Source: a virus. From it: a stretch of DNA of 64,000 nucleotides. The position numbers and the translations under genes were made by a program. The DNA lies in the IMG/VR virus record IMGVR_UViG_3300050821_003619, positions 45,251-109,250 of that record. The stretch is one strand, 5' to 3'. Below are positions 1 to 64,000 of this stretch, one piece after another (positions within the stretch are counted from its first letter, which is position 1; every line of letters begins with the position of its first letter). Under the pieces are notes generated by a model, which was given only the letters and a program-made list of their open reading frames with translations, ran no database searches and had not been told where the DNA came from.

Positions 1-105
1 TACGAACCGCACAACATCGCGGATAAACAGGCAGTCGATGCTCAGGGTGTAATTGAAAATTGGATTTGGTATAATACTTTGTATCGTATGAAAGTTGGAG
101 GTTAG
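1..105 (+). CDS. 3' end of a hypothetical protein (truncated by window edge)
   Basis: Frame 1 is open from base 1 (YEPHNIADKQ...MKVGG) to TAG at 103-105; its end carries the GGAGG SD of the next gene. Confidence 0.6.
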   Translation, partial: YEPHNIADKQAVDAQGVIENWIWYNTLYRMKVGG

Positions 106-107
106 GA

Positions 108-296
108 TTGCCTATTGAAAACCAGAAAGACCTTGTGACCCGTCAAAGGGAAATGAAAGCACGCATGAAAGAACTGAGAAAAGCTGATCCTGACAAATGG
201 CGTAAACAGGAATTAGCTGATGCACGTATTCTAGATGCTAATTTTCCCAAAGACAATGCAGGCCACAGGAGAAGTGCCGACCGCCAATATGCCTAA
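108..296 (+). CDS. Small basic hypothetical protein
   Basis: TTG start 6 nt after GGAGG; 62 aa. Confidence 0.6.
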   Translation: MPIENQKDLVTRQREMKARMKELRKADPDKWRKQELADARILDANFPKDNAGHRRSADRQYA

Positions 297-741
297 AGTA
301 CTTACTGCACCCGAGATGAAGGCACGCTTGTTCAAAAGATTTTGGAATAAGGTGCTTCTCGGGGATGAATGCTGGGAATGGCAAGGCTCCATAAACAACA
401 TGGGCTATGGAAAAATACAAGTACGTATGGACGACGGTTATCATGCAGTGTATGCTCATAGAGTATCTTGGTTTCTTGCTACAGGAGAATGGCCCACAGA
501 ACAAGTTTTGCATCGATGTGACAATACTAGATGTGTTCGCCATGGACATCATTTTCAGGGAACACAAAAAGACAACATGCAGGATGCCTCAGAAAAAGGC
601 AGAACCAGTGGAGGTGGAGCAAATAAAACTCACTGTAAACGTGGCCACAATTTAGACAATGCCTATTTAAATGGAGGCAAAAGACACTGTAGAATATGTC
701 GTAGAGATTATAAAAAGCTTAGGAGAATGAGTGAGTCTTGA
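274..741 (+). CDS. HNH homing endonuclease with C-terminal KTHCKRGH Zn motif
   Basis: ECWEWQG...GYG...AHRVSW...VLHRCDNTRCV...H...GTQKDN signature; C-terminal KTHCKRGH...CRIC; GTG at 274 follows AGGAGA (ORF track starts at 235). Confidence 0.88.
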   Translation: MPTANMPKVLTAPEMKARLFKRFWNKVLLGDECWEWQGSINNMGYGKIQVRMDDGYHAVYAHRVSWFLATGEWPTEQVLHRCDNTRCVRHGHHFQGTQKDNMQDASEKGRTSGGGANKTHCKRGHNLDNAYLNGGKRHCRICRRDYKKLRRMSES

Positions 742-2119
742 TGCATTTTTAGAAAAGTTTCATAAAGAAGAAACTTTTGATACAGAGCAGAACATGGCTT
801 ACTGTATGGCTGATGCTCCAAATGCATTAGCAACATTCATGTCTAAGTTTAGTCCAAACATGGAATCGATATGGTTCTATGAGGGTAAATGCGAGATCAG
901 ATTCGATAAAGAATCACATAGATATTACAGAGTTGAAGAACTAGGAAACCTAACTCTTCTACGTGGAGTAACAAACGTAGTCCACATCATAGATCGTTCC
1001 ATGGCTCTTATGCCGTGGGCAGCTAAGAAGGTGGCCGAGAAGATGATTAGGTTGGTAGCCACTGAAACAAGAGATGGGCAAATTTATCTTGTACCGATGA
1101 CTCTGGCGTACTTCACTCAGCTTGTTATGGAAGCTAAGAAGGCTCCTAACGAAGAGAAGGAAGAAGCAGGCGACATTGGGCACATGGCCCATGCATGCTT
1201 GGAAGATTCAATCCGGCATGCATTGGATCACACCGAAGACCACATTGTTCGTGAACTAAAAAATCTCCCCACAGATGAGAAGGCTGCAACCGCAGCTAAC
1301 TCAGCATTCAATTGGATGAAGGCGCATAATGTGCGCTGGATTGAAACAGAAGGGAAGATATATTCTAAACAGTATGGCTACGCGGGAACAATGGATGGCC
1401 TTGCTTACGTTGACTCTTGTACTGATCGTACATGTTGTCGTAGTAGTTTCACTAATCATCTCAGCCTTATCGATTGGAAATCTTCGAACTATCTTTATAT
1501 CGAGTTTCTTTTCCAGACTGCGAGCTATCAGCACGCGAAGCAAGAAGAATCTGGTATCAAGATTGAGGATCGCTGGGTTCTAAGGCTAGGAAAGAATGAA
1601 GACGAAGCTGGTAAATTCGAACCATGGTATATGGGACCGGAGGACTTCCAGCAAGACTTAGACGGTTTCTTAGCTTGTTTACGTCTGGTAGAATTGGTTG
1701 ACTCAGTTACAGATCGCATGAAGAACCAAAAAGCTCTTATTAAAGGAGTAAAGAAGGAAGTACGAGAGACTCAGAAAGCAATAGAGAAGGCAGAAGAAAA
1801 GCTGGAGAAAGCCCGAGCCAAAGCCTTTAAGAAGACTCAGAGAGAAGCCGAAAAGGAGTTGGCTAATAAGAAAGCCGAAGAGGATAAGAACGCTCTGCGT
1901 ATTGCTCGTGCTGCTGAGAAGGCACGCGTTAAAGAAGAAGCCCGAGCACTCAGGGAAACAGTTAAGCAAACCAACGCGGTAGCAAGCAAAACTATCCCAG
2001 AGCCTAAACCTGTAGAGATACCAGCAATTGTTAGTGCACGTCCCAAATCGGGATGGGCAGAGTTTGAAGAAGAAACCGTAGTTAAACCAAGAGTATTTAC
2101 TATACCGGAGGAAGATTGA
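731..2119 (+). CDS. PD-(D/E)XK (Cas4/RecB-like) phage exonuclease with long charged helical C-terminus
   Basis: HRYY, GVTNV, GHMAH, ETE, YAGTMDG, IDWKSS and QTASY motifs; K/E/A-rich coiled coil from ~aa 330. Confidence 0.8.
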   Translation: MSLDAFLEKFHKEETFDTEQNMAYCMADAPNALATFMSKFSPNMESIWFYEGKCEIRFDKESHRYYRVEELGNLTLLRGVTNVVHIIDRSMALMPWAAKKVAEKMIRLVATETRDGQIYLVPMTLAYFTQLVMEAKKAPNEEKEEAGDIGHMAHACLEDSIRHALDHTEDHIVRELKNLPTDEKAATAANSAFNWMKAHNVRWIETEGKIYSKQYGYAGTMDGLAYVDSCTDRTCCRSSFTNHLSLIDWKSSNYLYIEFLFQTASYQHAKQEESGIKIEDRWVLRLGKNEDEAGKFEPWYMGPEDFQQDLDGFLACLRLVELVDSVTDRMKNQKALIKGVKKEVRETQKAIEKAEEKLEKARAKAFKKTQREAEKELANKKAEEDKNALRIARAAEKARVKEEARALRETVKQTNAVASKTIPEPKPVEIPAIVSARPKSGWAEFEEETVVKPRVFTIPEED

Positions 2120-3090
2120 GCGATAGCAACGAATCATTAACCGTTCTGAACAATCAGAATGCGCTGGCTGTAGGTGGAGTAGGCCTCGGGTCAGCTTTGT
2201 TCAAGGCACGTCCTAGCACTATTCAGTTGGTTCCAAAGTCAACACGTCAAGAGGGAGCTATCCCCGGCACGTTCCGCAATATCACCACCGGCGAACGCCT
2301 AGGGGTTGCCGATGAAAACGGAAACATCGTTAAGGATGAAATCCGAGTAGTCATGCTGGCTGTGCCTCAAGAGAAGCGTGAGTATTACTTGAACGATGGC
2401 AAGACGTACAGCAAGGACATGAAGGAATGCTTCAGCGTAAACAACGTGACACCTCACGACCGCGCTAAGAATCCTCCTGCTATGTACTGCGCTACTTGCC
2501 CTATGGGGGATGTTAACTGGGAGAAGTGGCGTAAGGGTGGAAAGAATCCTAAGGACCTGCCACCTTGCCAGATGTATTACGGTTTGTTTCTGGCCGAACG
2601 CAATACGCAGACACCCTACAACATCGACGTGAAGGGCAAAAGCGTAGGGCCATTTAAGCAGGCCATGGAAACTCAGATGGCTGGTCTGTTGGCAAAGATT
2701 CAAACCAACGTAGTCATGCTGAACAAAAGCCGTGGTTATAAGCTGAATAAAACTTCAGGACAGTTTGAATTCGTTGGGTTACCTGAAGGTGTAACGGAGA
2801 AAGTTGCACCAGAACCAATGCCTAATATCTTTGACATCGTATTCACGATCTACTCTAACCGTAAGGACGGAGATATTGTGATGGGCTTCAAAGATTTTGC
2901 TCGCATGAAGGCAGAGGATCGTGCAGAGTTTGGCGACTTGTACAACGAATTCCTACAGCGTAAGCAGCAGGCAGCACAGGTTGCACAAGCTGAGCCTGAG
3001 GAAAGTGAAGAAGCACAAGGCAACGCGGCAGTAACTGAAGCAGTAGATGGGGAATACGTAGACACTAACGACGAACCCATCACAATTTAA
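2116..3090 (+). CDS. Putative ssDNA-binding/annealing protein (Cys-containing, acidic tail)
   Basis: Coupled to the exonuclease; CFS...CATCP...PPC pattern; acidic C-terminus (EPEESEE...DTNDEPITI). Confidence 0.6.
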   Translation: MSDSNESLTVLNNQNALAVGGVGLGSALFKARPSTIQLVPKSTRQEGAIPGTFRNITTGERLGVADENGNIVKDEIRVVMLAVPQEKREYYLNDGKTYSKDMKECFSVNNVTPHDRAKNPPAMYCATCPMGDVNWEKWRKGGKNPKDLPPCQMYYGLFLAERNTQTPYNIDVKGKSVGPFKQAMETQMAGLLAKIQTNVVMLNKSRGYKLNKTSGQFEFVGLPEGVTEKVAPEPMPNIFDIVFTIYSNRKDGDIVMGFKDFARMKAEDRAEFGDLYNEFLQRKQQAAQVAQAEPEESEEAQGNAAVTEAVDGEYVDTNDEPITI

Positions 3091-3100
3091 AGGAGAATAC

Positions 3101-3442
3101 ATGAAAGCTTTGTTCACCACATTTGTACTTGCCCTCGCACTGCTGGCCTCGGCTCACACAGCCACGGCTAATGATGACGAGAACGTGTATGTTAACGGAC
3201 AGTATCTCAGTAGCGACGGAGACAACTACGGAATGACCTTCTCCGTAAGCAGTTCTGTTCCTGAGCCTACATGCGTGTTTCCATATGTCACCAGCAGTGA
3301 CAATGTGGTGGGCGGGGTTGGTAGCCCTTACCAACTCGGAGCTAATGAGCAGAACGTGCACATTGGTCAGTTTAACCGAGCCGATAGCTCTCGTGGCTGG
3401 TCGGTTCAAGTGAGTGCACGTTGGCATCGTGGAGGCTGCTAG
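3101..3442 (+). CDS. Secreted hypothetical protein
   Basis: AGGAG SD; Sec signal MKALFTTFVLALALLASAHTATA. Confidence 0.75.
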   Translation: MKALFTTFVLALALLASAHTATANDDENVYVNGQYLSSDGDNYGMTFSVSSSVPEPTCVFPYVTSSDNVVGGVGSPYQLGANEQNVHIGQFNRADSSRGWSVQVSARWHRGGC

Positions 3443-3606
3443 TGCTCAAGTGGATTCGTAGTTTAGGATTCTGGGGCATGTTCGTTGGGGCAATGGGAGC
3501 GCTGAATGCTCTCATTCAGAATGACTGGGGGATCGTAGGGTTAGGTATTGTTTTCGTTTTGTTGTCCTACGGTTGGTACTGGTTATTCGGCAAGTTCACC
3601 ACGTAA
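3442..3606 (+). CDS. Small 2-TM membrane protein
   Basis: GTG at 3442 after GGAGG; two hydrophobic segments. Confidence 0.6.
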   Translation: MLKWIRSLGFWGMFVGAMGALNALIQNDWGIVGLGIVFVLLSYGWYWLFGKFTT

Positions 3607-3888
3607 AGTTACGCACGTATGAGGTAATCGCAAAGCCTATCGGACACGGGTTCGACTCCCGTCGCCTCCACCAAGCTACTCACGATGAATACCGGCTGAC
3701 CCCAGCGTCTAGCGCGGAATCACGGCTAGGCCCGAGACGAATGCATCGTTATCGGGAAAGTCGAGGATAATTCTCGTCTGGGTGAGTAGCTTAATGGGGG
3801 CGTCACGGCTTCGACGGTGGGAACTGAGGGATTTACTGACGTGCCGTTATCGTACGCCGTTCGTTATACGGAGTGCAAAAACACAAAT

Positions 3889-3969
3889 GCTAAGACTAAC
3901 AAGTCTCGCAAGGCCTATGGCATGTTCTTCGGTGGAAACACTGTTGGACAGCTTTCTGTAGCTGCCTAA
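3889..3969 (+). other. tmRNA tag reading frame (A)AKTNKSRKAYGMFFGGNTVGQLSVAA*
   Basis: Resume codon GCT after A-rich AAAAACACAAAT; 26 codons to TAA; C-terminal VAA degron. Confidence 0.8.
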
Positions 3970-3975
3970 AAGGGT

Positions 3976-3996
3976 GGGAGCCTCACAAGGGCTCCC
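3976..3996 (+). terminator. Hairpin at the 3' end of the tmRNA coding piece
   Basis: GGGAGCC-TCACAAG-GGCTCCC; only a weak pyrimidine tail. Confidence 0.5.
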
Positions 3997-4029
3997 TTCC
4001 GATATCCTCCCCAACAAACAGGAGAAACC

Positions 4030-4488
4030 ATGAAGAAGCTTTTCGCTGCTGTACTGATGCTGGCGTCAGCATTTGCTGCTGCCCAAACCACAAACAATTT
4101 TACTTTTGGTCCGCGCCCTACCATCACTAACATTGCTCCGATGACTTCGGTTAACGGTGTTTCAGTCGATCCTGCTACCAATAGCACTGTAGATTTTCAG
4201 ACTTCGGACTTCAGCACTGCTCCGGGGTTCGCGTTGTATTTCCCTTACAGCATCGACGGTACCAGTGGTATTCTTGAAGGAGGAACGATTCAGTATGGTG
4301 TACGCGTTATTACCGGCGTGAACACTGCTACTCAGTCTGATACGTTCTCTTTCTTCGGTGGAGAATTTACCGGCACTGTAATTGAAACCTTCACCTTCGC
4401 TACGCAGCGTGTGTGCGGTGGTCGTAGTTGCCACAACGTGACGGTGTATACCAGCACGGGTGGAACGGGAACGTTGACAAAGAACTAA
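4030..4488 (+). CDS. Secreted Thr/Gly-rich beta protein
   Basis: AGGAG SD; signal MKKLFAAVLMLASAFAAA; CGGRSC loop near the C-terminus. Confidence 0.75.
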   Translation: MKKLFAAVLMLASAFAAAQTTNNFTFGPRPTITNIAPMTSVNGVSVDPATNSTVDFQTSDFSTAPGFALYFPYSIDGTSGILEGGTIQYGVRVITGVNTATQSDTFSFFGGEFTGTVIETFTFATQRVCGGRSCHNVTVYTSTGGTGTLTKN

Positions 4489-4497
4489 GGGACAAAC

Positions 4498-4968
4498 ATG
4501 ACAAAGCAGGCTCAGAGCACGGGGGCTTCAAATGAAGCCCCTTACGAAGGTTCGTTGGAAGAAGTATTTGATAATCCTCCTACTCAAGAAGAAATTGAAG
4601 AGAATTCGCGCCCTATTGAAGAGATCGCTGAGGAAGAAGCACCTGTAAATGCAGGTACCATTACGTACGGTATCGATAGTCTAGCTCGCATAGAGATTAC
4701 TAAGCTGGCTCTATTAGCGCAGAATATTCTTGCACGACAAGAAAATGCACCGTCTACCACGACCGGCAGCTTGAACATTTTAGGGTTCGACTTTAACGTC
4801 CGTGTACTTCCTAAACAAGATGCTATGATTGGTGGAGAAAACAAAATTGGCCGACCGGGGCTGGTATTGGAAGTGAATGATGGTGACCGCACCTACGCTG
4901 TGGCTAAGCTGGAGTGGGATCACAACAAGCAAGTGTATGTACTATTCGCAGGCAAAGGAGTAAACTAA
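4498..4968 (+). CDS. Hypothetical protein with acidic N-terminus
   Basis: Tight operon spacing; 156 aa. Confidence 0.7.
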   Translation: MTKQAQSTGASNEAPYEGSLEEVFDNPPTQEEIEENSRPIEEIAEEEAPVNAGTITYGIDSLARIEITKLALLAQNILARQENAPSTTTGSLNILGFDFNVRVLPKQDAMIGGENKIGRPGLVLEVNDGDRTYAVAKLEWDHNKQVYVLFAGKGVN

Positions 4969-5199
4969 ATGAACAAGTTTTTTGAAGCTATTGGATTGGG
5001 AATAGTGGCTTTTGTTGTAGTGATTGGCTTGTCTTTGTTGCTGGCTTTTCCTACCAAGTGGGCAATCAACTATGTGGTTAACCCAACGTTGTTGGCAACT
5101 GTTTTCACTACCGGCCACTTTAGTGTATGGCACGCATGGGCATTAAACTTCTTGGCAAGCTCGCTCGTTAAGTCTACAAACACAGGGAGCACGAAGTAG
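4969..5199 (+). CDS. Small membrane protein
   Basis: AGGAG SD; hydrophobic; abuts both neighbours. Confidence 0.7.
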   Translation: MNKFFEAIGLGIVAFVVVIGLSLLLAFPTKWAINYVVNPTLLATVFTTGHFSVWHAWALNFLASSLVKSTNTGSTK

Positions 5200-5463
5200 A
5201 TGGTCACTGACACCGAATTTATCAATGCATTACGCAGCGCAAAAATGAGCACAGTAGAACTGGCTGATGGATTAGGTGTCAGTCAACCTACCATCCGTAG
5301 ATGGCGCAACGGTCGTAACCTGCCATATTCACCTATGAGACCGGCCATTATGCTGTTTCTTGGCAAAGTTGATAAACGCAGGGCTGGAGTAGTAAACCAG
5401 ATTCAACGTACAGCATTCGATGCTTACGAAGGATTAAACGGAAGGATGCCCACTAAGTTGTAG
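5200..5463 (+). CDS. XRE/Cro-family HTH regulator
   Basis: MSTVELADGLGVSQPTIRRWRNGRNLP HTH signature. Confidence 0.85.
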   Translation: MVTDTEFINALRSAKMSTVELADGLGVSQPTIRRWRNGRNLPYSPMRPAIMLFLGKVDKRRAGVVNQIQRTAFDAYEGLNGRMPTKL

Positions 5464-5472
5464 GAGAGATAA

Positions 5473-6282
5473 GTGCAAGATGATCACAAGTATGGTCCCG
5501 GTGAATGGGTAGTTCACAAAGAAAGAAGTGCACCGGGTGGGTTGAAAGACATAGTACTTCAAGATTTAATACCAACAACAGCAATACATGGGGAGGTAGT
5601 AGCTGGCCGAGCTACTACAGTACGTAAGGACCTTCAACGCCTTACGGCAAACATGCAACAAGATACATTTACGTTGGCAGACCTTTTCTATGAAGCCCAA
5701 GCGAACGCGTACTACCTACAGTGGGGGTTCGACAGCTTAGGTGACTACGCCACTAAGGAGCTAGGTATTAAGGAGCGCAAAGCCCAATACCTTGCTCGCA
5801 TAGTTAAGGTCTGCCGTGATGTTGGAGTGACCCGTAAGAACTACGAACCGGCAGGCATATCGAAGTTGAGAGAGATCACCACACTTGATCCTGACGGCTT
5901 CTATTTCGACAAAGAGAAGAACCAGAATTTTCCTCTAGATGAGATCATAGTTGATCTTATTCTTGATGCTCCTGACATGACAATGCAGCAAGTCAAAGAC
6001 AAGGTTGATCTGCTTAAAGGTCAAGTAGGGGAAGATAGGCAAGTCATCAGAAGCTTTGGTTGCACACAATCTTGCTGGACAAACGTCATCAGTAAAGCTT
6101 TAGAACTAGCAGCACGTAAGCTTGGCTCTGCTGGAAGAGATGAGTCAGGTAACGCAATAGAATTTTCTGAGGGTGCGAAGTGGGAGATAATTTGCGTTTC
6201 CTTCTTACAGGATCAGAACAACTATATAGAAGACCACGGAGAAACTAATGAAGACAATAGCGACCCTTCTATTACTGTGTAG
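5473..6282 (+). CDS. Hypothetical phage DNA-associated protein
   Basis: AGGAG SD, GTG start; YLQWGFDSLGDYATKELGI...AQYLARI helical motif recurrent in phage DNA-binding proteins. Confidence 0.65.
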   Translation: MQDDHKYGPGEWVVHKERSAPGGLKDIVLQDLIPTTAIHGEVVAGRATTVRKDLQRLTANMQQDTFTLADLFYEAQANAYYLQWGFDSLGDYATKELGIKERKAQYLARIVKVCRDVGVTRKNYEPAGISKLREITTLDPDGFYFDKEKNQNFPLDEIIVDLILDAPDMTMQQVKDKVDLLKGQVGEDRQVIRSFGCTQSCWTNVISKALELAARKLGSAGRDESGNAIEFSEGAKWEIICVSFLQDQNNYIEDHGETNEDNSDPSITV

Positions 6283-6487
6283 TCTGTACGGGCATGAGTC
6301 GCGCAACTCTAACCCTTGTGCTCAGATGTGTGGTTGCAAGAAGCAGCACTGGAATGAGTGCTCTGTGTATTGCTTCCAGATGTATAAGAGCGACGGTACA
6401 CCACGCTGCATGACTCAAGAAGAAATGGATGGTTGTTCTAGGTTGTGCTTAGGTAAAGGTCCGGCGAAACATGAAGGTGGAAAATGA
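6248..6487 (+). CDS. Small secreted cysteine-rich protein
   Basis: GGAG SD; short hydrophobic N-terminus; 8 Cys after it, three CxxxC motifs. Confidence 0.6.
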   Translation: MKTIATLLLLCSLYGHESRNSNPCAQMCGCKKQHWNECSVYCFQMYKSDGTPRCMTQEEMDGCSRLCLGKGPAKHEGGK

Positions 6488-6687
6488 AGACAGACGTTAA
6501 CAAAGCTTTATCACAGCTACAGAAACTCTACAATGATGCAGGGCTAGGTTCGTTAGATTTTATCTATCGTAACCACTCGTCATGGATTGCACTAAAATCG
6601 CGTCCCAACAGCTTCATGGACAACAAGAACATTCCGGCGATTGACTATCCTTCAAAGGTGAACATTGAGCCTGAGACTTCCGCCTGA
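6484..6687 (+). CDS. Hypothetical protein
   Basis: ATGA overlap with the upstream gene. Confidence 0.6.
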   Translation: MKTDVNKALSQLQKLYNDAGLGSLDFIYRNHSSWIALKSRPNSFMDNKNIPAIDYPSKVNIEPETSA

Positions 6688-6952
6688 GGAGTACCATGCT
6701 CTGGTTCAGAGCGTACTTGTACGGGATAATTGGAAATGCCGACATTGCAAATCTAGAAACAATCTTCACGCCCATCACATTGTGTTTAGGAGCGAGATGG
6801 GACCTGATGCTTCTGGGAATCTTGTAATACTTTGTTTATATTGCCATGAAGGTGTGCATCAGTATAAGCTGTTTATTGACGAAACGCAGCCGGGTAAAGG
6901 GGCCGACTCAGAGCTTATCTTTACCCGGCAAGATGGATGGAAACCAAAATGA
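6665..6952 (+). CDS. HNH endonuclease (McrA-like, CxxC type)
   Basis: RDNWKCRHC...LHAHHIVFRSEMG...NLVILCLYCH. Confidence 0.9.
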   Translation: MSLRLPPEEYHALVQSVLVRDNWKCRHCKSRNNLHAHHIVFRSEMGPDASGNLVILCLYCHEGVHQYKLFIDETQPGKGADSELIFTRQDGWKPK

Positions 6953-7236
6953 CTACAACATGGTATAGAGTTTCTACGTGGGGAAAACCAAAGATCACTA
7001 CAGTAGAGGTAACCAAAGAAACTGATAAGTACATCACGTATTTACAGCCTAGCTGGGATAACAAACGAATGGACGAACGTAGATCGTCTAAAAGTAATGA
7101 GTTCTGGCCGACCTTCGCTGCAGCACGGCAGGAATTGCTTGTTCGATATAAGCGAGATATGAATCAGGCGCAGATTGAGTACGAAGAAGCCAAAGAGCGC
7201 TTCCACAAAGTATACTTGATGGAGAAGCCGGAATGA
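6949..7236 (+). CDS. Hypothetical protein
   Basis: ATGA overlap; VEVTKETDKYI beta-barrel-like phage pattern. Confidence 0.65.
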   Translation: MTTTWYRVSTWGKPKITTVEVTKETDKYITYLQPSWDNKRMDERRSSKSNEFWPTFAAARQELLVRYKRDMNQAQIEYEEAKERFHKVYLMEKPE

Positions 7237-7337
7237 GTGATGAGTTTGAATTTCCCGAAGTAATAGGTGTTGGACATTTGGTGGCATGATATTCAGCTTA
7301 GGGCTTCTGTTAGAAAAAAGATAAAAAGGAGGATACC

Positions 7338-9170
7338 ATGTTTACTCTGTTTGACTACCAGCAAGAATGTGAACAGGCAGTCATAGACCATAGGAAACAG
7401 GGTATCCTGCAGCAACTGGTTGTGATGGCTACGGGCACAGGGAAGACCGTAGTCTTCTCCAGCATCATTAAGAGAATGCTACCCCTCCTAGGTGGCAAGG
7501 TGCTGGTATTTGCTCACCGTGAAGAGTTAGTTGATCAAGCTATTGACGCAATAAGAGAAATGAATCCCGGCCTTAAGGTCGGCAAGGAGATGGCTAATGA
7601 TTGGGCTGATATTGACTGCGACGTGGTTGTTAGTTGTGTTGCCTCTATTGGCAGGGCTGGGAGTACTAGGCTTACTCGTTTTGGAAGCTTCAATCTCGTT
7701 ATCTGCGATGAAGCGCACCACTCCATCGCGCAAAGCTACCTCAACGTCTTCGAAACCACCGGAGTACTCAAACCGGATTCTAAGGCGTTACTGATTGGTT
7801 TCACCGCTACGCCTAAGCGCCGTAATCTTACGCGTGCCGAGAAGAAAACTGTAACTCTCGATGACGAGCAGATTCTGTCTCTCAAGAGCGTGTATAAAAA
7901 GATTGTATATAGCTTTGACCTTCGCACAGCGGTTAAGAAGGGATGGCTGGCCCCTCCGCGAGGCTTTCGCGTGAAAACGGAGACAAGCCTTGATAATGTC
8001 AAAGTTACTGCCGGGGACTTTCAGCAGGACCAGCTTTCTGAAGCAGTCAACACCCCCGTGCGTAATGCACAAGTGGTCGATGCATGGGAACAATACGGTG
8101 AAGGCCGACAGACTGTGGGTTTTACCGTTGATATCAACCATGCAAAAGACTTGGCAAAAGCTTTCCAGAACCGTGGGCACCGTTTTGAAGCTGTCTGGGG
8201 TAATGACCCTGACCGTTCTGAGAAGCTACGACAACACAAATCCAAACTAATCACCGGCCTGCTAAATGCACAAGTACTAACAGAGGGCTATGACGATTGG
8301 CAAGTTTCGTGTGTAATTAGTGCGGCTCCAACACAAAGCCCTACTAAGTATCCTCAAGAAATTGGGCGTGGCACTCGTCTACAGAAAGGAGCAGGCAACC
8401 TTCTTGAAGCAATTCAGAAAGGGTACGCTCTCTCTAAGGTAGATTGTATTGTGATTGATATCGTTGACAACTATAGGCGCAACACATTGTCCACTCTCCC
8501 GTCCCTTGTTGGGCTCAATCCAGAGTTCGACCTTGGGGGAGAGAGTGCAATTAAAGCCGTAGAGAAACTGGAAGAGTTACAGGAGAAGTATCCCGGCGTA
8601 AACTTTACGCACCTGACTGATCTTAGCAAAGTCAAAGCATATGTAGAGTCTATCGACTTGTTTGCTGATCCATACACAGATGAGATTAAGCAGTTCTCTG
8701 AGTTCACATGGATGCCATTGCAGGACGGTTCGTTTGTTCTGTCTATCCCTGAGGACCAAGAGCTTGTAAAGCAAAAGAGATATTCTCAGTTCAAACACGA
8801 GAAACTTTTTATCCGGTCTAACGAACTGAGTGAATATGAAGTGTGGCACAAGAAGAGCCAGAATGAGAAGAAGCTGATTGAGTTCTCTACTCTGGAAGAG
8901 GCCTTCGCTGAAGCTGATGCTATAATGAAGCGTAGTCCTCGTGTAGCCAACCGGCTAAAGCCGATTACACGTACAGCAGCGTGGCTTGAGTATGCTGCTA
9001 CTCCTGCAGCCAAGAAGTATCTGTCTAAGCTGGCCCGTGGGAAATACGTTAACTGGTGCCTGTGTGATCGATTCGGTAACGCCGGGGAGACCTGCACAGT
9101 GTGCCAGAAACCTATGGGTGTGACGGCTGGGCAAGTAGCAACTGCAATTAATAGATTAAAGGCCAAATAA
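7338..9170 (+). CDS. SF2 DEAH helicase (ResIII/Irc3-like) with C-terminal Cys cluster
   Basis: ATGTGKT Walker A, AHREEL, DEAHH, GFTATP, VLTEGYD, QEIGRGTR; C-terminal CLC...CTVC. Confidence 0.95.
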   Translation: MFTLFDYQQECEQAVIDHRKQGILQQLVVMATGTGKTVVFSSIIKRMLPLLGGKVLVFAHREELVDQAIDAIREMNPGLKVGKEMANDWADIDCDVVVSCVASIGRAGSTRLTRFGSFNLVICDEAHHSIAQSYLNVFETTGVLKPDSKALLIGFTATPKRRNLTRAEKKTVTLDDEQILSLKSVYKKIVYSFDLRTAVKKGWLAPPRGFRVKTETSLDNVKVTAGDFQQDQLSEAVNTPVRNAQVVDAWEQYGEGRQTVGFTVDINHAKDLAKAFQNRGHRFEAVWGNDPDRSEKLRQHKSKLITGLLNAQVLTEGYDDWQVSCVISAAPTQSPTKYPQEIGRGTRLQKGAGNLLEAIQKGYALSKVDCIVIDIVDNYRRNTLSTLPSLVGLNPEFDLGGESAIKAVEKLEELQEKYPGVNFTHLTDLSKVKAYVESIDLFADPYTDEIKQFSEFTWMPLQDGSFVLSIPEDQELVKQKRYSQFKHEKLFIRSNELSEYEVWHKKSQNEKKLIEFSTLEEAFAEADAIMKRSPRVANRLKPITRTAAWLEYAATPAAKKYLSKLARGKYVNWCLCDRFGNAGETCTVCQKPMGVTAGQVATAINRLKAK

Positions 9171-9178
9171 GGAGACCC

Positions 9179-9526
9179 GTGGAAATCCATGAGTTAAACG
9201 AAACTCAGCTAGCGTTGCTTATAAACATTGTGACTCAAAACAACACCTTTGCAGTGGCTTCAATCCCAGAAGGGCACGATGATTACGCAGAAAAAGGCGT
9301 ACACTATGCAGAGGTTGCAAAGGATGTAGAGTACCTAGCCTTTATAGGGTTCATAGAGGACCTGTCAAATAAACCCGGCAGGCATCATGTGCTTAATGAC
9401 ATAGCCAGTAAGTCTACGGGCTACAACTATAAAGCGTACACAGCCACGGAAATGGCATTCTTGATGTTCCAAAGCTACCTTGATGAAACCGAAAAAGAAA
9501 TGAAGTACAAGTACAGCATCAACTAA
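9179..9526 (+). CDS. Hypothetical protein
   Basis: AGGAG SD, GTG start. Confidence 0.65.
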   Translation: MEIHELNETQLALLINIVTQNNTFAVASIPEGHDDYAEKGVHYAEVAKDVEYLAFIGFIEDLSNKPGRHHVLNDIASKSTGYNYKAYTATEMAFLMFQSYLDETEKEMKYKYSIN

Positions 9527-9538
9527 GTAGGAGAATAC

Positions 9539-9790
9539 ATGTTTTATGTGAGCATTTGCACAGTTTGTAACTGTGGACTTTCTGGGGATCGCTATGCTAG
9601 GGATCACTCCAATTCTCAATGCCGGGAGTTCATGAGACTTCGTGAACACTACAACGTTCCAATGACTATGAGAATTGACCAAGAAGACTTCTCTCTGGCA
9701 TTAGTTGTAGAAAAGGAATTGGGACATTTACCAAAACCAAAGAAGAAGCTGAACAGTACGCACAAAAGGAAAATTTATGAGCAAGATTGA
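9539..9790 (+). CDS. Small Zn-finger-like protein
   Basis: AGGAG SD; CTVCNC...H...C. Confidence 0.6.
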   Translation: MFYVSICTVCNCGLSGDRYARDHSNSQCREFMRLREHYNVPMTMRIDQEDFSLALVVEKELGHLPKPKKKLNSTHKRKIYEQD

Positions 9791-10304
9791 AGACGAAATT
9801 TCAAGACTGCATAGTGACATAACTGACAACGATCTATCAGTGCAGCACATTGAGTATGACCCTTATGGGCAACCCAACAGCCAAAACGCTATAAACCGTG
9901 CTCAGTTGGAAAACCTAACAGTAGTGTTCCCTCAACCTTACGAATTGTTTATAGATTTGGATAATGAACACAGTTATCAAATGTTCATTCGTTTATTCCA
10001 GATTTTTCTGAAGTTTGTTGATGGAGATGCGTCGTTTACAGAACGTCCTTCAAAGAGTGGTTTACCTAAACGTCACGTTACTGTGTACATGAGTAGAGAT
10101 GTAAAGGATGAAACTGAGCGCGTGATGTTTCAAGCGTTCCTTGGCTCAGATCGTGTACGCGAGCTTCTTGGTTATGTGCAGGCAGCCAACGGTGATCCAC
10201 ACCCCACTCTGTTTTTAGAGAAAGGACAAGACGTTTTACCTGCTGCACCTGAGCGTGCTATGCTTACTGGTGAAATCCTGAGTGATTCAGATATTCCTTT
10301 TTAA
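9777..10304 (+). CDS. Hypothetical protein
   Basis: LFIDLD...SKSG...H motifs are weakly AEP/primase-like; ends DSDIPF. Confidence 0.65.
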   Translation: MSKIEDEISRLHSDITDNDLSVQHIEYDPYGQPNSQNAINRAQLENLTVVFPQPYELFIDLDNEHSYQMFIRLFQIFLKFVDGDASFTERPSKSGLPKRHVTVYMSRDVKDETERVMFQAFLGSDRVRELLGYVQAANGDPHPTLFLEKGQDVLPAAPERAMLTGEILSDSDIPF

Positions 10305-10451
10305 CATGCACATCATACTATTCGTTTTACTCAGTGTGCCAAAGAAGGTAGCACATATGGTAAAAATGGGCGCAATCACAGTAGTGAAGGCCTACTCTCC
10401 TGATGGTGACCCTTATGCGGCTTCACAGAAAAAGAAAGATCATGGATACTA

Positions 10452-12512
10452 ATGTCAAGAGCGATACCCGAGGAATTACGCAATAGCGCAGGCTTACAGT
10501 ATATTGTAAGCAAAGGATGGGACTGGGAAGGTCCTTCTTCTGGACAAGTAAAAGTGCGTGAGTGTCCCATCTGTCATAAAGGTGACTACAAATTCCTAAT
10601 GAACGTCAGTAGTCCCGAGCAGGGTTCCAGAGACGGACTTTTTATGTGTTTCCATGGAAGCTGCGGAGCAACTGGGAACTTAGTAAAGTTAAAAGAACTG
10701 ATGGGGGACCGTATAGCTGGTGTTCAATCCCGTGGAGATTGGGCCGGTAAGAAGGACAACAAACCTCCTGATCAACTACCAGATGTTGAAGTATGCCACG
10801 CTACCCTGCTAGGTGACGCCGAGGCTATGGATTACCTTATCCATGAGCGCGGGTTCACCGAAGAGATTATCAGGCAACAGAAACTAGGTATCAAAGAGAA
10901 GCAGTGGTTCAGAGAGGCCGGTGAAACCAGAGCGCTGGTGTACCCTTATTTGGTAAATGGTAACATCGTATACGCCAAGTATCGTACTCTGCCTCCTGAT
11001 CCTAAAGATTTCAGTGCTCCATCGGGCTGGGAGGCCCCACTGTATAATGGACAAATCCTCCAAGAAGGTCTTAAAGAAGTTATCTTCGTTGAAGGCGAAG
11101 CCAATGCAGTCGGAATGCTCTCGCATGGTATTAGCTGCGTTTGCGGAGTGCCGGGAGCCAATGTTAAGAAAGCTGCTTGGATTGAAGCCCTTGATCAAAT
11201 AGCACCAGAGAGGATTTATATATTCTATGACCACGACAAAGCAGGCAACAAAGCGGCACAAGAAATCGCCTCGCGTATCGGCATCGACAAGTGCCTCAAA
11301 ATCACGCTTCCTGCCTTTGAGGTGCAAGTACCCCTCGATGAGTGCAAGCTATGTGGAGAAGATGGACTCGATGTTAAAACAGGGCAACCCTGCTCTCATA
11401 GAAGAAGCGGCAAAGATTTTAATGAGTGGTTCCAAAAGGGAAAAGGTACGCTTGAAGGTTTTGAAGAGCTTAAAGAAAAAGCGAAACTCTTCGATGTCAC
11501 AGGCGTCACGTCCTCGAAAGACGCGTTAGAGCAATTAGAGGACGAACTTGCTGGTAAAGAGGACCTTGCCCCAAAGTACGTTACGCAGTATCCAGCACTA
11601 AACATGCTGGTAGGATTTGAAGATGGGGACATTGTAGATATCGTTGCACCGGGCAAGATTGGCAAAACTACTTTTGGTTTGAATTTAATTGACCATATGG
11701 TAGCTACATACGGTGAAGACGGGCTGGTCGTGTGCTTAGAAATGACTCAGGCACGACTGGCCCGTAAGTGGGTGAGCATTGTTACAGGGTTCGAAGAAGT
11801 GCCGCATCCACCCGGAAGCGATGAAGCCAAAGCTAAGCTTGCTGAATTGAAAGACTCAGTGATCAAAGCGAAGGAAATTCAACGTGAACGTGGAGCCGAC
11901 CTATACTTCGCGTACCCTCAACTTGTGAAAGAGCCAGAGGATGTTTTCAAGCTTATTAGAGATTGTATCCGTCGCTACGGCGTTAAGTGGGTCATGTTTG
12001 ATAACCTACAGCGTCTGTGTGATGATACTCTCAAGCATCAAGGTCACAGAACCGTCCATCTCTCCCAAATAAGCAAAGGGTTCGCTAAGCTAGCCAAGGA
12101 TTACAAAATAAAGCTGATCCGCATTGTGCAGCCTAAGCAAATCGATGCCGGTGAAGTGATCACCTCTCGCAGCGTAGATGGTTCATCACAAATTGAGAAA
12201 GATTGTGATGCTCAGATTCTATTGTGGAGAAAAAGCCTGAATAGCCCCAAAGCTAGTCAATATGATGATGAGCAAGAATCGGGAGAAGAAAAGCAGGAAA
12301 TCTTCGATAAAGATATGAAGGTTACGGTGTCTCTATCCCGCTATAGTTCTGGGGGCTGGTGCTGGCTTGTATTTGATGGCGCACGCTCTACGGTAAAATC
12401 GAAAGTAACTACTAAGGACAAGCAAAACTTTAATGCTATCATAAACGGTGCCGTGCCTGTAGAGGCTAGCCCAACTCCGATAGCTATACCTCAGGAAGAA
12501 ATAAATGTTTAA
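10452..12512 (+). CDS. Primase-helicase (T7 gp4/Twinkle type)
   Basis: N-terminal Zn finger (CPIC...CFHGSC), TOPRIM (FVEGE, YDHDKAG, KDFNEW), SF4 helicase (APGKIGKTT, LEM, FDNL, VQPK, GSSQIEKDCD). Confidence 0.93.
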   Translation: MSRAIPEELRNSAGLQYIVSKGWDWEGPSSGQVKVRECPICHKGDYKFLMNVSSPEQGSRDGLFMCFHGSCGATGNLVKLKELMGDRIAGVQSRGDWAGKKDNKPPDQLPDVEVCHATLLGDAEAMDYLIHERGFTEEIIRQQKLGIKEKQWFREAGETRALVYPYLVNGNIVYAKYRTLPPDPKDFSAPSGWEAPLYNGQILQEGLKEVIFVEGEANAVGMLSHGISCVCGVPGANVKKAAWIEALDQIAPERIYIFYDHDKAGNKAAQEIASRIGIDKCLKITLPAFEVQVPLDECKLCGEDGLDVKTGQPCSHRRSGKDFNEWFQKGKGTLEGFEELKEKAKLFDVTGVTSSKDALEQLEDELAGKEDLAPKYVTQYPALNMLVGFEDGDIVDIVAPGKIGKTTFGLNLIDHMVATYGEDGLVVCLEMTQARLARKWVSIVTGFEEVPHPPGSDEAKAKLAELKDSVIKAKEIQRERGADLYFAYPQLVKEPEDVFKLIRDCIRRYGVKWVMFDNLQRLCDDTLKHQGHRTVHLSQISKGFAKLAKDYKIKLIRIVQPKQIDAGEVITSRSVDGSSQIEKDCDAQILLWRKSLNSPKASQYDDEQESGEEKQEIFDKDMKVTVSLSRYSSGGWCWLVFDGARSTVKSKVTTKDKQNFNAIINGAVPVEASPTPIAIPQEEINV

Positions 12513-12870
12513 CGAAATTGACCGTATTGCAGCCTTATCTGTGATTGTAGGTATAGGCGCAGCGTTCTCAGCAGCACTGTATTACACATTGAAACCACCA
12601 ACACAACCAACACAAAGGACACAAGACGTGGATAAGAATCTGACTATTGCAACTTACATTAAGCAGTTCGTGAACGACCGTGCAACCTCAAATGAGCCTC
12701 ACTTCTTTGCCAACGCATTGCGTGAGTTCGTCTCCACCAATTCGGGCACTATTCCTGCACCCGGCACCACTGATCGTATCCTTCGTAAGCTTCGTCAGAA
12801 GGGCGAGATCGATTACGCAGTGGAAAACCGTAAGCTGTCCTATTACCTTGCTAAGCCGGTAGTGAAGTGA
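12505..12870 (+). CDS. Membrane-anchored winged-helix-like hypothetical protein
   Basis: N-terminal TM; APGTTDRILRKLRQKGEIDY motif. Confidence 0.6.
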   Translation: MFNEIDRIAALSVIVGIGAAFSAALYYTLKPPTQPTQRTQDVDKNLTIATYIKQFVNDRATSNEPHFFANALREFVSTNSGTIPAPGTTDRILRKLRQKGEIDYAVENRKLSYYLAKPVVK

Positions 12871-13349
12871 TTTATATCGGCATTGATCCCGGTTTATCGG
12901 GAGCCGTTGCGATTATTGACGGCACAGATGTAAAGCTGTTTGATACACCCACGGCTGAAACTGGAAAAGGCAGCAAGAGAGACTATCTGATTGCCAATAT
13001 GTCTGACATCCTAAGGACTACTCAGCCCTTTTACATGTTTGCCGTATTAGAGGCTGTGCACTCCATGCCTAAACAAGGGGTAGCTTCTAGTTTTAGTTTT
13101 GGTCGTGGGTTGGGTATCTGGGAAGGCATCCTATCGGCGCATAGTATACCGTATGCTAAGGTAGCTCCTCAGACTTGGAAGAAAGCTATGTTAGGGGACA
13201 TGCCGAGAGACAATAAAGACTCATCTCGCATAGCAGCCACCCGGCTGTTCCCTAATGCATCAGACATGCTGGCACGTAAGAAAGATGACGGAAGAGCCGA
13301 GGCACTTTTGATGGCAGAATATGGAAAGAGACTAAGAGGAAAAGCATGA
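12867..13349 (+). CDS. RuvC-like Holliday junction resolvase
   Basis: IGIDPGLSGA, VLEAV, SSFSFGRG, PQTWKK, DGRAEALLMA. Confidence 0.92.
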   Translation: MIYIGIDPGLSGAVAIIDGTDVKLFDTPTAETGKGSKRDYLIANMSDILRTTQPFYMFAVLEAVHSMPKQGVASSFSFGRGLGIWEGILSAHSIPYAKVAPQTWKKAMLGDMPRDNKDSSRIAATRLFPNASDMLARKKDDGRAEALLMAEYGKRLRGKA

Positions 13350-13510
13350 AAATTTATAAAATTGATATTAGCCACAAACAATGGGGCAACAACTGGGACT
13401 CACAAAAAATCGCGGCACGTAATTTTAATGAAGTTGTACGTAAGATTAAAAAGACACTTGGTCGCAATGAAAATATAGAGAGTGTACAGGTACTGGCCTC
13501 TACCAACTAA
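13346..13510 (+). CDS. Small hypothetical protein (54 aa, not in ORF track)
   Basis: MKIYKIDISHKQWG...; ATGA and TAATG overlaps with neighbours; GAGGA SD. Confidence 0.6.
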   Translation: MKIYKIDISHKQWGNNWDSQKIAARNFNEVVRKIKKTLGRNENIESVQVLASTN

Positions 13511-13929
13511 TGATTGATAAGTCCGAGAAGTATAAGCGCGTCTTCGAAGACGTGCGAGCCCTCTACTTAGTTGTGCGCGAGGCCCAAGAGGAACGTGGTT
13601 TACCGCTACGTAGGGCAGCGATTCGTTCCAATGGGGAAGTAGCCGCTGAAGCAATTGATTTTCTATGCGATGTAGAACTTAAAGCCAAGCGGGTGCTTCC
13701 TCCGGTAGAATTCGATATGTTACAATTAGGTCTGGAAATTACTTCCGGGTCCAAATCGGCGCTAGGCGAAGTATTCCTAAAATGCAAACTGGGAGTAAGC
13801 GGTGATTATAAAAGCCTCTATTTCCACACAAAGCAAGTGATGGATGGACAGCCGTTAAACAGCATAGAGTTCGGCAAGGTGTCTGATCCTGCACCGTCAC
13901 TGGAAGACTACGATAGGAGAACTGCGTAA
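13510..13929 (+). CDS. Hypothetical protein
   Basis: Coupled to neighbours by TAATG overlaps. Confidence 0.65.
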   Translation: MIDKSEKYKRVFEDVRALYLVVREAQEERGLPLRRAAIRSNGEVAAEAIDFLCDVELKAKRVLPPVEFDMLQLGLEITSGSKSALGEVFLKCKLGVSGDYKSLYFHTKQVMDGQPLNSIEFGKVSDPAPSLEDYDRRTA

Positions 13930-14099
13930 TGAGTTATGATTTAAAAGCAACCGAGTTAGAATTTCTTCAATATTTCTATAGCGCAGCAGGAGAGTGCTTT
14001 GGTCCTGCCGACAATGAAATATACCAAGCAATAAAAGAAAATTTTAAGAAGTGGAAAGGTAAGGAATTACCTGATGGATACGCAATCGAACAGTGCTGA
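13929..14099 (+). CDS. Small hypothetical protein (56 aa, not in ORF track)
   Basis: MSYDLKATELEFLQYFY...; AGGAG SD; TAATG overlap. Confidence 0.6.
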   Translation: MSYDLKATELEFLQYFYSAAGECFGPADNEIYQAIKENFKKWKGKELPDGYAIEQC

Positions 14100-14580
14100 G
14101 GTGCACCTTACAGCAGAGAACGTAGAAAATACCGATTTAGAGCATTTGAAAGAAGTGCCAGAGAAACCAAAGCAATTAACCAGAGCCGAAATTGGTAAAC
14201 TTCGTAGAGCATATATTACTGTGGTGCACGGCATCGTAAAAGCCTGTGGGCACAAGTTTGATCCCAAGGGTCAACCACGAATGTCAAATTGTCCATGGTG
14301 CTGGGAAGCGTATTTTATGGTGGCTGTAGATACGGCTGCTATCCACAACGATCTAATGAAGGGCGGGAAGAAGGCTCTGGAGGCAAAATTCGGCAAGACG
14401 TTCGTTAAGCAGTTTGGACAATTCCTGATTGAGCAGATGACGAAGGAAATGCATGAGAACAACAGTAGACCCACAAATAGTGATAGTGGAAGCACAGATC
14501 AACATACACACAGCGATCAATGCGATCATGGAGTTCGCGGTGAAGTACCCAGCGGAGAGACTCAGCCCATTGGAGGCTGA
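14074..14580 (+). CDS. Hypothetical protein with CGH...CxxC Zn motif
   Basis: ACGHKF...NCPWCW. Confidence 0.65.
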   Translation: MDTQSNSAEVHLTAENVENTDLEHLKEVPEKPKQLTRAEIGKLRRAYITVVHGIVKACGHKFDPKGQPRMSNCPWCWEAYFMVAVDTAAIHNDLMKGGKKALEAKFGKTFVKQFGQFLIEQMTKEMHENNSRPTNSDSGSTDQHTHSDQCDHGVRGEVPSGETQPIGG

Positions 14581-14758
14581 ACAACTTGAATACGCTGCAG
14601 GACGAATAAGAGAACGTATAAGCAAACACTATGCTGAGGAGAGCAATGGGAGAGATACTGGAATTCAAACGACCGGAACCGAAGATGCCTTCAAAGAAGC
14701 CTATAGACGCATCAATCCCGATAGTCTCCTCGATCACCACGGAGGAGACGGCAGATAG
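14453..14758 (+). CDS. Hypothetical protein overlapping both neighbours
   Basis: AAGGA SD; amphipathic helical core. Confidence 0.5.
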   Translation: MRTTVDPQIVIVEAQINIHTAINAIMEFAVKYPAERLSPLEAEQLEYAAGRIRERISKHYAEESNGRDTGIQTTGTEDAFKEAYRRINPDSLLDHHGGDGR

Positions 14759-14990
14759 TCTTCCACGTAAAGTACTAGAAGATGTGCTTGAGTTTGCCGA
14801 TGACATAGCTGATATTCTGATTATGGTCAGAGGCACGGACGGTACGTTAGGGTTCGTTACAAGCACAGATGGGTTTGAATCAAGCTTAGCTTTAATTGAA
14901 TCCGTAAAATTTGGAATGCTCTTAAACAACGCAGTTAATAGCGGGTATAACCCCGGCACGGGGGACACTCCTCCGAAAGGATCAGCTTAA
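14646..14990 (+). CDS. Hypothetical protein
   Basis: GAGGAG SD before ATG at 14646 (MGEILEFKRP). Confidence 0.65.
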   Translation: MGEILEFKRPEPKMPSKKPIDASIPIVSSITTEETADSLPRKVLEDVLEFADDIADILIMVRGTDGTLGFVTSTDGFESSLALIESVKFGMLLNNAVNSGYNPGTGDTPPKGSA

Positions 14991-16387
14991 TGCTCAAAAA
15001 ACTTTTATTGTTCTTGTTCGTCGTAGCTTGTACGGTAACCGGTGTAGCCCAGATGGGAACAGGCATTTCCCAATTTGCAACGGCTGTCACCGGAGATAAC
15101 TTCGCACTATGCAGTGTATCCACGGGACGAAACTGCTTTAACCTTAGTGGTCCTGCATCTCCTGTGACCTTTACCAAGGTTGGGGCAGGTGTGGATAAAT
15201 TCGCTCTTGCTTTGGATGTGAACGGAAACATCTACAAGTTTAACGAATACCCGTCTGGAATCTGGACGGCTCTGCCTAATTTGGGAACTGGTTACAAAGG
15301 CATTGCTGTAGGAGACGCTAATCACGTCTACGTTCTAAAGAATGCCCGAGGAGCCGACTTTTACATCTACCAGCTAAACATGTCTACTGGAGCGCTGACA
15401 GCAGTCGCCGGAGGAGCAGGACAGCAGATTTCTGCCAAGGGCTCAACCGTAACAACCGCCATTAGCAACGGGGACGCTTTTGTAAGTCAAAACGGGGGAG
15501 AGTGGACTCTACTCCCGTGTGTCGGATGTTGGCGGTATGTTTCTCCGGCTTCTATTGGATACAGTGATTTTGTAGGTGCTAAAACCGATGAAAGTCTTTG
15601 GTACTACAACGGGAGCACTTTGAAACAAATTACTCCCGGTGGAGGATTGGCTATAGAAATGTCGCTCGAAGGCGATATCTATGTCATTGGCGGGGATAAT
15701 CCTGATCACATCTATCACTTGATCCTGTACAACTTCCTTAGCGGGAAAATAGCATGGGATGAGCTTGGTGGTGGACCTATGAGTGCCATCGCTACTGGCG
15801 GTACGATGTTCAACTGGTTCATTGGACCCCCGGTGAACGGATACACTATCTATCGCTTCGCAGACCAAGCTATCGGTGGACAAACAACTTTAACCGAAAA
15901 TTCTGTACAATGCTCTGGTCCCGGCTGTCCGGCGACTCACGTAGGAAAAACTTCGGCAGGACTGAACTTGTCTTCTAGTAATACTCCCAGTCCCAATACG
16001 GTTCCCGGCTCTCTTACTCAATGGACCGGTAATCCTACCAATCCGTTCAACATTAAATCGATTGCATGGGATAGTAACCCTTTCGATTGTTTAGATGATT
16101 TTGGTTGCAACATGATTTTCGACAATTCCACAGTGAACTGCAGCGTGCTTGGAAACATCGACAATCAGACTCTGGCAGATGGTGGACCATTGCCCTTGTG
16201 CCCTCCAGACAATCAATGCTGTTCTCTGGCGGACCCCGGCAACAAGAGCCTGCATCAATGCAGTGCGTTTTGTCCGCAGTATTGTCCTCCTCCACCACCA
16301 AAGCCGCCTGTTCCACCAACTCCTCCGAAGCCGAAGCCTACACCGCTTCCTCTTCCGTATCCTTGTAAGATTCATTGCCGCAAGTAA
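14990..16387 (+). CDS. Secreted beta-propeller/tectonin-like (lectin-like) protein with Cys-rich and Pro-rich C-terminus
   Basis: Signal peptide; ~35-40 aa repeats (ALDVNGNIY..W, IAVGDANHVY, EGDIYVIG..DHIY..W); C-terminal DGGPLPLC..CCSL and PPPPKPP tract. Confidence 0.65.
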   Translation: MLKKLLLFLFVVACTVTGVAQMGTGISQFATAVTGDNFALCSVSTGRNCFNLSGPASPVTFTKVGAGVDKFALALDVNGNIYKFNEYPSGIWTALPNLGTGYKGIAVGDANHVYVLKNARGADFYIYQLNMSTGALTAVAGGAGQQISAKGSTVTTAISNGDAFVSQNGGEWTLLPCVGCWRYVSPASIGYSDFVGAKTDESLWYYNGSTLKQITPGGGLAIEMSLEGDIYVIGGDNPDHIYHLILYNFLSGKIAWDELGGGPMSAIATGGTMFNWFIGPPVNGYTIYRFADQAIGGQTTLTENSVQCSGPGCPATHVGKTSAGLNLSSSNTPSPNTVPGSLTQWTGNPTNPFNIKSIAWDSNPFDCLDDFGCNMIFDNSTVNCSVLGNIDNQTLADGGPLPLCPPDNQCCSLADPGNKSLHQCSAFCPQYCPPPPPKPPVPPTPPKPKPTPLPLPYPCKIHCRK

Positions 16388-16393
16388 CCTAAT

Positions 16394-16415
16394 GGGGAGC
16401 CCTACGGGGCTCCTC
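16394..16415 (+). terminator. Stable hairpin (cUACGg loop) after the lectin-like gene
   Basis: GGGGAGCCC-TACG-GGGCTCCTC; no clear U-tract. Confidence 0.55.
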
Positions 16416-16434
16416 TAACTTAGAAAGGCATAGA

Positions 16435-17526
16435 TTGGCTTTTGGTAAAAAGAAAGAAAAAGAAGAGATTAAGAAAGAAAAAGTTGAAGCGCCCACAACT
16501 GAAGTAGAAAAGTTTAAGCGTCTCTTCGCCCTGTCTACCCAATTGGACAAGGACTTCAACACAGAAAATACATTGCAACGTATGGACAGCAAGGTTATAG
16601 TTGCTGTACCTAGCATTGCTACAGGTCTTCCAACTTTTGACTATACTGTAATGCAAAGTGGTGGCATTCCTCGTGGTCGAATCATAGAAATATTCGGCCC
16701 AGAATCCGCTGGCAAAACCAGTATCACTTTGCACATTATTGCCGAAGAGCAGCGTAACGGAGGCATAGCAGCCTTCGTTGACGCCGAGCACGCCCTTGAT
16801 CCGTCCTATGCCCGAAAGCTAGGGGTCAATGTCGATAAGCTGCTGATCAGTCAGCCCAGCTACGGCGAGCAGGCTCTAACCATTGTGGAGAGGCTGATTG
16901 AGTCTAAAGCCGTCAGCATAATCGTGGTGGATTCTGCCGCTGCTCTTACACCCAAGGCCGAATTAGAAGGAGAGATGGGAGATAACCATGTAGGGCTGCA
17001 ATCCCGTATGATGTCTCAGGCTATGCGTAAGCTGGCCGGTATCGCCTTCGACAACAAGGTCACAGTAATATTCATTAACCAGATACGCGAGAAGATTGGC
17101 ACCATGTACGGCAATCCAGAGACTACGCCCGGTGGACGTGCTCTAAAGCACTATGCCAGCGTGCGTATCGATGTGCGTCGTAGAGAAGCCATCACTTTGT
17201 CTGGTAGCAAGGAAGACAAAAACATCCTTGGGCACGGTATTAAATTGAAAGCCGTGAAGAACAAAGTGGGTGTACCTTTCCGTGAAACAGAAGTAAAGCT
17301 GTTCTATGAGGATGGGTTTGACAAGATCGACAACTTGATTGAGTTTGCTTCTGACCTAAATCTGTTTGAGAGAGCAGGAGCATGGTACACATATGAGGAG
17401 CAGAGATTTCAGGGCTTAGCCGCTTTGAAAGAAGCTCTGAGTAATGACCCAAAGATCGTTGCATCTATTCAAAATAAAGTTAAAAAGATTGTAGATGCTC
17501 AGGTAGTGGTACCCACAGGAGTATAA
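16435..17526 (+). CDS. recA: RecA recombinase
   Basis: GGIPRGRIIEIFGPESAGKT, AFVDAEHALDP, VVDSAAAL, IFINQIREKIG, PGGRALKHYASVR, VKNKV. Confidence 0.97.
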   Translation: MAFGKKKEKEEIKKEKVEAPTTEVEKFKRLFALSTQLDKDFNTENTLQRMDSKVIVAVPSIATGLPTFDYTVMQSGGIPRGRIIEIFGPESAGKTSITLHIIAEEQRNGGIAAFVDAEHALDPSYARKLGVNVDKLLISQPSYGEQALTIVERLIESKAVSIIVVDSAAALTPKAELEGEMGDNHVGLQSRMMSQAMRKLAGIAFDNKVTVIFINQIREKIGTMYGNPETTPGGRALKHYASVRIDVRRREAITLSGSKEDKNILGHGIKLKAVKNKVGVPFRETEVKLFYEDGFDKIDNLIEFASDLNLFERAGAWYTYEEQRFQGLAALKEALSNDPKIVASIQNKVKKIVDAQVVVPTGV

Positions 17527-18047
17527 TGAAGAAGAAGCTCTGGATACAAACCTATTCGGGGCTGAGGTTTGATTATAGCAACATCAAGGGCAATAGAATC
17601 GTTATAGAGGATATTGCCCACTCTTTATCAAACATCGCCCGATTCACAGGCCACACAGATTTCTACTCAGTGGCTCAGCACTCGATATACGTATCACAAA
17701 ACGTTCCACCAGAGGATGCTCTTTGGGGCCTGCTGCACGATGCTTCAGAAGCGTACGCCGGGGATGTCAATAAACCGCTAAAGAATAAGCTGGGGGACAG
17801 CTATAGGGATATAGAAGGTAAGATTCACCGATTAGTAGCCAAGACCTTTAAACTTAAGGGCAGCATACCTATGTCAGTTCATCTTGCTGACCTTAGGCTG
17901 CTGCTTACAGAGAAAAGAGACCTGTTTCGAGATCAGATACCGTGGGATGGATATGTAGGACTAGAGCCGTTCGCATTCAAGATTAAACCGTGGTCTCCAA
18001 AAGTGGCAAAGAAGAAATTCTTAGAAAAATTCAAATACCTGTACTAG
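17526..18047 (+). CDS. HD-domain phosphohydrolase (YfbR/YfdR-like 5'-deoxynucleotidase)
   Basis: IEDIAHSLSNIARFTGH..YSVAQHS...LLHDASEAY.GD...AD. Confidence 0.9.
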   Translation: MKKKLWIQTYSGLRFDYSNIKGNRIVIEDIAHSLSNIARFTGHTDFYSVAQHSIYVSQNVPPEDALWGLLHDASEAYAGDVNKPLKNKLGDSYRDIEGKIHRLVAKTFKLKGSIPMSVHLADLRLLLTEKRDLFRDQIPWDGYVGLEPFAFKIKPWSPKVAKKKFLEKFKYLY

Positions 18048-18060
18048 GAGAAAGTAATGT

Positions 18061-18447
18061 ATGCCGGACAATTCGAACCAGAGTGGGAAGAGCAATACAA
18101 CTCAGCAGAGCCAATTGACGCACTCAAATACCTTTTCTACCTCATCACAAGGAAAGCGGAAGAGAAAGCGCAACCGAGGAAAAAGAAATCCGGCACTGGC
18201 ACCAAAAAAGTTTCAAGCTCCAGTAAAAGAGTACGTAAGCAAGTGCTGCTCAGTAGCAGCGAAGAAACCGAGAACAGGAACTTCGACTGGAACGCGCTCC
18301 GAAGGATCAGGAAAGAAAGTAACTATTGACCCTACGCAAGTGAAAGGTCTTAGTGGCTGGCGTTGTGGTGCTTGCGGGAAAGCGTGTAAGGTGACGCCTC
18401 AGGCTCCAAAGCCAAAGGAGGATGCACCGGTTGAAACACACGTTTAG
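18061..18447 (+). CDS. Basic Zn-binding hypothetical protein
   Basis: SKCC...WRCGACGKAC; overlapped by alternative ORF 18057-18329. Confidence 0.6.
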   Translation: MPDNSNQSGKSNTTQQSQLTHSNTFSTSSQGKRKRKRNRGKRNPALAPKKFQAPVKEYVSKCCSVAAKKPRTGTSTGTRSEGSGKKVTIDPTQVKGLSGWRCGACGKACKVTPQAPKPKEDAPVETHV

Positions 18448-18589
18448 GGGCTACATACTGTTTGTTTTTGGTTACATTTTCTTAGCCATTGCACATCGGT
18501 CCCCCAAACCGGAGTTATTTGCCGTTGCCATGTTTCTCTTTATTGTCGCTCTGGTTATGTTTGTTTACAGCATAGTGAGGAATCAATGA
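18431..18589 (+). CDS. Small 2-TM membrane protein (52 aa, not in ORF track)
   Basis: AGGAGG SD, TTG start; MKHTFRGYILFVFGYIFLAIA...FAVAMFLFIVALVMFVYSIV; ATGA overlap. Confidence 0.55.
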   Translation: MKHTFRGYILFVFGYIFLAIAHRSPKPELFAVAMFLFIVALVMFVYSIVRNQ

Positions 18590-18996
18590 AAAAGTTTTTA
18601 TTGCTAACCGTGCTTCTGTTAACGGGACTTACGGAGGCTGCTATACCGAAGCACGGTTCGAATTCATTGGGGGTAGTGATATCACAAGAGAACCCGTTTA
18701 CCTACCGTGCAGGATCAGTCATAACCGTATTTGATGTAGAAGAAGGTAAAGGGTACGTCATACGTATTCAGCCTTACAAAACCTATCTGTCATTCTTTGA
18801 AGACATTTTGGTTTGTGGGGAACATATTGATGCTGGTGGGCAGATCAGTGACGCCATAGATATGTTCGATCAGAAGCAGAACCCTCTTATGCTGGTGTAC
18901 CGTATCCGAGCATCACGCACCGTTGAAGGTGTAGGTTGCCACGAGTTGGTTGGGGTCAACGAGATTAAGGTTAAAAAGGACGACAAATGGAAGTAA
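18586..18996 (+). CDS. Secreted hypothetical protein
   Basis: Signal MKKFLLLTVLLLTGLTEA; two Cys. Confidence 0.7.
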   Translation: MKKFLLLTVLLLTGLTEAAIPKHGSNSLGVVISQENPFTYRAGSVITVFDVEEGKGYVIRIQPYKTYLSFFEDILVCGEHIDAGGQISDAIDMFDQKQNPLMLVYRIRASRTVEGVGCHELVGVNEIKVKKDDKWK

Positions 18997-19391
18997 AGAT
19001 TAAAGTACAGAGAAGTAAACCCACAGGCAAAAGTACTCCCGGCACCATGTCTCTCAATGGAGTTTTCGAATGCTTTACCATGGAGCCTGATCCGGTTACA
19101 CCAGCTATTGCCGGTCACCCTTCAATTCCTGCCGGTGTATATCCTGTGCAGCTAACCAAATCCCCGCATTTAGGTTACATTACTCCAGAACTACTGGCTG
19201 TTCCGGGGCGCTCAGCTATTCGCATTCATATCGCAAACTACCCTACTGAGCTTGAAGGATGCACAGCGGTAGGACAATCACAGGAGCAGGATTTTGTTGG
19301 GTTCAGCAAGAACGCATTCGAGGCGTTGATGCAAAAACTAACGAGCCTGCAGGTAACCACAATTACGGCAGAGTATGTGGATGCTGAGTAA
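18987..19391 (+). CDS. DUF5675-family protein (L,D-transpeptidase-like putative peptidoglycan peptidase)
   Basis: T.GTM..NG.FECFTME...IPAG.Y...VPGRSAIRIH.AN...LEGC.AVG. Confidence 0.85.
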   Translation: MEVKIKVQRSKPTGKSTPGTMSLNGVFECFTMEPDPVTPAIAGHPSIPAGVYPVQLTKSPHLGYITPELLAVPGRSAIRIHIANYPTELEGCTAVGQSQEQDFVGFSKNAFEALMQKLTSLQVTTITAEYVDAE

Positions 19392-19536
19392 AATAAACTA
19401 CGGAGAATGGCTAGGATGGGCTGGTGCATTTTTGTCTCTAGGGTCATCAATTGGATACGCGGTGGTTGGAGACAAACGGCGAGCGATATACTACGCTCTG
19501 GCTTTTGGAATCAGCGCTACCGTCCTGTGGAGGTAG
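19381..19536 (+). CDS. Small 2-TM membrane protein (51 aa, not in ORF track)
   Basis: MLSKINYGEWLGWAGAFLSLGSSIGYAVVGDKRRAIYYALAFGISATVLWR. Confidence 0.55.
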   Translation: MLSKINYGEWLGWAGAFLSLGSSIGYAVVGDKRRAIYYALAFGISATVLWR

Positions 19537-19544
19537 GTGGAACA

Positions 19545-19793
19545 TTGAAGATAGTCTCAATGAACGATGTTGGAACACGAATGCAGCATCTTGCCGATTT
19601 GCATGAGCTTTGGACAGACGGCGTAGGTATACTATCTCAGTCAGCATATAAGACTGAATTCAACGATAACCTTGTGGAAGAGTTACACATCTGCATCAAG
19701 CATCTAGAAAACCACATGACAAAAGATTACATACAGAGCGATTACGCTGCGGAGATTAACAAGATCGGAACTACACCACCACCAGAAGAATAA
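19545..19793 (+). CDS. Hypothetical protein
   Basis: TTG at 19545 after AGGTGG; 3' part of track ORF 19407-19793. Confidence 0.5.
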   Translation: MKIVSMNDVGTRMQHLADLHELWTDGVGILSQSAYKTEFNDNLVEELHICIKHLENHMTKDYIQSDYAAEINKIGTTPPPEE

Positions 19794-19849
19794 AAATAGC
19801 AGTAAAACAAGTGCGCCTTGCTAGCGTACAAAAACACGAAGGAGAATAC

Positions 19850-20449
19850 ATGAAAAGCTTAGTAAAAATGATTGTGCTTGCTGCAATCATCTCATTAAGT
19901 GGTTCGTGCTTTGCCCAGTGCAATGTACGGTGTCAGGCCGCTTTTAAATTTGTTGTGTCCCATGAAGATCGTAACTTAACCGGCGTAGTTAGCCCAGAAC
20001 CATTCGGGGGAGTAGCCCGTTTTGGTGTCAATAGCCACGCGCACCCAGAAGCAATCCGTGCAGGGTTTTACCGTATGAGCAAATTGCGAGCCCTGCGCTA
20101 TGCACAGAACCTGTTCTATAAGCAGTACTGGTCAAAGATGGATTGCGATCAGATTCAGGATTACCACTTGGCATATCGTGTAGCAGACCTTGCTTATAAT
20201 CTTGGACCAATACGTGCTACAATACTTCTACAGCGTGCACTGAATGAGCTAGGATCAAACCTTGTCACTAAAGGATACCTTGGACAAGACACTATAGACG
20301 CTCTGTCAAATCAGCCCTCTTCAGCGGTGAATGTGTTGTTAAAGGTGCAAGCTGTGGGATTCTATTCAAGATTGGCCCGTAAACATACAGTAATGCGTGC
20401 ATGGAAAGCAGTATGGATGGCTAGATTAGCAGAGACTGAGGAGGTATAA
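19850..20449 (+). CDS. GH108-like lysozyme with signal peptide and PG-binding domain
   Basis: AGGAG SD; signal peptide; HE...GG..RFGV...YKQYW...DLAYNLG..RA..LQRALN...GYLGQDT. Confidence 0.8.
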   Translation: MKSLVKMIVLAAIISLSGSCFAQCNVRCQAAFKFVVSHEDRNLTGVVSPEPFGGVARFGVNSHAHPEAIRAGFYRMSKLRALRYAQNLFYKQYWSKMDCDQIQDYHLAYRVADLAYNLGPIRATILLQRALNELGSNLVTKGYLGQDTIDALSNQPSSAVNVLLKVQAVGFYSRLARKHTVMRAWKAVWMARLAETEEV

Positions 20450-20453
20450 AACT

Positions 20454-21056
20454 ATGACTGACACGGCGGAGTATTACCGCATAGAGGCTCTCAAGAAACA
20501 GTTGGCCGAGGGGCACACTCTCCCGCCTCAGGCTCCGCCAGCGCCGAGCCAATATGAGGTAGACCTTTGTTTGCGTGAGGGACACGCTGCCCATGAAGGC
20601 GTGTGTCGAAATGAAGGCTGCTATTGCACTGGACACGAACCCGCCGCCACGCCAGCAGTTCCTCGGAGCGCCGAGCCTGAGGCTGAGCCAGTTAAATCAT
20701 TCCACAATACGCCGGATTACATTAATGGTCAGAGGTCTATTTTCAGGTTCACAGCGCGATGTTTACAAGAAATTCCACAACAAAATTCCGAAGGCTGGAA
20801 TCGCTACGATACCGATACGGAGCACGTGTTACACGTATGGGCTGCTGGAAAATCCTATGATATTCGCGCTCCAAGGGTAGAATTTTTGCCGTTTGTTGAA
20901 CTTCGCTATGGCGTCTTGTGGGACATAAAAGACGAACCCGCCGCTACGCCAGCAGTTCCTCGGTCCTCACGTTTGGAACTCGCGGAGCAGAAGTTGGCCG
21001 AACAAGGAATCATTTGGGAGGAAGGGAAAGGGTATGTATTCAATGGAAAAGACTGA
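20454..21056 (+). CDS. Mosaic hypothetical protein with duplicated EPAATPAVPRS linker
   Basis: GAGGAGG SD; internal direct repeat. Confidence 0.65.
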   Translation: MTDTAEYYRIEALKKQLAEGHTLPPQAPPAPSQYEVDLCLREGHAAHEGVCRNEGCYCTGHEPAATPAVPRSAEPEAEPVKSFHNTPDYINGQRSIFRFTARCLQEIPQQNSEGWNRYDTDTEHVLHVWAAGKSYDIRAPRVEFLPFVELRYGVLWDIKDEPAATPAVPRSSRLELAEQKLAEQGIIWEEGKGYVFNGKD

Positions 21057-21078
21057 GCGAGCGCCAGCAGTTCCTCGG
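20635..21078 (+). repeat. Direct repeats: 32 bp (1 mismatch) at 20635-20666 and 20932-20963; 17-bp core CGCCAGCAGTTCCTCGG also at 21062-21078
   Basis: Read directly from the sequence. Confidence 0.9.
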
Positions 21079-21423
21079 GACGCCGCGCGTTGGGAATTTA
21101 ACGGCTGCGGTGAGATATTTCGTAACGGGCAGAAGGTGGCGGTATGTTCTCGATCGATTGGCGGAAATCAGGAAGTATGCAGATTTATCGTGCGGGCCTG
21201 TAGCGATGACGCCACACTCCGCGAGCAGCTTGTCGCCGCACAGAAAGAGATCGAGCGGAAAGGAATTGCGTTGCGGCAACTAGTTGAAAAGCTCGACCAG
21301 ATGGAAAAGCCATTAATGGACCTGTGCATATTGAATCACACGCACGGAAGGCCATACACGGGGCCAAACTGGGCCGAAGAAATGAAGCTGGCCCGCGTCG
21401 CTCTCGCTCAGGAGAAGAAATGA
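21034..21423 (+). CDS. Hypothetical protein
   Basis: Carries the third repeat copy (PAVPR); C-terminal coiled coil. Confidence 0.65.
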   Translation: MYSMEKTERAPAVPRDAARWEFNGCGEIFRNGQKVAVCSRSIGGNQEVCRFIVRACSDDATLREQLVAAQKEIERKGIALRQLVEKLDQMEKPLMDLCILNHTHGRPYTGPNWAEEMKLARVALAQEKK

Positions 21424-21830
21424 AACTATTTAAACGTATGAGAGACGGGGGACCTGAATCCCCTGTCATTGGTTACTTCCTAATAGAAATTAAATCTCTG
21501 TTCTCAATTGTTCTGCTGCACTTCGGCGGGACCAGAGAGAACTTCCACAGCCACGCTTTCAATGCTGTAACGTTCTGGCTCAAAGGGCGTGTGCAAGAAA
21601 AAATAGTCTCCGCTTTGGGTAAAGAATATGGGCACGCTTGGACAGCAGGAAACTTGAAGTACACACCTCGTGGACTAATGCACAAGGTGGTTCCTATAAC
21701 CGACGCTTGGGCTATTTCATTTCGAGGGCCTTGGTCTAAGACGTGGCAGGAGTTCTCACCTACAGAGAATAAAACCACCACTCTTACGCATGGCCGTAAG
21801 GTGGTAGAGATTGAATATTTCGTAAAATAA
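21420..21830 (+). CDS. Cupin-like hypothetical protein
   Basis: AGGAG SD, ATG at 21420; FHSHAF...KG.V.E...HKV...FRGP. Confidence 0.7.
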   Translation: MKLFKRMRDGGPESPVIGYFLIEIKSLFSIVLLHFGGTRENFHSHAFNAVTFWLKGRVQEKIVSALGKEYGHAWTAGNLKYTPRGLMHKVVPITDAWAISFRGPWSKTWQEFSPTENKTTTLTHGRKVVEIEYFVK

Positions 21831-21831
21831 A

Positions 21832-21888
21832 CAAAAAAAATAGCCCCTGTAGACCTCCGATTTGGAGAAATCTACAGGGGCTTTTCTT
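21832..21888. terminator. Bidirectional intrinsic terminator between the convergent arms
   Basis: A8-T-AGCCCCTGTAGA...TCTACAGGGGCT-TTTCTT. Confidence 0.9.
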
Positions 21889-22027
21889 ATTTGGTATGTG
21901 CAACGTCTGCTGCTTTGAAAGGACCGCAACCCTTTGTACGACAAAGAGGCATTGGATCACTTCCATCAGCAAACATATTCATTGGCACCATAGCCAACAT
22001 TAACAACAGGATTAAACGTACTTTCAT
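21887..22027 (-). CDS. Secreted peptide 2 (46 aa, not in ORF track): MKVRLILLLMLAMVPMNMFA/DGSDPMPLCRTKGCGPFKAADVAHTK
   Basis: GGAGGA SD; ATG directly follows the upstream TAA; Sec signal ending M-F-A. Confidence 0.75.
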   Translation of the reverse strand: MKVRLILLLMLAMVPMNMFADGSDPMPLCRTKGCGPFKAADVAHTK

Positions 22028-22198
22028 TTAGCTTCCTCCACAATGTACTGGACCAGTTAAACTGCAGCACTTTTTAGAAGGCTCACAAAGAGGCAACGGG
22101 CCACCATCTTTGCGAACGTGAGAAGCACTGATTGCAGCCTGAGCGATACCGCAGCCTAGGACGCCGAACAGCACGTACAACATCAGTTCTTTCTTCAT
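22028..22198 (-). CDS. Secreted peptide 1 (56 aa, not in ORF track): MKKELMLYVLFGVLGCGIAQAAISASHVRKDGGPLPLCEPSKKCCSLTGPVHCGGS
   Basis: Signal-like N-terminus; DGGPLPLCx5CCSL motif shared with 14990-16387. Confidence 0.75.
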   Translation of the reverse strand: MKKELMLYVLFGVLGCGIAQAAISASHVRKDGGPLPLCEPSKKCCSLTGPVHCGGS

Positions 22199-22239
22199 GT
22201 TTTACTTCTTTCTCTCTGCATCGTTACCACAGAGGCCGT

Positions 22240-22998
22240 CTACAATACACCAGAACCGATCAAAATGCCAATAGCTAATACTGGGGGAGCAATTTTAGCC
22301 ACAGTCTTCGCCCCGGATATAAAGCGTTGCCATCTGGACGGCTTGACCACCCGCTTGTAATCAGCAATAGTCTTGTTGGCACCGGTTAAAGTGTCCTTGC
22401 ATTGATTTAAGTCGTTGGTAAGACTAGAGATATTGCCATTTTGTAGGTCAACGATCTGCTTCTCATCCTGAAAATTGGCCGTTTCGGTGTCTAACTGTAC
22501 CTTTGTAATAGCCACTTTTTGGGCCTGAGGCGTTGTCAGAGCGATAGTTGAGTCAGGGGAGGCAGTTACTGGCCCAAAGGCTGGGTCAGAGGCGTATAAC
22601 GCATCTAATGCGTTTTTGACCTGAATAACCGAAGCATTGGGCTGTAAACCGGTCTGAACTACCGGTGGAGGGGGAGCCGTAGCTCTACGGGCCACCTGAG
22701 CTTCAAGGTCGGCTATTTTAGCGTTAGCCTGCTGACGCTCTGCTGAATCCTGAGCTAGCTGCTGCCTAAAGGCGTCTAGTTGTGCCGTATATGCGGCTTG
22801 TTGAGTCTGTGCCTTGTCGAGCAAGGTGTTGAAGCCTTTGAGGGCCATGTAGCCACCGGCACATGCCATGCCGATGACCAGAACAAGAACTGCGAGCACG
22901 CCATAGGACAAAGTTAAAGTTCTATGAGCCAAGCTCGCAAATTCTCCGTGAAGGTCACTCAGTAGTTGGCTACTGCTTACTTGTGTTGGTTCCGCCAT
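22240..22998 (-). CDS. Spanin-like membrane-anchored coiled-coil protein
   Basis: N-terminal TM, Q/A-rich coiled coils, Pro hinge, hydrophobic C-terminus. Confidence 0.55.
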   Translation of the reverse strand: MAEPTQVSSSQLLSDLHGEFASLAHRTLTLSYGVLAVLVLVIGMACAGGYMALKGFNTLLDKAQTQQAAYTAQLDAFRQQLAQDSAERQQANAKIADLEAQVARRATAPPPPVVQTGLQPNASVIQVKNALDALYASDPAFGPVTASPDSTIALTTPQAQKVAITKVQLDTETANFQDEKQIVDLQNGNISSLTNDLNQCKDTLTGANKTIADYKRVVKPSRWQRFISGAKTVAKIAPPVLAIGILIGSGVL

Positions 22999-23692
22999 CT
23001 TGAGTCTCCGATGGATTAAAAGTACGTGCTACGTCTAAAGTTTTTTGTGTGAAATTAAGAATAAACCCTGCGGACTGGTGAACATTACGATGCCAGAACC
23101 ATAGAAACTTTTCTACTGATTCGGTTCTGTACGTCATCACAGCTACAATCTGATTTTGAGAGTTGTATACCGCCGAACCACTGTCACCTGCTATTGATAG
23201 AATAGTGTAGTAGCCAAGATGGGCATCCTGATCAACATCACTTACTGGGTCACCCTCTAGAAATTTTCCTTGCTTTAATGTGCAGGGAAAACCTCCTCCA
23301 CCACAACCGTAAATATACACTGCTTCTCCAGCAGATAAATCTTTGGGGTCAGCCTGTACAACAGCTAGGTTTCTAAACGGTGCTTCTGCTAGAACAACGA
23401 TCATATGGTCTCGACCGTCGCCTGTAGCAGCGATTACTTGGTATTTATGAACTGAAAAATCAATAGTAATATGATCAGCTATACGGTCATCTTCTGCACA
23501 ATGGCTGGCTGTGAGAAAAGCAGCCGGTCCAATAGCGGTTGCTGTACAGGAGTCTACTGGTTCACCGTCTTTATCTAAAAATGAAATAAGATGTGAGGCT
23601 CTTTGCTGAGCGGTTACGGGCGTATTCTTGGTACATCCGAGGGAGAAGAGAAGGGCCACCGACAATAACGCAGTGGCGATGCGCTGGTGCAT
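22970..23692 (-). CDS. Lipoprotein trypsin-like serine protease (S1)
   Basis: Lipobox SLGC; CTAT...FLTASHC; D; GDSGSAV. Confidence 0.88.
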   Translation of the reverse strand: MHQRIATALLSVALLFSLGCTKNTPVTAQQRASHLISFLDKDGEPVDSCTATAIGPAAFLTASHCAEDDRIADHITIDFSVHKYQVIAATGDGRDHMIVVLAEAPFRNLAVVQADPKDLSAGEAVYIYGCGGGGFPCTLKQGKFLEGDPVSDVDQDAHLGYYTILSIAGDSGSAVYNSQNQIVAVMTYRTESVEKFLWFWHRNVHQSAGFILNFTQKTLDVARTFNPSETQDGGTNTSKQ

Positions 23693-23759
23693 TGGAGTTT
23701 CCTACAGGGCACATATTAAACTGGTACTCATTTTGAGCACCCCTGTTCCAGTTTGCAAC

Positions 23760-23801
23760 AAAAATGCCCACCCAGTTTCCTGAACTGTGGGTGGGCGTAT
23801 T
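23760..23801 (-). terminator. Intrinsic terminator after the dNMP kinase
   Basis: Minus strand ACGCCCACCCA...GGGTGGGCAT-TTTT. Confidence 0.75.
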
Positions 23802-23828
23802 GGCAGGCTATTTTTTTATGGACGTTTC

Positions 23829-24551
23829 TCAGGATGCCAAGCTATCAAATAACTTTACAGCTTTTGCTTTGAATTCTTCCAACGTAGAGTAGTTCTTCAA
23901 AATAGCTCCCCAGTCCCAATCGGGAACATCGGCCAGAGCTAATTCTGAAGCATGGACTCCAGCACTACCACTAAGAGAAGGCAGATTATTGCGATCCACC
24001 CTGATAGAGTACCCATGTTTTTCTACGAACTCCTTCTCATTGGGAAAACGCATATCAGAAATCAGAGCTACTTGCGGTTGCTCTTTAGAGATAATCTCAG
24101 CCAAACGATCTACCCAATAATTTGGATTAACATTGCGGCGGAATTCTGTGCCCCACCATTGCAAGAGTGTACGTTGTTTACCTAGAGGACACAATGGGTC
24201 ATCCATCGGTGCATCCGGTTCAAATACCACCCACTCTGGCAGCTTAATGAAGTTGCCGTTCTCTTGGTAGAATTCCATCTCTGGATTACACAAGCGATCC
24301 ATACCACCAGCATTAAGCGCAGCAGCAGTGACTTCTTCTTTGAGTGCGCGAGCGAATGAGTATGCTCGCGCATCGTAGAATGGACCTTTGTAATCACTTG
24401 AGAGATGGCCGGGATATTGACTTCCCCTGCGTTCAACTATAGTAGCTACGGCAGTGTCTTTACCTGAGCGAGCCCTATGTCCGAACCCGAGGATCAATGA
24501 CTTAATCTCTGGTTCAACCTTGGCTTTGGGGCGAAGGGGTTCAGGAAGCAT
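23829..24551 (-). CDS. Deoxynucleoside monophosphate kinase (T4 gp1-like)
   Basis: ILGFGHRARSGKDT, SFARALK, RTLLQWWGTE.RR, ISDMRFPNE, HASE. Confidence 0.9.
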   Translation of the reverse strand: MLPEPLRPKAKVEPEIKSLILGFGHRARSGKDTAVATIVERRGSQYPGHLSSDYKGPFYDARAYSFARALKEEVTAAALNAGGMDRLCNPEMEFYQENGNFIKLPEWVVFEPDAPMDDPLCPLGKQRTLLQWWGTEFRRNVNPNYWVDRLAEIISKEQPQVALISDMRFPNEKEFVEKHGYSIRVDRNNLPSLSGSAGVHASELALADVPDWDWGAILKNYSTLEEFKAKAVKLFDSLAS

Positions 24552-24715
24552 TATTGCTTTCTCCCTGAGCGTTGTTTACGCAGTGACACCTCAGCTTCTT
24601 CTTTGGTCAATCCATGGTTACCGGCACGAAACAACGTTACGCCGGGGATAACAACTTCTCCGACACCGTAGGTACCGTCTGCATACTGACGAAAAACCAG
24701 TTCTACCTGAGTCAT
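24551..24715 (-). CDS. Small hypothetical protein (54 aa, not in ORF track)
   Basis: AGGAG SD; MTQVELVFRQYADG...; ATGA and TAATG overlaps. Confidence 0.55.
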   Translation of the reverse strand: MTQVELVFRQYADGTYGVGEVVIPGVTLFRAGNHGLTKEEAEVSLRKQRSGRKQ

Positions 24716-25134
24716 TTGGTCTCCTGTCTATCTACTGTTACAAGATTGTCCCATGCATAATTACTAAGCATTTTACGGATGACTTCTCCCTCAGCTTGCG
24801 TGAAGGTTGCTACATCCTTATGCGCTCCCACACGAGCGCTGCCCTTTTCGGTCTTAAGCGCGTATTGATGCGCCAACAAGGAACCGGCGAGGGTAAAAGC
24901 TGTGTAGAAGATTCCGGCACCAATGGCAGGCAGTACACCTAATTTACCTGACAGGATGCCCATAAAGGCTCCTACAGCGAAAATCTGGGATACGAACCAT
25001 ACGCCATTGGAAAAGAAACCAGCGACGAGGTGCTTTGATAATGAGCCACTATTACGTGCGCGAGACACGAACGTAAAAGCAAAGTTTTGGGCGATCAAAA
25101 TGACCGCCCACATGAACCACATTTTTTCTGACAT
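24712..25134 (-). CDS. Multi-pass membrane protein
   Basis: 3-4 TM segments; AGGAG upstream. Confidence 0.7.
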   Translation of the reverse strand: MSEKMWFMWAVILIAQNFAFTFVSRARNSGSLSKHLVAGFFSNGVWFVSQIFAVGAFMGILSGKLGVLPAIGAGIFYTAFTLAGSLLAHQYALKTEKGSARVGAHKDVATFTQAEGEVIRKMLSNYAWDNLVTVDRQETK

Positions 25135-25154
25135 GAGTCTGAGTCAATCTCCTG

Positions 25155-26603
25155 TTAAATGCGACCGAACTTCTCTTCATACTCAACTGCGAACTGAGCA
25201 TATCCATTGGGTTCCTCACGTTGAACGTGTGTACAATCAATGAAGTATTGCCAAGTCTGAATCTGCTTGTCCGATACACCGAATAACCACTGACCGGCTG
25301 GAATTACTTCTAGCCCCCAGTTAACGCCTAGTTCGTTCTGCCCATTGAGACTTCCGTTAGATAGAAGCCGAGGGAAAGAGACGGGGACGTGTATGTCACC
25401 GATGACGAAGCGGTCAAAGGTAGCTCCCTCCAATCCCGCATGGGCACGATAGGTTGGAGAATCAAACAAGGCTCGTGTGTGATTGATGAACGACGAGATA
25501 CTCTTTGCTTGAGCTTCTGGGCTGTTTTTGTAGCCCACTTCCATACCGTGGTTAAATCCATAACGATGTCCTCTGATGTTCTCAAATATGAACGGGCTCA
25601 TTGTGTCATGGACTGTGATTCCCTTGTGCCCTTTGAATTTATCAATGAGCATCTGGTAGATCAGCCAGTCAAACGTGCGCTGAGCTTGCAGCTTCGTAGG
25701 CATTTTGTGATCTTCCATCATTCGCATATGGTTTCCCACGCTGAACAACAGAACGATCTCTTCGATGACCCCTTCGTCAATCAAGGTCAAAAGGTCCTCG
25801 ATAACGAAGCGAAGCATGTGATACGAGAAGTGAATCTGAGGAGCAATGAAAAGCGCGTTGCTCTTTGGGGCATCGTGCAAATCCCCGTTACCAATGTCTC
25901 CCAGAATAGGCACATATAGACGCTTAATCGGGTACATTGCACGGTGAAGAGCCAGAATCTTCTTGGCCTTCTGCACTGTGTATCCCATACGGTTCCCAGC
26001 AATCTGCAAATCAAATTCAGGAAACCCGCTGGTATCGGCAGTTCTGATTACGTCACCGAAGTGGGTGTCAGAGATAACAAATACCGCATCTTCTGAGTGG
26101 GTAGACTTCACTGGAGGCTGAGCCTGAGGTTTCTGTGCTCTTACCAATGTGACCGGGGACTTAAAATCTCCCATGGCCTGTGTAAAGTCCTTAATGTTCT
26201 TTAGCAGGTCTTCCCATCCAGCATGGTTAGCGGAAAGATGCTCACGCATTGCTTTCTCAGCTTCCAACTGTTTACGAAGTCTAGCGATCTGGCGAGTCAG
26301 GGTAGCGTTTTGCTGCAAAACATAGCTCTGCAGGTTACCTGACGTATCGCCTATGGCAAACTGCGTTACTGCCTTGTCTTCTGCTTTGTCAGGTGCCGCT
26401 TGTAGTCTGTTTGCGACCTTTACTAATTTTTGTTCTTGAATGTAGCGTTGAATCTTTGTGGCACTTGTCGATCCGCATGAGAGATGTTCACGTAATCCAT
26501 CTCTGGTCAGTTCTTCTCCCTCAGCTTCTATCGACTGGGCGTACGGTAGGGCTTTTTTAAGCAACTCTAACTCGTGCGCCGATAGCTCAACTTTCGGCAT
26601 CAT
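25155..26603 (-). CDS. Calcineurin-like metallophosphoesterase with N-terminal helical/coiled-coil region
   Basis: SDTHFGD, LGDIGNG, VGNH, FNHG, IGDIH motifs. Confidence 0.85.
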   Translation of the reverse strand: MMPKVELSAHELELLKKALPYAQSIEAEGEELTRDGLREHLSCGSTSATKIQRYIQEQKLVKVANRLQAAPDKAEDKAVTQFAIGDTSGNLQSYVLQQNATLTRQIARLRKQLEAEKAMREHLSANHAGWEDLLKNIKDFTQAMGDFKSPVTLVRAQKPQAQPPVKSTHSEDAVFVISDTHFGDVIRTADTSGFPEFDLQIAGNRMGYTVQKAKKILALHRAMYPIKRLYVPILGDIGNGDLHDAPKSNALFIAPQIHFSYHMLRFVIEDLLTLIDEGVIEEIVLLFSVGNHMRMMEDHKMPTKLQAQRTFDWLIYQMLIDKFKGHKGITVHDTMSPFIFENIRGHRYGFNHGMEVGYKNSPEAQAKSISSFINHTRALFDSPTYRAHAGLEGATFDRFVIGDIHVPVSFPRLLSNGSLNGQNELGVNWGLEVIPAGQWLFGVSDKQIQTWQYFIDCTHVQREEPNGYAQFAVEYEEKFGRI

Positions 26604-26645
26604 TCACCTTTTTTGGAAATCCTCTAAGAATTTAGAGGTAAAATT

Positions 26646-26674
26646 ATGGTAACACGGGTTCGCTGAAAAGTCAA
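26646..26674 (-). promoter_or_regulatory. Sigma70-type promoter for the phosphoesterase-dNMP kinase operon
   Basis: TTGACT (26674-26669), 17-nt spacer ending TGT, TACCAT (26651-26646). Confidence 0.7.
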
Positions 26675-26675
26675 G

Positions 26676-26876
26676 CTAATTCTTAGGCGCAGGGCAGGTT
26701 GTACCTGAGTACGGCTGTCCATCATAGGTATATGTGCAGTGCTTTACTCGCATTTCATATCCTATAACGGCACCTGCTGCCGCACCTACCACTAAACCGG
26801 TAACTACCGGGTGGCGTCTGATTGTCGCGCATCCTGTCAAGGAGAGACAAAGGATGGCTACTAGTATCTTTTTCAT
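26676..26876 (-). CDS. Small lipoprotein
   Basis: Lipobox LTGC; Gly-zipper GLVVGAAAGAVIG. Confidence 0.65.
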   Translation of the reverse strand: MKKILVAILCLSLTGCATIRRHPVVTGLVVGAAAGAVIGYEMRVKHCTYTYDGQPYSGTTCPAPKN

Positions 26877-27190
26877 TGTTGATCCTGAGGAGGCACCGGA
26901 GCAGCGGCGTCTCGGGTTGGGGCTCCCTTAATTGCTGAGGCCACTTTCTTAGCTTGGTTTGCAGCGTATGCAGATTGGCCGGTAGCCACCCACGTAGCGG
27001 CTCCACCAAGATCAGGAAGGTGCCCTGTGCGAATAACGAGGTAGGTTATCCAGAAAGAAGCGATTACGATGCTAAAAGCTCCGGCATAGCGGCTGTAGGA
27101 ACCTACACCATCTTCTGACAGAGCTTCTTTTATGTGCTGCGGTAAAATAGAGAAGAGCTTGCTTAGCAGCAACTTAAACTTGTTGATCAT
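26873..27190 (-). CDS. Holin-like membrane protein
   Basis: GSYSR..TM..HLPDL..TM pattern; lysis-type position after tail fibres. Confidence 0.55.
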   Translation of the reverse strand: MINKFKLLLSKLFSILPQHIKEALSEDGVGSYSRYAGAFSIVIASFWITYLVIRTGHLPDLGGAATWVATGQSAYAANQAKKVASAIKGAPTRDAAAPVPPQDQQ

Positions 27191-27191
27191 T

Positions 27192-27491
27192 TTACTTTTC
27201 CAGTCGTCCCATCAACGTACGCTGGTCGAGGTGCATATCACTGAGGGTTTTTGCTACGTCTTGTAGCACTGTCACTGTTGCTTGTGTATTTGCTTCAATG
27301 TGGGTGAGATGGTTAGTTCTTTGTGTTTGTAGTTCATCTTTCAAAACTAATAATTGATTCTTAGCTTCAACCCATTCTTTCTTAACTTTTCTAAAAGGCC
27401 ACAATAGGGCACCTCCTACTACGCCCACGACAGCGGACACAATAAGTTTATCCGCTATCACCTCCACAAACGATGCTGGCATAAAAAACAT
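27192..27491 (-). CDS. Single-TM coiled-coil protein (holin/antiholin-like)
   Basis: N-terminal TM; TNHLTHIE coiled coil. Confidence 0.55.
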   Translation of the reverse strand: MFFMPASFVEVIADKLIVSAVVGVVGGALLWPFRKVKKEWVEAKNQLLVLKDELQTQRTNHLTHIEANTQATVTVLQDVAKTLSDMHLDQRTLMGRLEK

Positions 27492-27501
27492 CTTTCTTTT
27501 A

Positions 27502-29070
27502 TTAATTTTGAAACACTAGCAAATAATTTACTTTGTTTGTACCTGTACCAGTTACAGTTAAGGTAGTGTTAGTCACTACAAAACTCACACCGGCACCGGT
27601 TGGGTCTTGTACAAAAGCTATCGGAGGAGATGTGTTGGATGTGTTCTTAAACGTGTACGTTGCTGTACCGCCTGATAAAGTCAGTTGTCCAACAAAATCA
27701 GTGTTACCCGGAGCAGAAGCTGCTGTATGTGTTAGTCGTAAAGCCTGCCCCAAAATCAGTGGTCCCTGTAATTCTGTATAAGAACTGTCTTGAGCTACTG
27801 ATTGAACAAAAATAGCACGGTCTCTATGGTCGGTTCCGTAGTCATTTATGTAGACACCAGCTATCCCATCAGGATACCGCGCAGCATTCTGCACACCTTC
27901 TACGTATATGTTAGCTCCAGATATACCAGATGTTGCCGAGCTATCATTATGTGATTTAAAATACGCTCCCACTAACCAACTTGCCGGTGAAGTAGTAGAG
28001 TTTGCCATTTCACAACGCAAAACAGATGCTGTGTACGGTCCTCCAACTACTGAACCAGAACTTGCTCTAAATGTCGTTAATCGTAGGGCATTTACTCCAT
28101 ATTGATTAGGATATGTGAGTTGATTAGTGTTCCCAAGATATAGCTCAAATGAAGCAGTGCTTATTTCAGAGTCAGGGGAACCAAACATAGTAGGTGCCCC
28201 ATATAAATCTAGCTCGCCTTGTATACCCGCTATGCCCTTATGACTAGAAGTATCGGCAGAGGGAGTTTGCGTGGTAAAATACATCGCTCTGTCTTGGTTA
28301 TTCTGGTCTGTGCCACTCCCTGTGGTATGAAAAATTGTAAATGCAGCATTCTTACCGTATAAAGGAGTTTGACCGGTATCATTGATGCCGACTTTGTTAT
28401 AAAACACTACAGTAGCATTTTGTGTTCCAGCTACTAGGGTCTCTATACCCATCAACGCACGCCAAGCATTGTTCTGATCCTGAAACCACCAAAATGGATT
28501 GTTTCCATTCCCTGTTGGTGCTGCACTTACTGCGCCGGGTGGAGCAGTTTGAGCAGTATTAGGAGAAAGTATTCTATTGCTAGTTGCCCCTGAGGTAATC
28601 TGGCTTTGAACCCAAGCCGTAGTAGCTATGGACGTAGAATTGTCAGATGACAACACCGTAGGTGCCGTGGGCGTACCAGTCAACGCAGGTGAAGCAAGAG
28701 TTGCAAAATTCTGTCCTTTAACAAATGCTGTAGTAGCAATAAGTGTTGAAGAGTCAGACAGTGTAGGGGTAGGTGCAGTAGGTGTACCAGTTAGTGCCGG
28801 TGAAGCTAAGGGAGCCGCCCCTGTAATCTGAGCAACTACATAGTCTCCGGCAGAAGATACAACTGTACCAAAACGACCAAATACGCTATTAACTGCTCCT
28901 GTGCCTGCTCCTCCAGAATATCCTTGTCCTTTTACCCAAGCTGTGGTGGCAACTTGTGTAGAGTTGTCGGATAAAGGGGGAGACTGTGGTAAAGCTGTGC
29001 TGCTCAAGTCTGAAATAGTTTGTGGTATAGTTACAACAGTTACGTCACCATTGCGAAAAACTTGGCTCAC
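27502..29070 (-). CDS. Tail fibre protein
   Basis: VNSVFGR.G.V; ASPALTGTPTAPT x2; D(N/S)ST.(V/I)ATTA(W/F)V x3. Confidence 0.85.
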   Translation of the reverse strand: MSQVFRNGDVTVVTIPQTISDLSSTALPQSPPLSDNSTQVATTAWVKGQGYSGGAGTGAVNSVFGRFGTVVSSAGDYVVAQITGAAPLASPALTGTPTAPTPTLSDSSTLIATTAFVKGQNFATLASPALTGTPTAPTVLSSDNSTSIATTAWVQSQITSGATSNRILSPNTAQTAPPGAVSAAPTGNGNNPFWWFQDQNNAWRALMGIETLVAGTQNATVVFYNKVGINDTGQTPLYGKNAAFTIFHTTGSGTDQNNQDRAMYFTTQTPSADTSSHKGIAGIQGELDLYGAPTMFGSPDSEISTASFELYLGNTNQLTYPNQYGVNALRLTTFRASSGSVVGGPYTASVLRCEMANSTTSPASWLVGAYFKSHNDSSATSGISGANIYVEGVQNAARYPDGIAGVYINDYGTDHRDRAIFVQSVAQDSSYTELQGPLILGQALRLTHTAASAPGNTDFVGQLTLSGGTATYTFKNTSNTSPPIAFVQDPTGAGVSFVVTNTTLTVTGTGTNKVNYLLVFQN

Positions 29071-29154
29071 AAAGATTTCTTTCCGAATCTAAAAATGTGT
29101 AACTAGACCTAACCCAATGAAGTTTCCACTGGGTTAGGACTTGAAAATAGAGGA

Positions 29155-31623
29155 CTATAGTGCCTCTAATTTTATATGCAGTTCATACACCATTTGTCCG
29201 GGCGTATTTGAAGTGTAGCCATACTGATATTGAATAGCTGTCCCTGTTTTAGCATAAACAATAATAGACCCACCAAGAGCGGTGCCCGTTGTGTTTGCTG
29301 CCGATGTAATAGAGTTCCCAGCTACCGTAGTCTTGACCACAGAATCTGTAGGAGAGGTAAATACTACTTGGAATCCATTTGCTCCACCAAGAGTTGAGGA
29401 TGACCCATCAGCGGTAGTAATGTCCGCTGACCATGAAATTCTGTACATACCTGATCTTGGTGCTGAAGCAATTAGGTTAGTAGCAGAAATTGCCGCAGAT
29501 TGAGCAGTCAAATCAACAGTAACAATCTCTGAAGGTACACCTTGAGATACTGTAGCTGTACCTCCATAAGAGGTAATTGTGCCCAACTGAAGGTTACCGG
29601 TAATGTTCCCGGCACTTCCATTGCCTATACCTACCACTCCAGCAGAGATTCTTGATAAACCAGTATCACTGTTCCATGCAATAGTTGTTGCTGATGGAAG
29701 AGCTAAACTAGTAGAACCAGATGATCCAGAGTGAACAAAAGTAAGTGCACTAGCACCGTTTGTTCCGTTGGATATTATGTTCTGTATAGCCCATGAATCT
29801 GTAGACGAAACTGTTCCATTCCAGTAATTGCCCTGAAGAGACAAATTAGGGCTACTTTGAGAAGTAGCAGCATTTGCCAAAGTAAGACTCATAACAGTTA
29901 CAGCAGAAGAGATGGATGGTATGGATAAAGTAGCATTTCCGGTTGATCCGTTGTGAGATACAGTTAATGTGCTATTAGAATTGTCTACTCCATTCGTTCC
30001 TACAACGTTTTGTATAGTCCACGAGTCAGTGGCCGAAGCTGTTCCGTTCCAATATGTACCATTTAAATTAAACACTGGGGAACTGCTATTTGTTTGAGTT
30101 CCTCCAATTAAAAACGCTGCAATAGGAGAACCAACAGTTTTTCCGTTGTTAGTAATAGTCCATGTTGGATTATAGGTTGTTCCAGAAATTCCAGTTAGCA
30201 AGTAAGACGCTGATCCACACTCAGAGGTTGTGACTGCTTGTGTATCTGGTGTGCTAAATCCTTCATTTATGGTTGATACCATACCGTTAGTGGCATTATC
30301 ACAACCAAAACCTGATACAATTACCGCTGCTCCTGTAGGAACAACCGATGCACTAACAAACCCTGTATTTGCTTGAGTATTAAGGCCGGTTGAAGCGTTA
30401 AGTACCGTAGCGTCTGTTACCATTCCAGAAAATGCGTACACTATACCAAAAGGGGCCGTTCCTCCTGTCAATGTAAAAGTATGGCCTGACCCTACCGTAG
30501 CATTAAATGCATAAGCAATTCTAGTAAGACTTGAGTTTGCTCCAGAAAAATTAGGTAAAAAATTCCAAGTATTTCCTTTAGAATCTGATATAGATGTCCC
30601 AGAAATAGCGCAGATAACAGCAACTAGTAAATTAGCACCAGTAGTATTTATGGCACTAGAAGCAGAAGTTCCGGTCCATACTCTACTAGCTACAAAACCA
30701 GCCGTACCAGAAAAAGTGGCTGGCGTAGTATTCGCCCAAGTCCAATTCACTGGGGAAGTCTGATTAAACGTAGTTGCGTTCCCTGCATTTGCAAGGGTTA
30801 ATGCTCCGCTTGCGTTTCCAATTTGATTCCACAACACTGCGCCAGAAGGTATATCTGCGCTTACTAGTGCTCTGAACGTAGGTGCCGCTGCGCCACCAGA
30901 GGTTGGTCCAGCAAAAACAGTATTTGCTGTTTGATTCTGAGGCGTAGGAATAGTTAAAGTCCCTGCTGCCGATGCTAATTGTAGGGAGCTTGCATAAATT
31001 ACGCCATCTCCAGCTAGTTGTCCAGCCAAAACATTTGAAGTAGTTGGCAAAGTCAACGTAGGGGTGGCAGCATTAGCGGGTGCCGTAAGAGTATACTTAC
31101 CAGAAGCTGTAGAACTAGCTAAGGCAATGGTTCCTGTTGATGTTCCGGGTATGCCCAACACAGGAGCGATTGTATAAGAAGGCGCAGCCGCTGATGTGGT
31201 GTTGTTTCCAAATACTGTACCCCCACCGGCATTGCTAAGTGTAAACGTTAGTGCAGGTGTAGTTGTAGGGGTGGCTACGCTGGTAGTAAATAGTGGAGAC
31301 AAATTACCAGAAGAGAATGAGCTAACTGTACCAGAACTTAAAGGTACATAGGCAGATACGCTTGAACCTGATACTTGCCACGTAACATTGACATTACCAC
31401 CCGGAGCGGCTGGAGTTGTGCCATTGAAGTTAGGGTTAGTAACTTGGCTACCGTTTACGTTTACCGAGCCACCCCCACCTCCACCTGCAGCGAACACATC
31501 AATTAACCAAAAATTCTCTGCAACTGTAGGGTCCATGCCTGCTAAAGATAGACCTAAATTTGGCGTTAGAGGGCTTCCTTTCCCTATGTAACTTGGCGGT
31601 AAACCATCATATCCGATTGGCAT
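29155..31623 (-). CDS. Ser/Thr/Gly-rich tail fibre or appendage protein
   Basis: ANTVFAGPTSGGAAAPTFRALV motif; internal duplication of SP...YWNGT...TDSW.IQN. Confidence 0.75.
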   Translation of the reverse strand: MPIGYDGLPPSYIGKGSPLTPNLGLSLAGMDPTVAENFWLIDVFAAGGGGGGSVNVNGSQVTNPNFNGTTPAAPGGNVNVTWQVSGSSVSAYVPLSSGTVSSFSSGNLSPLFTTSVATPTTTPALTFTLSNAGGGTVFGNNTTSAAAPSYTIAPVLGIPGTSTGTIALASSTASGKYTLTAPANAATPTLTLPTTSNVLAGQLAGDGVIYASSLQLASAAGTLTIPTPQNQTANTVFAGPTSGGAAAPTFRALVSADIPSGAVLWNQIGNASGALTLANAGNATTFNQTSPVNWTWANTTPATFSGTAGFVASRVWTGTSASSAINTTGANLLVAVICAISGTSISDSKGNTWNFLPNFSGANSSLTRIAYAFNATVGSGHTFTLTGGTAPFGIVYAFSGMVTDATVLNASTGLNTQANTGFVSASVVPTGAAVIVSGFGCDNATNGMVSTINEGFSTPDTQAVTTSECGSASYLLTGISGTTYNPTWTITNNGKTVGSPIAAFLIGGTQTNSSSPVFNLNGTYWNGTASATDSWTIQNVVGTNGVDNSNSTLTVSHNGSTGNATLSIPSISSAVTVMSLTLANAATSQSSPNLSLQGNYWNGTVSSTDSWAIQNIISNGTNGASALTFVHSGSSGSTSLALPSATTIAWNSDTGLSRISAGVVGIGNGSAGNITGNLQLGTITSYGGTATVSQGVPSEIVTVDLTAQSAAISATNLIASAPRSGMYRISWSADITTADGSSSTLGGANGFQVVFTSPTDSVVKTTVAGNSITSAANTTGTALGGSIIVYAKTGTAIQYQYGYTSNTPGQMVYELHIKLEAL

Positions 31624-31637
31624 GTCATTCTCCTACC

Positions 31638-32159
31638 TTAAGTGTTGTTGCTTTGTACAAAGCGTCGTAGTGGGTTCTTATTTCCATCTGTGTTATTTAC
31701 TACTTCTTTTGGGGACGAACCATCTAGAACTAATTGTTCTTCGGTTTGAAGATTGTCCTTGGATTTTCTTAAGGTTTCAGCAACCGCTAAGCTATCCTGT
31801 GCAGCTTTTAAAGCTTGCTCGTGCATAAATTGCAGTTCAGAAATTTTCTGCTTTAATTCAGCCGCTAGCTTTTCATCATGTTGTTTTTTGGACAATGAAG
31901 AGTTTAACTTCTGTTCTTCTAAAATACGTCTTTCAGTTTCTTGTTTCTCTATGCTCTTTGCTAAGGCAATGGCTTCTCGTTCTTTTTGTCGATGAGCTTC
32001 TTCTGCTTTTCTGTATACTTCCTCGGCAGCTATGCGACTACGTTCTTTTTCTAATTTAGCCTGTTCCAGCTTAGCAGTGGCTTGAGCTATCAAATCTTGT
32101 TCTTCTTTTATTTGTTCTGAAACTGCCTGCTCAATTTGCTGTTGTATCTTATCTAGCAT
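31638..32159 (-). CDS. Coiled-coil hypothetical protein
   Basis: AGGAG SD; E/K/Q-rich helix. Confidence 0.7.
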   Translation of the reverse strand: MLDKIQQQIEQAVSEQIKEEQDLIAQATAKLEQAKLEKERSRIAAEEVYRKAEEAHRQKEREAIALAKSIEKQETERRILEEQKLNSSLSKKQHDEKLAAELKQKISELQFMHEQALKAAQDSLAVAETLRKSKDNLQTEEQLVLDGSSPKEVVNNTDGNKNPLRRFVQSNNT

Positions 32160-32176
32160 TGTTTCTCTCCTGAGTC

Positions 32177-32201
32177 AAAAAGAAAGGCCCCGAAGGGCCT
32201 T
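32177..32201 (-). terminator. Intrinsic terminator
   Basis: AGGCCC-TTCG-GGGCCT-TTCTTTTT. Confidence 0.85.
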
Positions 32202-32204
32202 ATC

Positions 32205-32915
32205 TTAGCAAGTGATCTTTGCTACAACTTTATTGTTAACTCCACCTGTTACGTTTGCATAACGTACACGGTAGAATCTATAGGCCGAATCAGCAACTTC
32301 CAAAGTTGGTCCCGTTCCCGGTGAACCAGAATTGGTAATAACTCCAATATCTTCGTATTCACTGTCAATGTCGAAGATTGAACCTTGCAGATACGCAGTA
32401 GCTGTAGTTGGGCTGCCTGTAAAACGTACTGTAGCATTTACAGTCTTGCTTTGATTAGCCATCAACTGGGTTGATGGGACAGCGACTGGAACAGTGGCTG
32501 TGTTATTAACCAAAGCTTCACCAATTTCAGAACGAGGTATTATTACCTGTCCCGCATCTGCTGTGCCTGAGGCAACTGTTCCAGATGTCTTAGTGAATGT
32601 AACAGTTACTACTCCATTTTGTACACCCGAAGCATCTACACCAGCAGAGACGGTCAGAATAGACGCATTAGTTACGTTAAAGTGTCCGCTATCGTTGCTG
32701 GTACCGACTACGGTAATCAAGTCTCCAACCAAAGGCACGTTGCCTTGAGTGGTCATATAGGTTAGTGTACCTGTAGTGGTCACAGATGAATCAGAAATAA
32801 CAAACCCCTGAGTAGGGGCCGATTTGTCATCAAACGAGCCTGAAACATAGTATGGAATACCCGCAATCAATAGCGCGGGTACAGGCTTAAACGGCGATGT
32901 AACATATGCTGGCAT
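32205..32915 (-). CDS. Putative virion structural protein
   Basis: Beta-rich, T/S/V/G-rich; YRFYRVRY C-terminal motif. Confidence 0.6.
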   Translation of the reverse strand: MPAYVTSPFKPVPALLIAGIPYYVSGSFDDKSAPTQGFVISDSSVTTTGTLTYMTTQGNVPLVGDLITVVGTSNDSGHFNVTNASILTVSAGVDASGVQNGVVTVTFTKTSGTVASGTADAGQVIIPRSEIGEALVNNTATVPVAVPSTQLMANQSKTVNATVRFTGSPTTATAYLQGSIFDIDSEYEDIGVITNSGSPGTGPTLEVADSAYRFYRVRYANVTGGVNNKVVAKITC

Positions 32916-32956
32916 AAATTAATTCACTCCGACCGGATATACGGTCTCCTTCACGG

Positions 32957-33316
32957 TTATTGTTGGCTTGTAGAACGGCAGGCACCGGCACTTACTGTCA
33001 CCGAGGTACCATCATTAATTGTAACTGTTAACTGTGCAGTATTGCCGTTTCCTGACACAGCCGTAACTACACCCGGCAACGTAAACTGTCCGTTACCGAT
33101 TGCACCCACCAAGTCTCCTGTTGGTTGACTAGTTACCGTCACAGAAGACGGTTCTGGTGCTAATACGTTGGCAGATTTGCATGAGATGCTGTCATTGAAC
33201 AACGAGGTAAACGTAACAGTGGCAGTTGCACCTGTGCCTGATACGGTTCCGCTACCAACAATGGTTACGGAATCTCCTACTGCTACCACTTTCCCATCGG
33301 CTGAAAACGCGCTCAT
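32957..33316 (-). CDS. Putative small virion protein
   Basis: DGKVVAVGDSVT motif similar to NGRLVVVGD of 48904-49119. Confidence 0.6.
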   Translation of the reverse strand: MSAFSADGKVVAVGDSVTIVGSGTVSGTGATATVTFTSLFNDSISCKSANVLAPEPSSVTVTSQPTGDLVGAIGNGQFTLPGVVTAVSGNGNTAQLTVTINDGTSVTVSAGACRSTSQQ

Positions 33317-33318
33317 AG

Positions 33319-34200
33319 TTATTTTCCTTTATCAGCAACGGTGTCATTGATCTTGTTTGCCTTGCTGTCTTTAAATATAATCTTGTATTCTAGGTCCCCG
33401 TGATCTTGGCTTAGCATTATGATTCCACCCGGCTCAACAGAATCGGGAGAATCATTGGTGCTTTCCAAGGTATTGGAATCTTGAGTTTTTTGTTCTTGCA
33501 CGTATCTCTGTAGCTGCTTAATATTGGAATTGTGCATTACCAATAGCAACGCACCGGTATTACGAGCTTTGCAGATGAAGTGTTCAAGAGCTTCATCACA
33601 ACGGTTCTCAAACTGGTAGTGGCTTTCGCCCTCCGGCACTTTACGGTGTGGATGCTCTTTAAACCAGTTTAGCTTTTCTTTGTTTTCTTCAGTTTTCTCT
33701 TGTCCGTTGTATACACCTTTGTTCCACGTACGCATACGAACATCTGTTACGATTTCATTATTGCTTAACCCGAGAGCTTTAGCTAGAATTTTAGCCGTCT
33801 CCATCGTGCGCTTCATATCCGAAGCTATAATGTATCGTATACCCTTATTCTTCAGCTTATCGGCGGCTTCTTCTGCATCTTTAATACCGGCTGGGTCAAT
33901 CTCAGCGTTCTCCCAACCCCCAATTAAATGGTCAGCCGCGTCTTCTCCGTGACGCACAGCGTACAGAAGAACGCGCTTAGGAGAACGGAAATATCCACAA
34001 CACCAGTTGTCTCTAACTGGTTTGGGCTCCCCGTGTGGTCCCACCACCTCTGGATCAATTTGAACCACAGGATGGTGGCAATGGTCGTGTTTGTACCAAA
34101 TGCAGTTGTGGCATTCTCGTGGTGGCTGGTTCTCTTCATTCGTAACCAATCCACTCATCTTTGTGCCATCAATCTGCACTAATTTCCAATCTTCGGCCAT
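33319..34200 (-). CDS. Histidine phosphatase (PGM-like) with N-terminal Cys-rich domain
   Basis: VRHGE, SDMKRT.ETA, PEGES, VMH; N-terminal ECHNC...C...WCC. Confidence 0.88.
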   Translation of the reverse strand: MAEDWKLVQIDGTKMSGLVTNEENQPPRECHNCIWYKHDHCHHPVVQIDPEVVGPHGEPKPVRDNWCCGYFRSPKRVLLYAVRHGEDAADHLIGGWENAEIDPAGIKDAEEAADKLKNKGIRYIIASDMKRTMETAKILAKALGLSNNEIVTDVRMRTWNKGVYNGQEKTEENKEKLNWFKEHPHRKVPEGESHYQFENRCDEALEHFICKARNTGALLLVMHNSNIKQLQRYVQEQKTQDSNTLESTNDSPDSVEPGGIIMLSQDHGDLEYKIIFKDSKANKINDTVADKGK

Positions 34201-34210
34201 TGCCTTCTCC

Positions 34211-37200
34211 TTAACGCTTCATTCTTGCTTTCTTTATGATCGGTTCATTCGCACCGAAGTCAAAGCTTGTGTCTTCGGTTTCTCTTGGCTTGAAGAAGCT
34301 TTCTCTTTCGTCGGTTTTAACTCTGTCGAAGGGTCCGCTGTCTTTTGTCTGGGGGAGCTTGCCTCTTTGTTTTTCGAGACGCTTAGCAAGTTTCCCAATA
34401 CTGTTTTCAGTAGTAGGGCGCTCTCCTGCTGAGACTTCGGGTTTGCGCTCAATCTGTCTGAGGTGTTCATCAAGTTCTCCTAGATCAATTCCAAGGTCTG
34501 ATAATTGCTGGCGTACATGAGGATCGTGGGCCATCAAATCAGCAAAGTCCTCAGAATAATCTCGTACTCTTTCTGGAGACTTCTCACCATGTTCAGTTAA
34601 CGTCTTTGTAAAAGCCCAGATTGCAGCCTGAGCTTCGGCAGGTTCCCAACCTAATTCTTTAGCGGCTGCTCGTGTAAGAACCGACAAAGGATGGTATGAA
34701 TGGGATTTTCCTATAACCGTGCTAGCATCAGCAAAGGCTGCTTGCCAACCATCGTTGGTTACAGCATCCATGAATCCTTTCAAATTCTTAGCAAAGCTAG
34801 GAACTTTAAAGTTTTCATTCTTGCTAATATCAGGCCATAGTTCTTCGCCTTTAAGGGCACGCACTGCGTTGCCTACCTTGGCTTTTGGAAGCGCCAACTC
34901 TTGGTTAAGCATGGTCTCCAGAGGTTTACCCTCGGGACGGCCCATATCAACGTATTTAGACCAAGCATGCAGAGCTTCTTGCAGATTCATCTTCACAGAT
35001 TGCTGTGGAGACAAAGCAGCTACGAAGTCTGTAAACTTTTGGCGGTCACCCTCTTGGAAATAACGAGGAGCCGCTTTTACCAGTGAGTCAAAAGCTGCTT
35101 GACTACGCTGGTACCATTTACGTCCGCTTTCACCGGCCTTAGCAATATCAGCAAATTCTTGCACTGATGGAGCACTCATGATGTTCTTAATGAACTTATC
35201 ACGACTGTTCTCAGTCTTAAACTGCTCGCCTTCTTTCAGATGCTCTTTAGCTAAAGCCTCAGCTTCAGCTTTGGTGGTCTTTCCACCAGCTACAGAAGGT
35301 AGGTGTTCGCCGTTCTCAATCTGCTCAGGGGTAAACCCGGCAGACTTAAGTTCAGCGTCACTCATACGGGATGTCTGCATTGAAGCTTTAGGTGTACTCT
35401 TAGTCTCTCCAGAGAAATCGACTGGAATACTGAATGCCTCTCCACCAATCTTCGAGAAGTAGTCTTGGTTTTCTGCATCTTTGCCCGTGACAATTTTTGA
35501 ATCATCAATAGGTATAGTAGTGTCATTCTTTAGGTCATATAGACCCTTGGAAGTCATCACCGATGCTTGACCGTACTTCTCTCCTAAGGCTTTAATGTCC
35601 TTAGGGCTGATGTCAGGGATAAAGAACGAGTGCTCATGCTGGCCGGGAACGTCTTTTACGTGTCCCTCAACCGGCACCGGCTTGTAACCTTTATCTCTAA
35701 GTTCCTTTAAGAACTCCTGATTACGAGCTAGGTTGTCTTCATCAGACAGGCGCTCGTTGCCGGGGTTTTCAGCCGTTAACAATGCGTAGTTTTTGCCAGA
35801 CTTAATGTGATCGAATACTTTCTTGGCATCCGATGCATCACTCATAGCATAATCTGGAGGAATAGTCGCTTTCTGTTCAGGGAACGTATTGCTGTTCTTG
35901 AAGAACGATGAAGTTTGAGAACGAGTCTCATTCGTCATAGCGGGAACAGCTTCTGGACTCAAGGTTTGACGATGGGTTTTCCATGCGCCTTCTTCTCCCA
36001 ATTGAGAGAAGTCGTTGTCTCCAGATAGATGTCCAAAGATGTCGTGTACGGCCCTAAACATGGTATTATATGTTTCACCTGTCTTAGGGTCCACCTTAGC
36101 CATAGGATGGTCTTCAGGCAAAGAGTTACCGCCAGTGAACACCTTCAGTCTATGATTTTTCTCTACATCCTGCTTCATCTCTTCAAAGCTGCTATATGGG
36201 TCTTCCTCTTGAGGTTCAATACTGATTCCCATTTTCTTTTGGATGTAATTCCACTGCTTCTTTACATCATCAACCAAAGAATTATAGGATTTCTTAACCT
36301 CTGGGTTATCAGGTTCATGCTTGGCTTGGTCATAGGCATCAGCAATTCTGCTAGTATCCTTGCCTAGCTCTTGAGGCTTGGACCAATCTACGGGCTCTCG
36401 GCCTTCCTTCTTGTTGGCAGCTTCCACTAGCTTTGTTAAATCAGTTTGTGGCGGCTTAGGCATATTCTTGTCTGACTCTATAGTCTTAGATGCACCTTCA
36501 GTCACGTCAAACGGCGTAGCAACGGTTTTACGCTGCTTAATAGCCTCTTCAAGCTCCTTAGCTCCCAGAGGTGCCGTTCTTGGCGTAGCTCTACGCTCAG
36601 ACCCAACCGGTCTGGTTAAAGGTCTAGCACTAGCTCCAGAGTCGAGTATTGTCTCTTCTCCGTTTGGTCCAACTTGAACTATATGATCAAACTTGCCTGC
36701 AGTAGCATCTACAGCATCAGGTCCAATTAAAGGAACGGCGTTACCGGTTCTTGAATCTACTCTATAACGCTTAATTCCTTGGTTCTTCTCTGATGCTTGT
36801 CGATTAATGGCTTCTTGGCTGGCTGCGCTCTCTCCTGAAGCATTGTTGTTCACATTCTTCAGTTCATCCTTCATAGCCTGTGCAGTCTTGGCTACGTCAG
36901 ATAAAGATGCATCAGGTCCAAGAGCTTCTTTAGCCCTACGGAACAAATCTGTATCTAAATCAGCAGCTTCCTTAGTAAAAGGAGCGACTGCTGCACCTTG
37001 GCTACCGCCAGATACTGGAGGAAGGTGCTTGCCATCATCCACCATCTGAGCTAACTCTTCAGGAGTATGATTATTCAACAAGCGCTGGAACACTTCTTGA
37101 CGAGGGGTCTTGCCGCTCGCCTTAGGATTCTTGCCGCTTCCAATGGCTTCCTGACCCATGTCTTCACCAGCTGATATAGCCAGTTGACGTAGCTCAACTT

Positions 37201-39301
37201 GAGTAAGATTCAGAAGCTTCTCCATTGTCTCTGGACCGGCTCCTGCCTTCTGTAGTTCAGCTTTGTCTGGGCGGGATGAAAGCTTTGGTTCTCCTTCAAT
37301 AGTCTTCTCTTCCCCTGTTTCGTCTTGACCCATATCTCTCAGCGCGGTCTCCCATGCTTTTTGAGATTGTGTCTGTTCTTTTTCAGGAGGAAGTATTTCA
37401 CCTTCTGGTTTAGCAGGAATCTGCTCACGTAAAGGTTTGTTGCGTTCTAATTCTTGTCCTCCAAGACCCTCTCTGGTTAAATCACCAATCTTATTTACGG
37501 TCTTGGATACTGGAGCCTCGATAGGAGCATCATAGGCACCGGCAGCTTCTTTAGCCGGTACCATACGTGATCGGATATCTTCCACATTGTCGAATGCGGA
37601 CGAATCACCAACCTGACCGGGTAGCTGTAGAGGCTTACCCATGGTTCCACCATGAGGCAACTCATGTTGTCCTCCACGGATGGTAGGTATAGGTTCAGTA
37701 TCGAACCCTTTGTTCATTCTCACAGGAGCAATGCGCTCTGGGGCAACTTCACCGGATTTCTTGACGTTCTCTGGAACCTTTTCAGTTTCAGGTTGGTAAG
37801 CACCGGCAGCTTCTTTAGCCGGTACTAGCTTTTCTCTTATATCTTGCGCTTGTTCTGGGGCTTCCTTGCCATTCAGCGCTGTTTCATAATGAAACTGGGC
37901 TTCTTCTAAAGCTTTTTCAGCCTTTTCAAACGCCTTTTGTACGGCAGCAGGAGGTTGTACTCCTTGGTCCATAGATGCACGATAAGCTTCACGAGCATCA
38001 AACGCCTTCTGATAAGCAGAATTAGCTTTATCATAAGCGTCTTGCAGAACCTTCAACCCTTTATCTTCTTGTGGAACTGGTGCTTGCTCTTTAGGCTCAG
38101 TATATTCACCGGCAGCTTGCTTAGCAGGAACCAAATTCTGTCTTATCTGTTCCGCCGTAGCAGGGCTAGATGCCTGTGCTGTAGGCTCTGGAGCGGCCTG
38201 TGGAGTATGTATTGAATCACTCCACTGCGCTTTATCTATTGGAGCCTCTGGTTTAAAGTTGGTCATCTTAGGCACGCGTACTATAGGCTCAAATGGGCTC
38301 TTACCCATTGATTGAGCTATACCACTAGCAACGGTACCACCTGCGACTTCAGACGCTCCATGTGGTAATCCAATTTTTGGACCTAAGAAAGCTCCTGCTG
38401 CTCCACCTGCCACTGCCGGGGTGGACATACCCTCTACGGTGTGTCCCAGCATACGTACGGTCGGTGCTGCGGTTGTTTTTAATTTGTCTCTCACTACTTC
38501 AGGCACACCAGTGTGTCCCAGAGCCTTAGCTCCAAAGTATCCACTCAGACCTGCATCAGTAATCATTTGAGCACGCTGTTCAGGAGTGTACTTTCCCCAA
38601 TTATGTGCTAGATCGGCTGCTACGCCAATTGCGTGTGCGCCCATCTGTAAGCCAAACCCACCGGAAGCGATCTTGCTTAATACTGGGGCTACATCTCCTG
38701 CTCCACCACTAGCGATAGCGAGTATTGCCATTCTAGGATCAGCAAACCCTCCGGCAAATTCTCCTACGGCTCTGCCTGCTCCCCGGCTGATGCCCATAGC
38801 AAGAGGGTGTTCCTCTTCGGCTATTTGCTCAGGAGTCTGTGTAACAGGTTGAGGTTGAAACTGCGAACGCATAGGGTTAGAAAAATCTGTGCCAGTTGCT
38901 TTCTCAAAAGAGCGAATAGGATGACTTAGGATATCGGCACCAGTTACGGCTGCCTCTCCTACGTTAGCTCCTACTTCTCCTAAAGCTTGTGCGCCTTTTT
39001 GGCCTAATTCCTCAGACATGCGAATAGGGGCAGAGTCAGTTATAGACTTCATGAACCCTGTTGCACCCTGAGGCACAAGCTTACCAACCCAATGGTTCTC
39101 TTCTTGTGCTTCTTGGTGAGGGTACTTCGCAACGTTGGCTTTAGCTGTTTCCAACGCTGGATTATTAGGGGCAGGGAGAGCCTCCTCGGTCAGACCTTCA
39201 GGCACACCTTGCACGGATTGTGTATTTTGTTGAGGAATTTCTTCCTCTACCAAACCTTGTGGTACGCCTTGTACTTGTGTGCCTGCCATGATCTCTCCCA
39301 T
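34211..39301 (-). CDS. Large polyvalent (probably ejected) internal virion protein
   Basis: 1696 aa; N-terminal hydrophobic Gly/Ala region, low-complexity linkers, FRAVHDIFGH, LTAENP and WY..ALSP..VT.D.W..QAAIW domains; start may be ATG at 39289. Confidence 0.75.
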   Translation of the reverse strand: MGEIMAGTQVQGVPQGLVEEEIPQQNTQSVQGVPEGLTEEALPAPNNPALETAKANVAKYPHQEAQEENHWVGKLVPQGATGFMKSITDSAPIRMSEELGQKGAQALGEVGANVGEAAVTGADILSHPIRSFEKATGTDFSNPMRSQFQPQPVTQTPEQIAEEEHPLAMGISRGAGRAVGEFAGGFADPRMAILAIASGGAGDVAPVLSKIASGGFGLQMGAHAIGVAADLAHNWGKYTPEQRAQMITDAGLSGYFGAKALGHTGVPEVVRDKLKTTAAPTVRMLGHTVEGMSTPAVAGGAAGAFLGPKIGLPHGASEVAGGTVASGIAQSMGKSPFEPIVRVPKMTNFKPEAPIDKAQWSDSIHTPQAAPEPTAQASSPATAEQIRQNLVPAKQAAGEYTEPKEQAPVPQEDKGLKVLQDAYDKANSAYQKAFDAREAYRASMDQGVQPPAAVQKAFEKAEKALEEAQFHYETALNGKEAPEQAQDIREKLVPAKEAAGAYQPETEKVPENVKKSGEVAPERIAPVRMNKGFDTEPIPTIRGGQHELPHGGTMGKPLQLPGQVGDSSAFDNVEDIRSRMVPAKEAAGAYDAPIEAPVSKTVNKIGDLTREGLGGQELERNKPLREQIPAKPEGEILPPEKEQTQSQKAWETALRDMGQDETGEEKTIEGEPKLSSRPDKAELQKAGAGPETMEKLLNLTQVELRQLAISAGEDMGQEAIGSGKNPKASGKTPRQEVFQRLLNNHTPEELAQMVDDGKHLPPVSGGSQGAAVAPFTKEAADLDTDLFRRAKEALGPDASLSDVAKTAQAMKDELKNVNNNASGESAASQEAINRQASEKNQGIKRYRVDSRTGNAVPLIGPDAVDATAGKFDHIVQVGPNGEETILDSGASARPLTRPVGSERRATPRTAPLGAKELEEAIKQRKTVATPFDVTEGASKTIESDKNMPKPPQTDLTKLVEAANKKEGREPVDWSKPQELGKDTSRIADAYDQAKHEPDNPEVKKSYNSLVDDVKKQWNYIQKKMGISIEPQEEDPYSSFEEMKQDVEKNHRLKVFTGGNSLPEDHPMAKVDPKTGETYNTMFRAVHDIFGHLSGDNDFSQLGEEGAWKTHRQTLSPEAVPAMTNETRSQTSSFFKNSNTFPEQKATIPPDYAMSDASDAKKVFDHIKSGKNYALLTAENPGNERLSDEDNLARNQEFLKELRDKGYKPVPVEGHVKDVPGQHEHSFFIPDISPKDIKALGEKYGQASVMTSKGLYDLKNDTTIPIDDSKIVTGKDAENQDYFSKIGGEAFSIPVDFSGETKSTPKASMQTSRMSDAELKSAGFTPEQIENGEHLPSVAGGKTTKAEAEALAKEHLKEGEQFKTENSRDKFIKNIMSAPSVQEFADIAKAGESGRKWYQRSQAAFDSLVKAAPRYFQEGDRQKFTDFVAALSPQQSVKMNLQEALHAWSKYVDMGRPEGKPLETMLNQELALPKAKVGNAVRALKGEELWPDISKNENFKVPSFAKNLKGFMDAVTNDGWQAAFADASTVIGKSHSYHPLSVLTRAAAKELGWEPAEAQAAIWAFTKTLTEHGEKSPERVRDYSEDFADLMAHDPHVRQQLSDLGIDLGELDEHLRQIERKPEVSAGERPTTENSIGKLAKRLEKQRGKLPQTKDSGPFDRVKTDERESFFKPRETEDTSFDFGANEPIIKKARMKR

Positions 39302-41961
39302 TACTTAGTTGTTAATGCGTGATACTGTCCGTTTAAAGCGTAACCCTTTACGTTGCCTTTATCATCTTTATAGATGTGCGTTGCCCCGGCTGGAACTCCA
39401 GCGGGTACATTAGGTGGAGAATTAGGAGTTGCCTTTTTAGGCGTAACCGTTGTGCCACCCTTAGGGTTATTCTTTACTTCGGTGTTTTGTGCGTGCGTGC
39501 CAAAGTTCTTATCGATAGATTGGGTAGAAGTCTTCCAAACATCGTTTTGTTCTTTGATCATTTGATCCAGCAATCCACCAACTTCCTGCTTATAACCATC
39601 AGGCAATTGACCAGCGGAAAGTTTATCAGCATGCGCTGCTGCCCAACGATACATTGATCCTTGTGCAGGAGACAAAGCCTGAATTTCAATCGGGCTAAGT
39701 CTTCTTACTTTACCTTCTGTACTGATCATACCTAATGTGGTAAGCATAGGAATTACGTTGGCAGCAACGGTACTATCGTCTGCTGTTGCCAGAATATTCT
39801 TAATAGACTGGAACTGTGCGATAGCATTATTGTGCTCAGCATCAGCTTTTTGCTGAAGTTCGGCACCTTTTAGGCCGTACTCGCTGGCTTTAGCACTGTT
39901 CTGTACCAGCAATGCACGCTGTGTAGCATAGCCATTCTGAATTGCTTCTTTGGTTTTCCAAACAGGCAATCCACCTTGAGCTTTAGAAGCAACCTTCTTG
40001 CTCTCGTAATCCTGCATAGCCTTATCGTACTGTGTAGGATCATCTGGATCGAGACCCATGGTTTTAGCATGGTCAATAATTTCTCTACGTCTATCCGTAA
40101 GCTTCTGACCCTGTTGCGCCTGTTTTTGCATAAAGGCCAAGTCAGCCTCTGCTTGAGCACGCTCAGGTGAACCTTCTGGTAAGCTAAGAACCTTCTTAGT
40201 TTGAGCGTCGATTTGCTCAGGAAGCTTCTCGCGCTTTCCTCCAAGCTTAGCGTTTTCCAAATCTTGATTCTGTTTCTGGTATTCCGCTAAGTTTTGTTTT
40301 GCAGATTCATACTCTGGTGTACCCGGAGCGCTATGGTTCATACGGAAGGTCTCAAAGGCGATACCTTGCTTTGGGTCCTTAGGACGCCCAGCCATTGTAG
40401 CCTGAGCATTTTTCAAGCTAGTCTCAGCTTCTGATGCCTTTCCTGCTAAGCCTTGGGTGACTTGTTGTTGTCCACCCGCCTCTTGAGCATTCAAGTTCTC
40501 ACGGGTGCCGGGAATACGTTCAGTAATCGCGGGTCCAAGAACTACATCTGAAGCAATTTCTCCAGCTTGAGCTAGCCCATGACCTAGCTTACCGAAAAAA
40601 CCTTCGTGATTGCCGGGTTGTCCCCACGGATGCGCTTTATTAAGGTCAGCCAAGGCCATCTTAGCTTCACCGTACGCAACGTGATCGAACTTACCGTTAT
40701 TAAACTTTCCTTCAGCCGCGTCAACCATTTTCTGTTTTAACGCTGCTCTTTCACCTTCTAGCTTTTCACGCTCATTAGGTAGAGGTTGTGCCGAAGCAGT
40801 TGTGGCCATAGAGTTATGCTCTGGTTGAACTGGTTGTGCAGCGGCATTTGGGTCCTGTGGATTAGGCTGATCCTGTGGTTGTCCCATAGGAGCCATTTTT
40901 GGTGCAACAGGAGGAACTTTATTGCTTGCCGCACTCATCATAGCTGGCTGTTGTTCAGCAGATGCCTGTGTAGGTTCTGGTGAAACTCCACCTTTGCCGT
41001 CTGGCTGCGCTACGTCACCGTGCGCTCCTGCAGTAAACTGCTCAGTCGAAGGGTGCTCTGTGTCCATAGTAGGACGTACTGGAGGATTAGGCTGTTGTAG
41101 AATTGGTCCACCAAAATCTGCCGGTGCACCATGCTCAGTTTCATACTGTGCATTCTGTTCTGGAGTTAACACTCTCTCGCCTTCTTCCAATACCGCTAGC
41201 TGATGGTGTCCATCTTCTGGGTCATTCTTTACTGGCCCACCGTCATCGTAAATTGGAGCCATACGGGGCGAACCCAAAGGCTTCAAGTAAGATGACACAT
41301 CAATTCTCTTTTCACCGGGCTTATCACCATACTTAGCACTAGGATTAATCTTGTCAGATTCCGTGGATTCGTGGTGTACAGCCGTTTCTTGTTTAGGAGC
41401 AGTAGCGTTCTCGTACTCCTGAATGTTCTGATTCTTAGCCGCAATTCCAGCAGCGCTATCGTCATCTGGAACAACTACTTTTGATCCTACCTTACTAACC
41501 ACTCCACCATCATCCATAATAGGTGCAGTATTAGATAGACCAGACACTGGATACATACGTGTCTGTGCTCCTTGACCGGGCATAGAATTAGGATCAATAT
41601 CCCCTCCATCCTGCTGGGTAACTGGCTGCTTAGATGCAGGAGCCAAAGGAGTAGACATCATAGATGCTTCTAATGCTGAATCCGGTCTTTGCAGAGTAAG
41701 GTTAGACGTATCAGGTACGCCACCATCATCATACACTGGCAAACTCTTCATCTGAGTTGGTGCCAAATGAATATGAATCTGAGGCATACCCGATTCTTGT
41801 TCTTGTGGTGCTACATTGAACTTATTAGCACCTGTTTGAGTCATCTGGGTTGGTTCATCTTCAGATGGCTGAACTAAGTAACGTGGCGATGGCTGTTGAG
41901 GCTTCTTCTGCTCCTCTTCGGAGTCATCTTGGCCTATACTACGTAATTTTGGTACTGCCAT
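39301..41961 (-). CDS. Putative ejection/internal virion protein with DDGG repeats
   Basis: AGGAG SD; P(V/I)(Y/M)DDGG x3; AVLEEGERVLT; Q/P-rich then helical. Confidence 0.65.
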   Translation of the reverse strand: MAVPKLRSIGQDDSEEEQKKPQQPSPRYLVQPSEDEPTQMTQTGANKFNVAPQEQESGMPQIHIHLAPTQMKSLPVYDDGGVPDTSNLTLQRPDSALEASMMSTPLAPASKQPVTQQDGGDIDPNSMPGQGAQTRMYPVSGLSNTAPIMDDGGVVSKVGSKVVVPDDDSAAGIAAKNQNIQEYENATAPKQETAVHHESTESDKINPSAKYGDKPGEKRIDVSSYLKPLGSPRMAPIYDDGGPVKNDPEDGHHQLAVLEEGERVLTPEQNAQYETEHGAPADFGGPILQQPNPPVRPTMDTEHPSTEQFTAGAHGDVAQPDGKGGVSPEPTQASAEQQPAMMSAASNKVPPVAPKMAPMGQPQDQPNPQDPNAAAQPVQPEHNSMATTASAQPLPNEREKLEGERAALKQKMVDAAEGKFNNGKFDHVAYGEAKMALADLNKAHPWGQPGNHEGFFGKLGHGLAQAGEIASDVVLGPAITERIPGTRENLNAQEAGGQQQVTQGLAGKASEAETSLKNAQATMAGRPKDPKQGIAFETFRMNHSAPGTPEYESAKQNLAEYQKQNQDLENAKLGGKREKLPEQIDAQTKKVLSLPEGSPERAQAEADLAFMQKQAQQGQKLTDRRREIIDHAKTMGLDPDDPTQYDKAMQDYESKKVASKAQGGLPVWKTKEAIQNGYATQRALLVQNSAKASEYGLKGAELQQKADAEHNNAIAQFQSIKNILATADDSTVAANVIPMLTTLGMISTEGKVRRLSPIEIQALSPAQGSMYRWAAAHADKLSAGQLPDGYKQEVGGLLDQMIKEQNDVWKTSTQSIDKNFGTHAQNTEVKNNPKGGTTVTPKKATPNSPPNVPAGVPAGATHIYKDDKGNVKGYALNGQYHALTTK

Positions 41962-41976
41962 GAATTCTCCTTAGAC

Positions 41977-42633
41977 CTACTGCATTGCACCTTTGGCGTT
42001 CTTAGCGCCTTGTGTTAGAGCCGTAATAGTTGCGTTCATATTCTGCAACCAACCGCTCTTTCCAGCTTCAATCTCTGTATTAATGTCGTTAGTCTGTAGA
42101 CCCATTGCCTTAAGAGCAGCATCGGTATTAGTACCAAACAACGATTGCTCACCAGCCGCACCTTCTTGGTTAAGCTGCTTGGCCCCCATAACGTCTTGAG
42201 CCGCAATATTCTCGGACGTACCAGCGGCGTTCTTCATCTTGTCACGGGCTGCTTCTTGCAGACTCTTGGTTAGCGCGGTAGCGTTGTGGGTGGTCGCCGC
42301 ATTACGATTTAGAGCAGCTTGCTCTTCCCCGGCAACTCCACCTGCACCGGCACCGGCTGCTGTTAGTAGCTCATCGGTTTGTCCGGGTGTAAATAGATGC
42401 TCCGCTCCCATTTCTTGTTTAAAGAACGGGTTAAGAGTTTGTTGTCCTTGGTTAGCTAGGTTCTGATCATTAGCTGCCGTATTACCTGCTGTTGCTGCGG
42501 CATTTTTGGCTGCTGCTTGTGCAGCACGGTCGCACAAAGCCAAGGGTCCTTGATAATCAAAACCCTCTTCGTGTACTAGGGCGTATTTCTCTCCGTCCCA
42601 AATATACTCTAATTTAGTGTGTATTCTTGTCAT
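41977..42633 (-). CDS. Ala/Gly/Gln-rich DNA pilot/ejection-like protein
   Basis: N-terminal RIHTK...Y.GPLALC motif, then an A/Q/N-rich helix. Confidence 0.6.
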   Translation of the reverse strand: MTRIHTKLEYIWDGEKYALVHEEGFDYQGPLALCDRAAQAAAKNAAATAGNTAANDQNLANQGQQTLNPFFKQEMGAEHLFTPGQTDELLTAAGAGAGGVAGEEQAALNRNAATTHNATALTKSLQEAARDKMKNAAGTSENIAAQDVMGAKQLNQEGAAGEQSLFGTNTDAALKAMGLQTNDINTEIEAGKSGWLQNMNATITALTQGAKNAKGAMQ

Positions 42634-43055
42634 ATCCCTTTATCCCTAGTGTGTCTCGACCAAGAGTGCCAGCCGTCACGGTCCTTGGACCACCCTAGCT
42701 GTGTCATTCTCTTTGCAAAAAACTTATCAATATTCTCTGGTACCCAGCAGACACAAGTATCTATGCCTCTCGTCATGAGATCATGCATTGATTCTGCTTG
42801 TAGTGCTTGCAGGCCCAAAAACTTTTCTTCTGGTAGAGCCCAGTCTGAAGCGTCAGACCACAAATATGTTTCTACCTCTAATCTAAATCCCACAGCCTGT
42901 CTTACAACCCCGTCTACTTCTAATACTTTTTTGACTATGAAGAGGCGTGAATCAATGCATGGCATTTTGTAATCAATATTGGTAGACTCGTGTATCTTGG
43001 CTATTTGATCGAAATCTGAAGGCTTATATTCGCGTACAATGGCACCTTGGCTCAT
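42630..43055 (-). CDS. GNAT-like virion assembly protein
   Basis: IVREYKPSDFDQI start and LGW end; position between nozzle and ejection genes as for T7 gp13. Confidence 0.5.
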   Translation of the reverse strand: MSQGAIVREYKPSDFDQIAKIHESTNIDYKMPCIDSRLFIVKKVLEVDGVVRQAVGFRLEVETYLWSDASDWALPEEKFLGLQALQAESMHDLMTRGIDTCVCWVPENIDKFFAKRMTQLGWSKDRDGWHSWSRHTRDKGI

Positions 43056-43693
43056 TAGTGTTGTACCACGTTTCTTTTTGGTGCAGGTGCAGGACGAGTT
43101 AAAACGTCGCCTAAACCTTTTCCACCTTGTTGACCTGTTGTAGACGCTGTACCGCTACCAGTTGATGGTAGAAGAGACATTTTGCTGGTACCGGTCAATT
43201 GAATTCCTGTTGGATTGCTTAGTCCACCTAGCACTGTTGGTTCTGATGGATCGCTTCCTTGTGTCTGCGGGTAGCTACGCATATAGTACGTTACCGGCGC
43301 ACCGTTATTGTCCAGTGCTGGCAAATGCAAAAATCCTGATCTAGAACCGTTGTGTGGGACTACGTGTGGCTGAGTAAAATTTGGAGAAGTATCGATTTCG
43401 GTGAAATATTGTGTACCCTTGTGCACTTGTTGGTTATGTTCCAACGTCCAATGCAAATGCTCAGACGTAGTAGTTATAATGTTGGTGTTAGAACTAAATG
43501 TTCCTGCTACATTAATGGAATCTACTTTTGGAGGGGTAGGAAATAGTCCCACCGATGACACAGCCGCATTGTTGGCAGTAGTGTTTACAGCTTCAATTAT
43601 TCGGCGTAATATCTTGCCCAAGAATGCATCTTTTTGAGAAAGATATGTTAGTTCCGATCCACCTTCTAATTGCTGGTTTTTACCTTGCGCCAT
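43055..43693 (-). CDS. Hypothetical virion protein
   Basis: GAGGA SD before ATG at 43693; FnIII-like beta region. Confidence 0.65.
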   Translation of the reverse strand: MAQGKNQQLEGGSELTYLSQKDAFLGKILRRIIEAVNTTANNAAVSSVGLFPTPPKVDSINVAGTFSSNTNIITTTSEHLHWTLEHNQQVHKGTQYFTEIDTSPNFTQPHVVPHNGSRSGFLHLPALDNNGAPVTYYMRSYPQTQGSDPSEPTVLGGLSNPTGIQLTGTSKMSLLPSTGSGTASTTGQQGGKGLGDVLTRPAPAPKRNVVQH

Positions 43694-43707
43694 GAGTCCT
43701 CTCAAAT

Positions 43708-43737
43708 TAAATAACAAAGGGACGCCGAAGCGCCCCT
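43708..43737 (-). terminator. Intrinsic terminator after the nozzle gene
   Basis: AGGGGCG-CTTCGG-CGTCCCT-TTGTTATTT. Confidence 0.7.
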
Positions 43738-43745
43738 CTGTAAAG

Positions 43746-46700
43746 TTACGACGATGGGAACCCTATGTTTCCACCACCTGTAGCCGGTAGTGTAGACCAT
43801 GGAGACCCTCTGCCTGTTAACAATGACTTATCCATCTGGAACCATGCTCCAACAGCATTCGTTGAGAATTCTAAGAAAGCTCGTTGAGCCTGTACATTGA
43901 TTGGACGGAAGTAATCGTTTTGTGCAGGGTAGTTAAGCGTGATGCCAACCGGCACCTGATACGGATAACGTGCGTCAAGCGTATTAGGCAAAATACGCAA
44001 AGACATCAGACCTGCACCGTGACCTGTGATTTGCAGCACAGTATACGATTTGTTGTGGAAACCAAATATAGGTAACGTTGCAGCCTTAGCTGCATTAACG
44101 TGCCCATAAGTAGTGTACACACTGTGAATTGCTGCTCCATCATCACTTAACTGGTCGGGGTCTAACTGGTAGACCTTTGAAGATGCTATGCCGTTGCATA
44201 TGAACAGCGGTTGATCTATACCGTTTTGTCTAGTGATGAAATCCATATATGGAGAAGGAATCTGCCATATGGTCCATTTTCTCTTCATATCCACTGCAGC
44301 TAACGTACCAAACATCGTTGTATGCATTTCAGCTTGACTTACCAGTTCCTCGAAAGTACCGAGACCCTGATAGTTCAAACAAAGCATAACGTTCGGGCTA
44401 GTAGGTGTAGGGTTGTATACAGAGTTAGGAAGCCACTTTACAGATGTTGTTTTCTCTCCAGTGATAGGATTGGTGCCTGTAGGCAACGGAATCGCGCAAA
44501 GAATACGCTTATTGATAATGTCGTTACGAAGTACAATCGTGTTACCGGCATTCCAATTGATTGCGTCCCATACCTGATAGATTTCCTGCATCATCTTCTG
44601 TGGTTGCCCACCATTGAAACCAAATATACCCGCACGGCACGCCATCACAGCCCATTCTTCACCAACATCATAAGCGTGGATACCAATGGCACCCACCTTG
44701 TTACTCACCTCGTGTAGGCCCCAGCCTCCGGGTTCGGAGTTAGGATTGTTTTCGGTTGAGTACATGCTTTGTGTCTTCATCAAGAATAGCTGATCATGCA
44801 TTACGAACCCTCCCATAACTGATTGAGAGTTCTCAGGCGTAGTATCTATGATGCCTCCTTGATCGGCAGAGGCGTCAACAGACTCAGGTCGATTAATATA
44901 CGAACCGTAGACTTGAGCCAAGATGTTTGGTGTCTTGGTAGGATAAACTTCCACACGATCTATTTCGACTCCTGCACCTGATGCCAGATTGCTGGCGTAG
45001 ATGCGTAAAAGTAGAGTAGAAGGTACGGAACCCACGATGCTGGCTGCTCCACCTTGGTTTACCGAATTGGTAAACGGAGTGGTTAACAGTGCACCAGAGA
45101 ATACTGCAGTAGAAGTTGTCATGCTTGAGAAAGGCACTACGAACGATCCGTACTGTGTGCTTCCGTCTGACAAATCTACCACCAGATTACCATTAGTGTT
45201 AGCAGAGGTTATACGAGCAGCTATACGCACAGAATAGGTTGTATTCTGAGCAATAATAGGAGTACCAAAACTGTCTTGGTATGCCGTCTGCTGTATCAAT
45301 CCTGCCCCGCTTAAGGTGCTGGCTGATGTGTTATTAATTGCGTACGCAAATCCAGTAACTGTGCTGTTAACCAGTGACCCGGTGAAATCTGGAGCACTCC
45401 AACCAGATGGTTGGTTAGGAACAATGTAGCTATCAAATGACATAGCAACAAAGTTTTGAACCTTGTTAAGCTGCAATCCGTAGAACATACGATTAGCGTA
45501 TGGAACGGCCCAAGCTGAGCTTCCCAGTTCAATAAGGTTAAACAGGTTGTCACCCTGCACGTCAATTTCTCGTGAATTAAGAAGAACTGCATCTGTGAAC
45601 GAGAAAGTAGCACTTTGCGTAGTGTTGTCTCTAATAATGGTTGACTGAGCTAGAGTAGTTGTAACCGTACCAATGGTCTGCGTTACGGGGTTTTCGATAA
45701 CGTAGAAGTTAGCTCCGGGTACACCATTTTGTCCTGCTTCAGTGAACGCTATAGCTCTAGCAATTACATACGAAGGACCAATAGGAATGTTGCTAACCTG
45801 AATGGAGTTGGTTCCTGCTGCCACATTAAACACAATAGGTGTATTTGGGGCGCTTTCGTAACCTGTCTCTGTAATGAAGTAGCACACTGCTTGTCGCGTA
45901 CCAGCGGCAATTTGTGTTGTGCCACCGGGTGTAGTACCGATTACGTTTAAGGTTCCTGTGGTTCCATTTCCATAGATTGGGTTAGTTGTGGTTCCTGTAG
46001 CGTTTGCACCGGGATCGATCAAAAACTGTGTACCATAAACTACGGCTTGACCGTTTTGGGTTACGCTAGAATTTGGCGTAGCTCCAGCAGGTGCAACAAC
46101 AGTAAATGTACCGCTCGATCCAAGAGGCAATGCGCCAGAAGGGGCCACACTCTGTACTACATAGGTTCCATTCAGATCGGTACCAGTGTCTACCAGAGTA
46201 TTTGTGACCTTAACAATTTCTCCTGCCGTAGGTCCTACTCCGGTTGCTACCGTAAACGTGAATGTAACAGTGCTGCCTGATACGTCAACTGCTGAGTTAG
46301 TTATACTCATAGTGCCGCTATTTAAAGGCTGCACAACAGTGAAAGTTTGATTCCATCCTGCTGGAGATTCTCCAGTGATAGTTATCTGGCTTCCTGCAGT
46401 TATATTTGGCACACCGGTTGTAGTGGTTACTACTGCTAGTGAGCGCTCGTATGTCATACCAGCCGTTGAATTGGTCTGGAAGTGTCCCGAAGAGGTAAAG
46501 TTGAACGTAAAATAGTAACGCTCTCCTGATCCACCGGGAGGAATACCGATACCCACGCTGGTTACCTGCCATGTGCCATTAAAGGTACCTGTGCCAGTTA
46601 TATACACATACGTTGGTATGCCTAACTTCATTTGCTCAACCAAGTTGTCGTCACCCGGTATACCGCTTCCGCCAATTGAGGCGTTTGCGTAGTATACGGT

Positions 46701-48806
46701 AACAACGCTACCCGGTTGTGTGTTTCCTACACCTGCACTTTGCAATAGAGTTATCCAAGGTCCTTTAGGATTAGGCCCGTCTGGATTGTTGTAGTGTCCC
46801 GCACTGCCGCCGTTTGTTGGGGTGGGTAGAACTGTGAATGAATTAGGCTGTTTAATGCTTGATATGCCAAAATTTGGTGCCAAAGTAGCAGTTGCAGTAG
46901 ACACCAAGTTAGTAGAAATTAGATTAGCATGAGAAGGCACTGAGATTTCAAATTGAGTAGGTGATAGTCCAGCGGACAAAATCACAAACGGCAGATTATT
47001 AAGCTGCGTATCAGTTACGCTGCCGGGTGCCGATGGAATAATATTGCTCAGAACATATACTGTTCCTGCTGCGGGTTCTGTGCCTGTGTACTGAAAAGTA
47101 GCTACTCCACCTGACACTGCATAAGAAGTCAATGAGAGGTTAGTAGCAGTAGAACTAGATGTAGCAGTTACGCTAAGCTGACCACCGGGAGCATACATAG
47201 ACAATGGAAGGAACTGAGTGCCATCATAAATGCGAGGACGATCTGTTCCTACGGTAAGATTAGAGAACATAATGTACTCTTGATCTAAAGCCGTAACACT
47301 CTTTGCATATGAGCCGGGTAAAATACCTGTCAAAGCAACAGAAAGTGCACCGGGGTTACCCGTTACATCCTCCTGCCACAAAATACCTGCGGCGTCCAGT
47401 GCCAGCGTGTCTATCTGTCCATCATCTTGCACAAAAGACTTGATGTAGTTAAAGTTCTCTAAGGCAGGGGTGATATACGTCAACATGTCCAAATCATTGA
47501 TGAATGTTGTGCCTGTGCCAGTAGAAACTACCTGAACTCCAAATGCGTTAGCGTTTACATCAGATGCCAGCCATGTGCTGCCCCATAGATCATTAGATGT
47601 GCCTAAAGAATATATCGTAGGAGTCGTAGTCAAAAGCTGCGTCTTTGGCGTGCCGACCGTTAGGCCGTTTTTTAACAACTGCAAAGACACCGTAGTTGCT
47701 TGGCTTGAATACGCTTGGAATGTTACACCAAAACCAGATATACCAGAAGTAGCAGGTACCGTAAATGTAAAATTCTGCACATTCAAAGAATTAGAGCTAC
47801 CGGAAGTGGTGTAATACAAAGTCACCGACAACTGATCTATAGAAAATGATCCTGTACCGCTGTTCTGCTGTGCATCGATCAGTATGCCGAATGGCGTACC
47901 ATTAACTATCTCAGGAGTTAAAGTTGTACCCCATTGATAGGCCGATGAACCTTTTGTGTACACCGCTAACGAAGGTCCAATAGGCACATTAACTGCCGTA
48001 CCAATTGGGAATCCGTTCTGTGCTAATTGCAGGTTGATAGAAGAACTTCCTGCTGATCCAGTAGAACTGGCCCTAAACGTAATTGAGATGCCAGTAACCG
48101 TAGCATTATTAGTGATCGCATACCCAACATTATTTGCTAGAATAGGAGAAGACGTTGCGCCTGTTAACGTGATCGTAGCAAACTGTGTTGACGATAAAAT
48201 ATTAGCAGGATTAGTAAATGTTAGGGTAGTTCCAGAATTAGCAGCAGAACCGGGAACAGCAGGCTGAGTCACTGTACTGCCCGTACTTACTGTTGCATAC
48301 GCTGTGTTACCTAGAATATTGTTAGGAGATACCCATGAACTGCTGCCGCCTGTTTGTTCTGTGGCTGAGGACGGTACGTTGGGTCCTACAAACAGACCGG
48401 TCAAAGAAATAGCGGTTGCACCGGGAGAAGCTGTGGTTATGATGTCATGTACTCCCACAAGTATAGCAGTAAATGTTGTGGGGTTGCTGGCCTCAACTAC
48501 TACCTGTAAACCATTCAAAAATGTTAATGCTCCAGTGAAACCCTGAAGCAATAAAAGCTCATTCACTACAGGCTGTGTTCCTGTGTACGTGAATAGCGCT
48601 GTGCCGTAAGTAATGCTTACGGAAGAAATCTTAATTGTAGTGCTGTATGTGTAGACAGATGATAGACCGTCTCGTGTGAATACGCTACCTACGATAAAAT
48701 CCACGTCTTGGCAACGTGGGCTGGCTCCTTCTGGTACGTTCTCAGGAGAAGCTAAGGTAACCATACCCCCAAAAGTGTCTAAAGAGGCGGTTCCTAGTGC
48801 TTGCAA
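43746..48806 (-). CDS. Tail nozzle/tubular protein B-like (P22 gp10/T7 gp12-like) with large Ser/Thr-rich insertions
   Basis: N-terminal FGG...PEGASPRCQDVDF...RDG; C-terminal beta-propeller-like region (YGS...PESVD, VGAIG, GIFGFNGG); start may be ATC at 48818. Confidence 0.7.
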   Translation of the reverse strand: MQALGTASLDTFGGMVTLASPENVPEGASPRCQDVDFIVGSVFTRDGLSSVYTYSTTIKISSVSITYGTALFTYTGTQPVVNELLLLQGFTGALTFLNGLQVVVEASNPTTFTAILVGVHDIITTASPGATAISLTGLFVGPNVPSSATEQTGGSSSWVSPNNILGNTAYATVSTGSTVTQPAVPGSAANSGTTLTFTNPANILSSTQFATITLTGATSSPILANNVGYAITNNATVTGISITFRASSTGSAGSSSINLQLAQNGFPIGTAVNVPIGPSLAVYTKGSSAYQWGTTLTPEIVNGTPFGILIDAQQNSGTGSFSIDQLSVTLYYTTSGSSNSLNVQNFTFTVPATSGISGFGVTFQAYSSQATTVSLQLLKNGLTVGTPKTQLLTTTPTIYSLGTSNDLWGSTWLASDVNANAFGVQVVSTGTGTTFINDLDMLTYITPALENFNYIKSFVQDDGQIDTLALDAAGILWQEDVTGNPGALSVALTGILPGSYAKSVTALDQEYIMFSNLTVGTDRPRIYDGTQFLPLSMYAPGGQLSVTATSSSTATNLSLTSYAVSGGVATFQYTGTEPAAGTVYVLSNIIPSAPGSVTDTQLNNLPFVILSAGLSPTQFEISVPSHANLISTNLVSTATATLAPNFGISSIKQPNSFTVLPTPTNGGSAGHYNNPDGPNPKGPWITLLQSAGVGNTQPGSVVTVYYANASIGGSGIPGDDNLVEQMKLGIPTYVYITGTGTFNGTWQVTSVGIGIPPGGSGERYYFTFNFTSSGHFQTNSTAGMTYERSLAVVTTTTGVPNITAGSQITITGESPAGWNQTFTVVQPLNSGTMSITNSAVDVSGSTVTFTFTVATGVGPTAGEIVKVTNTLVDTGTDLNGTYVVQSVAPSGALPLGSSGTFTVVAPAGATPNSSVTQNGQAVVYGTQFLIDPGANATGTTTNPIYGNGTTGTLNVIGTTPGGTTQIAAGTRQAVCYFITETGYESAPNTPIVFNVAAGTNSIQVSNIPIGPSYVIARAIAFTEAGQNGVPGANFYVIENPVTQTIGTVTTTLAQSTIIRDNTTQSATFSFTDAVLLNSREIDVQGDNLFNLIELGSSAWAVPYANRMFYGLQLNKVQNFVAMSFDSYIVPNQPSGWSAPDFTGSLVNSTVTGFAYAINNTSASTLSGAGLIQQTAYQDSFGTPIIAQNTTYSVRIAARITSANTNGNLVVDLSDGSTQYGSFVVPFSSMTTSTAVFSGALLTTPFTNSVNQGGAASIVGSVPSTLLLRIYASNLASGAGVEIDRVEVYPTKTPNILAQVYGSYINRPESVDASADQGGIIDTTPENSQSVMGGFVMHDQLFLMKTQSMYSTENNPNSEPGGWGLHEVSNKVGAIGIHAYDVGEEWAVMACRAGIFGFNGGQPQKMMQEIYQVWDAINWNAGNTIVLRNDIINKRILCAIPLPTGTNPITGEKTTSVKWLPNSVYNPTPTSPNVMLCLNYQGLGTFEELVSQAEMHTTMFGTLAAVDMKRKWTIWQIPSPYMDFITRQNGIDQPLFICNGIASSKVYQLDPDQLSDDGAAIHSVYTTYGHVNAAKAATLPIFGFHNKSYTVLQITGHGAGLMSLRILPNTLDARYPYQVPVGITLNYPAQNDYFRPINVQAQRAFLEFSTNAVGAWFQMDKSLLTGRGSPWSTLPATGGGNIGFPSS

Positions 48807-48839
48807 ATTGTGGCCGATATAGGTACCCTCGATTCTTTT

Positions 48840-48873
48840 ATAAAGGGGAAGGCTACCTAAACGTCTTCCCCTA
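48840..48873 (-). terminator. Hairpin/terminator
   Basis: AGGGGAAG...CTTCCCCT-TTAT. Confidence 0.6.
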
Positions 48874-48903
48874 GCCCGATATTTTCTCAGGATGTTCTTT
48901 TTA

Positions 48904-49119
48904 CTACTCTGTTATAGAGCCTTCTTTTAATGCATAGCAAGGCACATTATTAACGGTAATACGTTGTGCAGTAGTGGTCGCGTACTGATCATTAAGTAGA
49001 ATGCTTGCAAGCCCATTGGACACTGACAAGATTTTACATGAAATAGAACGGCCATCCCCCACAACCACTAATCTACCGTTAGAATCTGTATTAGTTGTAG
49101 GTGCTCCGGGTACAGACAT
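48904..49119 (-). CDS. Small hypothetical virion protein
   Basis: AGGAG SD. Confidence 0.6.
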   Translation of the reverse strand: MSVPGAPTTNTDSNGRLVVVGDGRSISCKILSVSNGLASILLNDQYATTTAQRITVNNVPCYALKEGSITE

Positions 49120-49131
49120 ATGGTGTTCTCC

Positions 49132-49485
49132 TTATAATCTGTTGTAGATGAATTCACCAACGATGATATCATTAAGGACCTGAGCAGGGATGATAGCTGA
49201 TGCTGATAGCTCAGTGCCATTCAAGAAGATCATAAGTTCATCGACAGCAGGGATATACTTGTAGGTATACCCATTAGAGGTTTCTCCAACTACTGTAGCC
49301 TGCAAAAACTGCTTGGTGTCAATGGTCTGTGCGTTAGCATAGGCAACCATTCCGACAGGAATTCCACCAACGTTATACACGCCTGCTCCAATAGAAAGCT
49401 GAACCCACAAAGTAGATGTCTTAGCATCAAATGAAGGTCCCGCAACTAGAGCGGCTATAGTAACTGAAGGTAACAAACTAGACAT
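49132..49485 (-). CDS. Putative head decoration/structural protein
   Basis: GGAG SD before ATG at 49485; YNVGG...GYTYKY...ELS motif. Confidence 0.55.
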   Translation of the reverse strand: MSSLLPSVTIAALVAGPSFDAKTSTLWVQLSIGAGVYNVGGIPVGMVAYANAQTIDTKQFLQATVVGETSNGYTYKYIPAVDELMIFLNGTELSASAIIPAQVLNDIIVGEFIYNRL

Positions 49486-49570
49486 ATTATTTTCTCCCAC
49501 GATTCACCAGAGTGTATCTGGCTTACGTATACTAAGGCTTATAGCCTCGGTTTAATTTAATTGTACAACT

Positions 49571-50284
49571 TTACGTCTTTCCATTTAGCTTGTTAAACAA
49601 ACGATGGAACTCCGCAATCTTTTTTTCAACGGGAATAGAGTTACCACTATCGGCCTCAAGGAATACCGTCCAACTAAAAGTATCTTTGGTAGACACGTCT
49701 TTAGGCTTTGGTGGTCTTAAGGGCCTATGAAATGGGTAATCCTCTCGTAGATCGATGCAATCCCCTATGTAAATCTCGTAGCGATGGTCATTAACTATGT
49801 GTATACCGTGTTGATGCAAAGTTTCTGCTACCCATTTCTCATCGTCATTGTTATCGGGTAACGGAGAACCGACCATGATTTCCATGCATTGTCTGGAAAC
49901 CCACCAATTAAATCCTACTGGAACATTGTACCCCTGATTAAGGTATCTATTAATCTTTCCTGAGTACTGGTGCTTTTCGTAGCCTGACAGCAGCAACTCT
50001 ACAGGTCTTAGAACGACATCATCATCACACTTCAACATGTAGTCGTAGCCGTGATCCAATGCCCACTTCATGATCTGTCTTACCTTCTCTGGAAGGTCTT
50101 TATACAAGTCACCGCAATTTAACGGTACAACATTGGGTTCATCTGAAGTATCTGCCCCTATAAAGAATCTTACATCGGCTTTTCCTTCCGGTACCATAGC
50201 CAGCCATGTACTTCTTATAGCATCTCTCCAGTTTTTTCTATGCTGTGCTGAGACCACCGCTATCAATGTTTTAGTCTGAGCCAT
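49571..50284 (-). CDS. GT31-like (galactosyltransferase/Fringe-type) glycosyltransferase
   Basis: RDAIRSTW, D.Y..L..K, YDYMLKCDDDV, DDEKWV. Confidence 0.85.
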   Translation of the reverse strand: MAQTKTLIAVVSAQHRKNWRDAIRSTWLAMVPEGKADVRFFIGADTSDEPNVVPLNCGDLYKDLPEKVRQIMKWALDHGYDYMLKCDDDVVLRPVELLLSGYEKHQYSGKINRYLNQGYNVPVGFNWWVSRQCMEIMVGSPLPDNNDDEKWVAETLHQHGIHIVNDHRYEIYIGDCIDLREDYPFHRPLRPPKPKDVSTKDTFSWTVFLEADSGNSIPVEKKIAEFHRLFNKLNGKT

Positions 50285-50292
50285 TGATGTTG

Positions 50293-51126
50293 CTACTCCA
50301 AAAGGTTTCTGTTCTTCTCTACAAAATATTCGTTAGTGAACACTTTGAAACGCTCTTTATTTTGAAGAAAGTATGATGGTAGCCTAGGATCGTCTGTTTC
50401 CCATCTCTGAGCGTCACCTATACCAGATCGATGGTACAAATCTCTTCCGTTCACCACATCGTCTGCTATTTGTCTGTCCGTGCGGGACTTTATGTAGGGG
50501 TGAAGATCATCATGAGAAATAGCGTACACTTTTCTTCTTAATCTATCTAGGTTGTCTGAGAAATAAGAACAGTGCCAGCCGCCGTTTTCTATAGACGGCC
50601 AGTTGGGGTCCATATCTCCCGGACCACCTCTAAAACTACAGATGCCTTCCCTGCGCTTAATGTCTCCTACAACTCCTATACGGGCACGAGACCATGCTCG
50701 CTGGCCGTAGTTAAACATGTGGTTAAAATTGTAGTAAAAGGTGTACTGTAGCAGGTTTCTCAACCCTAAGTCTGGTGTATACGACTTTACTACCTCTGGA
50801 TTGGGTATCTCATCCAAATCAGAAAAAGACAAAGTGTCATTTTCATTGGGATTCAAGCCATATATCGCAGGAACCAGTGCTTCTCTAAACTCTCTCTCAA
50901 AATCCCATGAACCATAAGGAGGAAGCTCTGGGACAATGCAAGTTATTTTATGGTTCCACTTGTCAAACCGGCTTTTATTCTCTGAGTAGTACAAAGGCTT
51001 AGGTGCGTCCATGAATGTTCGTCTAGACTCAGCGAATACAAATCTGTCTACTACTTCGTCAAGTTGACCTAAGCGAAGTTCTAGCAGGTCCAACTCGTCG
51101 TTAAAGATAAAAGAGTCAATTACCAT
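50293..51126 (-). CDS. GT17-like beta-1,4-GlcNAc transferase
   Basis: IDSFIFNDELDLLELRL..L..VVD.FV..ES..TF...KPL, SDLDEIP, GWHCSYF. Confidence 0.9.
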   Translation of the reverse strand: MVIDSFIFNDELDLLELRLGQLDEVVDRFVFAESRRTFMDAPKPLYYSENKSRFDKWNHKITCIVPELPPYGSWDFEREFREALVPAIYGLNPNENDTLSFSDLDEIPNPEVVKSYTPDLGLRNLLQYTFYYNFNHMFNYGQRAWSRARIGVVGDIKRREGICSFRGGPGDMDPNWPSIENGGWHCSYFSDNLDRLRRKVYAISHDDLHPYIKSRTDRQIADDVVNGRDLYHRSGIGDAQRWETDDPRLPSYFLQNKERFKVFTNEYFVEKNRNLLE

Positions 51127-51541
51127 TTAGTATCCTGTTTCTCAATTCAGTAGTAGACAAATTTCTAACCAGCGGACACAAGGCTATAACAATCTTGTGG
51201 TCCTTTAGAAATTCATCAGACAATCCCATCTGAGTTTTTAATTTTTCTTCTGTCCAATCACTGCCATTTACAACATGAGTTGGATTCACTTCTTTTATAG
51301 TAATGGTTGAGTCTTCATCGCCACGGTTTATAACCACGTTATCTACGTAGCGGCAGGATAACACCATTTCCATACGCTCTGCTAAAGATTGAGTAGGTAG
51401 AACACCTTTGTATCTCAAAACAAACTCATCTCTATTGAGAGCAACAACTACTTTATCGAAGGTCTGCCAGCACCACTTAAAGAATCTCACATGCCCCGGG
51501 TGAAACAAATCAAATGTGCCACCACAATAAGCTATCGACAT
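51116..51541 (-). CDS. Cytidylyltransferase (TagD/RfaE-II-like HxGH nucleotidyltransferase)
   Basis: GGTFDLFHPGH, DEFV..YKG, ER, YVD.V, GSDW, STT. Confidence 0.9.
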   Translation of the reverse strand: MSIAYCGGTFDLFHPGHVRFFKWCWQTFDKVVVALNRDEFVLRYKGVLPTQSLAERMEMVLSCRYVDNVVINRGDEDSTITIKEVNPTHVVNGSDWTEEKLKTQMGLSDEFLKDHKIVIALCPLVRNLSTTELRNRILNGN

Positions 51542-52263
51542 GAGTCCTGCCATTCTCTGTGCAGTTTGTGCATGTACTCTGGACGATATTTCCACTCTGT
51601 TTCTCTACCGTTACCGTCCCACTTTTGTCCGTGAGGATATATGGTAGACAGGTGGCAAGAAATGATCTCGTTATCTCGTCTAGGTCCTAAATCGTTAGTC
51701 GTTAGGTTACAAGTCATAAAACGAGTGTCGCAAATGACTAATTCTTCATGCCCTCTAATTATGCGTCCAGTCCACAAATCTTCTTCCCATATACCGGGGT
51801 TCTGAGCCTCTAATAGAGGAAACTCCTGCACAGCATACGTTAAGGCTTTTTTGCTTAAGAATGCCCCGGCACCGCTCTGGCAGTGTTGACCATGGCTTAC
51901 GTGCGGCCATGGCTGTCTTGGGTCTTCATGGTAAAAATCACCCAGATAATCAGAGCGATCTGCACCGCACGACAGAAGCCTTTCGACACAAGCATAGGTG
52001 TCGTGGTAACAATGGAATACTAAATCGTAACCGTTGTTTACGGTCCAACGGTACTTTTCTCTGGTCTTAGCTATTAATCCATAGTAGGAATCATCTACAG
52101 GGAGAACTACAGTGTCGTCACACTCTTTCGATCCCGTTCCAGAGAAGAATTTGTAATCTACACCTAAATTCTTAGCATCAACTAGCCAAGTATCACGGAG
52201 AGCGTTGTTCCACCCGTTACTCTCAAACTTGGAGCAACTGCTTATTGCTATCAACAATTTCAT
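51532..52263 (-). CDS. GT31-like glycosyltransferase (altered DxD)
   Basis: LRDTW, DDSY.GL..KT, YDLVFHCYHDTY, SGAG.FLS.KA, EDLWTG. Confidence 0.8.
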   Translation of the reverse strand: MKLLIAISSCSKFESNGWNNALRDTWLVDAKNLGVDYKFFSGTGSKECDDTVVLPVDDSYYGLIAKTREKYRWTVNNGYDLVFHCYHDTYACVERLLSCGADRSDYLGDFYHEDPRQPWPHVSHGQHCQSGAGAFLSKKALTYAVQEFPLLEAQNPGIWEEDLWTGRIIRGHEELVICDTRFMTCNLTTNDLGPRRDNEIISCHLSTIYPHGQKWDGNGRETEWKYRPEYMHKLHREWQDSCR

Positions 52264-52916
52264 TTTGCACCGTAATCAATAGGTTGTAGTTTAGCCCACT
52301 CTATGTGGTCTTGACCGATTACATCGTATGCTTCGGGTGTAACTCTTGTAACTGAGGACTCTTCATGATAGCAACGAGCTTCATCCATCAAAACTATTTT
52401 GAAACCATTTGTTGTCAGCCTGTAATACATGTAGGTATCGCCATACCAATGCTTAACGGTACGGGGTATAGGGTAAGCTAACTTTGCTGCCTCTCTAGAC
52501 ATAAAAGAGAAGTACCATGCCGGTGTGTTATACGATACCGCCATATAATTAGGGTTTGGTACCGGTTGTCCTATGGCCGGAATCAGCACTTCATTAGGAA
52601 ACTCTTGCATACGCCGAGCTACCACATTGTACCACCCCGGATGGAGTGTTACGTCTGAAGTGCCTAAACCAATCACATCGTATCCGTGATTTATTCCATA
52701 CTCTAATATCTGGTTCCACGCCCCGTTACAGTAGCCATTAGCAGAGTTTACTATAGTAAGTATTCTGTTGCCAAACTCACTCATTACGTGCCTTACGTCT
52801 CTGTCGGCAGCGTTATCTACTGCTAGAACATCGGCTGGGGTATCGACTAAGGCTTTAAGACAGCGCTTTACCGAGTGGCCTAGCCTGAATACTGGGGTAC
52901 CCACTAAAATCTTCAT
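52260..52916 (-). CDS. GT2-family glycosyltransferase
   Basis: VDNA.D, N.G...AWNQ, SDV, WYGD, CYH..S. Confidence 0.8.
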   Translation of the reverse strand: MKILVGTPVFRLGHSVKRCLKALVDTPADVLAVDNAADRDVRHVMSEFGNRILTIVNSANGYCNGAWNQILEYGINHGYDVIGLGTSDVTLHPGWYNVVARRMQEFPNEVLIPAIGQPVPNPNYMAVSYNTPAWYFSFMSREAAKLAYPIPRTVKHWYGDTYMYYRLTTNGFKIVLMDEARCYHEESSVTRVTPEAYDVIGQDHIEWAKLQPIDYGAK

Positions 52917-53548
52917 TGTTCTAAGCTCTCCAACCAAAGTTTATGTTCTGAAAACACATTAGTACCTACATATCCCCCCGGCTGAGTGGAAAGATGGTTA
53001 GTTATGGTATGGTTGGTCTTTAAAGGGCCGGGACCGCAGTATGAGAAGGCTTTAGAATCTCCTCTGTGTATTTCGTAATTATTGTGGAGTTGGTCCCCTA
53101 CCCAACAATCCTCGTTTGGATAGTTACTTTCTTTTTTATCTAAAACTTCACAAGCTTTACGACTCAGAAAATACCCCGGTCCTCCTTGGCAATAAGGACT
53201 ACCTCCGGGGTGCTGATGCACACACCCAAAGTAATCAAACTGCTCAAATCCAGAGGTTAACAACCGGCTCGCACACACATATGTATCAGGAAAGCACATA
53301 AACACGTAGTCATAGCCGTTATCCAATGACCATTTAATCTTTAGCTTGGTCTTGCTGGTTAAATCCCAATAACCATCATCACAATCCACCAAAACAACGT
53401 CATCCTTAGGCGTTGCTCCCCTGCCATGAAAAAATTTATAGTCTATACCCAACCGTGTTAGGTCTTTGAGCCATGTTTCTCGTAAGGGAGCGTTTAAACC
53501 AGAATTTTCATAGGCTTGACAACTGCTTATTGCGACCAGTAGTCTCAT
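52913..53548 (-). CDS. GT31-like glycosyltransferase (altered DxD)
   Basis: LRETW, DDGY.DL..KT, YDYVFMCFPDTY, GGPGYFLSRKA, EDCWVG. Confidence 0.82.
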   Translation of the reverse strand: MRLLVAISSCQAYENSGLNAPLRETWLKDLTRLGIDYKFFHGRGATPKDDVVLVDCDDGYWDLTSKTKLKIKWSLDNGYDYVFMCFPDTYVCASRLLTSGFEQFDYFGCVHQHPGGSPYCQGGPGYFLSRKACEVLDKKESNYPNEDCWVGDQLHNNYEIHRGDSKAFSYCGPGPLKTNHTITNHLSTQPGGYVGTNVFSEHKLWLESLEQ

Positions 53549-54467
53549 ACCACTCCACGGTCTCCTTCAGGCCCTGAATAAAAGGTGTTTTCGCTTCGAA
53601 ACCAAACTCTTTCAATGCTCTGTTGGTATCCAGAAGTCTTCTTGGCTGTCCATCAGGCTTTGTAGTGTCGTAAGTTATTTCCCCATGGTATCCAGTGGCA
53701 TGAGCTACCGCATGCACTAGATACTCTATGGATATTTCCATGCCGTTACCCAAATTTACAGGGTCTGCACCATCATACTTTTCAGCGGCCAGCACTATTC
53801 CTTCAGCAGCATCTTTAACATACAAGAATTCTCTAGTGGCTCTGCCCGTACCCCATATAGATACGTTAGTTTCTCCTACGTCTTTAGCGTCCATCATTTT
53901 CTTAATAAGAGCAGGAATCACATGGGACGAGGACGGATCGAAATTATCTCCCGGCCCATATAAGTTAACCGGTACAACGTAGATGGCGTTGAACCCGTAT
54001 TGCTGACGATAGGCTTGGGCCTGAACCAGCAGCGCTTTCTTCGCAATGCCGTAGGGCGCATTCGTTTCCTCAGGGTAGCCATTCCAAATATCATCCTCTT
54101 TGAAGGGTGCAGGGCAATACTTAGGATACGAGCACACCGTGCCTACCTGAACAAACTTTCCAACATTAAAAAAATGAGCCGCTTCTATAAGCTCCATGCC
54201 CATCTTTAAATTTTGATAAAAGAACATGCCGGGAGACTTTTGATTAGCCCCTATGCCGCCACACTTCGCAGCTAGGTGAATTATGATATCAGGTTTATAT
54301 AAACCTAACATATCATAAATGCTGTCGGTATCTAGTAAGTCCAGTTCACTATGAGAAGGAGTTATGATCCACTCTGGGTTGCCTTGTTTCAGTCTCTCCA
54401 CAACATGTTTGCCGAGAAAACCAGAAGCTCCCGTAACAAGCACTTTCTTGTTCTCAATTGCGTTCAT
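53508..54467 (-). CDS. fcl: GDP-L-fucose synthase
   Basis: [58 protein letters not shown]. Confidence 0.96.
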
Positions 54468-55431
54468 TCTGAGTCACCTTTTGTAAGTCTGAGTCAACCA
54501 TTAGCTTAACTAATTCTTCGAATGTTGTATTAGGTTCCCATCCAAGAACTTGTTTTACTTTAGAAGCATCACCTTGTAGTATATCGACTTCTGCTGGTCT
54601 GTAATATCTTGGATCAATTGTGACATATCTGGTCCAATCAAGATTAAGGTATCCGAACGCCACATCAAGGAATTCCTTGACGGTCTTCGTTGTCCCAGTT
54701 GCAACCACGAAATCATCGGGTCTACTGTGCTGAAGTATTCTCCACATGCATTCGACATATTCTTTTGCGTATCCCCAGTCTCTTTTTGCATCAAGGTTTC
54801 CCAAAGCAAGCTCATGTTGTAACCCTAACTTTATTCTGGCTGCTGCTTTGGTGATTTTACGTGATACAAAGGTTTCACCCCTGCGCGGAGACTCATGGTT
54901 GAATAGGATTCCATTACTAGCAAACGTCCCATAACTTTCTCTGTAGTTGACGGCTGTCCAGTAGGCAAATTGCTTTGCGACTCCGTACGGGCTACGGGGA
55001 TAAAAGGGAGTATTTTCATTTTGTGGTACCTCTAGTGGTTTACCAAACAACTCACTGGAGCTTGCTTGGTACACCTTAGTGTCAGGCTTTATAGACTTGA
55101 TTGCCTGCAGTAAATTAAGGGTTCCAATCGCATCCACGTCGGCGGTATATCTTGGGGAATCAAAACTAACCCTAACATGAGATTGTGCTCCAAGATTGTA
55201 TACTTCGTCTGGTCTAACTGTGGAAATTGTTTCTGCAATTGCTCCAGAGTCGGTAAGGTCGCCATAAACGAGATGTAGTTTGGACAAAATATGGTCGATT
55301 CGTCCAGTATTGAATGAACTTGATCTTCGAAGGATGCCATGTACTTCATAGTCCTTTTCTAAAAGAAGCTCTGCAAGGTATGAACCGTCTTGCCCGGTAA
55401 TTCCAGTTATTAGTGCTTTTTTCTGAGTCAT
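54454..55431 (-). CDS. gmd: GDP-mannose 4,6-dehydratase
   Basis: [61 protein letters not shown]. Confidence 0.98.
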
Positions 55432-55439
55432 ATCAATCC

Positions 55440-56429
55440 TTACGACAACAACGGTCTACGAAGGTTAGCGGCTCTGTATGCAGACACAACATTTCTCTTC
55501 TGTTCCATGTATGGGGTTTCCGTGATAACTTGAGAAGTTGGTTCTGACTTACCCGTCTTTTTATTGTGTATACCTTCCGTAATGTACTGCTCGATCAAAT
55601 CCCATTGATGCACGCTTTTTAGGGCTATTTGATAATTTTCTTCTATAGCCTCTATACGTTGGGCGTACATTTTTGGATGAATAGAGTGCAGCCTCTCCCA
55701 TAGATGTCCTAGATTTTCAAACATCAGGAACCCTTCAGGATTGAAGTAATCCTTAAGATTAGGACAGCCCCAATAAATAGGAAACGTCTTAGCTATGAAG
55801 CAATCTACTATCTTCTCCGTGTAGTAACCGGTGTTCTGGCAGTTTTCCACCACTACGCTGTATTGATAAGGTTCCAACGTGGATTTCTTATCGTCAATTC
55901 GTGGAGGAGATTTGTGCTTCCACACATTTAAATCCTCGTACGACTCTTTTGATCTAAAAGAAGCAAGCTGATCAAATATTTGTTGTCTTAACTGGTGTCC
56001 CGGTAACCATCCTTTAGAGCTTGTCAAAAAAGACACACCAAACTGTTTTTTATTTATGTCGCACGGGGTATACTCGGCCACTGAAGGATAAAATTCAGGG
56101 GAGAAGTGAGCCTTAGCGTTACCACTCTTTCTGCCTATCCAACTACATGCTGATTCTGTCAAGAATCTGGCATTGGGGCACTCTCTGAGAACTCTTTCAT
56201 CGTACGCCAATATCAAGTCGTAGAACTTGTGGTTTCTAATCAGGATGTCGATGATGTTCAATACTGCTGGCGGCTCACACTGGTGAAATACCTTAAAATA
56301 AGCGTCATCAGAGAAATTAAATCCATCATCCCAAGTGATAGAAACCGTTTCTTCTCTCTCAAGGAAATTTTGTGGCAATCCCGGTGCAGGTCCTATAGAA
56401 CTAGATGTGTAACATGTTGGATAAGGCAT
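55440..56429 (-). CDS. GT10-like alpha-1,3/4-fucosyltransferase
   Basis: YQYSVVVEN...[11 protein letters not shown]...TFPIYWG GDP-fucose-binding motif; adjacent to gmd. Confidence 0.85.
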
Positions 56430-57102
56430 TCTGAGTCTTCACCTCTTTTTCAAACACTCTCTTAAATTCTTTTTGCATGAGTTCCTCGGGAACGTCATGG
56501 TTATGCATGCACCATGAAAAATACATAGAAGACTTAGAACTAGCTGGTGCACTTCTTCTAAGAGGTCTTTTATCTGTGTATAGTCCTAAATTTCTTCCGT
56601 AATGCAAATTATATCTTGGGTCATGATTTAGATAGATTCCTTCTTTTATCAAAGAGTGGGCAACCCACGCCTCATCATTATTCCCCTGAGGCAGGTCCTT
56701 GGTTGCCATGATACGCATGGCTCTATTAGATAGCCAATAATTAAATCCCCACGGTACATGGCTGTTTTCCGCACATCTATGGGCAGTAAAGTCGCTCTTT
56801 TCAAATCCTGAGGCTAAAATTTTGTGGGGGCTGAGCACTACATCGTCGTCACATTTTAACAGGTAATCATATTCGTGATTTAGTGCCCATCTAATGATTG
56901 ACTGGACCTTATCAGGAAGCCCTTGGTAGGAATCGTCACAATCTAAAACTATTTCGTCTTCCAGTGCTACTTTTACCGTTCCTCTACCGTAAAAAAATAT
57001 AACATCAACAGTTGAAGGTACTAACTTTACCCATGTACTACGCACTAGGTCAGTCCAACCTGACCTAGTGTGGCAACTTACTATAGCAATGAGTATTTTC
57101 AT
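56401..57102 (-). CDS. GT31-like glycosyltransferase
   Basis: VRSTW, CDDSYQGLPDKV, YDYLLKCDDDV, NDEAWV; paralogue of 49571-50284. Confidence 0.85.
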   Translation of the reverse strand: MKILIAIVSCHTRSGWTDLVRSTWVKLVPSTVDVIFFYGRGTVKVALEDEIVLDCDDSYQGLPDKVQSIIRWALNHEYDYLLKCDDDVVLSPHKILASGFEKSDFTAHRCAENSHVPWGFNYWLSNRAMRIMATKDLPQGNNDEAWVAHSLIKEGIYLNHDPRYNLHYGRNLGLYTDKRPLRRSAPASSKSSMYFSWCMHNHDVPEELMQKEFKRVFEKEVKTQNALSNMLHI

Positions 57103-57107
57103 ATAGG

Positions 57108-58265
57108 CTACACCAAGAATATAAAACCGGGCAAATCAAACGCTGAGGAAGCTGTTAGTGCTCCCAAAGTGGCAGGCATTGCTCCACCAGACATAGCATT
57201 TGCTGCAGTTCCTACCGCAACTGAAGTTATTGGTGTCAATGTTTGAGCTATGGTAGCACTTGTGTATGTGTGCGCCAAAGATGCTGATCCAGAATTATTT
57301 GCTGTTCCTGACCAAGCAACTATGTAGGTGCCGGGTCCTATAACTACAGGAGAACCTAAAGTAACAGACAATGCTGTGTTACCATTCTGTGTATTAAACG
57401 CGTTAGCTCCAGCATCTATAAGTTTAGTATTTCCATCGGATGTGTACACTGCACACGAGGCAAAGGTTGAAGAACCTGACCCTGAACCAACACGAGTAGC
57501 TATTTGTCTAACTGTGTAAGTTGCCAGCAAATTCAGCAAACAATAAGACACTACGTTTGCTGTGTTAGTAGAAGCAAACCCATTGTTTCCAGCAGTTACG
57601 CCGTTTATGGTTTGTCCACTATAGAAAAAAGCAGAGCCTGCGGTAGAAAACACGTTTCCACCGGCTGTGGCCCACGATCCATCTCCACGCCAAAATGTGC
57701 TGGACGTAGCTCCTGTGCCCGAATTCATCTGATTTACAGCTATATTGCCAGTAAGATTAGAGAATCCTATGCTAGGAAGATCGCCTAAAACTAATGATCT
57801 AAAAGTAGGTGTAGCTGCAGGCCCAGAAGCTGGTCCCGCCAGTACTTTATTCGCACTCTCATTTGAGAATGATAACCCTATCGTTCCAGATGTTGTGATT
57901 GGTGACCCTGATACAGTTAGTATGCTTCCTGAATCTGCTGTCAATCCTACGCTCGTAACCGATCCACCTCCACCGGCTACGCCTATGGACTGGTCTGGAT
58001 ATACTTGCTGGATAACGGAATTCAAGGCCACTACAGCTGTGTAGGTTCCCGGTAAAACATAAAAGTCATAATGACCAAAACCATCAGTAATGATTGGCTG
58101 AGCAATGGGCACTAAACCTGCTGGGTCAGAAAAGATGCTCGCCAGAGGTGAAGGTGGTGCGAATGCCACGTTAGCCGGTTGTAACGCAACGTATACTTGT
58201 GCACCCGGTATGGCTTGGCCGGTAACGGCTTTTACCCACCCGTCTGACCGAAAATACGTTGGCAT
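57108..58265 (-). CDS. Tail/head fibre protein with N-terminal virion-attachment domain
   Basis: RSDGWVK..G.AIPGAQV.V...TDGFGHY.FYVLPGTYT shared with 59031-59771; ANKVLAGP..PTFRSL shared with 29155-31623. Confidence 0.75.
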   Translation of the reverse strand: MPTYFRSDGWVKAVTGQAIPGAQVYVALQPANVAFAPPSPLASIFSDPAGLVPIAQPIITDGFGHYDFYVLPGTYTAVVALNSVIQQVYPDQSIGVAGGGGSVTSVGLTADSGSILTVSGSPITTSGTIGLSFSNESANKVLAGPASGPAATPTFRSLVLGDLPSIGFSNLTGNIAVNQMNSGTGATSSTFWRGDGSWATAGGNVFSTAGSAFFYSGQTINGVTAGNNGFASTNTANVVSYCLLNLLATYTVRQIATRVGSGSGSSTFASCAVYTSDGNTKLIDAGANAFNTQNGNTALSVTLGSPVVIGPGTYIVAWSGTANNSGSASLAHTYTSATIAQTLTPITSVAVGTAANAMSGGAMPATLGALTASSAFDLPGFIFLV

Positions 58266-58266
58266 T

Positions 58267-59031
58267 TTATGCTCCTATGATGCTACCAAAGTTTACTGGG
58301 GTAGCCGATGGTGCTGGTGCCGCGAATAAACCTGCTGCACTTGCTCTGTAATTAGCTTGTGATCCACTTCCAAATGCAGTTGCATTCCCGCCTGATACAC
58401 CGCTTAGATTGTACTGCATAGTGCTAAATGTAACTTGCACCATGTTTATTCCTAAGGAATAACCAGAACCAGCCGTACAATTTACTGTGTCTCCAATGAA
58501 TCCAGCAAGAACTAGGTCACCTGCGATTGAAAGGGTCAGGGTTCCTGCGCTGGGTACACCTGATCCGGTAGAATTGGGTGCCCGTTGTGCATCTAATACC
58601 AAAGATGGGTTTACATTAGTTTTAACGCCAGAGAATTCATATACTGCAAATTCACCAACCACATCTTGAACGTTTCCTGAACCACCGGTAGAAAATGTAA
58701 CAGTAAGTGTTGTTCCTGCACTTAAACCGCTAGGTGCATTTTGCAAGTAATTTATGCTATGACTTACTTGTACAGTAGTACTCTCATTAAACTGGTTACC
58801 AGTAGCTTGTCTCCAATTTGCTGAGGGAGCCAATAAAAAACTAGGAGCAACAGCTACACCATCAAATGTACTTGCATGATGCGTGGTGTTTTTTACGGCA
58901 CTAAAGACTACTATACAGTTACCCGGAGTAATGCTGTTGGGTATATTGATAGTTGCAGTCATAGAACCGGGAGAAGTCCATGTAGAAGAGTTGAAGCTTC
59001 CGTAAAAAGTCTGTACTAAAGCTATGCTCAT
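58267..59031 (-). CDS. Ser/Thr/Gly-rich virion appendage protein
   Basis: MSIALVQ start; beta-rich; VYEFSG motif. Confidence 0.6.
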   Translation of the reverse strand: MSIALVQTFYGSFNSSTWTSPGSMTATINIPNSITPGNCIVVFSAVKNTTHHASTFDGVAVAPSFLLAPSANWRQATGNQFNESTTVQVSHSINYLQNAPSGLSAGTTLTVTFSTGGSGNVQDVVGEFAVYEFSGVKTNVNPSLVLDAQRAPNSTGSGVPSAGTLTLSIAGDLVLAGFIGDTVNCTAGSGYSLGINMVQVTFSTMQYNLSGVSGGNATAFGSGSQANYRASAAGLFAAPAPSATPVNFGSIIGA

Positions 59032-59771
59032 TAAGGTATGCTAATGTTCAAAGTAACATTAATTCTCTGCACCGTAGTAACAGAGTTTAAGTTAAACTGA
59101 ACAATATCTCCTGCTGAAATCGCCGTGGTGCCCCAACCAGTCAGAGTTAAATCCTCATTCTTCTGAGCACTGGTTAATGTGGGCTTATCGGAACCAGCTA
59201 TGCTAACCGTTGTTGGGAACCCTGCATACGTTGATTTTAAAACGTCTACCACGCATGAACCCGACTGATCGGCTGTTATTATCCACCCTTTAACAGTGCA
59301 CGCAAAAGGAATACTCAACTGTCCTTTTGCTCCCAGAGAAGGAGTGGCTCCTCCACCGTCAATGGTGTACTGAATAGAAGCAGTTCGTGTCGTAGATATT
59401 GTGTTACCCACGATAGTTATGCCATTACCGGGAACTAAGGATGCTCCACCAGAAGACAACCCTATAGTCTGGTCTGGGTAAAACTGCTGCAGCATACCAG
59501 ATAGGTATACCGCTACTGTATAGGTTCCGGGTAAAACATAAAAATTATAGTGTCCAAAGCCGTCTGTAATTATCGGCTGAGACAGAGGAACCAATCCATT
59601 AGGATCGCTATACACTTGCTGCAATGGAGTAGGTGTAGGTACCTGTGCACTCAATCCTGAGGGAATGTTGGCAGGCTGCTGGCAGACAAACACCTGTGCG
59701 CCGGGAACAGCATTGCCGATGGCACTCTTCACCCAGCCATCACTTCTAAAATCAATAGGTATTGTTGCCAT
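59031..59771 (-). CDS. Fibre protein with the same N-terminal attachment domain as 57108-58265
   Basis: RSDGWVK...TDGFGHYNFYVLPGTYT; C-terminal IDGGG...ADQSGS.VVDV.K beta-sandwich. Confidence 0.75.
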   Translation of the reverse strand: MATIPIDFRSDGWVKSAIGNAVPGAQVFVCQQPANIPSGLSAQVPTPTPLQQVYSDPNGLVPLSQPIITDGFGHYNFYVLPGTYTVAVYLSGMLQQFYPDQTIGLSSGGASLVPGNGITIVGNTISTTRTASIQYTIDGGGATPSLGAKGQLSIPFACTVKGWIITADQSGSCVVDVLKSTYAGFPTTVSIAGSDKPTLTSAQKNEDLTLTGWGTTAISAGDIVQFNLNSVTTVQRINVTLNISIP

Positions 59772-59790
59772 TTATTACTCCCACGTAAAA

Positions 59791-60297
59791 TTACTGTCTT
59801 AAACCCATTGCTGATTCTTGTGCTGTTTTTTCAAATTCACTTAAGGGTTTTGCATCAAATTGTTTAAAAGCTCTTTTAACTGCCCACCCTGTGGATTGTT
59901 TTTCTCTCACTGATAAACTATTGGCAGTACGTATTCTGTGACAGTTAGCGCACACTAAGTCGCATTTATCAGCCTCTAGTTTTAATTCTTCTATAGGTTT
60001 GTATATTTTAGCACCTATATTAAAGCTTTTAGAAAAAGTATCTCTATGATCGAAGTCATACACACACTCAGGAAATATTCCTCCACAATCCATACATTTA
60101 CTTCCTTTGTATTGTACTAATTGGGTCTTTTTGGCTCTATGGTCATCTTTAGACCTTTGACTTCTTTCTTCTCTATGACCCGTTCTGTAGTCCACCATGT
60201 TCTTCCTACGGCATTGTCTACAAACTTTGGTGTTTTTCCATAAATACGTGTTTTCTTCGGTGAATTCGTGACCACGTTTACAATGTGTTTTTGACAT
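59791..60297 (-). CDS. Free-standing HNH endonuclease with N-terminal KTHCKRGH Zn motif
   Basis: KTHCKRGH..CRQC; KCMDCG...YDFDH...KC.LVCANCHRIRT; ATG at 60297 after GGAAGGA. Confidence 0.88.
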   Translation of the reverse strand: MSKTHCKRGHEFTEENTYLWKNTKVCRQCRRKNMVDYRTGHREERSQRSKDDHRAKKTQLVQYKGSKCMDCGGIFPECVYDFDHRDTFSKSFNIGAKIYKPIEELKLEADKCDLVCANCHRIRTANSLSVREKQSTGWAVKRAFKQFDAKPLSEFEKTAQESAMGLRQ

Positions 60298-60378
60298 ATT
60301 TTCCTTCCGATTAAGTCGGGAAGAGGAGTGAATCGGCACTCCTCAACCCTAGCCCGAGGTAATTAGTCTCGGGTTAAG
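60298..60378 (-). promoter_or_regulatory. Structured 5' leader of the HNH gene (three hairpins, SD-sequestering)
   Basis: AACCCGAG/CTCGGGCT; GAGGAGTG-CCGATT-CACTCCTC; TTCCCGA-CTTAA-TCGGAAG overlapping the SD. Confidence 0.6.
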
Positions 60379-60381
60379 CTG

Positions 60382-61245
60382 TTATTGCCAATAGCAAGAG
60401 TATCCAGAACCAGAGTAATTATACCCGCTGTTATAAGCGCCGTATGGTTGTCCCATAAAATTTTGACTCTGCTGTCTACGTGTAGTTCCATTTTTTAGCT
60501 GAAACATTTGTTCTTTAGCGTCTTGCTTCAGGTCGGCTAAGCCGGGACTACCAAGCATGGTTGCGTATTTCACAGCGGTCTTATACGCCACTGCATCAGC
60601 GCAATCAATGATGGGAACAAATGTTGACGCAAAATCTAATGTCTGACTGAAAAACTGTGGCAAAGTTGCCCAGTATCTCATACGAATATCATTGGTCTGT
60701 ATTGACCCTAACATCCAAATGTTGTCGTTGCGCCATTCCCACATACTTAAACGAGATGCTTGATATACAGAAGGTAAACCAAACTCTGGTTGAGACATAG
60801 GAACAAACTGATCATTGCTACCAGTTTGTCTTTCCCATACTCTCTCTGGATAAATCATATCGCTTGGAAGCTTAAGGTTAGAATTGATAGTTACACCATC
60901 GAAGTAGCCACCGAACCCCAGATATACCTGTACGGCGGGATCAGGTGAACCCAATCCATTCGTAGGGCTATTCACAGGAGTCAAACCGGATACGATAACG
61001 TTATCCTTCAAAAGAGTTGGTTGCCCAACGTTTCTAAGCTCTCGGTACAATTCACGAATAGCGCTATTTAGGAACGGTTGGGTAAAAGGTGAAATAGCAG
61101 GATTATCTGTAAAAACCTGACCTTCTCCGGGTGTGCCGGTAGCTCCTGCTTGGCTATCGTTAACTAGGGCACGCACCAAATTCATAATTGTCAGTAAAGA
61201 TGTATCCCCAGTATTGCCGGGGACATTAATAGTCGGACTGGACAT
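60382..61245 (-). CDS. Head-tail adaptor / tail tubular protein A-like
   Basis: IMNLVRALVND...FLNSAIREL...LPSDM...RMRY...DAVAY.TA pattern. Confidence 0.6.
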   Translation of the reverse strand: MSSPTINVPGNTGDTSLLTIMNLVRALVNDSQAGATGTPGEGQVFTDNPAISPFTQPFLNSAIRELYRELRNVGQPTLLKDNVIVSGLTPVNSPTNGLGSPDPAVQVYLGFGGYFDGVTINSNLKLPSDMIYPERVWERQTGSNDQFVPMSQPEFGLPSVYQASRLSMWEWRNDNIWMLGSIQTNDIRMRYWATLPQFFSQTLDFASTFVPIIDCADAVAYKTAVKYATMLGSPGLADLKQDAKEQMFQLKNGTTRRQQSQNFMGQPYGAYNSGYNYSGSGYSCYWQ

Positions 61246-61261
61246 GCATGCTCCATAAACG

Positions 61262-61309
61262 AAAATAGCCCCACTCTACCGGAATGTTACCTCTCGGCAG
61301 AGTGGGACA
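61262..61309 (-). terminator. Intrinsic terminator-like hairpin
   Basis: CCCACTCTGCCG...CGGTAGAGTGGG-GCTATTTTC. Confidence 0.65.
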
Positions 61310-61399
61310 GATATTACATGGCGCTCTAGTCTCCTAACGCTCATCGGGACTCAGAACCGCTTACTAGAAAGTACATTCAAGCGCCAAGCTTGTTGATGT

Positions 61400-62302
61400 T
61401 TACTCCGTTGGAATAGTGTTCTTAGGCTTCTGCGTCTGCTGTCCAGCCTGTGAAATTGGTGCTGGCTGAGAAGCAGGGGCGGCTTGCGGAACAGGTGCTG
61501 GAGCAAACTGTGGATCACCGGTAGCTTCAAACGCCTGAGCGCGTGTACGCTTGCCAGCTTTAACGGTACGTGCCCAATCAATAACGCACAAGTCACCGTC
61601 CACAACGTGAAACGCAATTCCTTCCTTAACACGGGTACCGCAATTAGGACAATCCATTGGCTTGGTTTTCTTACCGTGCCATGTACGTTCCATACCAAAA
61701 TAATCACATGCGGTGTGGTGTTCAGGGGTCAATGTCAACTGAAGAGTTTGTGGAGAAGCTACGGCCACAGCATCTGCTTCCTGCAGAAGGTACTCGTAAT
61801 ACTTTTCCATGCGATTTACAGCACTGTTAATCTCTTGTTCAGTTGGTGGATTATTCAGAGACCAGAATACTCCCTTTTTACCTAGGTTGGCTCCAGAACT
61901 CAAAGCAAATCTGGCATCAGGTACGGCATCTTGATCTAACCCAAGGTTCTCTGGGTTACAAATATCCATTGCAAATCTTTTAGCATCCTGAGGAACTACT
62001 GACAAATCTGGTTTGTCAGGGGTTGATTCAGGAATCCAAATTGGTTGAGGAAACTGTCCAGCCAACGCATACTTTTCACCGACCTTACGACCGGGAATCT
62101 TGATCTTTAATGCAATAGGAGGACGTGATACCTCATAAGCTTGCTCAGAAACGTTATACAGGTAAACGAAATACTCAGGCTTACGGCTCAAAAGGTAGTC
62201 GTTTACGTTGAAGTTGAATTGAAAATTATTAGCAGTAGTCTGCGCTAAGCTGAGGTCTGGTCTCGCAGTTACTGAGTGTGTTGCTGGTCCATCGTATGGC
62301 AT
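61400..62302 (-). CDS. Hypothetical protein with Zn ribbon and Pro/Gln tail
   Basis: AAGGAG SD before ATG at 62302; DCPNCG...H...C. Confidence 0.7.
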   Translation of the reverse strand: MPYDGPATHSVTARPDLSLAQTTANNFQFNFNVNDYLLSRKPEYFVYLYNVSEQAYEVSRPPIALKIKIPGRKVGEKYALAGQFPQPIWIPESTPDKPDLSVVPQDAKRFAMDICNPENLGLDQDAVPDARFALSSGANLGKKGVFWSLNNPPTEQEINSAVNRMEKYYEYLLQEADAVAVASPQTLQLTLTPEHHTACDYFGMERTWHGKKTKPMDCPNCGTRVKEGIAFHVVDGDLCVIDWARTVKAGKRTRAQAFEATGDPQFAPAPVPQAAPASQPAPISQAGQQTQKPKNTIPTE

Positions 62303-62327
62303 TAAATCTCCTTGAGTCAAACTGAGT

Positions 62328-63071
62328 CTATATAACAGGTCCGTGTGCGCCAGCTTCTCTTGTGCTGAGTCCGCGCCCTAAGGACTTTGCGTTCGTTACC
62401 ATACTATTCCAATGTCTGGTCATTTGCTCGACTTTTTTGTCGATTAGGGAAGTACGGCAACCCTGTCTTGCGTAGGAAACAGGTCCTTTGAATGACAATG
62501 AAGCATCCCTCATTGCATCCTCGATCAAATTTACATCAGCTTGATCGTCTTTTTCCTTCTGAAGTCTTACTGCCTCTTTTACTTTAACTAGAGCAATATC
62601 TTTAGCGGCAATAATGATCGGCACTACCGTGTCAATCAGGAACGAGTTTAGTGGCATAGCCTCAATTTTCATTTTGCCTTGAGACATATCACGCCAACAA
62701 AGGTTATACAAAAGCTTATATTTGCCTTGGTAAGGGTACTCACCTAGGTCTTGCAGGTTAGTTTCAGCATCATAGTTGGCAACGTAATAACTTTCTGGTG
62801 TGCCATACACTACTGCGTCTTCCCACTGCATAAGCATCCAACATGGTGTACCGCCACCTACTAAAAGATCGCGGTATCCAGTGTAAGATGGTTGTCCATC
62901 AACGTGCCATGCTCCACCTGAGCGAAATGTGCATTCAGGTTCTCCACCTTGACCCCAACGTATGATAAAATTGGGCTGATCGTAGCGGTTGTAGCCTCCT
63001 ACTTCATTTAAACGCTCTTGAAACTCTTCAGGGCACTGATATTGCTGATAATTATCCGTTTGATGGCTCAT
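62328..63071 (-). CDS. Hypothetical protein (morphogenesis region)
   Basis: Long ORF; ATG at 63071 after AGGT. Confidence 0.7.
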   Translation of the reverse strand: MSHQTDNYQQYQCPEEFQERLNEVGGYNRYDQPNFIIRWGQGGEPECTFRSGGAWHVDGQPSYTGYRDLLVGGGTPCWMLMQWEDAVVYGTPESYYVANYDAETNLQDLGEYPYQGKYKLLYNLCWRDMSQGKMKIEAMPLNSFLIDTVVPIIIAAKDIALVKVKEAVRLQKEKDDQADVNLIEDAMRDASLSFKGPVSYARQGCRTSLIDKKVEQMTRHWNSMVTNAKSLGRGLSTREAGAHGPVI

Positions 63072-63375
63072 CTGTTGCACCTACCTGAGCAACGGCTGCT
63101 TCTCTGAGTTTTTGTAGCTGATCTTTCTTCTTTTCTACGTACTTTTCGACTTCCGCACGTAAATCTTCTGGTTTTTCGTCCTTCATCAAGCGCTCTTCCA
63201 TGATAAAGTTCAAAAGAATACCGGCAGTGTCTGCTGCAGCCCACAAATCAGCTATATGCTTGCCAATTGCGTTCAATTGCGCCTGAAAAGCACGTCTAGT
63301 AACCGGTTTATCCCAAAATCCATCTGGTGGAGCTTGAATGGGGCTGTCACTGGGGTCAATAATGAGATTACTCAT
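63052..63375 (-). CDS. Hypothetical protein
   Basis: GGAGG SD. Confidence 0.65.
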   Translation of the reverse strand: MSNLIIDPSDSPIQAPPDGFWDKPVTRRAFQAQLNAIGKHIADLWAAADTAGILLNFIMEERLMKDEKPEDLRAEVEKYVEKKKDQLQKLREAAVAQVGATDEPSNG

Positions 63376-64000
63376 TGTTGCTACCCTCCGTTTTACCTTT
63401 TAAGCTCTCCAACACTGGATTAAGAGCCGGTGTACCGTTGTTTTTATTCATTTCAGAAGCGCGGTAGTAGTTGTTTCTAAATTCTTCTTGCTCTTCTGTC
63501 GATGGCAGAGGCTTCTCTATGCCTCTAACGTCTTGAATACGTACCAAACGCAGGCCTGCTTCACTATACTCATAGTTCACACCTAGCTTACGGCACATTT
63601 GACGTATTTTCTGCTCATCCATCGGGAACAATTCTGAGTTATAGTCACCGTAGAACACTCTATCGCCGGGATTAACTATGTCGGATAGAGCAGTTTTGAC
63701 TCCACCCATGACAACGAACTGACCTACGGCCAAAACTATGCCATTATTGGTGTGTTGTCTGTATTGTTGAGGAATAATGAACTTAGTTTTTTTGTTTCTA
63801 ACTGATCCGTCTTCTAAAATCTCTTCATCTTCGTTAGTAGAAACACGCATCACTAGAATTCTATCCAGAATTGGACTCATTGGAGAGTACGTACGGTCTG
63901 GAAATTCTTTGGTCTCTGCCTCTGCTACCTTGGCTTCGTCAAAAATGTTATCTAAATAATTGTGTCTCTTGTCAATTACCTTAAGAGATGGCTCTTCTGG
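63368..64000 (-). CDS. GroES/Cpn10-like co-chaperonin with extensions (5' end beyond window)
   Basis: PILDRILV.RV, FIIP, GIVLAVG, VNPGDRVFY..Y, RLVRIQDV.G; frame stays open from base 64000. Confidence 0.8.
   Translation of the reverse strand, partial: PEEPSLKVIDKRHNYLDNIFDEAKVAEAETKEFPDRTYSPMSPILDRILVMRVSTNEDEEILEDGSVRNKKTKFIIPQQYRQHTNNGIVLAVGQFVVMGGVKTALSDIVNPGDRVFYGDYNSELFPMDEQKIRQMCRKLGVNYEYSEAGLRLVRIQDVRGIEKPLPSTEEQEEFRNNYYRASEMNKNNGTPALNPVLESLKGKTEGSNNE

Follow-up and report, generated by a model that had tools for sequence, protein, structure and literature searches.

A circularly permuted two-piece tmRNA gene conserved in a family of soil phages with probable acidobacterial hosts

tmRNA is the RNA that frees stalled ribosomes. 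Its two-piece form is classically described from Alphaproteobacteria, some cyanobacteria, some Betaproteobacteria and jakobid mitochondria. The alphaproteobacterial form is represented by the Rfam model RF01849 and has been shown to function in Caulobacter (Keiler et al. 2000, as cited in PMC3985003). Two-piece forms have also been described from phages. Buchholz et al. 2022 (PMC9004378) reported the two-piece ssrA of the OM43 phage Melnitz and noted the form in pelagimyophages and in further phages, most of them marine or aquatic; of the 133 distinct phage tmRNAs that they counted, 53 were two-piece, 50 of them from phages of marine or aquatic origin. Of the 97,179 sequences in the tmRNA database, 79 are from phages (PMC11915505). 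The first-pass annotation of the locus studied here, which was made from the sequence alone, had regarded the well-known phage tmRNAs as one-piece, and this view has been out of date since the two-piece phage forms were published in 2022 (PMC9004378). The earlier phage two-piece tmRNAs came mainly from marine or aquatic phages and were read as copies of alphaproteobacterial genes. Here we describe the same gene form conserved in a family of soil phages, in which the likely host phylum has one-piece tmRNA and the family signature is of the one-piece type.

The window is the whole stretch of DNA that was analysed, 64,000 nucleotides long, and it comprises bases 45,251-109,250 of a complete 109,250-bp virus genome from IMG/VR that has direct terminal repeats. 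ARAGORN called a permuted tmRNA gene at 3607-4002 on the + strand and no other in the 109,250-bp genome, in which there are also 26 tRNA genes. The Rfam model RF04321 (tmRNA_permuted) matched this locus over the full model (positions 1-213); the score was 92.8 bits, where the gathering score is 47, with an E of 1.2e-16. The model of the standard tmRNA, RF00023, gave only two partial matches and these were in swapped order, one of 45.1 bits ending at 3673 and one of 24.6 bits starting at 3796. The contiguous 5'-to-3' gene with pseudoknots 2-4 that makes a standard one-piece tmRNA is not found here. Instead, the acceptor piece comes first and the coding piece second, and they are joined by base pairing in the acceptor stem and P2 (Table 1). 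The elements of alanine identity are present: G3798 opposite T3667, which is the G3.U70 pair of a 7-bp acceptor stem, and the discriminator A followed by CCA. The first-pass annotation had proposed a phage-encoded circularly permuted two-piece tmRNA with its 3' end (T arm, acceptor strand, A and CCA) placed before its 5' end (GGGGGCG), an alanyl acceptor stem with G3.U70, two P2 helices, and a tag ORF ending in VAA and a stop. All of these elements are present in the sequence where it had placed them, and the ARAGORN call, the RF04321 score and the covariation in ten homologues described below bear out the identification. The Rfam search gave no match to a riboswitch.

Table 1. Features of the permuted tmRNA gene, in positions of the window
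Feature	Position	Strand	Basis
Acceptor piece	3607-3673	+	sequence, RF04321 alignment, ARAGORN 3' tRNA domain, covariation
Conserved leader AAGTTA	in acceptor piece	+	family conservation
P2 helix GCACGT / ACGTGC	3613-3618 / 3839-3844	+	sequence, covariation
P2 helix CCTATCG / CGGTGGG	3636-3642 / 3815-3821	+	sequence, covariation
T arm ACGGG/TTCGACT/CCCGT (GGACACGGGTTCGACTCCCGT)	3646-3662	+	sequence
Acceptor 3' strand CGCCTCC	3663-3669	+	sequence
Discriminator A, then encoded CCA	3670, then 3671-3673	+	sequence
Intervening segment, 122 nt	3674-3795	+	fold; stem closure in relatives
Coding piece	3796-4002	+	sequence, RF04321, ARAGORN, family folds, covariation
Acceptor 5' strand GGGGGCG	3796-3802	+	sequence; gives G3.U70
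D-loop-like GGCTTCGAC	in coding piece	+	
PK1 region	3845-3877	+	
PK1 stem 2, GTACGCC (3852-3858) / GGAGTGC (3870-3876), one G.A mismatch	3852-3876	+	by eye
Tag frame, resume codon GCT (3889), 26 codons = AKTNKSRKAYGMFFGGNTVGQLSVAA, stop TAA (3967-3969)	3889-3969	+	ARAGORN
3' hairpin GG..GGGAGCC/GGCTCCC..CC, small internal loop	3972-4000	+	fold, -23.3 kcal/mol

Relatives were found through the gene for a 324-aa protein that lies upstream of the tmRNA gene, at 2116-3090. A search with this protein gave 15 metagenome contigs and one contig from IMG/VR, its single relative there, and in 10 of the 15 metagenome contigs an RF04321 match lies directly downstream of the 324-aa gene. One metagenome contig, L111, and the IMG/VR contig, L108, have the same tmRNA gene, and the covariation alignment is made up of ten distinct syntenic tmRNA genes. 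From this alignment RNAalifold predicted 42 pairs, 28 of them with compensatory changes. We scored the 39 pairs that make up the tRNA-like domain, P2 and the 3' hairpin, and 91.8% of the alignment cells were paired as against 72.6% after shuffling, a value that none of 500 shuffles reached. Sliding the partners lowered the pairing to 36-47% of cells, and both sides had changed in 27 of the 39 pairs. The pairs G1-C, G2-C and G3.U are invariant in all ten homologues, and when the precursors were folded as single sequences each gave the same rod with a T-arm branch. Covariation shows that the pairings that join the two pieces are under selection, far beyond chance. Two search patterns were of no use in extending the family: the PK1 motif common to the window and L108 retrieved the L108 contig only, and the exact 32-nt 3' end is too conserved and matched only standard tmRNAs from a wide range of phyla, along with four viral contigs whose tmRNA genes are one-piece.

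The outer boundaries of the gene were set by conservation in the family, the 5' boundary of the acceptor piece by its onset and the 3' boundary of the coding piece by its end at the ...CCGA block. In nhmmer alignments the acceptor piece is homologous to the stretch of roughly 65 nt that precedes the CCA in standard tmRNAs. The coding piece matches the beginning of a standard tmRNA, about 100 nt with the acceptor strand, the P2 5' strands and PK1, and continues into the tag and one hairpin; pseudoknots 2-4 are missing. The spacer between the two pieces is closed by a 10-bp stem formed by AGCTACTCAC (3674-3683) with GTGAGTAGCT (3782-3791), by which the acceptor helix is extended, and the minimum free energy of its fold is -53.7 kcal/mol with a z of -4.46. 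Inspection by eye gave no ORF longer than 9 codons in these 122 nt. The spacers of nine relatives range from 29 to 135 nt and are unrelated in sequence, and the closing stem is present in every minimum-energy fold. The 3' hairpin has compensatory changes at five of its nine pairs across the family; no T-run follows it and it was not called an intrinsic terminator. PK1 is more variable. Its stem 1 is CGAG/CTCG in most relatives and only CG/CG in the window and in L111. For stem 2 the pairings seen in the family, by hand inspection and with no formal count, are ACGTGGCC/GGACACGT, CTGTGGCC/GGACACAG and CCACGCC/GGAGTGG, and the single G.A mismatch is at the same place in seven of the eight members inspected, with two mismatches in L111. 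PK1 stem 2 thus appears to covary across the phage family; for the window sequence itself the automatic pseudoknot search chose a different pseudoknot. In some relatives the T loop is 5-6 nt long and the CCA is not encoded; together with the 2-bp PK1 stem 1, these features suggest that parts of the phage family may work differently.

The tag frame is also conserved. The window has a resume codon, a stop, and a hydrophobic end, SVAA, between them. All ten homologues have GCN as resume codon, with variation in the third base. Within the closest subclade, whose tags read ATEKPMVM[S/T/A]AAAGR, the differences between aligned codons are mostly synonymous as judged by eye, and in the seven tags that end in AGR the Gly and Arg codons likewise vary synonymously (also by eye). 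Because the codon differences are mostly synonymous, the tag frame of the family is predicted to be translated.

Two cultured phages belong to the wider family. Among 50,697 GenBank phage records the 324-aa protein matched only Tunturi 3 and Tunturi 4, which are cultured phages of Tunturiibacter (Acidobacteriota) from Arctic soil (PMC11924767), and the same two phages gave the best matches to the helicase, which were 39% identical and covered 97-99% of it; after these two, identity fell to 30%. RF04321 matched both genomes, with 63 and 79 bits. ARAGORN called the tmRNA of Tunturi 4, with a 33-residue tag, ANTVTSTIRNVASVRTGFFRSAEPITNRYAVAA. It made no call in Tunturi 3, where by eye the acceptor stem is the same, G3.U included, and a long frame ends in MLAA. 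No tmRNA annotation was present in the stretches viewed of the two records, and the word 'tmRNA' does not occur in the paper on these phages, which gives 'unknown' tRNAs instead (PMC11924767). The host of the window phage is probably an acidobacterium, a prediction that draws on distant kinship only, at 30-39% protein identity to the cultured relatives. The 324-aa protein had no match in 185,579 species genomes and therefore there is no prophage or binned copy by which the host could be named. Two other host markers were rejected: GDP-mannose dehydratase is 59-68% identical to proteins of many phyla and does not discriminate, and a peptide gave a weak match in one of 301 Acidobacteriota genomes.

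If the hosts are Acidobacteriota, then the form of tmRNA in this phylum is relevant. Standard tmRNA genes were found in five named Acidobacteriota genomes and at ten further loci that were inspected, with tags such as ANDNLALAA; tags in this phylum have 8-10 residues and the form ANxxxALAA. A scan of 151 sampled Acidobacteriota genomes with RF04321 gave no true permuted tmRNA. Matches above the cut-off were obtained in five of the 151, and the seven top-scoring loci, these five included, were all found on inspection to contain a standard tmRNA. In four of the five genomes the match is an artefact of a tRNA-Asp directly upstream of a standard tmRNA, a junction that scores 50-58 bits, and the fifth match overlies a standard tmRNA gene; an unpublished genome among the 151 (G029) has a sub-threshold match only, and no conclusion depends on it alone. 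The same artefact is ruled out for the window gene since there is no tRNA upstream and its two pieces pair with each other. The absence of a true permuted gene in the sampled genomes agrees with a published table, which lists 1589 standard and five 'beta-best' permuted tmRNAs in 2144 Acidobacteriota genomes (PMC11915505).

Among the Rfam models of permuted tmRNA, the general one is passed, as described above, whereas the alpha, beta and cyanobacterial models all failed. The window gene reached 44.8 bits on the alpha model RF01849, for which the gathering score is 50, and matched only model positions 40-236; it reached 45.4 bits on the beta model RF01850 (gathering score 84) and 40.3 bits on the cyanobacterial model RF01851 (gathering score 70), on which true cyanobacterial members score 308-310 bits. 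The scores of the window gene on these models are generic because the beta model gives 45-72 bits to true alpha-type genes as well. The 30 permuted genes sampled from Pseudomonadota are all of alpha type, and no beta-type reference sequence turned up in 151 sampled Pseudomonadota. The alpha T-arm signature GGACCCGGGGGC(G/A)G(T/A)(A/G)CCCGG is present in 26 of the 30 and absent from the window, and nearly all of the 30 tags begin with ANDN whereas the window tag begins with AKTNK.

Profiles were then compared in both directions, the phage family against standard, alpha-type and cyano-type tmRNAs and the pieces of the window against standard and alpha-type profiles. With the profile of the phage family, 15 standard tmRNAs of Acidobacteriota had a median of 42.7 bits summed and included the three best matches overall, 30 standard tmRNAs from other phyla had a median of 33.5 bits, cyano-type permuted genes 24 bits and alpha-type permuted genes 7.5 bits, although such scores mirror the evolutionary rate of the target groups as well as descent. 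In the reciprocal comparison the coding and acceptor pieces of the window scored 32.9 and 35.5 bits on the profile of Acidobacteriota standard tmRNAs, 21.5 and 34.5 bits on that of standard tmRNAs from other phyla, and 0 and 12.3 bits on that of alpha-type genes. The margin of Acidobacteriota over other phyla in these scores is modest.

The first-pass annotation had also suggested that the permutation might be independent. A separate permutation is plausible because the clade models fail, the alpha T arm is absent, the sequence resembles that of one-piece tmRNA, and no true permuted gene was found in the Acidobacteriota genomes searched. On the other hand, the L111 gene passes the alpha model, with 60 bits against the gathering score of 50, so that the support for this suggestion is real and not decisive. 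The simplest reading of these comparisons is that the permutation took place separately from the alpha and cyanobacterial lineages, starting from a standard-type tmRNA that was possibly that of the hosts. It is a plausible reading rather than a proven one, and we regard the chances for and against it as about even. A more specific version, which we put forward tentatively and at somewhat under an even chance, is that the two-piece tmRNA arose again inside this phage lineage when a standard ssrA like that of Acidobacteriota was captured and permuted and lost pseudoknots 2-4. A conceivable route, and this is speculation, would be that integration into the tmRNA gene left a duplicated 3' fragment of ssrA and that aberrant excision and deletion followed.

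The main alternative leaves the function unchanged and differs in the origin. It holds that the gene diverged from a two-piece lineage already in existence, either alpha-type or a phage-borne one shared with marine phages, and that it was passed between phages. Two-piece tmRNAs are common in phages (PMC9004378), and the order of acceptor piece, spacer and coding piece together with the loss of pseudoknots 2-4 is as in every known permuted tmRNA (PMC3985003). The L111 gene speaks for this alternative not only by its score on the alpha model but also by the stretch from PK1 to the resume codon that it has in common with the window, which resembles the alpha consensus CCGUU..CGG..CAAAA..AUAA.UGC. 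Against descent of this kind, the window gene stays under all three clade cut-offs, has a canonical T arm in place of the alpha signature, and has pieces that score lower on alpha profiles than on those of Acidobacteriota standard tmRNAs. In addition, a blastn search with the tmRNA gene gave no match in the 50,697 phage records. We therefore consider descent from an existing two-piece lineage rather unlikely, though it deserves to be taken seriously. That the window gene is a functional ssrA in circularly permuted form, belonging to a family of soil phages related to cultured Acidobacteriota phages and most similar to standard one-piece tmRNAs without pseudoknots 2-4, is in our view very likely.

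The tmRNA gene lies between ORFs on the same strand, one ending at 3606 and one starting at 4030. The small upstream ORF abuts the tmRNA gene and its translation looks by eye like a membrane protein, while the downstream gene codes for an apparent signal-peptide protein and has its ribosome binding site and ATG 20-30 nt past the 3' hairpin. HNH endonuclease, exonuclease and helicase genes are among the neighbours. Over positions 1-9000 the counts of sigma-70-like promoters and of intrinsic terminators were not above those in shuffled sequences, and no convincing site adjoins the tmRNA gene. The operon setting without a visible dedicated promoter that had been noted at first reading therefore stands, and since no convincing promoter or terminator is next to the gene, co-transcription followed by RNA processing is the likely route to the RNA. 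The earlier statement that the window has no SmpB gene also holds, and can be extended, for PF01668 is absent from the complete 109-kb genome as well as from the genomes of Tunturi 3 and Tunturi 4. Since the phage has no SmpB, the SmpB, AlaRS, EF-Tu, RNase P and proteases of the host would have to be used, and it would be host SmpB that serves the phage tmRNA.

The comparisons above establish that the gene is conserved and folded; the functional steps that would follow are modelled on known two-piece tmRNAs (PMC3985003, PMC11915505). Transcription would most likely be within a + strand message of the replication module that covers the exonuclease, a Cas4-like protein, small ORFs, the tmRNA, the secreted protein and the helicase. 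By analogy with known two-piece tmRNAs, RNase P would cut 5' of G3796, the 3' end would be trimmed to the encoded CCA at 3673, and further cuts would be made near 3607 and past the hairpin near 4000. The 122-nt stem-closed spacer would be thrown away on maturation. The mature RNA would then consist of some 67 nt of acceptor piece and some 205 nt of coding piece, which the 7 bp of the acceptor stem together with roughly 20 bp of P2 would keep joined. Host AlaRS would charge this RNA by way of the invariant G3.U70, and host SmpB and EF-Tu would carry it to ribosomes stalled on broken messages, where translation would restart at GCU 3889 and add the 26-residue tag. VAA is a typical protease-recognition end. 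The benefit to the phage would be a continued supply of free ribosomes during the degradation of host and phage messages. The 26 phage tRNA genes are consistent with such a benefit, and so is a gene with a release-factor domain that adjoins the tmRNA gene in the related phage Tunturi 4.

It could be argued that the RNA does not rescue or tag at all and is a decoy that occupies host SmpB, AlaRS or ribosomes and so blocks trans-translation by the host. Action of this kind has been reported for an RNA of mycobacteriophage DS6A that is tmRNA-like but has no tag (cited in PMC11915505). A phage without its own SmpB, with a weak PK1 stem 1 and, in its family, with tags unlike the ANxxxALAA tags of the host phylum would be compatible with a decoy. 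Against this, all ten homologues retain a complete tag frame that opens at a GCN resume codon and closes with a stop, and the mostly synonymous differences between tag codons (judged by eye) are expected only under translation. We think that a decoy role is improbable. It is far less probable still that the gene is non-functional, whether as the remnant of an integration event in a host tmRNA gene, for which ssrA fragments known in prophages (PMC9004378) give a precedent, or as a model artefact made of a tRNA-like 3' half beside a tmRNA 5' half, like the RF04321 false positives in Acidobacteriota, since the genome is complete with terminal repeats, ARAGORN found no tRNA upstream, the covariation of the inter-piece helices across ten phages contradicts it, and the gene is retained in two cultured phages.

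These findings bear on how often and by what route tmRNA genes become permuted, and on whether the type of ssrA in a phage reveals its past hosts. If a new permutation did take place within the phage lineage, then phages would have the permuted form because it is favoured there in itself, rather than through inheritance from hosts that carry it, and arguments for host switches from the ssrA type of a phage would be weakened. Tunturi 3 and Tunturi 4 and their Tunturiibacter hosts are in culture, which makes processing, charging, tagging and fitness tractable to measurement. We know of no direct measurement of these for any two-piece phage tmRNA. What makes the present locus valuable is this cultured system and the evidence that bears on the way tmRNA genes become permuted, not the mere existence of a phage two-piece tmRNA.

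Among the closest known systems are the phage tmRNAs of the Melnitz type. These and the window gene are both permuted ssrA genes of large lytic-type phages, both lie within an operon, and the role proposed for both is to keep the hijacked translation apparatus running. The Melnitz gene, however, is reported to be of alphaproteobacterial type and lies beside a glutamine riboswitch (PMC9004378), whereas the window gene fails the alpha model and has no riboswitch match; it also differs from Melnitz-type genes in its canonical T arm, in being from soil or peat phages, and in a likely host phylum with one-piece tmRNA. With the alpha two-piece tmRNA itself it has in common the gene order, a spacer closed by a stem between CCA and G1, the placing of the tag between PK1 and a hairpin, the loss of pseudoknots 2-4, and G3.U70. 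The T arm, in contrast, is ACGGG-TTCGACT-CCCGT in the window and CCGGG-GGCGGTA-CCCGG in the alpha two-piece form, and the window tag, besides its AKTNK start in place of ANDN, is twice the alpha length. The beta (RF01850) and cyanobacterial (RF01851) two-piece tmRNAs have the permuted order in common with the window gene, which fails both of their models. The best sequence matches to both pieces are in the one-piece tmRNA (RF00023) of Acidobacteriota, with which the phage relatives also have the PK1 form CCGAG...CTCGTTAAA in common; those genes are contiguous, with pseudoknots 2-4 and tags of 8-10 residues, whereas in the window the order is swapped and the middle is missing. Thus, the phage two-piece tmRNA is already known as a kind, and what is new is the variant, one that fails the clade models, is standard-like, and belongs to phages with probable acidobacterial hosts.

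The module upstream of the tmRNA gene in the window (235-3090) is made up of genes for an HNH endonuclease, an exonuclease, and a 324-aa protein whose homologues in the cultured Tunturiibacter phages Tunturi 3 and Tunturi 4 are annotated as 'Cas4-domain exonuclease' and 'primase'. Both Tunturi phages keep the order found in the window, namely, exonuclease, 324-aa protein, further genes, and helicase. Closer to the tmRNA gene, the stop codon of the upstream ORF falls inside the conserved tmRNA leader (GTAAAGTTA), and the product of this ORF, as read by eye, looks like a small membrane protein. The 152-aa product of the downstream ORF begins with MKKLFAAVLMLASAFAAAQ, which by eye has the appearance of a signal peptide. 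Neither of the two flanking ORFs gave a Pfam or PHROG match.

Coordinates of the tmRNA genes and of their neighbours
Feature	Position	Record	Strand	Remark
HNH endonuclease	235-741	window
Exonuclease	731-2119	window
324-aa protein	2116-3090	window
ORF upstream of tmRNA	3421-3606	window		read by eye
ORF downstream of tmRNA	4030-4488	window		read by eye
RF-1-domain protein gene, then permuted tmRNA gene, Tunturi 4	L225 10527-10874 and 10845-11379	PP885687.1, about 43,400-44,300
Permuted tmRNA gene, Tunturi 3	88172-88396	PP885686.1	(-)
Permuted tmRNA gene, Tunturi 4	43532-43941	PP885687.1	(-)
Standard one-piece tmRNA	L050 261-689	OY970383.1	(-)	1.4-Mb soil MAG

In Tunturi 4 the permuted tmRNA gene is adjoined by a gene for a 115-aa protein that consists of the release-factor RF-1 (GGQ) domain only (Pfam, 42.7 bits against a threshold of 35), and the end of this gene is the start of the tmRNA leader. 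In its domain content this protein may be compared with small ArfB- or PrfH-type rescue factors, and the protein and the permuted tmRNA seem to form a ribosome-rescue module of two parts. No RF-1 domain gene was found in the phage of the window. In the inspected stretches of both Tunturi records the permuted tmRNA genes carry no annotation. The word tmRNA appears nowhere in the Tunturi phage paper, which gives 'unknown' tRNAs for both phages (PMC11924767).

RF04321, the new Rfam model for permuted tmRNA, also gave matches of 50-58 bits, above the gathering score, at five Acidobacteriota loci where the gene present is a standard tmRNA (L211-L215; genomes G126, G102, G090, G063, and G080). At L211-L214 a tRNA-Asp lies directly upstream of the standard tmRNA and because of this we rejected these four matches as permuted tmRNAs and regard them as a false-positive class of the model. 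At L215 there is no tRNA call upstream of the standard tmRNA.

Within the phage family the T loop is shortened to 6 nt in L114, L124, and L125 and to 5 nt in L123, and CCA is not encoded in L118 and L123; the stems still covary in these members. This suggests that the constraints on the tRNA-like domain are relaxed or altered in part of the family.

The 14-residue tags of seven related phage tmRNAs (L113-L116, L118, L124, and L125) end in ...AAAGR or ...ATAGR, whereas the usual tmRNA tags end in ...LAA or ...VAA. The Gly and Arg codons at the tag end vary synonymously among the seven (read by eye), which argues that this odd C-terminus is under selection. The standard one-piece tmRNA of OY970383.1 has a 32-nt 3' end identical to that of the tmRNA in the window, and its tag, which is long at 31 residues, begins with the same AKTNK.

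Follow-up and report, generated by a model that had tools for sequence, protein, structure and literature searches.

The phage analyzed here, which comes from soil, carries two small, coupled genes, P1 and P2. The reading that we favor, with somewhat better than even confidence, is that they encode mimics of two paralogous exported peptides of the host that act on host membrane proteins of a seven-helix family, which we call c1. Since the host peptide genes lie beside genes for these seven-transmembrane (7TM) proteins, the phage probably exports look-alikes of its own host's peptides. The window, i.e., the whole 64-kb stretch of DNA under analysis, is the right part of a virus record that is complete, measures 109,250 bp, and has direct terminal repeats. 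An earlier sequence-only reading of the window could see neither the c1 partner nor the correspondence of P1 and P2 to separate host paralogues. What is new here is the pairing of host peptides with 7TM proteins, the existence of two classes that are both copied, a precursor architecture particular to phages, and the accessory status of the two genes.

Up to position ∼21,830, the genes of the window point rightward; from its far end back to 21,887, they point leftward. P1 (22028..22198, minus strand) is an ORF with an ATG start and a TAA stop that encodes a predicted exported peptide precursor of 56 aa, and P2 (21887..22027, minus strand), also starting with ATG, encodes a predicted precursor of 46 aa. 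The two genes meet in the sequence TAAATG, the stop codon of P1 abutting the start codon of P2, and a GGAGGA Shine-Dalgarno sequence for P2, as read from the sequence, lies within the final codons of P1 (22034..22039, minus strand), 6 nt upstream of the P2 ATG. An intrinsic terminator (21842..21882, minus strand), whose hairpin begins 5 nt past the P2 stop codon and has a 17-pair stem with 8 G-C pairs followed by a T-run, ends the minus-strand arm. We thus confirmed that P1 and P2 are real, coupled minus-strand genes ending at a strong terminator, and the two ORFs for Cys-containing peptides that the sequence-only reading had placed ahead of the terminator are both present. That reading called them unannotated, which is correct for its own ORF track and incorrect elsewhere, as P1 already exists as a called protein in sequence clusters.

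Both N termini read as a basic n-region followed by a hydrophobic core. P1 consists of a predicted signal peptide (aa 1 to 21, with an AQA site), a 9-aa linker ending in RK, the sequence DGGPLPLC (aa 31 to 38), and a tail with four Cys. P2 consists of a predicted 20-aa signal peptide ending in MFA that is directly followed by the mature sequence DGSDPMPLCR, with a C-x4-C loop. From the box on, P1 has 4 Cys and P2 has 2, in agreement with the counts first given for the mature parts; P1 contains another Cys, unmentioned at the time, inside its signal peptide. Neither P1 nor P2 matched a Pfam family.

With P1 alone as the query, a search of 5.8 billion sequence clusters returned only P1 itself, and a search of metagenome contigs returned no relative; the family emerged via DNA-pattern scans and a profile. 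We scanned 185,579 species, one genome each, for the exact DGGPLPLC-x-P pattern and obtained 39 matches, 18 of which are ORFs of ∼50 codons with a strong ribosome-binding site. These ORFs start exactly 29 codons ahead of the box, except one that starts 33 codons ahead. Seventeen of them belong to MAGs labeled Acidobacteriota, Acidobacteriaceae, Terriglobales, or Sulfotelmatobacter, and the remaining one belongs to a MAG labeled Eisenbacteria and has neighbors identical in type to those of the others. The sequence-only reading had attributed short signal-plus-DGGPxPLC ORFs to Acidobacteriota genomes, and this attribution proved accurate. The other 21 genome matches, as well as loci L002 to L004, L047, and L099 to L101, were discarded as chance occurrences because they had no signal peptide or lay inside unrelated frames.

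A profile made from 12 sequences retrieved 649 of the 5.8 billion clusters, the best 120 of which scored at least 81 bits. In the family alignment, the residues D, G, P, P, L, and C are invariant. Every name given to these clusters is "hypothetical protein," none has a Pfam domain, neither Pfam nor NCBIfam holds a model of the family, and a literature search for the motif found nothing relevant. Judged by their sequences, the DG-box peptides are a large family that was previously undescribed. The family was present in 5 of 301 genomes of a phylum-wide sample, in 38 of 201 genomes of an order-wide sample, and in 67 of 151 genomes of the GTDB family of the reference genome; these tallies include a few genomes flagged as unpublished (G366, G484, and G500), which underlie no specific claim made here other than one paired locus of G500. 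All members detected in genomes occur in Acidobacteriota-type loci. The peptide gene is mostly single copy per genome, with occasional tandem arrays. Three loci (L062, at G053:C72:33000-35300, L063, and L064) contain 2 or 3 tandem peptide genes after a single c1 gene, with near-identical mature parts. Two metagenome proteins of 131 to 132 aa (P0124 and P0125) are host-type precursors in which a single leader is followed by four DG-box units in tandem, with V/L-A ahead of each unit, a layout like that of polyprotein precursors of peptides. A search of three host loci with Rfam found nothing adjoining the peptide gene. An Acido-Lenti-1 small RNA (RF01687, 43.7 bits; L035, 6431-6476, minus strand) located ∼3.6 kb from a host peptide gene is probably unrelated.

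The host peptide genes are paired with c1-family genes in two arrangements. In class i, the peptide gene lies ∼450 nt downstream of a 315-aa c1 gene and is convergent with a gene for a DUF255 thioredoxin-domain protein. In class ii, the order is reversed, the peptide gene preceding the c1 gene, which is followed by genes for one or two small cytoplasmic proteins. Across the 151 genomes, 74 of the 79 credible peptide matches (one of the 74 being supplied by the unpublished genome G500) had a same-strand neighbor of the c1 family no further than ∼1.3 kb away; the five unpaired matches were four strong class i genes with no c1 gene within 2 kb and one weak match. The weaker peptide matches adjoin c1 paralogues and lie directly upstream of them. 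The c1 family, paralogues included, was found in 141 of the 151 genomes. Among metagenome contigs, a scan with the P2-box pattern yielded at least 119 loci, 113 of which had room for a neighboring gene, and a c1-family gene was located downstream in 109 of these 113. Beyond the 7TM gene, class ii operons encode a conserved cytoplasmic protein of 130 to 190 aa and often another of 90 aa (L102, 5299-5688, plus strand; L105, 3024-3485 and 2655-2927, minus strand), the two being fused in one genome. No known family includes either protein; the third genes of these operons matched no PADLOC, Pfam, or NCBIfam family, apart from a subthreshold match to Imm72 (E ∼0.05).

The c1 protein has seven predicted helices, and we interpret its topology, by the positive-inside rule, as N-out and C-in. 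It matched nothing in Pfam, NCBIfam, or PADLOC, and its relatives in the ESM Atlas were unnamed acidobacterial clusters only. The family has 3,625 representatives at an E value of ≤1e-3, the best 150 of which are all stand-alone proteins, so no fused output domain among these hints at a function. An AF2 model of c1 (pLDDT 81) has seven helices, and its best structural matches were almost all GPCR-like 7TM proteins, with Z scores of 10 to 11.8, below the value of ∼13 advised for helical bundles, and an rmsd of 4.3 to 5 over 200 to 220 residues. Foldseek returned E values of ≥0.1, with Ste2 among the weak fold matches. The GPCR-like match shows only that the model shares a common helical-bundle arrangement. 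Prediction of a complex between c1 residues 1 to 250 and the native peptide, both supplied as alignments, gave a score of 0.01 and a mark of 0.32, values that speak neither for binding nor against it. Judged from gene adjacency, c1 could be a receptor or an immunity, export, or processing protein.

An immunity role for c1 would turn the host peptide into a Sec-exported antibacterial, with c1 as the immunity or sensor protein, and the phage copies into weapons directed at competitors that are not infected or into triggers of a host death pathway. The class ii order, in which a peptide gene precedes a polytopic membrane gene in one operon, is the usual layout of bacteriocin and immunity genes, and the tandem arrays of some genomes, as well as a conserved N-terminal box with its predicted disulfide ahead of a variable tail, are also in line with such a role. 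The nearest model for a peptide with a polytopic membrane partner is that of SdpC and SdpI of Bacillus subtilis, in which the gene of a small disulfide peptide that is exported adjoins that of its membrane partner; SdpI-family proteins are polytopic and have a double role in immunity and signaling (PMC2910880). However, the mature host peptides are proline-rich, have only 13 to 22 residues, much fewer than SdpC, and contain no amphipathic or hydrophobic segment. No relation to SdpC was found by sequence or Pfam, and the host loci that we examined contained neither an SdpR-like regulator gene nor an exporter gene. The class i gene is single copy and occupies a fixed syntenic site in many genomes, whereas bacteriocin loci are mobile. 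Pfam, NCBIfam, and PADLOC yielded no match among families of bacteriocins or immunity proteins, and P1 and P2 themselves, compared with class II bacteriocins and SdpC, showed no family match and have Sec-type leaders. Moreover, a phage without an immunity gene would endanger its own host cell. We consider a toxin and immunity system unlikely.

The two phage peptides correspond to the two host classes. We built an HMM from 113 host class i sequences and searched it among the 2,386 six-frame ORFs of the phage. It aligned to P1 over positions 1 to 49 (E = 5e-8) and did not match P2. The boxes closest to that of P1 were those of L040 and of genome G693, whose class i peptide is similar to P1 in the box and in the four residues that follow it. 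As for P2, its first ten mature residues are identical to those of class ii peptides. Of 401 genomes of the family, 8 contained the exact P2-box coding pattern, the reversed control gave no match, and a c1 paralogue was directly downstream in all eight. The class ii peptide of G693 (L083) shares 16 of 18 mature residues with P2 at a nucleotide identity of 69%. The comparison gave 14 synonymous differences over 11.8 sites and 3 nonsynonymous differences over 42 sites; synonymous sites are thus saturated while residues are kept, which shows, at the level of these sequences, selection on the protein. As the closest relative of P2 and a near relative of P1 are both found in G693, the phage pair mirrors two loci of one host lineage. 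These class i and class ii matches support the proposal of host-peptide mimicry and of a hint to the host that was made before any homologue had been seen. The host would belong to an order-level group around Terriglobales, an assignment drawn entirely from these peptides; the G+C content counts against it, as it is 45.6% in the phage and ∼54 to 60% in the host loci.

Host and phage versions differ in how the conserved unit is presented. This unit, the DG box with a short predicted disulfide loop, is 13 to 25 residues long. Host precursors place it behind a conserved leader, to which class ii adds a propeptide of ∼20 aa. In the 109 host-type metagenome loci, 15 to 22 residues (median, 21) separate the hydrophobic segment from the DG, the mature part most often has 15 residues, and 95 of the 109 contain a C-x4-C loop like that of P2. 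The four loci without c1 showed gaps of 0, 0, 6, and 16 residues; one of them is the viral contig L098, and the other three are accompanied by a terminase fragment, a Sak4-like gene, or a PHROG family. At least ten viral or phage-like contigs other than our phage carry such peptides (among them L001, L046, L048, L096, L097, L098, L138, L166, and L220). Among those from IMG/VR, L001, L046, and L048 are class i-like and L096, L097, and L098 are class ii-like. The phage-borne versions have a plain signal peptide close to the DG, with an A-x-A-type site directly before the DG in at least six of them. No c1 gene was found in the fetched regions of the phage-type loci, as judged with the c1 profile for L096 to L098, L138, L166, and L220 and by inspection of ORF lists for L001, L046, and L048, and our whole phage contains no c1 homologue. 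The absence of a c1 neighbor separates phage-type from host-type loci. The same streamlined architecture thus recurs in unrelated phages.

The A-x-A sites at the DG, together with the V/L-A that precedes the tandem units of the multicopy precursors, support a working unit that starts at Asp-Gly. The same A-x-A sites and VA|DGG junctions agree with the mature end at Asp-Gly that had been predicted from P1 and P2 alone. They suggest that phages bypass the processing of the host leader and propeptide. P1 is exceptional in that it keeps the 9-residue linker ending in RK after its AQA site. P1 and the class i-like phage versions have four mature Cys versus two in host peptides, and a second disulfide may stabilize them. 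Conservation of the host class i leader exceeds that of an ordinary signal peptide, so that the native form may stay anchored in the membrane, and the soluble copies of the phage may act differently. MgrB, a small membrane regulator of ∼50 aa that acts on PhoQ, has an N-terminal hydrophobic segment and two conserved Cys in a short periplasmic tail, features that would fit the host class i form if its leader were left uncleaved. The c1 partner, in contrast, has seven predicted transmembrane helices and no kinase domain, and the phage forms have signal peptides that are clearly predicted to be cleavable.

A third copy of the box is present in the phage, near the C terminus of a 465-aa secreted, tectonin-like protein (14990..16387, plus strand) that has several further Cys and ends in a poly-Pro/Lys stalk. 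This copy, DGGPLPLC with a CC-S-L stretch (16178..16231, plus strand), was recognized as an in-frame pattern match. P1, P2, and the 465-aa protein all carry a D-G-[GS]-(x)-P-x-P-x-C box and a second Cys 2 to 8 residues further on. The degenerate DNA pattern for D-G-x-P-x-P-L-C had 2 matches in the window versus 0.00 expected from 100 shuffles, and the whole 109,250-bp phage contains exactly three box copies. The HMM built from host class i sequences also matched this third copy, with an E value of 2e-6. Across the box, P1 and the 465-aa protein have 13 of 18 residues in common, 9 of them via different codons (pS = 1.0, pN = 0.25), so conservation between the two boxes is at the protein level. 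The 465-aa protein matched no PHROG, Pfam, or NCBIfam family. Its Atlas model, of low confidence (pLDDT 0.53), resembles tectonin and fish-egg-lectin propellers, and the tectonin-like fold is only a lead.

The position of this third copy, C-terminal in a large secreted protein and ahead of a poly-Pro stalk, raises the possibility that the DG-box loop is a docking tag, a periplasmic anchor to c1 or to another envelope component, by which the 465-aa protein would be localized. Free P1 and P2 would then occupy its sites and could, for example, exclude superinfecting phages. Host precursors with four tandem units and the conserved class i leader, which may be a membrane anchor, would also suit such a function. 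Yet among proteins longer than 116 aa, which provide a weak test, only the 465-aa protein of the phage combines the box with a larger domain; the remaining true long matches are multicopy or 5'-extended peptide precursors. Besides, the phage versions are mostly free peptides, and nothing points to an envelope partner besides c1. A docking tag or blocker as the general role of the box seems to us rather improbable.

The surroundings of P1 and P2 show that they are accessory genes. Upstream of P1 on the same strand are genes for a 252-aa membrane coiled-coil protein, a trypsin-fold lipoprotein protease, a dNMP kinase, and an exonuclease. The 252-aa protein (22240-22998, minus strand) has hydrophobic segments at its N and C termini, a long coiled coil, and a faint LysB-like match (E = 0.2); a search for viral relatives of it found none. 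The serine protease (22970-23692, minus strand; Trypsin_2, E = 2e-9; phrog_9683) has a lipoprotein-type signal (LGC), its gene overlaps the next one by 29 nt, and by our reading of the sequence it has Leu instead of Asp at the residue aligned with trypsin S1. On the other side of the terminator, an endolysin-like gene (19811..20449, plus strand; phrog_315, E = 3e-17) and a cysteine-dioxygenase-like gene (21324-21830, plus strand; phrog_4786, E = 6e-17) end the plus-strand arm that faces P1 and P2. A nucleotide search with positions 21800 to 25200 against 50,697 phage records gave no match. The exonuclease is common to two viral contigs at 69 to 73% identity, one of which, L075 (69%), spans the P1/P2 region and is the only related phage contig to do so. 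Besides the dNMP kinase, L075 retains a counterpart of the membrane coiled-coil protein, a homologue of 241 aa, and it contains no protease, no P1 or P2, and no box in 17 kb. The absence of P1 and P2 from L075 indicates that they are accessory, moron-like genes and not partners of the upstream membrane protein, and the missing protease gene points to a second accessory insertion nearby.

Small ORFs with signal peptides at the end of an operon could also be inert fragments captured from a host or serve communication between phages. P1 and P2, however, have intact frames with their own signal peptides and ribosome-binding sites, residues are conserved at saturated synonymous sites, and the architecture recurs in unrelated phages, all of which argues against inert capture. 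Communication between phages is exemplified by the arbitrium system of Bacillus phages, in which aimP, a small gene of the phage whose product has a signal peptide, gives rise to a short extracellular peptide, a mature hexapeptide from the C terminus of AimP, and the phage encodes AimR, its cytoplasmic receptor. In P1 and P2, the conserved part is instead the mature N terminus, with a predicted disulfide loop; the neighboring genes encode a protease, a membrane coiled-coil protein, and a dNMP kinase; we found no receptor gene in the phage; and the sequences copy host peptides rather than being specific to phages. The arbitrium-like logic of the sequence-only reading was thus not borne out, and we give very little credence to either explanation. 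Still more doubtful is a function in lysis, in which P1, with L-G-C at aa 14 to 16 (a VLGC lipobox), would be an outer membrane lipoprotein serving as o-spanin together with the 252-aa protein, whose N-terminal transmembrane segment, coiled coil, and faint LysB match, like the endolysin-like gene 1.6 kb away across the terminator, would suit a spanin partner, since this Cys is absent from all homologues and aligns inside the hydrophobic core of the signal peptide, no PHROG spanin match was found, L075 retains the 241-aa protein without P1 and P2, and both the accessory status and the homology to host chromosomal genes adjoining 7TM genes speak against it.

Mimicry of two host peptides is the explanation that we retain, and it may operate as follows. 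The phage keeps the DG-box unit alone, behind an ordinary Sec signal peptide, from which signal peptidase alone would release the finished peptide. In the infected cell, the peptide would enter the periplasm, and lysis would then allow it to reach neighboring cells. Most likely, P1 would bind the class i c1 partner and P2 the class ii partner, and they would act as agonists or as blockers of the action of the native peptides. On the lectin-like 465-aa protein, the third copy of the box could be used as a docking tag. In a bolder version, which we put forward tentatively and consider possible rather than probable, soil Acidobacteriota would possess an undescribed system of signaling by disulfide-loop peptides via a GPCR-shaped 7TM protein, which phages would hijack with prematured ligands, one per receptor paralogue, plus a lectin-tethered copy.

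The nearest described case is that of phiCDHM1, a phage of Clostridioides difficile that carries host-derived agrD, agrB, and agrC (PMC3901668). There too, a phage-borne homologue of a host precursor for an exported signaling peptide was proposed to influence the host or neighboring cells (PMC3901668). In contrast to phiCDHM1, which also has the AgrB processing enzyme and the AgrC receptor kinase of a characterized system, the P1/P2 phage carries peptides only, which would need signal peptidase alone, and it copies two host paralogues of a family that was, like its 7TM partner, undescribed. P1 and P2 showed no Pfam match to AgrD, and AgrB is absent from among their gene neighbors. Yeast alpha-factor is exported from a multicopy precursor and is perceived by Ste2, a stand-alone 7TM receptor. 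The tandem-copy precursors P0124 and P0125 and the predicted N-out, C-in topology of the 7TM protein c1 are reminiscent of this pair, whereas no homology between them is apparent, the fold match is of a kind that 7TM bundles share in general, and the bacterial pairing is one of gene adjacency. We know of no equivalent of a G protein in bacteria.

Acidobacteriota are a dominant phylum of soil bacteria that is poorly studied and has few characterized phages. To our knowledge, few systems of phage-borne host communication genes have been described, none of them from Acidobacteriota. P1 and P2 provide two predicted mature peptides of ∼26 residues each, together with a candidate partner family, c1. 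By discarding the leader and the propeptide and retaining the DG-box loop, the phage versions point out which part of the host peptide is active. Should c1 mediate the action of the peptides, the two would represent a new bacterial system made of a peptide and a 7TM protein, as well as a new route by which phages manipulate their hosts, and the class i and class ii box types would become a marker with which hosts may be assigned to uncultured soil phages.

Follow-up and report, generated by a model that had tools for sequence, protein, structure and literature searches.

Giant viruses glycosylate their capsids or fibrils autonomously; the chlorovirus PBCV-1 carries its own GMD/GMER and multi-domain glycosyltransferases (GTs), and the Megavirinae have fibril clusters. 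In streptococci, serine-rich-repeat adhesins are O-glycosylated in the cytoplasm, where a GT4 primer (GtfA/B) acts before several soluble GTs. Among phages, O-glycosylation of the virion has been described for the mycobacteriophages Che8, Corndog and Myrna (Freeman et al., 2023, Cell Host Microbe, as cited in PMC12619734), and the cultured cyanophage S-SCSM1 encodes in ORF113-135 a 'cell wall synthesis and modification' block with gmd, fcl, fucosyltransferase and GT genes (comparable blocks occur in P-SSM2 and S-SSM7), which its authors read as modifying the host cell wall or surface (PMC9602691). Sugar islands similar to the one described here are already known from other phages, and the present locus is another of this kind, whose role is putative.

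The locus belongs to the complete 109-kb genome of a soil phage (direct terminal repeats; CheckV 100%) whose host is probably Gram-negative, and was analysed in a window of 64,000 nucleotides (positions 45,251 to 109,250 of IMG/VR record IMGVR_UViG_3300050821_003619; coordinates are those of the window, and all features given with coordinates lie on the minus strand). Positions 49571-57102 are filled by ten co-directional ORFs, neighbours either overlapping or standing no more than 8 nt apart, that encode Gmd, Fcl, a GT10-type enzyme, a GT17-like enzyme, a GT2, four GT31-like paralogues and an HxGH nucleotidyltransferase; all ten of the contiguous, mostly overlapping glycosylation genes proposed in an earlier note on this DNA were recovered, and their family assignments supported. 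The first island gene begins 5 nt past a fibre gene, three fibre/virion genes lying directly upstream (57108-59771). On the far side, 43714-49500 holds two conserved genes of 122 and 71 aa, the gene for a virion-type giant protein of 1686 aa and, past it, a terminator with a 12-bp stem (43741-43714) that closes the unit. This is the only strong minus-strand terminator from ∼61.3 kb to 43.7 kb, and because no other strong one precedes it the island, the fibre genes and the giant virion gene are predicted to form one late transcription unit.

Synthesis of GDP-L-fucose by Gmd and Fcl, with transfer of fucose by a GT10 enzyme, is supported as a capacity by family matches, catalytic residues and a fucosyltransferase (FucT) motif. 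The GDP-mannose 4,6-dehydratase (Gmd, 54454-55431) scored 498.7 bits against TIGR01472, above the equivalog cut-off of 415 bits, and 453 bits against PF16363. For the GDP-L-fucose synthase (Fcl/GMER, 53508-54467), NF047922 was by far the best family, yet its 307 bits fall below the equivalog cut-off of 500; full-length PDB matches were obtained to 8du0 (2.5e-73) and the Escherichia coli enzyme 1bsv (4e-61). The full-length alignment to solved synthases shows the catalytic positions kept in the motifs GTVC, YGIAK and SSHV, the residues concerned being, in E. coli numbering, the triad S107, Y136 and K140 and, for epimerisation, C109 and H179. The GT10-type (alpha-1,3/4) fucosyltransferase-like enzyme (55440-56429) falls just short of the PF00852 cut-off (22.0 versus 23.9 bits), resembles Helicobacter pylori FucT (2nzw, 6.4e-12; 5zoi, 1.2e-11) and carries at residues 192-205 the motif VVENxxxxxYYTEK, which fits the conserved FucT nucleotide-binding motif (..ENxxxxxY.TEK..).

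The four GT31-like genes differ in the state of their DDD (DxD) motif, which serves metal and nucleotide-sugar binding and is kept in two and lost in the other two. Those that keep it, as CDDDV, are the first and the last genes of the island (56401-57102 and 49571-50284); they are 44% identical to each other and match PF01762 (beta-1,3-Gal/GlcNAc-transferases, Fringe) with 28.2 and 29.1 bits, respectively (curated cut-off, 23 bits). Of the two without a DxD, 52913-53548 (CFPDT) matches PF01762 with 25 bits, while 51532-52263 (CYHDT) has no Pfam match of its own and was assigned as a paralogue of the former (39% identity, E 1e-42); its 351 bits to the family HMM built from set A1 are not an independent score, the protein being one of the four A1 sequences. 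An AF2 model of the 56401-57102 protein (pLDDT 93) was compared with the PDB by Foldseek, and the best ranks were almost all GT31 enzymes (B3GalT6, B3GNT2, CHSY3, B3GalT5, C1GalT1, Manic Fringe), continuing down to rank 38 (Manic Fringe) except for the fucosyltransferase WrtF at rank 37, with TM-scores of 0.60-0.66. Unlike eukaryotic GT31 enzymes, the phage proteins have no type II membrane anchor and stem: those of the island open directly with the first catalytic-domain strand, and their maximal 19-residue hydropathy does not exceed 1.12. Among relatives, the GT31-like proteins fall into three motif classes (DDD, DLD and xxD), and the subfamily of 52913-53548 is conserved (59% identity in L006). 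Nearly all ESM Atlas members of the family are viral, and a scan of 185,579 prokaryote species genomes with one pattern found no member, which together argue for a phage-specific acceptor.

The GT17-like protein (50293-51126) matches PF04724 with 93.1 bits (cut-off, 26) over profile positions 75-299 of 348 and carries an SDLDEIP motif; no solved structure was matched by sequence, and its 2167 metagenomic homologues often lie on contigs of ∼100 kb. The GT2-family enzyme (52260-52937; PF00535, 26.5 bits, cut-off 23.3), whose start codon is uncertain (21 nt further in there is an ATG), has a homologue in L005/L006 with 45% identity. The HxGH nucleotidyltransferase (51116-51595), a cytidylyl- or adenylyltransferase with FHPGH and LSTT motifs, matches PF01467 with 69.4 bits (cut-off, 21); its nearest families stay below their equivalog cut-offs (RfaE domain II, 70 of 181.5 bits; TagD, 50 of 165 bits), its PDB matches include human ECT (2.6e-18) and TagD (3.8e-10), and the fetched loci of relatives (L005-L020) hold no homologue.

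None of the ten island proteins has a transmembrane segment or a signal-like N-terminus. ORFs of the whole 109-kb genome have three hydrophobic segments at most, i.e. there is no polytopic membrane protein and therefore no Wzx, Wzy or Gtr, in agreement with the earlier note. Serotype conversion of the Gtr/Wzx/Wzy type is thus ruled out, the polytopic GtrA/B/C, Wzx and Wzy being absent genome-wide. The 124 island ORFs of 14 loci likewise include no polytopic membrane protein, so that the pathway brings none of the flippases, polymerases or ligases that would suit a new lipid-linked glycan. As to the neighbours, the fibre label of 57108-59771 was borne out by a match to a virion structural protein (phrog_10330, 3.8e-22) and by an N-terminal domain common to the 59031 and 57108 genes, the first 100 aa of which, an N-terminal anchor domain, are 61% identical while the distal parts differ; in relatives, conservation of the fibre genes is limited to the N-terminal ∼95 aa. 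The label of nozzle given to 43746-48806 found no match in Pfam, PHROG or PDB searches. Neither did the Ser/Thr richness cited in the earlier note single out the virion proteins as acceptors: the candidates contain 21-28% Ser/Thr (the fibres, 21-24%), the fibres have no mucin-like tracts and the head proteins no Ser/Thr-rich C-terminal extensions, a composition that is ordinary for fibres.

Every sufficiently long IMG/VR relative has a variable sugar island in the same neighbourhood. Nine distinct relatives whose sequence reaches far enough downstream have GT31-like genes immediately past the fibre genes, and in a tenth (L013) a GT2 gene lies just past the giant gene. The far end of the island is visible in L007, L008, L014 and L015 (the other fetched loci end earlier): homologues of both the 122-aa and the giant gene follow it in L007 and L015, and in L008 and L014 only the 122-aa gene can be seen before the fetched sequence runs out. 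The content is swapped among relatives and includes fucose, RmlD-like, other SDR, aminosugar, DegT, GT11 and GT32-like genes; a related phage locus (L021) encodes a fused GT2-GT2-GT31 protein, and Gmd is found on at least 599 IMG/VR stretches. In soil phages of other lineages (L027 and L071), a homologous, larger island lies between genes for a UvrD helicase, a PD-(D/E)XK nuclease and phosphoesterases, so that a place near fibres is no general rule for the cassette.

Compared with the described systems, the locus shares features with each. Akin to the mycobacteriophages, it encodes soluble GTs without membrane partners, with the same proposed result, i.e. glycans on the phage's own structural proteins. 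However, Che8 carries three GT genes and lacks a sugar-nucleotide pathway, as opposed to seven or eight GTs and GDP-fucose synthesis here, the hosts there are actinobacteria, and glycosylation was demonstrated there and is deduced here from genes. Nor could the locus be tied by homology to those validated virion GTs: Che8 gp108-110 showed no detectable similarity to the locus proteins (best BLASTP E 0.047), and the GT31 HMM found nothing among them. The blocks of the T4-like cyanophages, lytic myoviruses of cyanobacteria, resemble the island in clustering Gmd, GDP-L-fucose synthase, fucosyltransferase(s) and further GTs, and the target is putative in both; their several fucosyltransferases and other enzymes are GT11, NodZ and POFUT-like rather than GT31-like, GT17-like and GT10, and they are not described as lying inside a fibre operon. 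Giant viruses also combine virus-encoded GDP-fucose synthesis with many soluble GT-A enzymes, and Nucleocytoviricota often carry Fringe/GT31-like and FucT domains, but these are eukaryotic viruses with cytoplasmic factories, and homology of the acceptor proteins is not implied. The streptococcal pairing of a conserved GT4-type enzyme with variable soluble elongating GTs, working on Ser/Thr-rich proteins, is the logic that we propose for a GT4-like core gene and the island; the extreme Ser-rich repeats that serve as acceptors there are absent here, and any tie of the GT4-like gene to the island is speculative.

On the evidence of the genes, we tentatively favour, as the best reading, that the sugar chain coats the phage's own virion proteins. 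In its favour are the predicted transcript shared with fibre and giant virion genes, the GT31-like genes beside the fibres in relatives, the exchange of island content and the absence of membrane proteins. The earlier proposal of a self-contained cytoplasmic pathway stands as far as the soluble enzymes, the GDP-L-fucose capacity and the late structural operon are concerned; its choice of virion proteins as acceptor did not gain from the ordinary Ser/Thr content, the dissimilarity to Che8 or the position of the L027 and L071 islands away from fibres. No recognisable protein O- or N-glycosyltransferase family was found, and GT41 is absent. A less likely alternative is that the soluble transferases act at the inner membrane face on undecaprenyl-linked or lipid A-core intermediates and, with the host's initiating enzymes, flippases and ligases, alter its LPS, capsule or EPS, so as to mask receptors, exclude other phages or let fewer progeny be lost to cell debris. 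A soluble or peripheral state is common among bacterial LPS and EPS glycosyltransferases too, and soluble GTs could equally modify lipid-linked host glycans via host flippases. The nearest characterised relatives of several enzymes (H. pylori FucT, RfaE-II and TagD) act on LPS or teichoic acids, which speaks against virion proteins as acceptors and for the envelope, as do the homologous islands of L027 and L071 amid replication-type genes and the published reading of the cyanophage gmd-fcl-FucT blocks (PMC9602691). The envelope also fits the way in which island content varies among close relatives, much as O-antigen loci do. Yet the late structural operon of a seemingly virulent phage would be switched on too late to shield the infected cell, the GT31-like family seems to be viral and not a recent acquisition from hosts, and no initiating transferase, flippase, polymerase or ligase occurs among the 124 island ORFs. 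Wzy-type polymerases, moreover, are normally specific for their repeat unit, which also counts against an altered envelope glycan. The phage looks virulent; no integrase is present among the plus-arm families listed (25 of 29), which is a weak point.

Far less probable is hypermodification of DNA, in which an oligosaccharide would be assembled on an altered base of the phage DNA, after the fashion of T-even phages and of the 5hmC and 5hoC glycan systems. To our knowledge, DNA glycans have one to three sugars, which are not the product of about seven transferases, and every known entry enzyme of base hydroxylation is missing: the complete genome has no ThyA homologue (PF00303), TET/JBP (PF12851) or C5 cytosine methylase (PF00145), whereas control genomes responded, in line with the earlier disfavouring of this possibility. 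The replication arm comprises, among the families listed, only RecA, RNR, PolA, helicases and ParB_N, with no other base-modifying family among the plus-arm families listed, and an extra GT-B enzyme resembles the GT4 enzymes SenB, PimA and BshA, with no T4 alpha- or beta-GT among the matches listed. What can be said for DNA is that islands of the L027/L071 type adjoin DNA-metabolism genes, that a ParB_N protein is encoded, and that phage GTs related to LPS and teichoic acid enzymes do glycosylate DNA, in clusters that can adjoin structural genes (Pyle et al., bioRxiv 10.1101/2023.12.21.572611; PMC13326640). Some other acceptor, be it host proteins, small molecules or a free or secreted oligosaccharide, is improbable too: none of the analyses singled out an acceptor, which leaves room for it, but the genome has no export or membrane component and the literature searched offered no precedent.

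In the proposed scheme, host GDP-mannose is turned into GDP-L-fucose by Gmd and Fcl, as their families and catalytic residues show, and the GT10-like enzyme would add the fucose to the chain. Going by their families, the GT2, the GT17-like and the two DDD-bearing GT31-like enzymes would add further sugars from host UDP-sugars, and the nucleotidyltransferase may activate one more building block (heptose or phospho-alcohol). The two GT31 paralogues that lack a DxD could be metal-independent transferases or non-catalytic partners, and the conserved GT4-like enzyme adjoining the terminase might, speculatively, prime the chain. The likeliest acceptors would be virion proteins of the same transcript, namely the fibres (57108-59771) and perhaps the 822-aa and 1686-aa proteins, with the glycan attached while they are still in the cytoplasm, ahead of assembly or in its course. 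Were this so, each lineage of the phage clade would wear its own glycan coat.

The phage genome, which derives from a soil metagenome, is complete (109,250 bp, direct terminal repeats, CheckV 100%); the window covers its final 64 kb, and window positions 49571-57102 on its minus strand are filled by ten ORFs that overlap or are separated by no more than 8 nt. That this block is a ten-gene, fucose-type sugar island, as the earlier note had proposed, is borne out by the common strand of the ten ORFs and by Pfam and NCBIfam support for the families. Named by their start coordinates, the genes include a Gmd (54454) scoring above the NCBIfam equivalog cut-off and an Fcl (53508) which, in addition to its Pfam and NCBIfam matches, can be aligned from end to end with GDP-L-fucose synthases of known structure and has kept the triad of the reductase as well as the Cys and His that serve epimerisation. 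The GT10 (55440) has a Pfam score slightly below the cut-off, and its assignment is backed by a match to the H. pylori alpha-1,3-fucosyltransferase (6e-12) and by a VVEN...YYTEK motif. Also encoded are a GT2 (52260; Pfam), a GT17-like protein (50293; 93 bits) and an HxGH nucleotidyltransferase (51116; Pfam, with FHPGH and LSTT motifs), the last of which reaches no equivalog cut-off and is nearest to RfaE domain II, ethanolamine-phosphate cytidylyltransferase and TagD. The other four genes are GT31-like: 56401, 52913 and 49571 match PF01762, while 51532, the tenth gene, lacks a Pfam match and was assigned by its 39% identity to 52913. No common C-terminal tag was evident in those transferase C-termini that were inspected.

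The AlphaFold model of 56401 (pLDDT 93) returned almost exclusively GT31 enzymes as top matches in a fold search of the PDB. The four GT31-like genes fall into two pairs, 56401 and 49571 carrying DDD, and 52913 and 51532 carrying CFPDT and CYHDT, respectively; three classes of motif occur in the family among the relatives. Of the DxD motif, the conserved sub-lineage represented by 52913-53548 and 51532-52263 (both minus strand) has just the final Asp (CFSDT and similar in relatives), and these proteins could be metal-independent or could act as non-catalytic partners, as Cosmc does for C1GalT1. In the ESM Atlas nearly all members of the GT31-like family are viral, with structural neighbours in Verrucomicrobiota and giant viruses, and a search of prokaryote genomes with one sequence pattern, a weak negative, gave no match. 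For the GT17-like protein there are more than 2,000 metagenomic homologues.

The island is preceded (5′) by a weak SU10-adaptor-like gene, a gene for an HNH endonuclease and three fibre/virion genes (57108-59771), two of which share an N-terminal domain (61% identity) and differ in their distal parts. Downstream (3′) are a conserved 122-aa gene and then the gene for a 1686-aa protein (43746-48806), previously labelled a nozzle, a label that finds no backing, as Pfam, PHROGs and the PDB sequences gave no match for the protein. On the minus strand, a single strong terminator was found from ~61.3 kb to ~43.7 kb, 3′ of this giant gene, and the island is therefore most likely co-transcribed with the structural genes. 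A histidine-phosphatase superfamily protein (33319-34200, minus strand; PF00300, 104 bits) is encoded within the structural/ejection arm.

Synteny was assessed in 16 IMG/VR loci retrieved with the adaptor-like protein, and, as the earlier note had suggested checking, a sugar island of variable content recurs in this neighbourhood in the relatives of sufficient length. GT31-like genes lie 3′ of the fibre genes in all nine distinct relatives with sufficient downstream sequence, and the island is closed by the 122-aa or the giant gene in the four loci that reach far enough (L007, L008, L014 and L015); a tenth relative (L013) has a GT2 just 3′ of the giant gene. The gmd-fcl-GT10 trio was found among the relatives only in L005/L006, L012 and L016, the remainder encoding RmlD-like reductases, other SDRs, GT32-like enzymes, a GT11 fucosyltransferase or a DegT aminotransferase. 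With its content thus exchanged and the neighbouring fibres conserved between relatives only over their N-terminal ~95 residues, the island behaves as a hypervariable cassette within the host-recognition part of the genome. The HNH endonuclease gene (59791-60339, minus strand), flanked by the adaptor-like gene and the fibre genes, is missing from that position in all relatives; the island of the nearest relative contains genes of the HNH and NUMOD3 types (L006:14206-14745 and L006:20091-20636). Island segments may be shuffled with the help of homing endonucleases.

Among uncultured phages of soil and marine origin, large islands of soluble sugar-building enzymes prove to be common. Gmd occurs in at least 599 viral stretches, and GT31-like genes together with gmd, fcl and GT10 are also found on further soil phage backbones, with an almost identical gene order in one locus (L023) and larger islands in three others (L022, L027 and L071). 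Two of these, the IMG/VR soil contigs L027 (111.6 kb) and L071 (117 kb), encode about six GT31-like proteins, Gmd, Fcl, DegT and GT10, and their islands adjoin genes for a UvrD helicase, a PD-(D/E)XK nuclease and phosphoesterases, including one of the DHH type, rather than fibres. The island of a related soil phage (L021) encodes a 775-aa GT2-GT2-GT31/Fringe fusion (L021:11774-14101), which recalls the multi-domain transferases known from chloroviruses; an 840-aa ice-binding-like protein is encoded on the opposite strand of this locus. Among 50,697 phage records, neither megablast with the locus nor tblastn with the GT17-like, GT31-like and 877-aa head-region proteins revealed a cultured relative, and TerL matched these records at ~25% identity only.

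In none of the ten island proteins is any segment hydrophobic enough to span a membrane, and the 124 ORFs surveyed in the islands of 14 loci revealed no polytopic membrane protein. As no ORF of the entire phage genome has more than three hydrophobic segments, no Wzx, Wzy, WaaL or Gtr-type protein is encoded, and classical serotype conversion is excluded because the phage lacks the membrane proteins for it. Outside the window, adjoining the large terminase gene, the phage encodes a 364-aa GT4-like GT-B enzyme (L002:12648-13742 in the whole genome, minus strand) with ~2,000 homologues; the 119 best listed, its own protein excluded, are 57-69% identical and lie on contigs of 80-200 kb. By sequence this is a conserved core gene, in contrast to the variable island, and its product may prime the glycan chain. 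Its fold (nearest SenB, PimA, BshA and TarM) was considered as a pointer to the acceptor and rejected, being a generic GT4 fold and uninformative in this respect.

Which molecule receives the sugars is constrained to different degrees. Phage DNA is an unlikely acceptor, since the known routes to glycosylatable bases, through a thymidylate-synthase homologue, a TET/JBP dioxygenase or a C5-methylase (bioRxiv 10.1101/2023.12.21.572611; PMC13326640), are all missing from the complete genome, and no other base-modifying family was seen among those listed for the replication arm. Virion proteins and host lipid-linked glycans both remain, and the sequence cannot separate the two. Virion proteins are favoured by the probable late co-transcription with the fibres, by the fixed position of the island in this clade, by the lack of a matched flippase or polymerase in any island and by the viral character of the GT31-like family. 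Transfer to host lipid-linked glycans would agree with the enzymology of the nearest characterised relatives, with the placement of the island in the replication module in other lineages, and with the published reading of a similar block in cyanophage S-SCSM1, which its authors interpreted as host cell-wall modification (PMC9602691).

The earlier note had pointed to Ser/Thr-rich virion proteins, and the fibres indeed contain 21-28% Ser+Thr; the argument is weak, as mucin-like Ser/Thr tracts are absent from the fibres, and the head proteins bear no Ser/Thr-rich C-terminal extensions. The 822-aa fibre-like protein (29155-31623, minus strand; 28% Ser+Thr) is the sole protein enriched in NxS/T sequons (30 versus 17.8 expected from shuffles, z 3.7), an excess that is accounted for in part by an internal ~80-aa repeat (YWNGT...TDSW.IQN) and that we regard as a lead, not as evidence. 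No GT41 is present, and the validated virion glycosyltransferases of mycobacteriophage Che8 (gp108-110) are unrelated to the enzymes of this locus.

One tentative reading, which we consider rather doubtful, is a two-tier phage ‘serotype’ system in a Gram-negative soil host, in which the GT4-like enzyme encoded beside the terminase would carry out a conserved priming step, and a swappable set of GT-A enzymes of eukaryotic type (GT31, GT17, GT10/GT11), which come with pathways for their own sugar nucleotides, would elongate the glycan, yielding lineage-specific, fucosylated and possibly Lewis-like structures on the tail fibres. If true, it would be the first example of glycosylated virions beyond the actinobacteriophages and would also explain the large, almost purely viral GT31-like family.

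Sugar and glycosyltransferase islands have already been described for cyanomyoviruses, and virion glycosylation for mycobacteriophages; to our knowledge, no one has shown which target such phage islands glycosylate. To these the present locus adds a specific mix of families (GT31-like, GT17-like and GT10), a compact size and a constant place within the fibre operon of a defined clade. With only ten genes, in a complete genome, at a fixed site between the fibre genes and a giant virion protein, and with natural variants in relatives that exchange the sugar chemistry, it offers a tractable case. Were the glycan on the fibres, virion glycosylation would be extended beyond actinobacteriophages to phages that infect Gram-negative soil bacteria, with a bearing on phage evasion of proteases, host defences or adsorption traps; were it on the host envelope, the island would be a case in which a virulent phage remodels the host surface with genes expressed late. 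In both cases, a viral GT31-like family comprising hundreds of proteins would gain a function.
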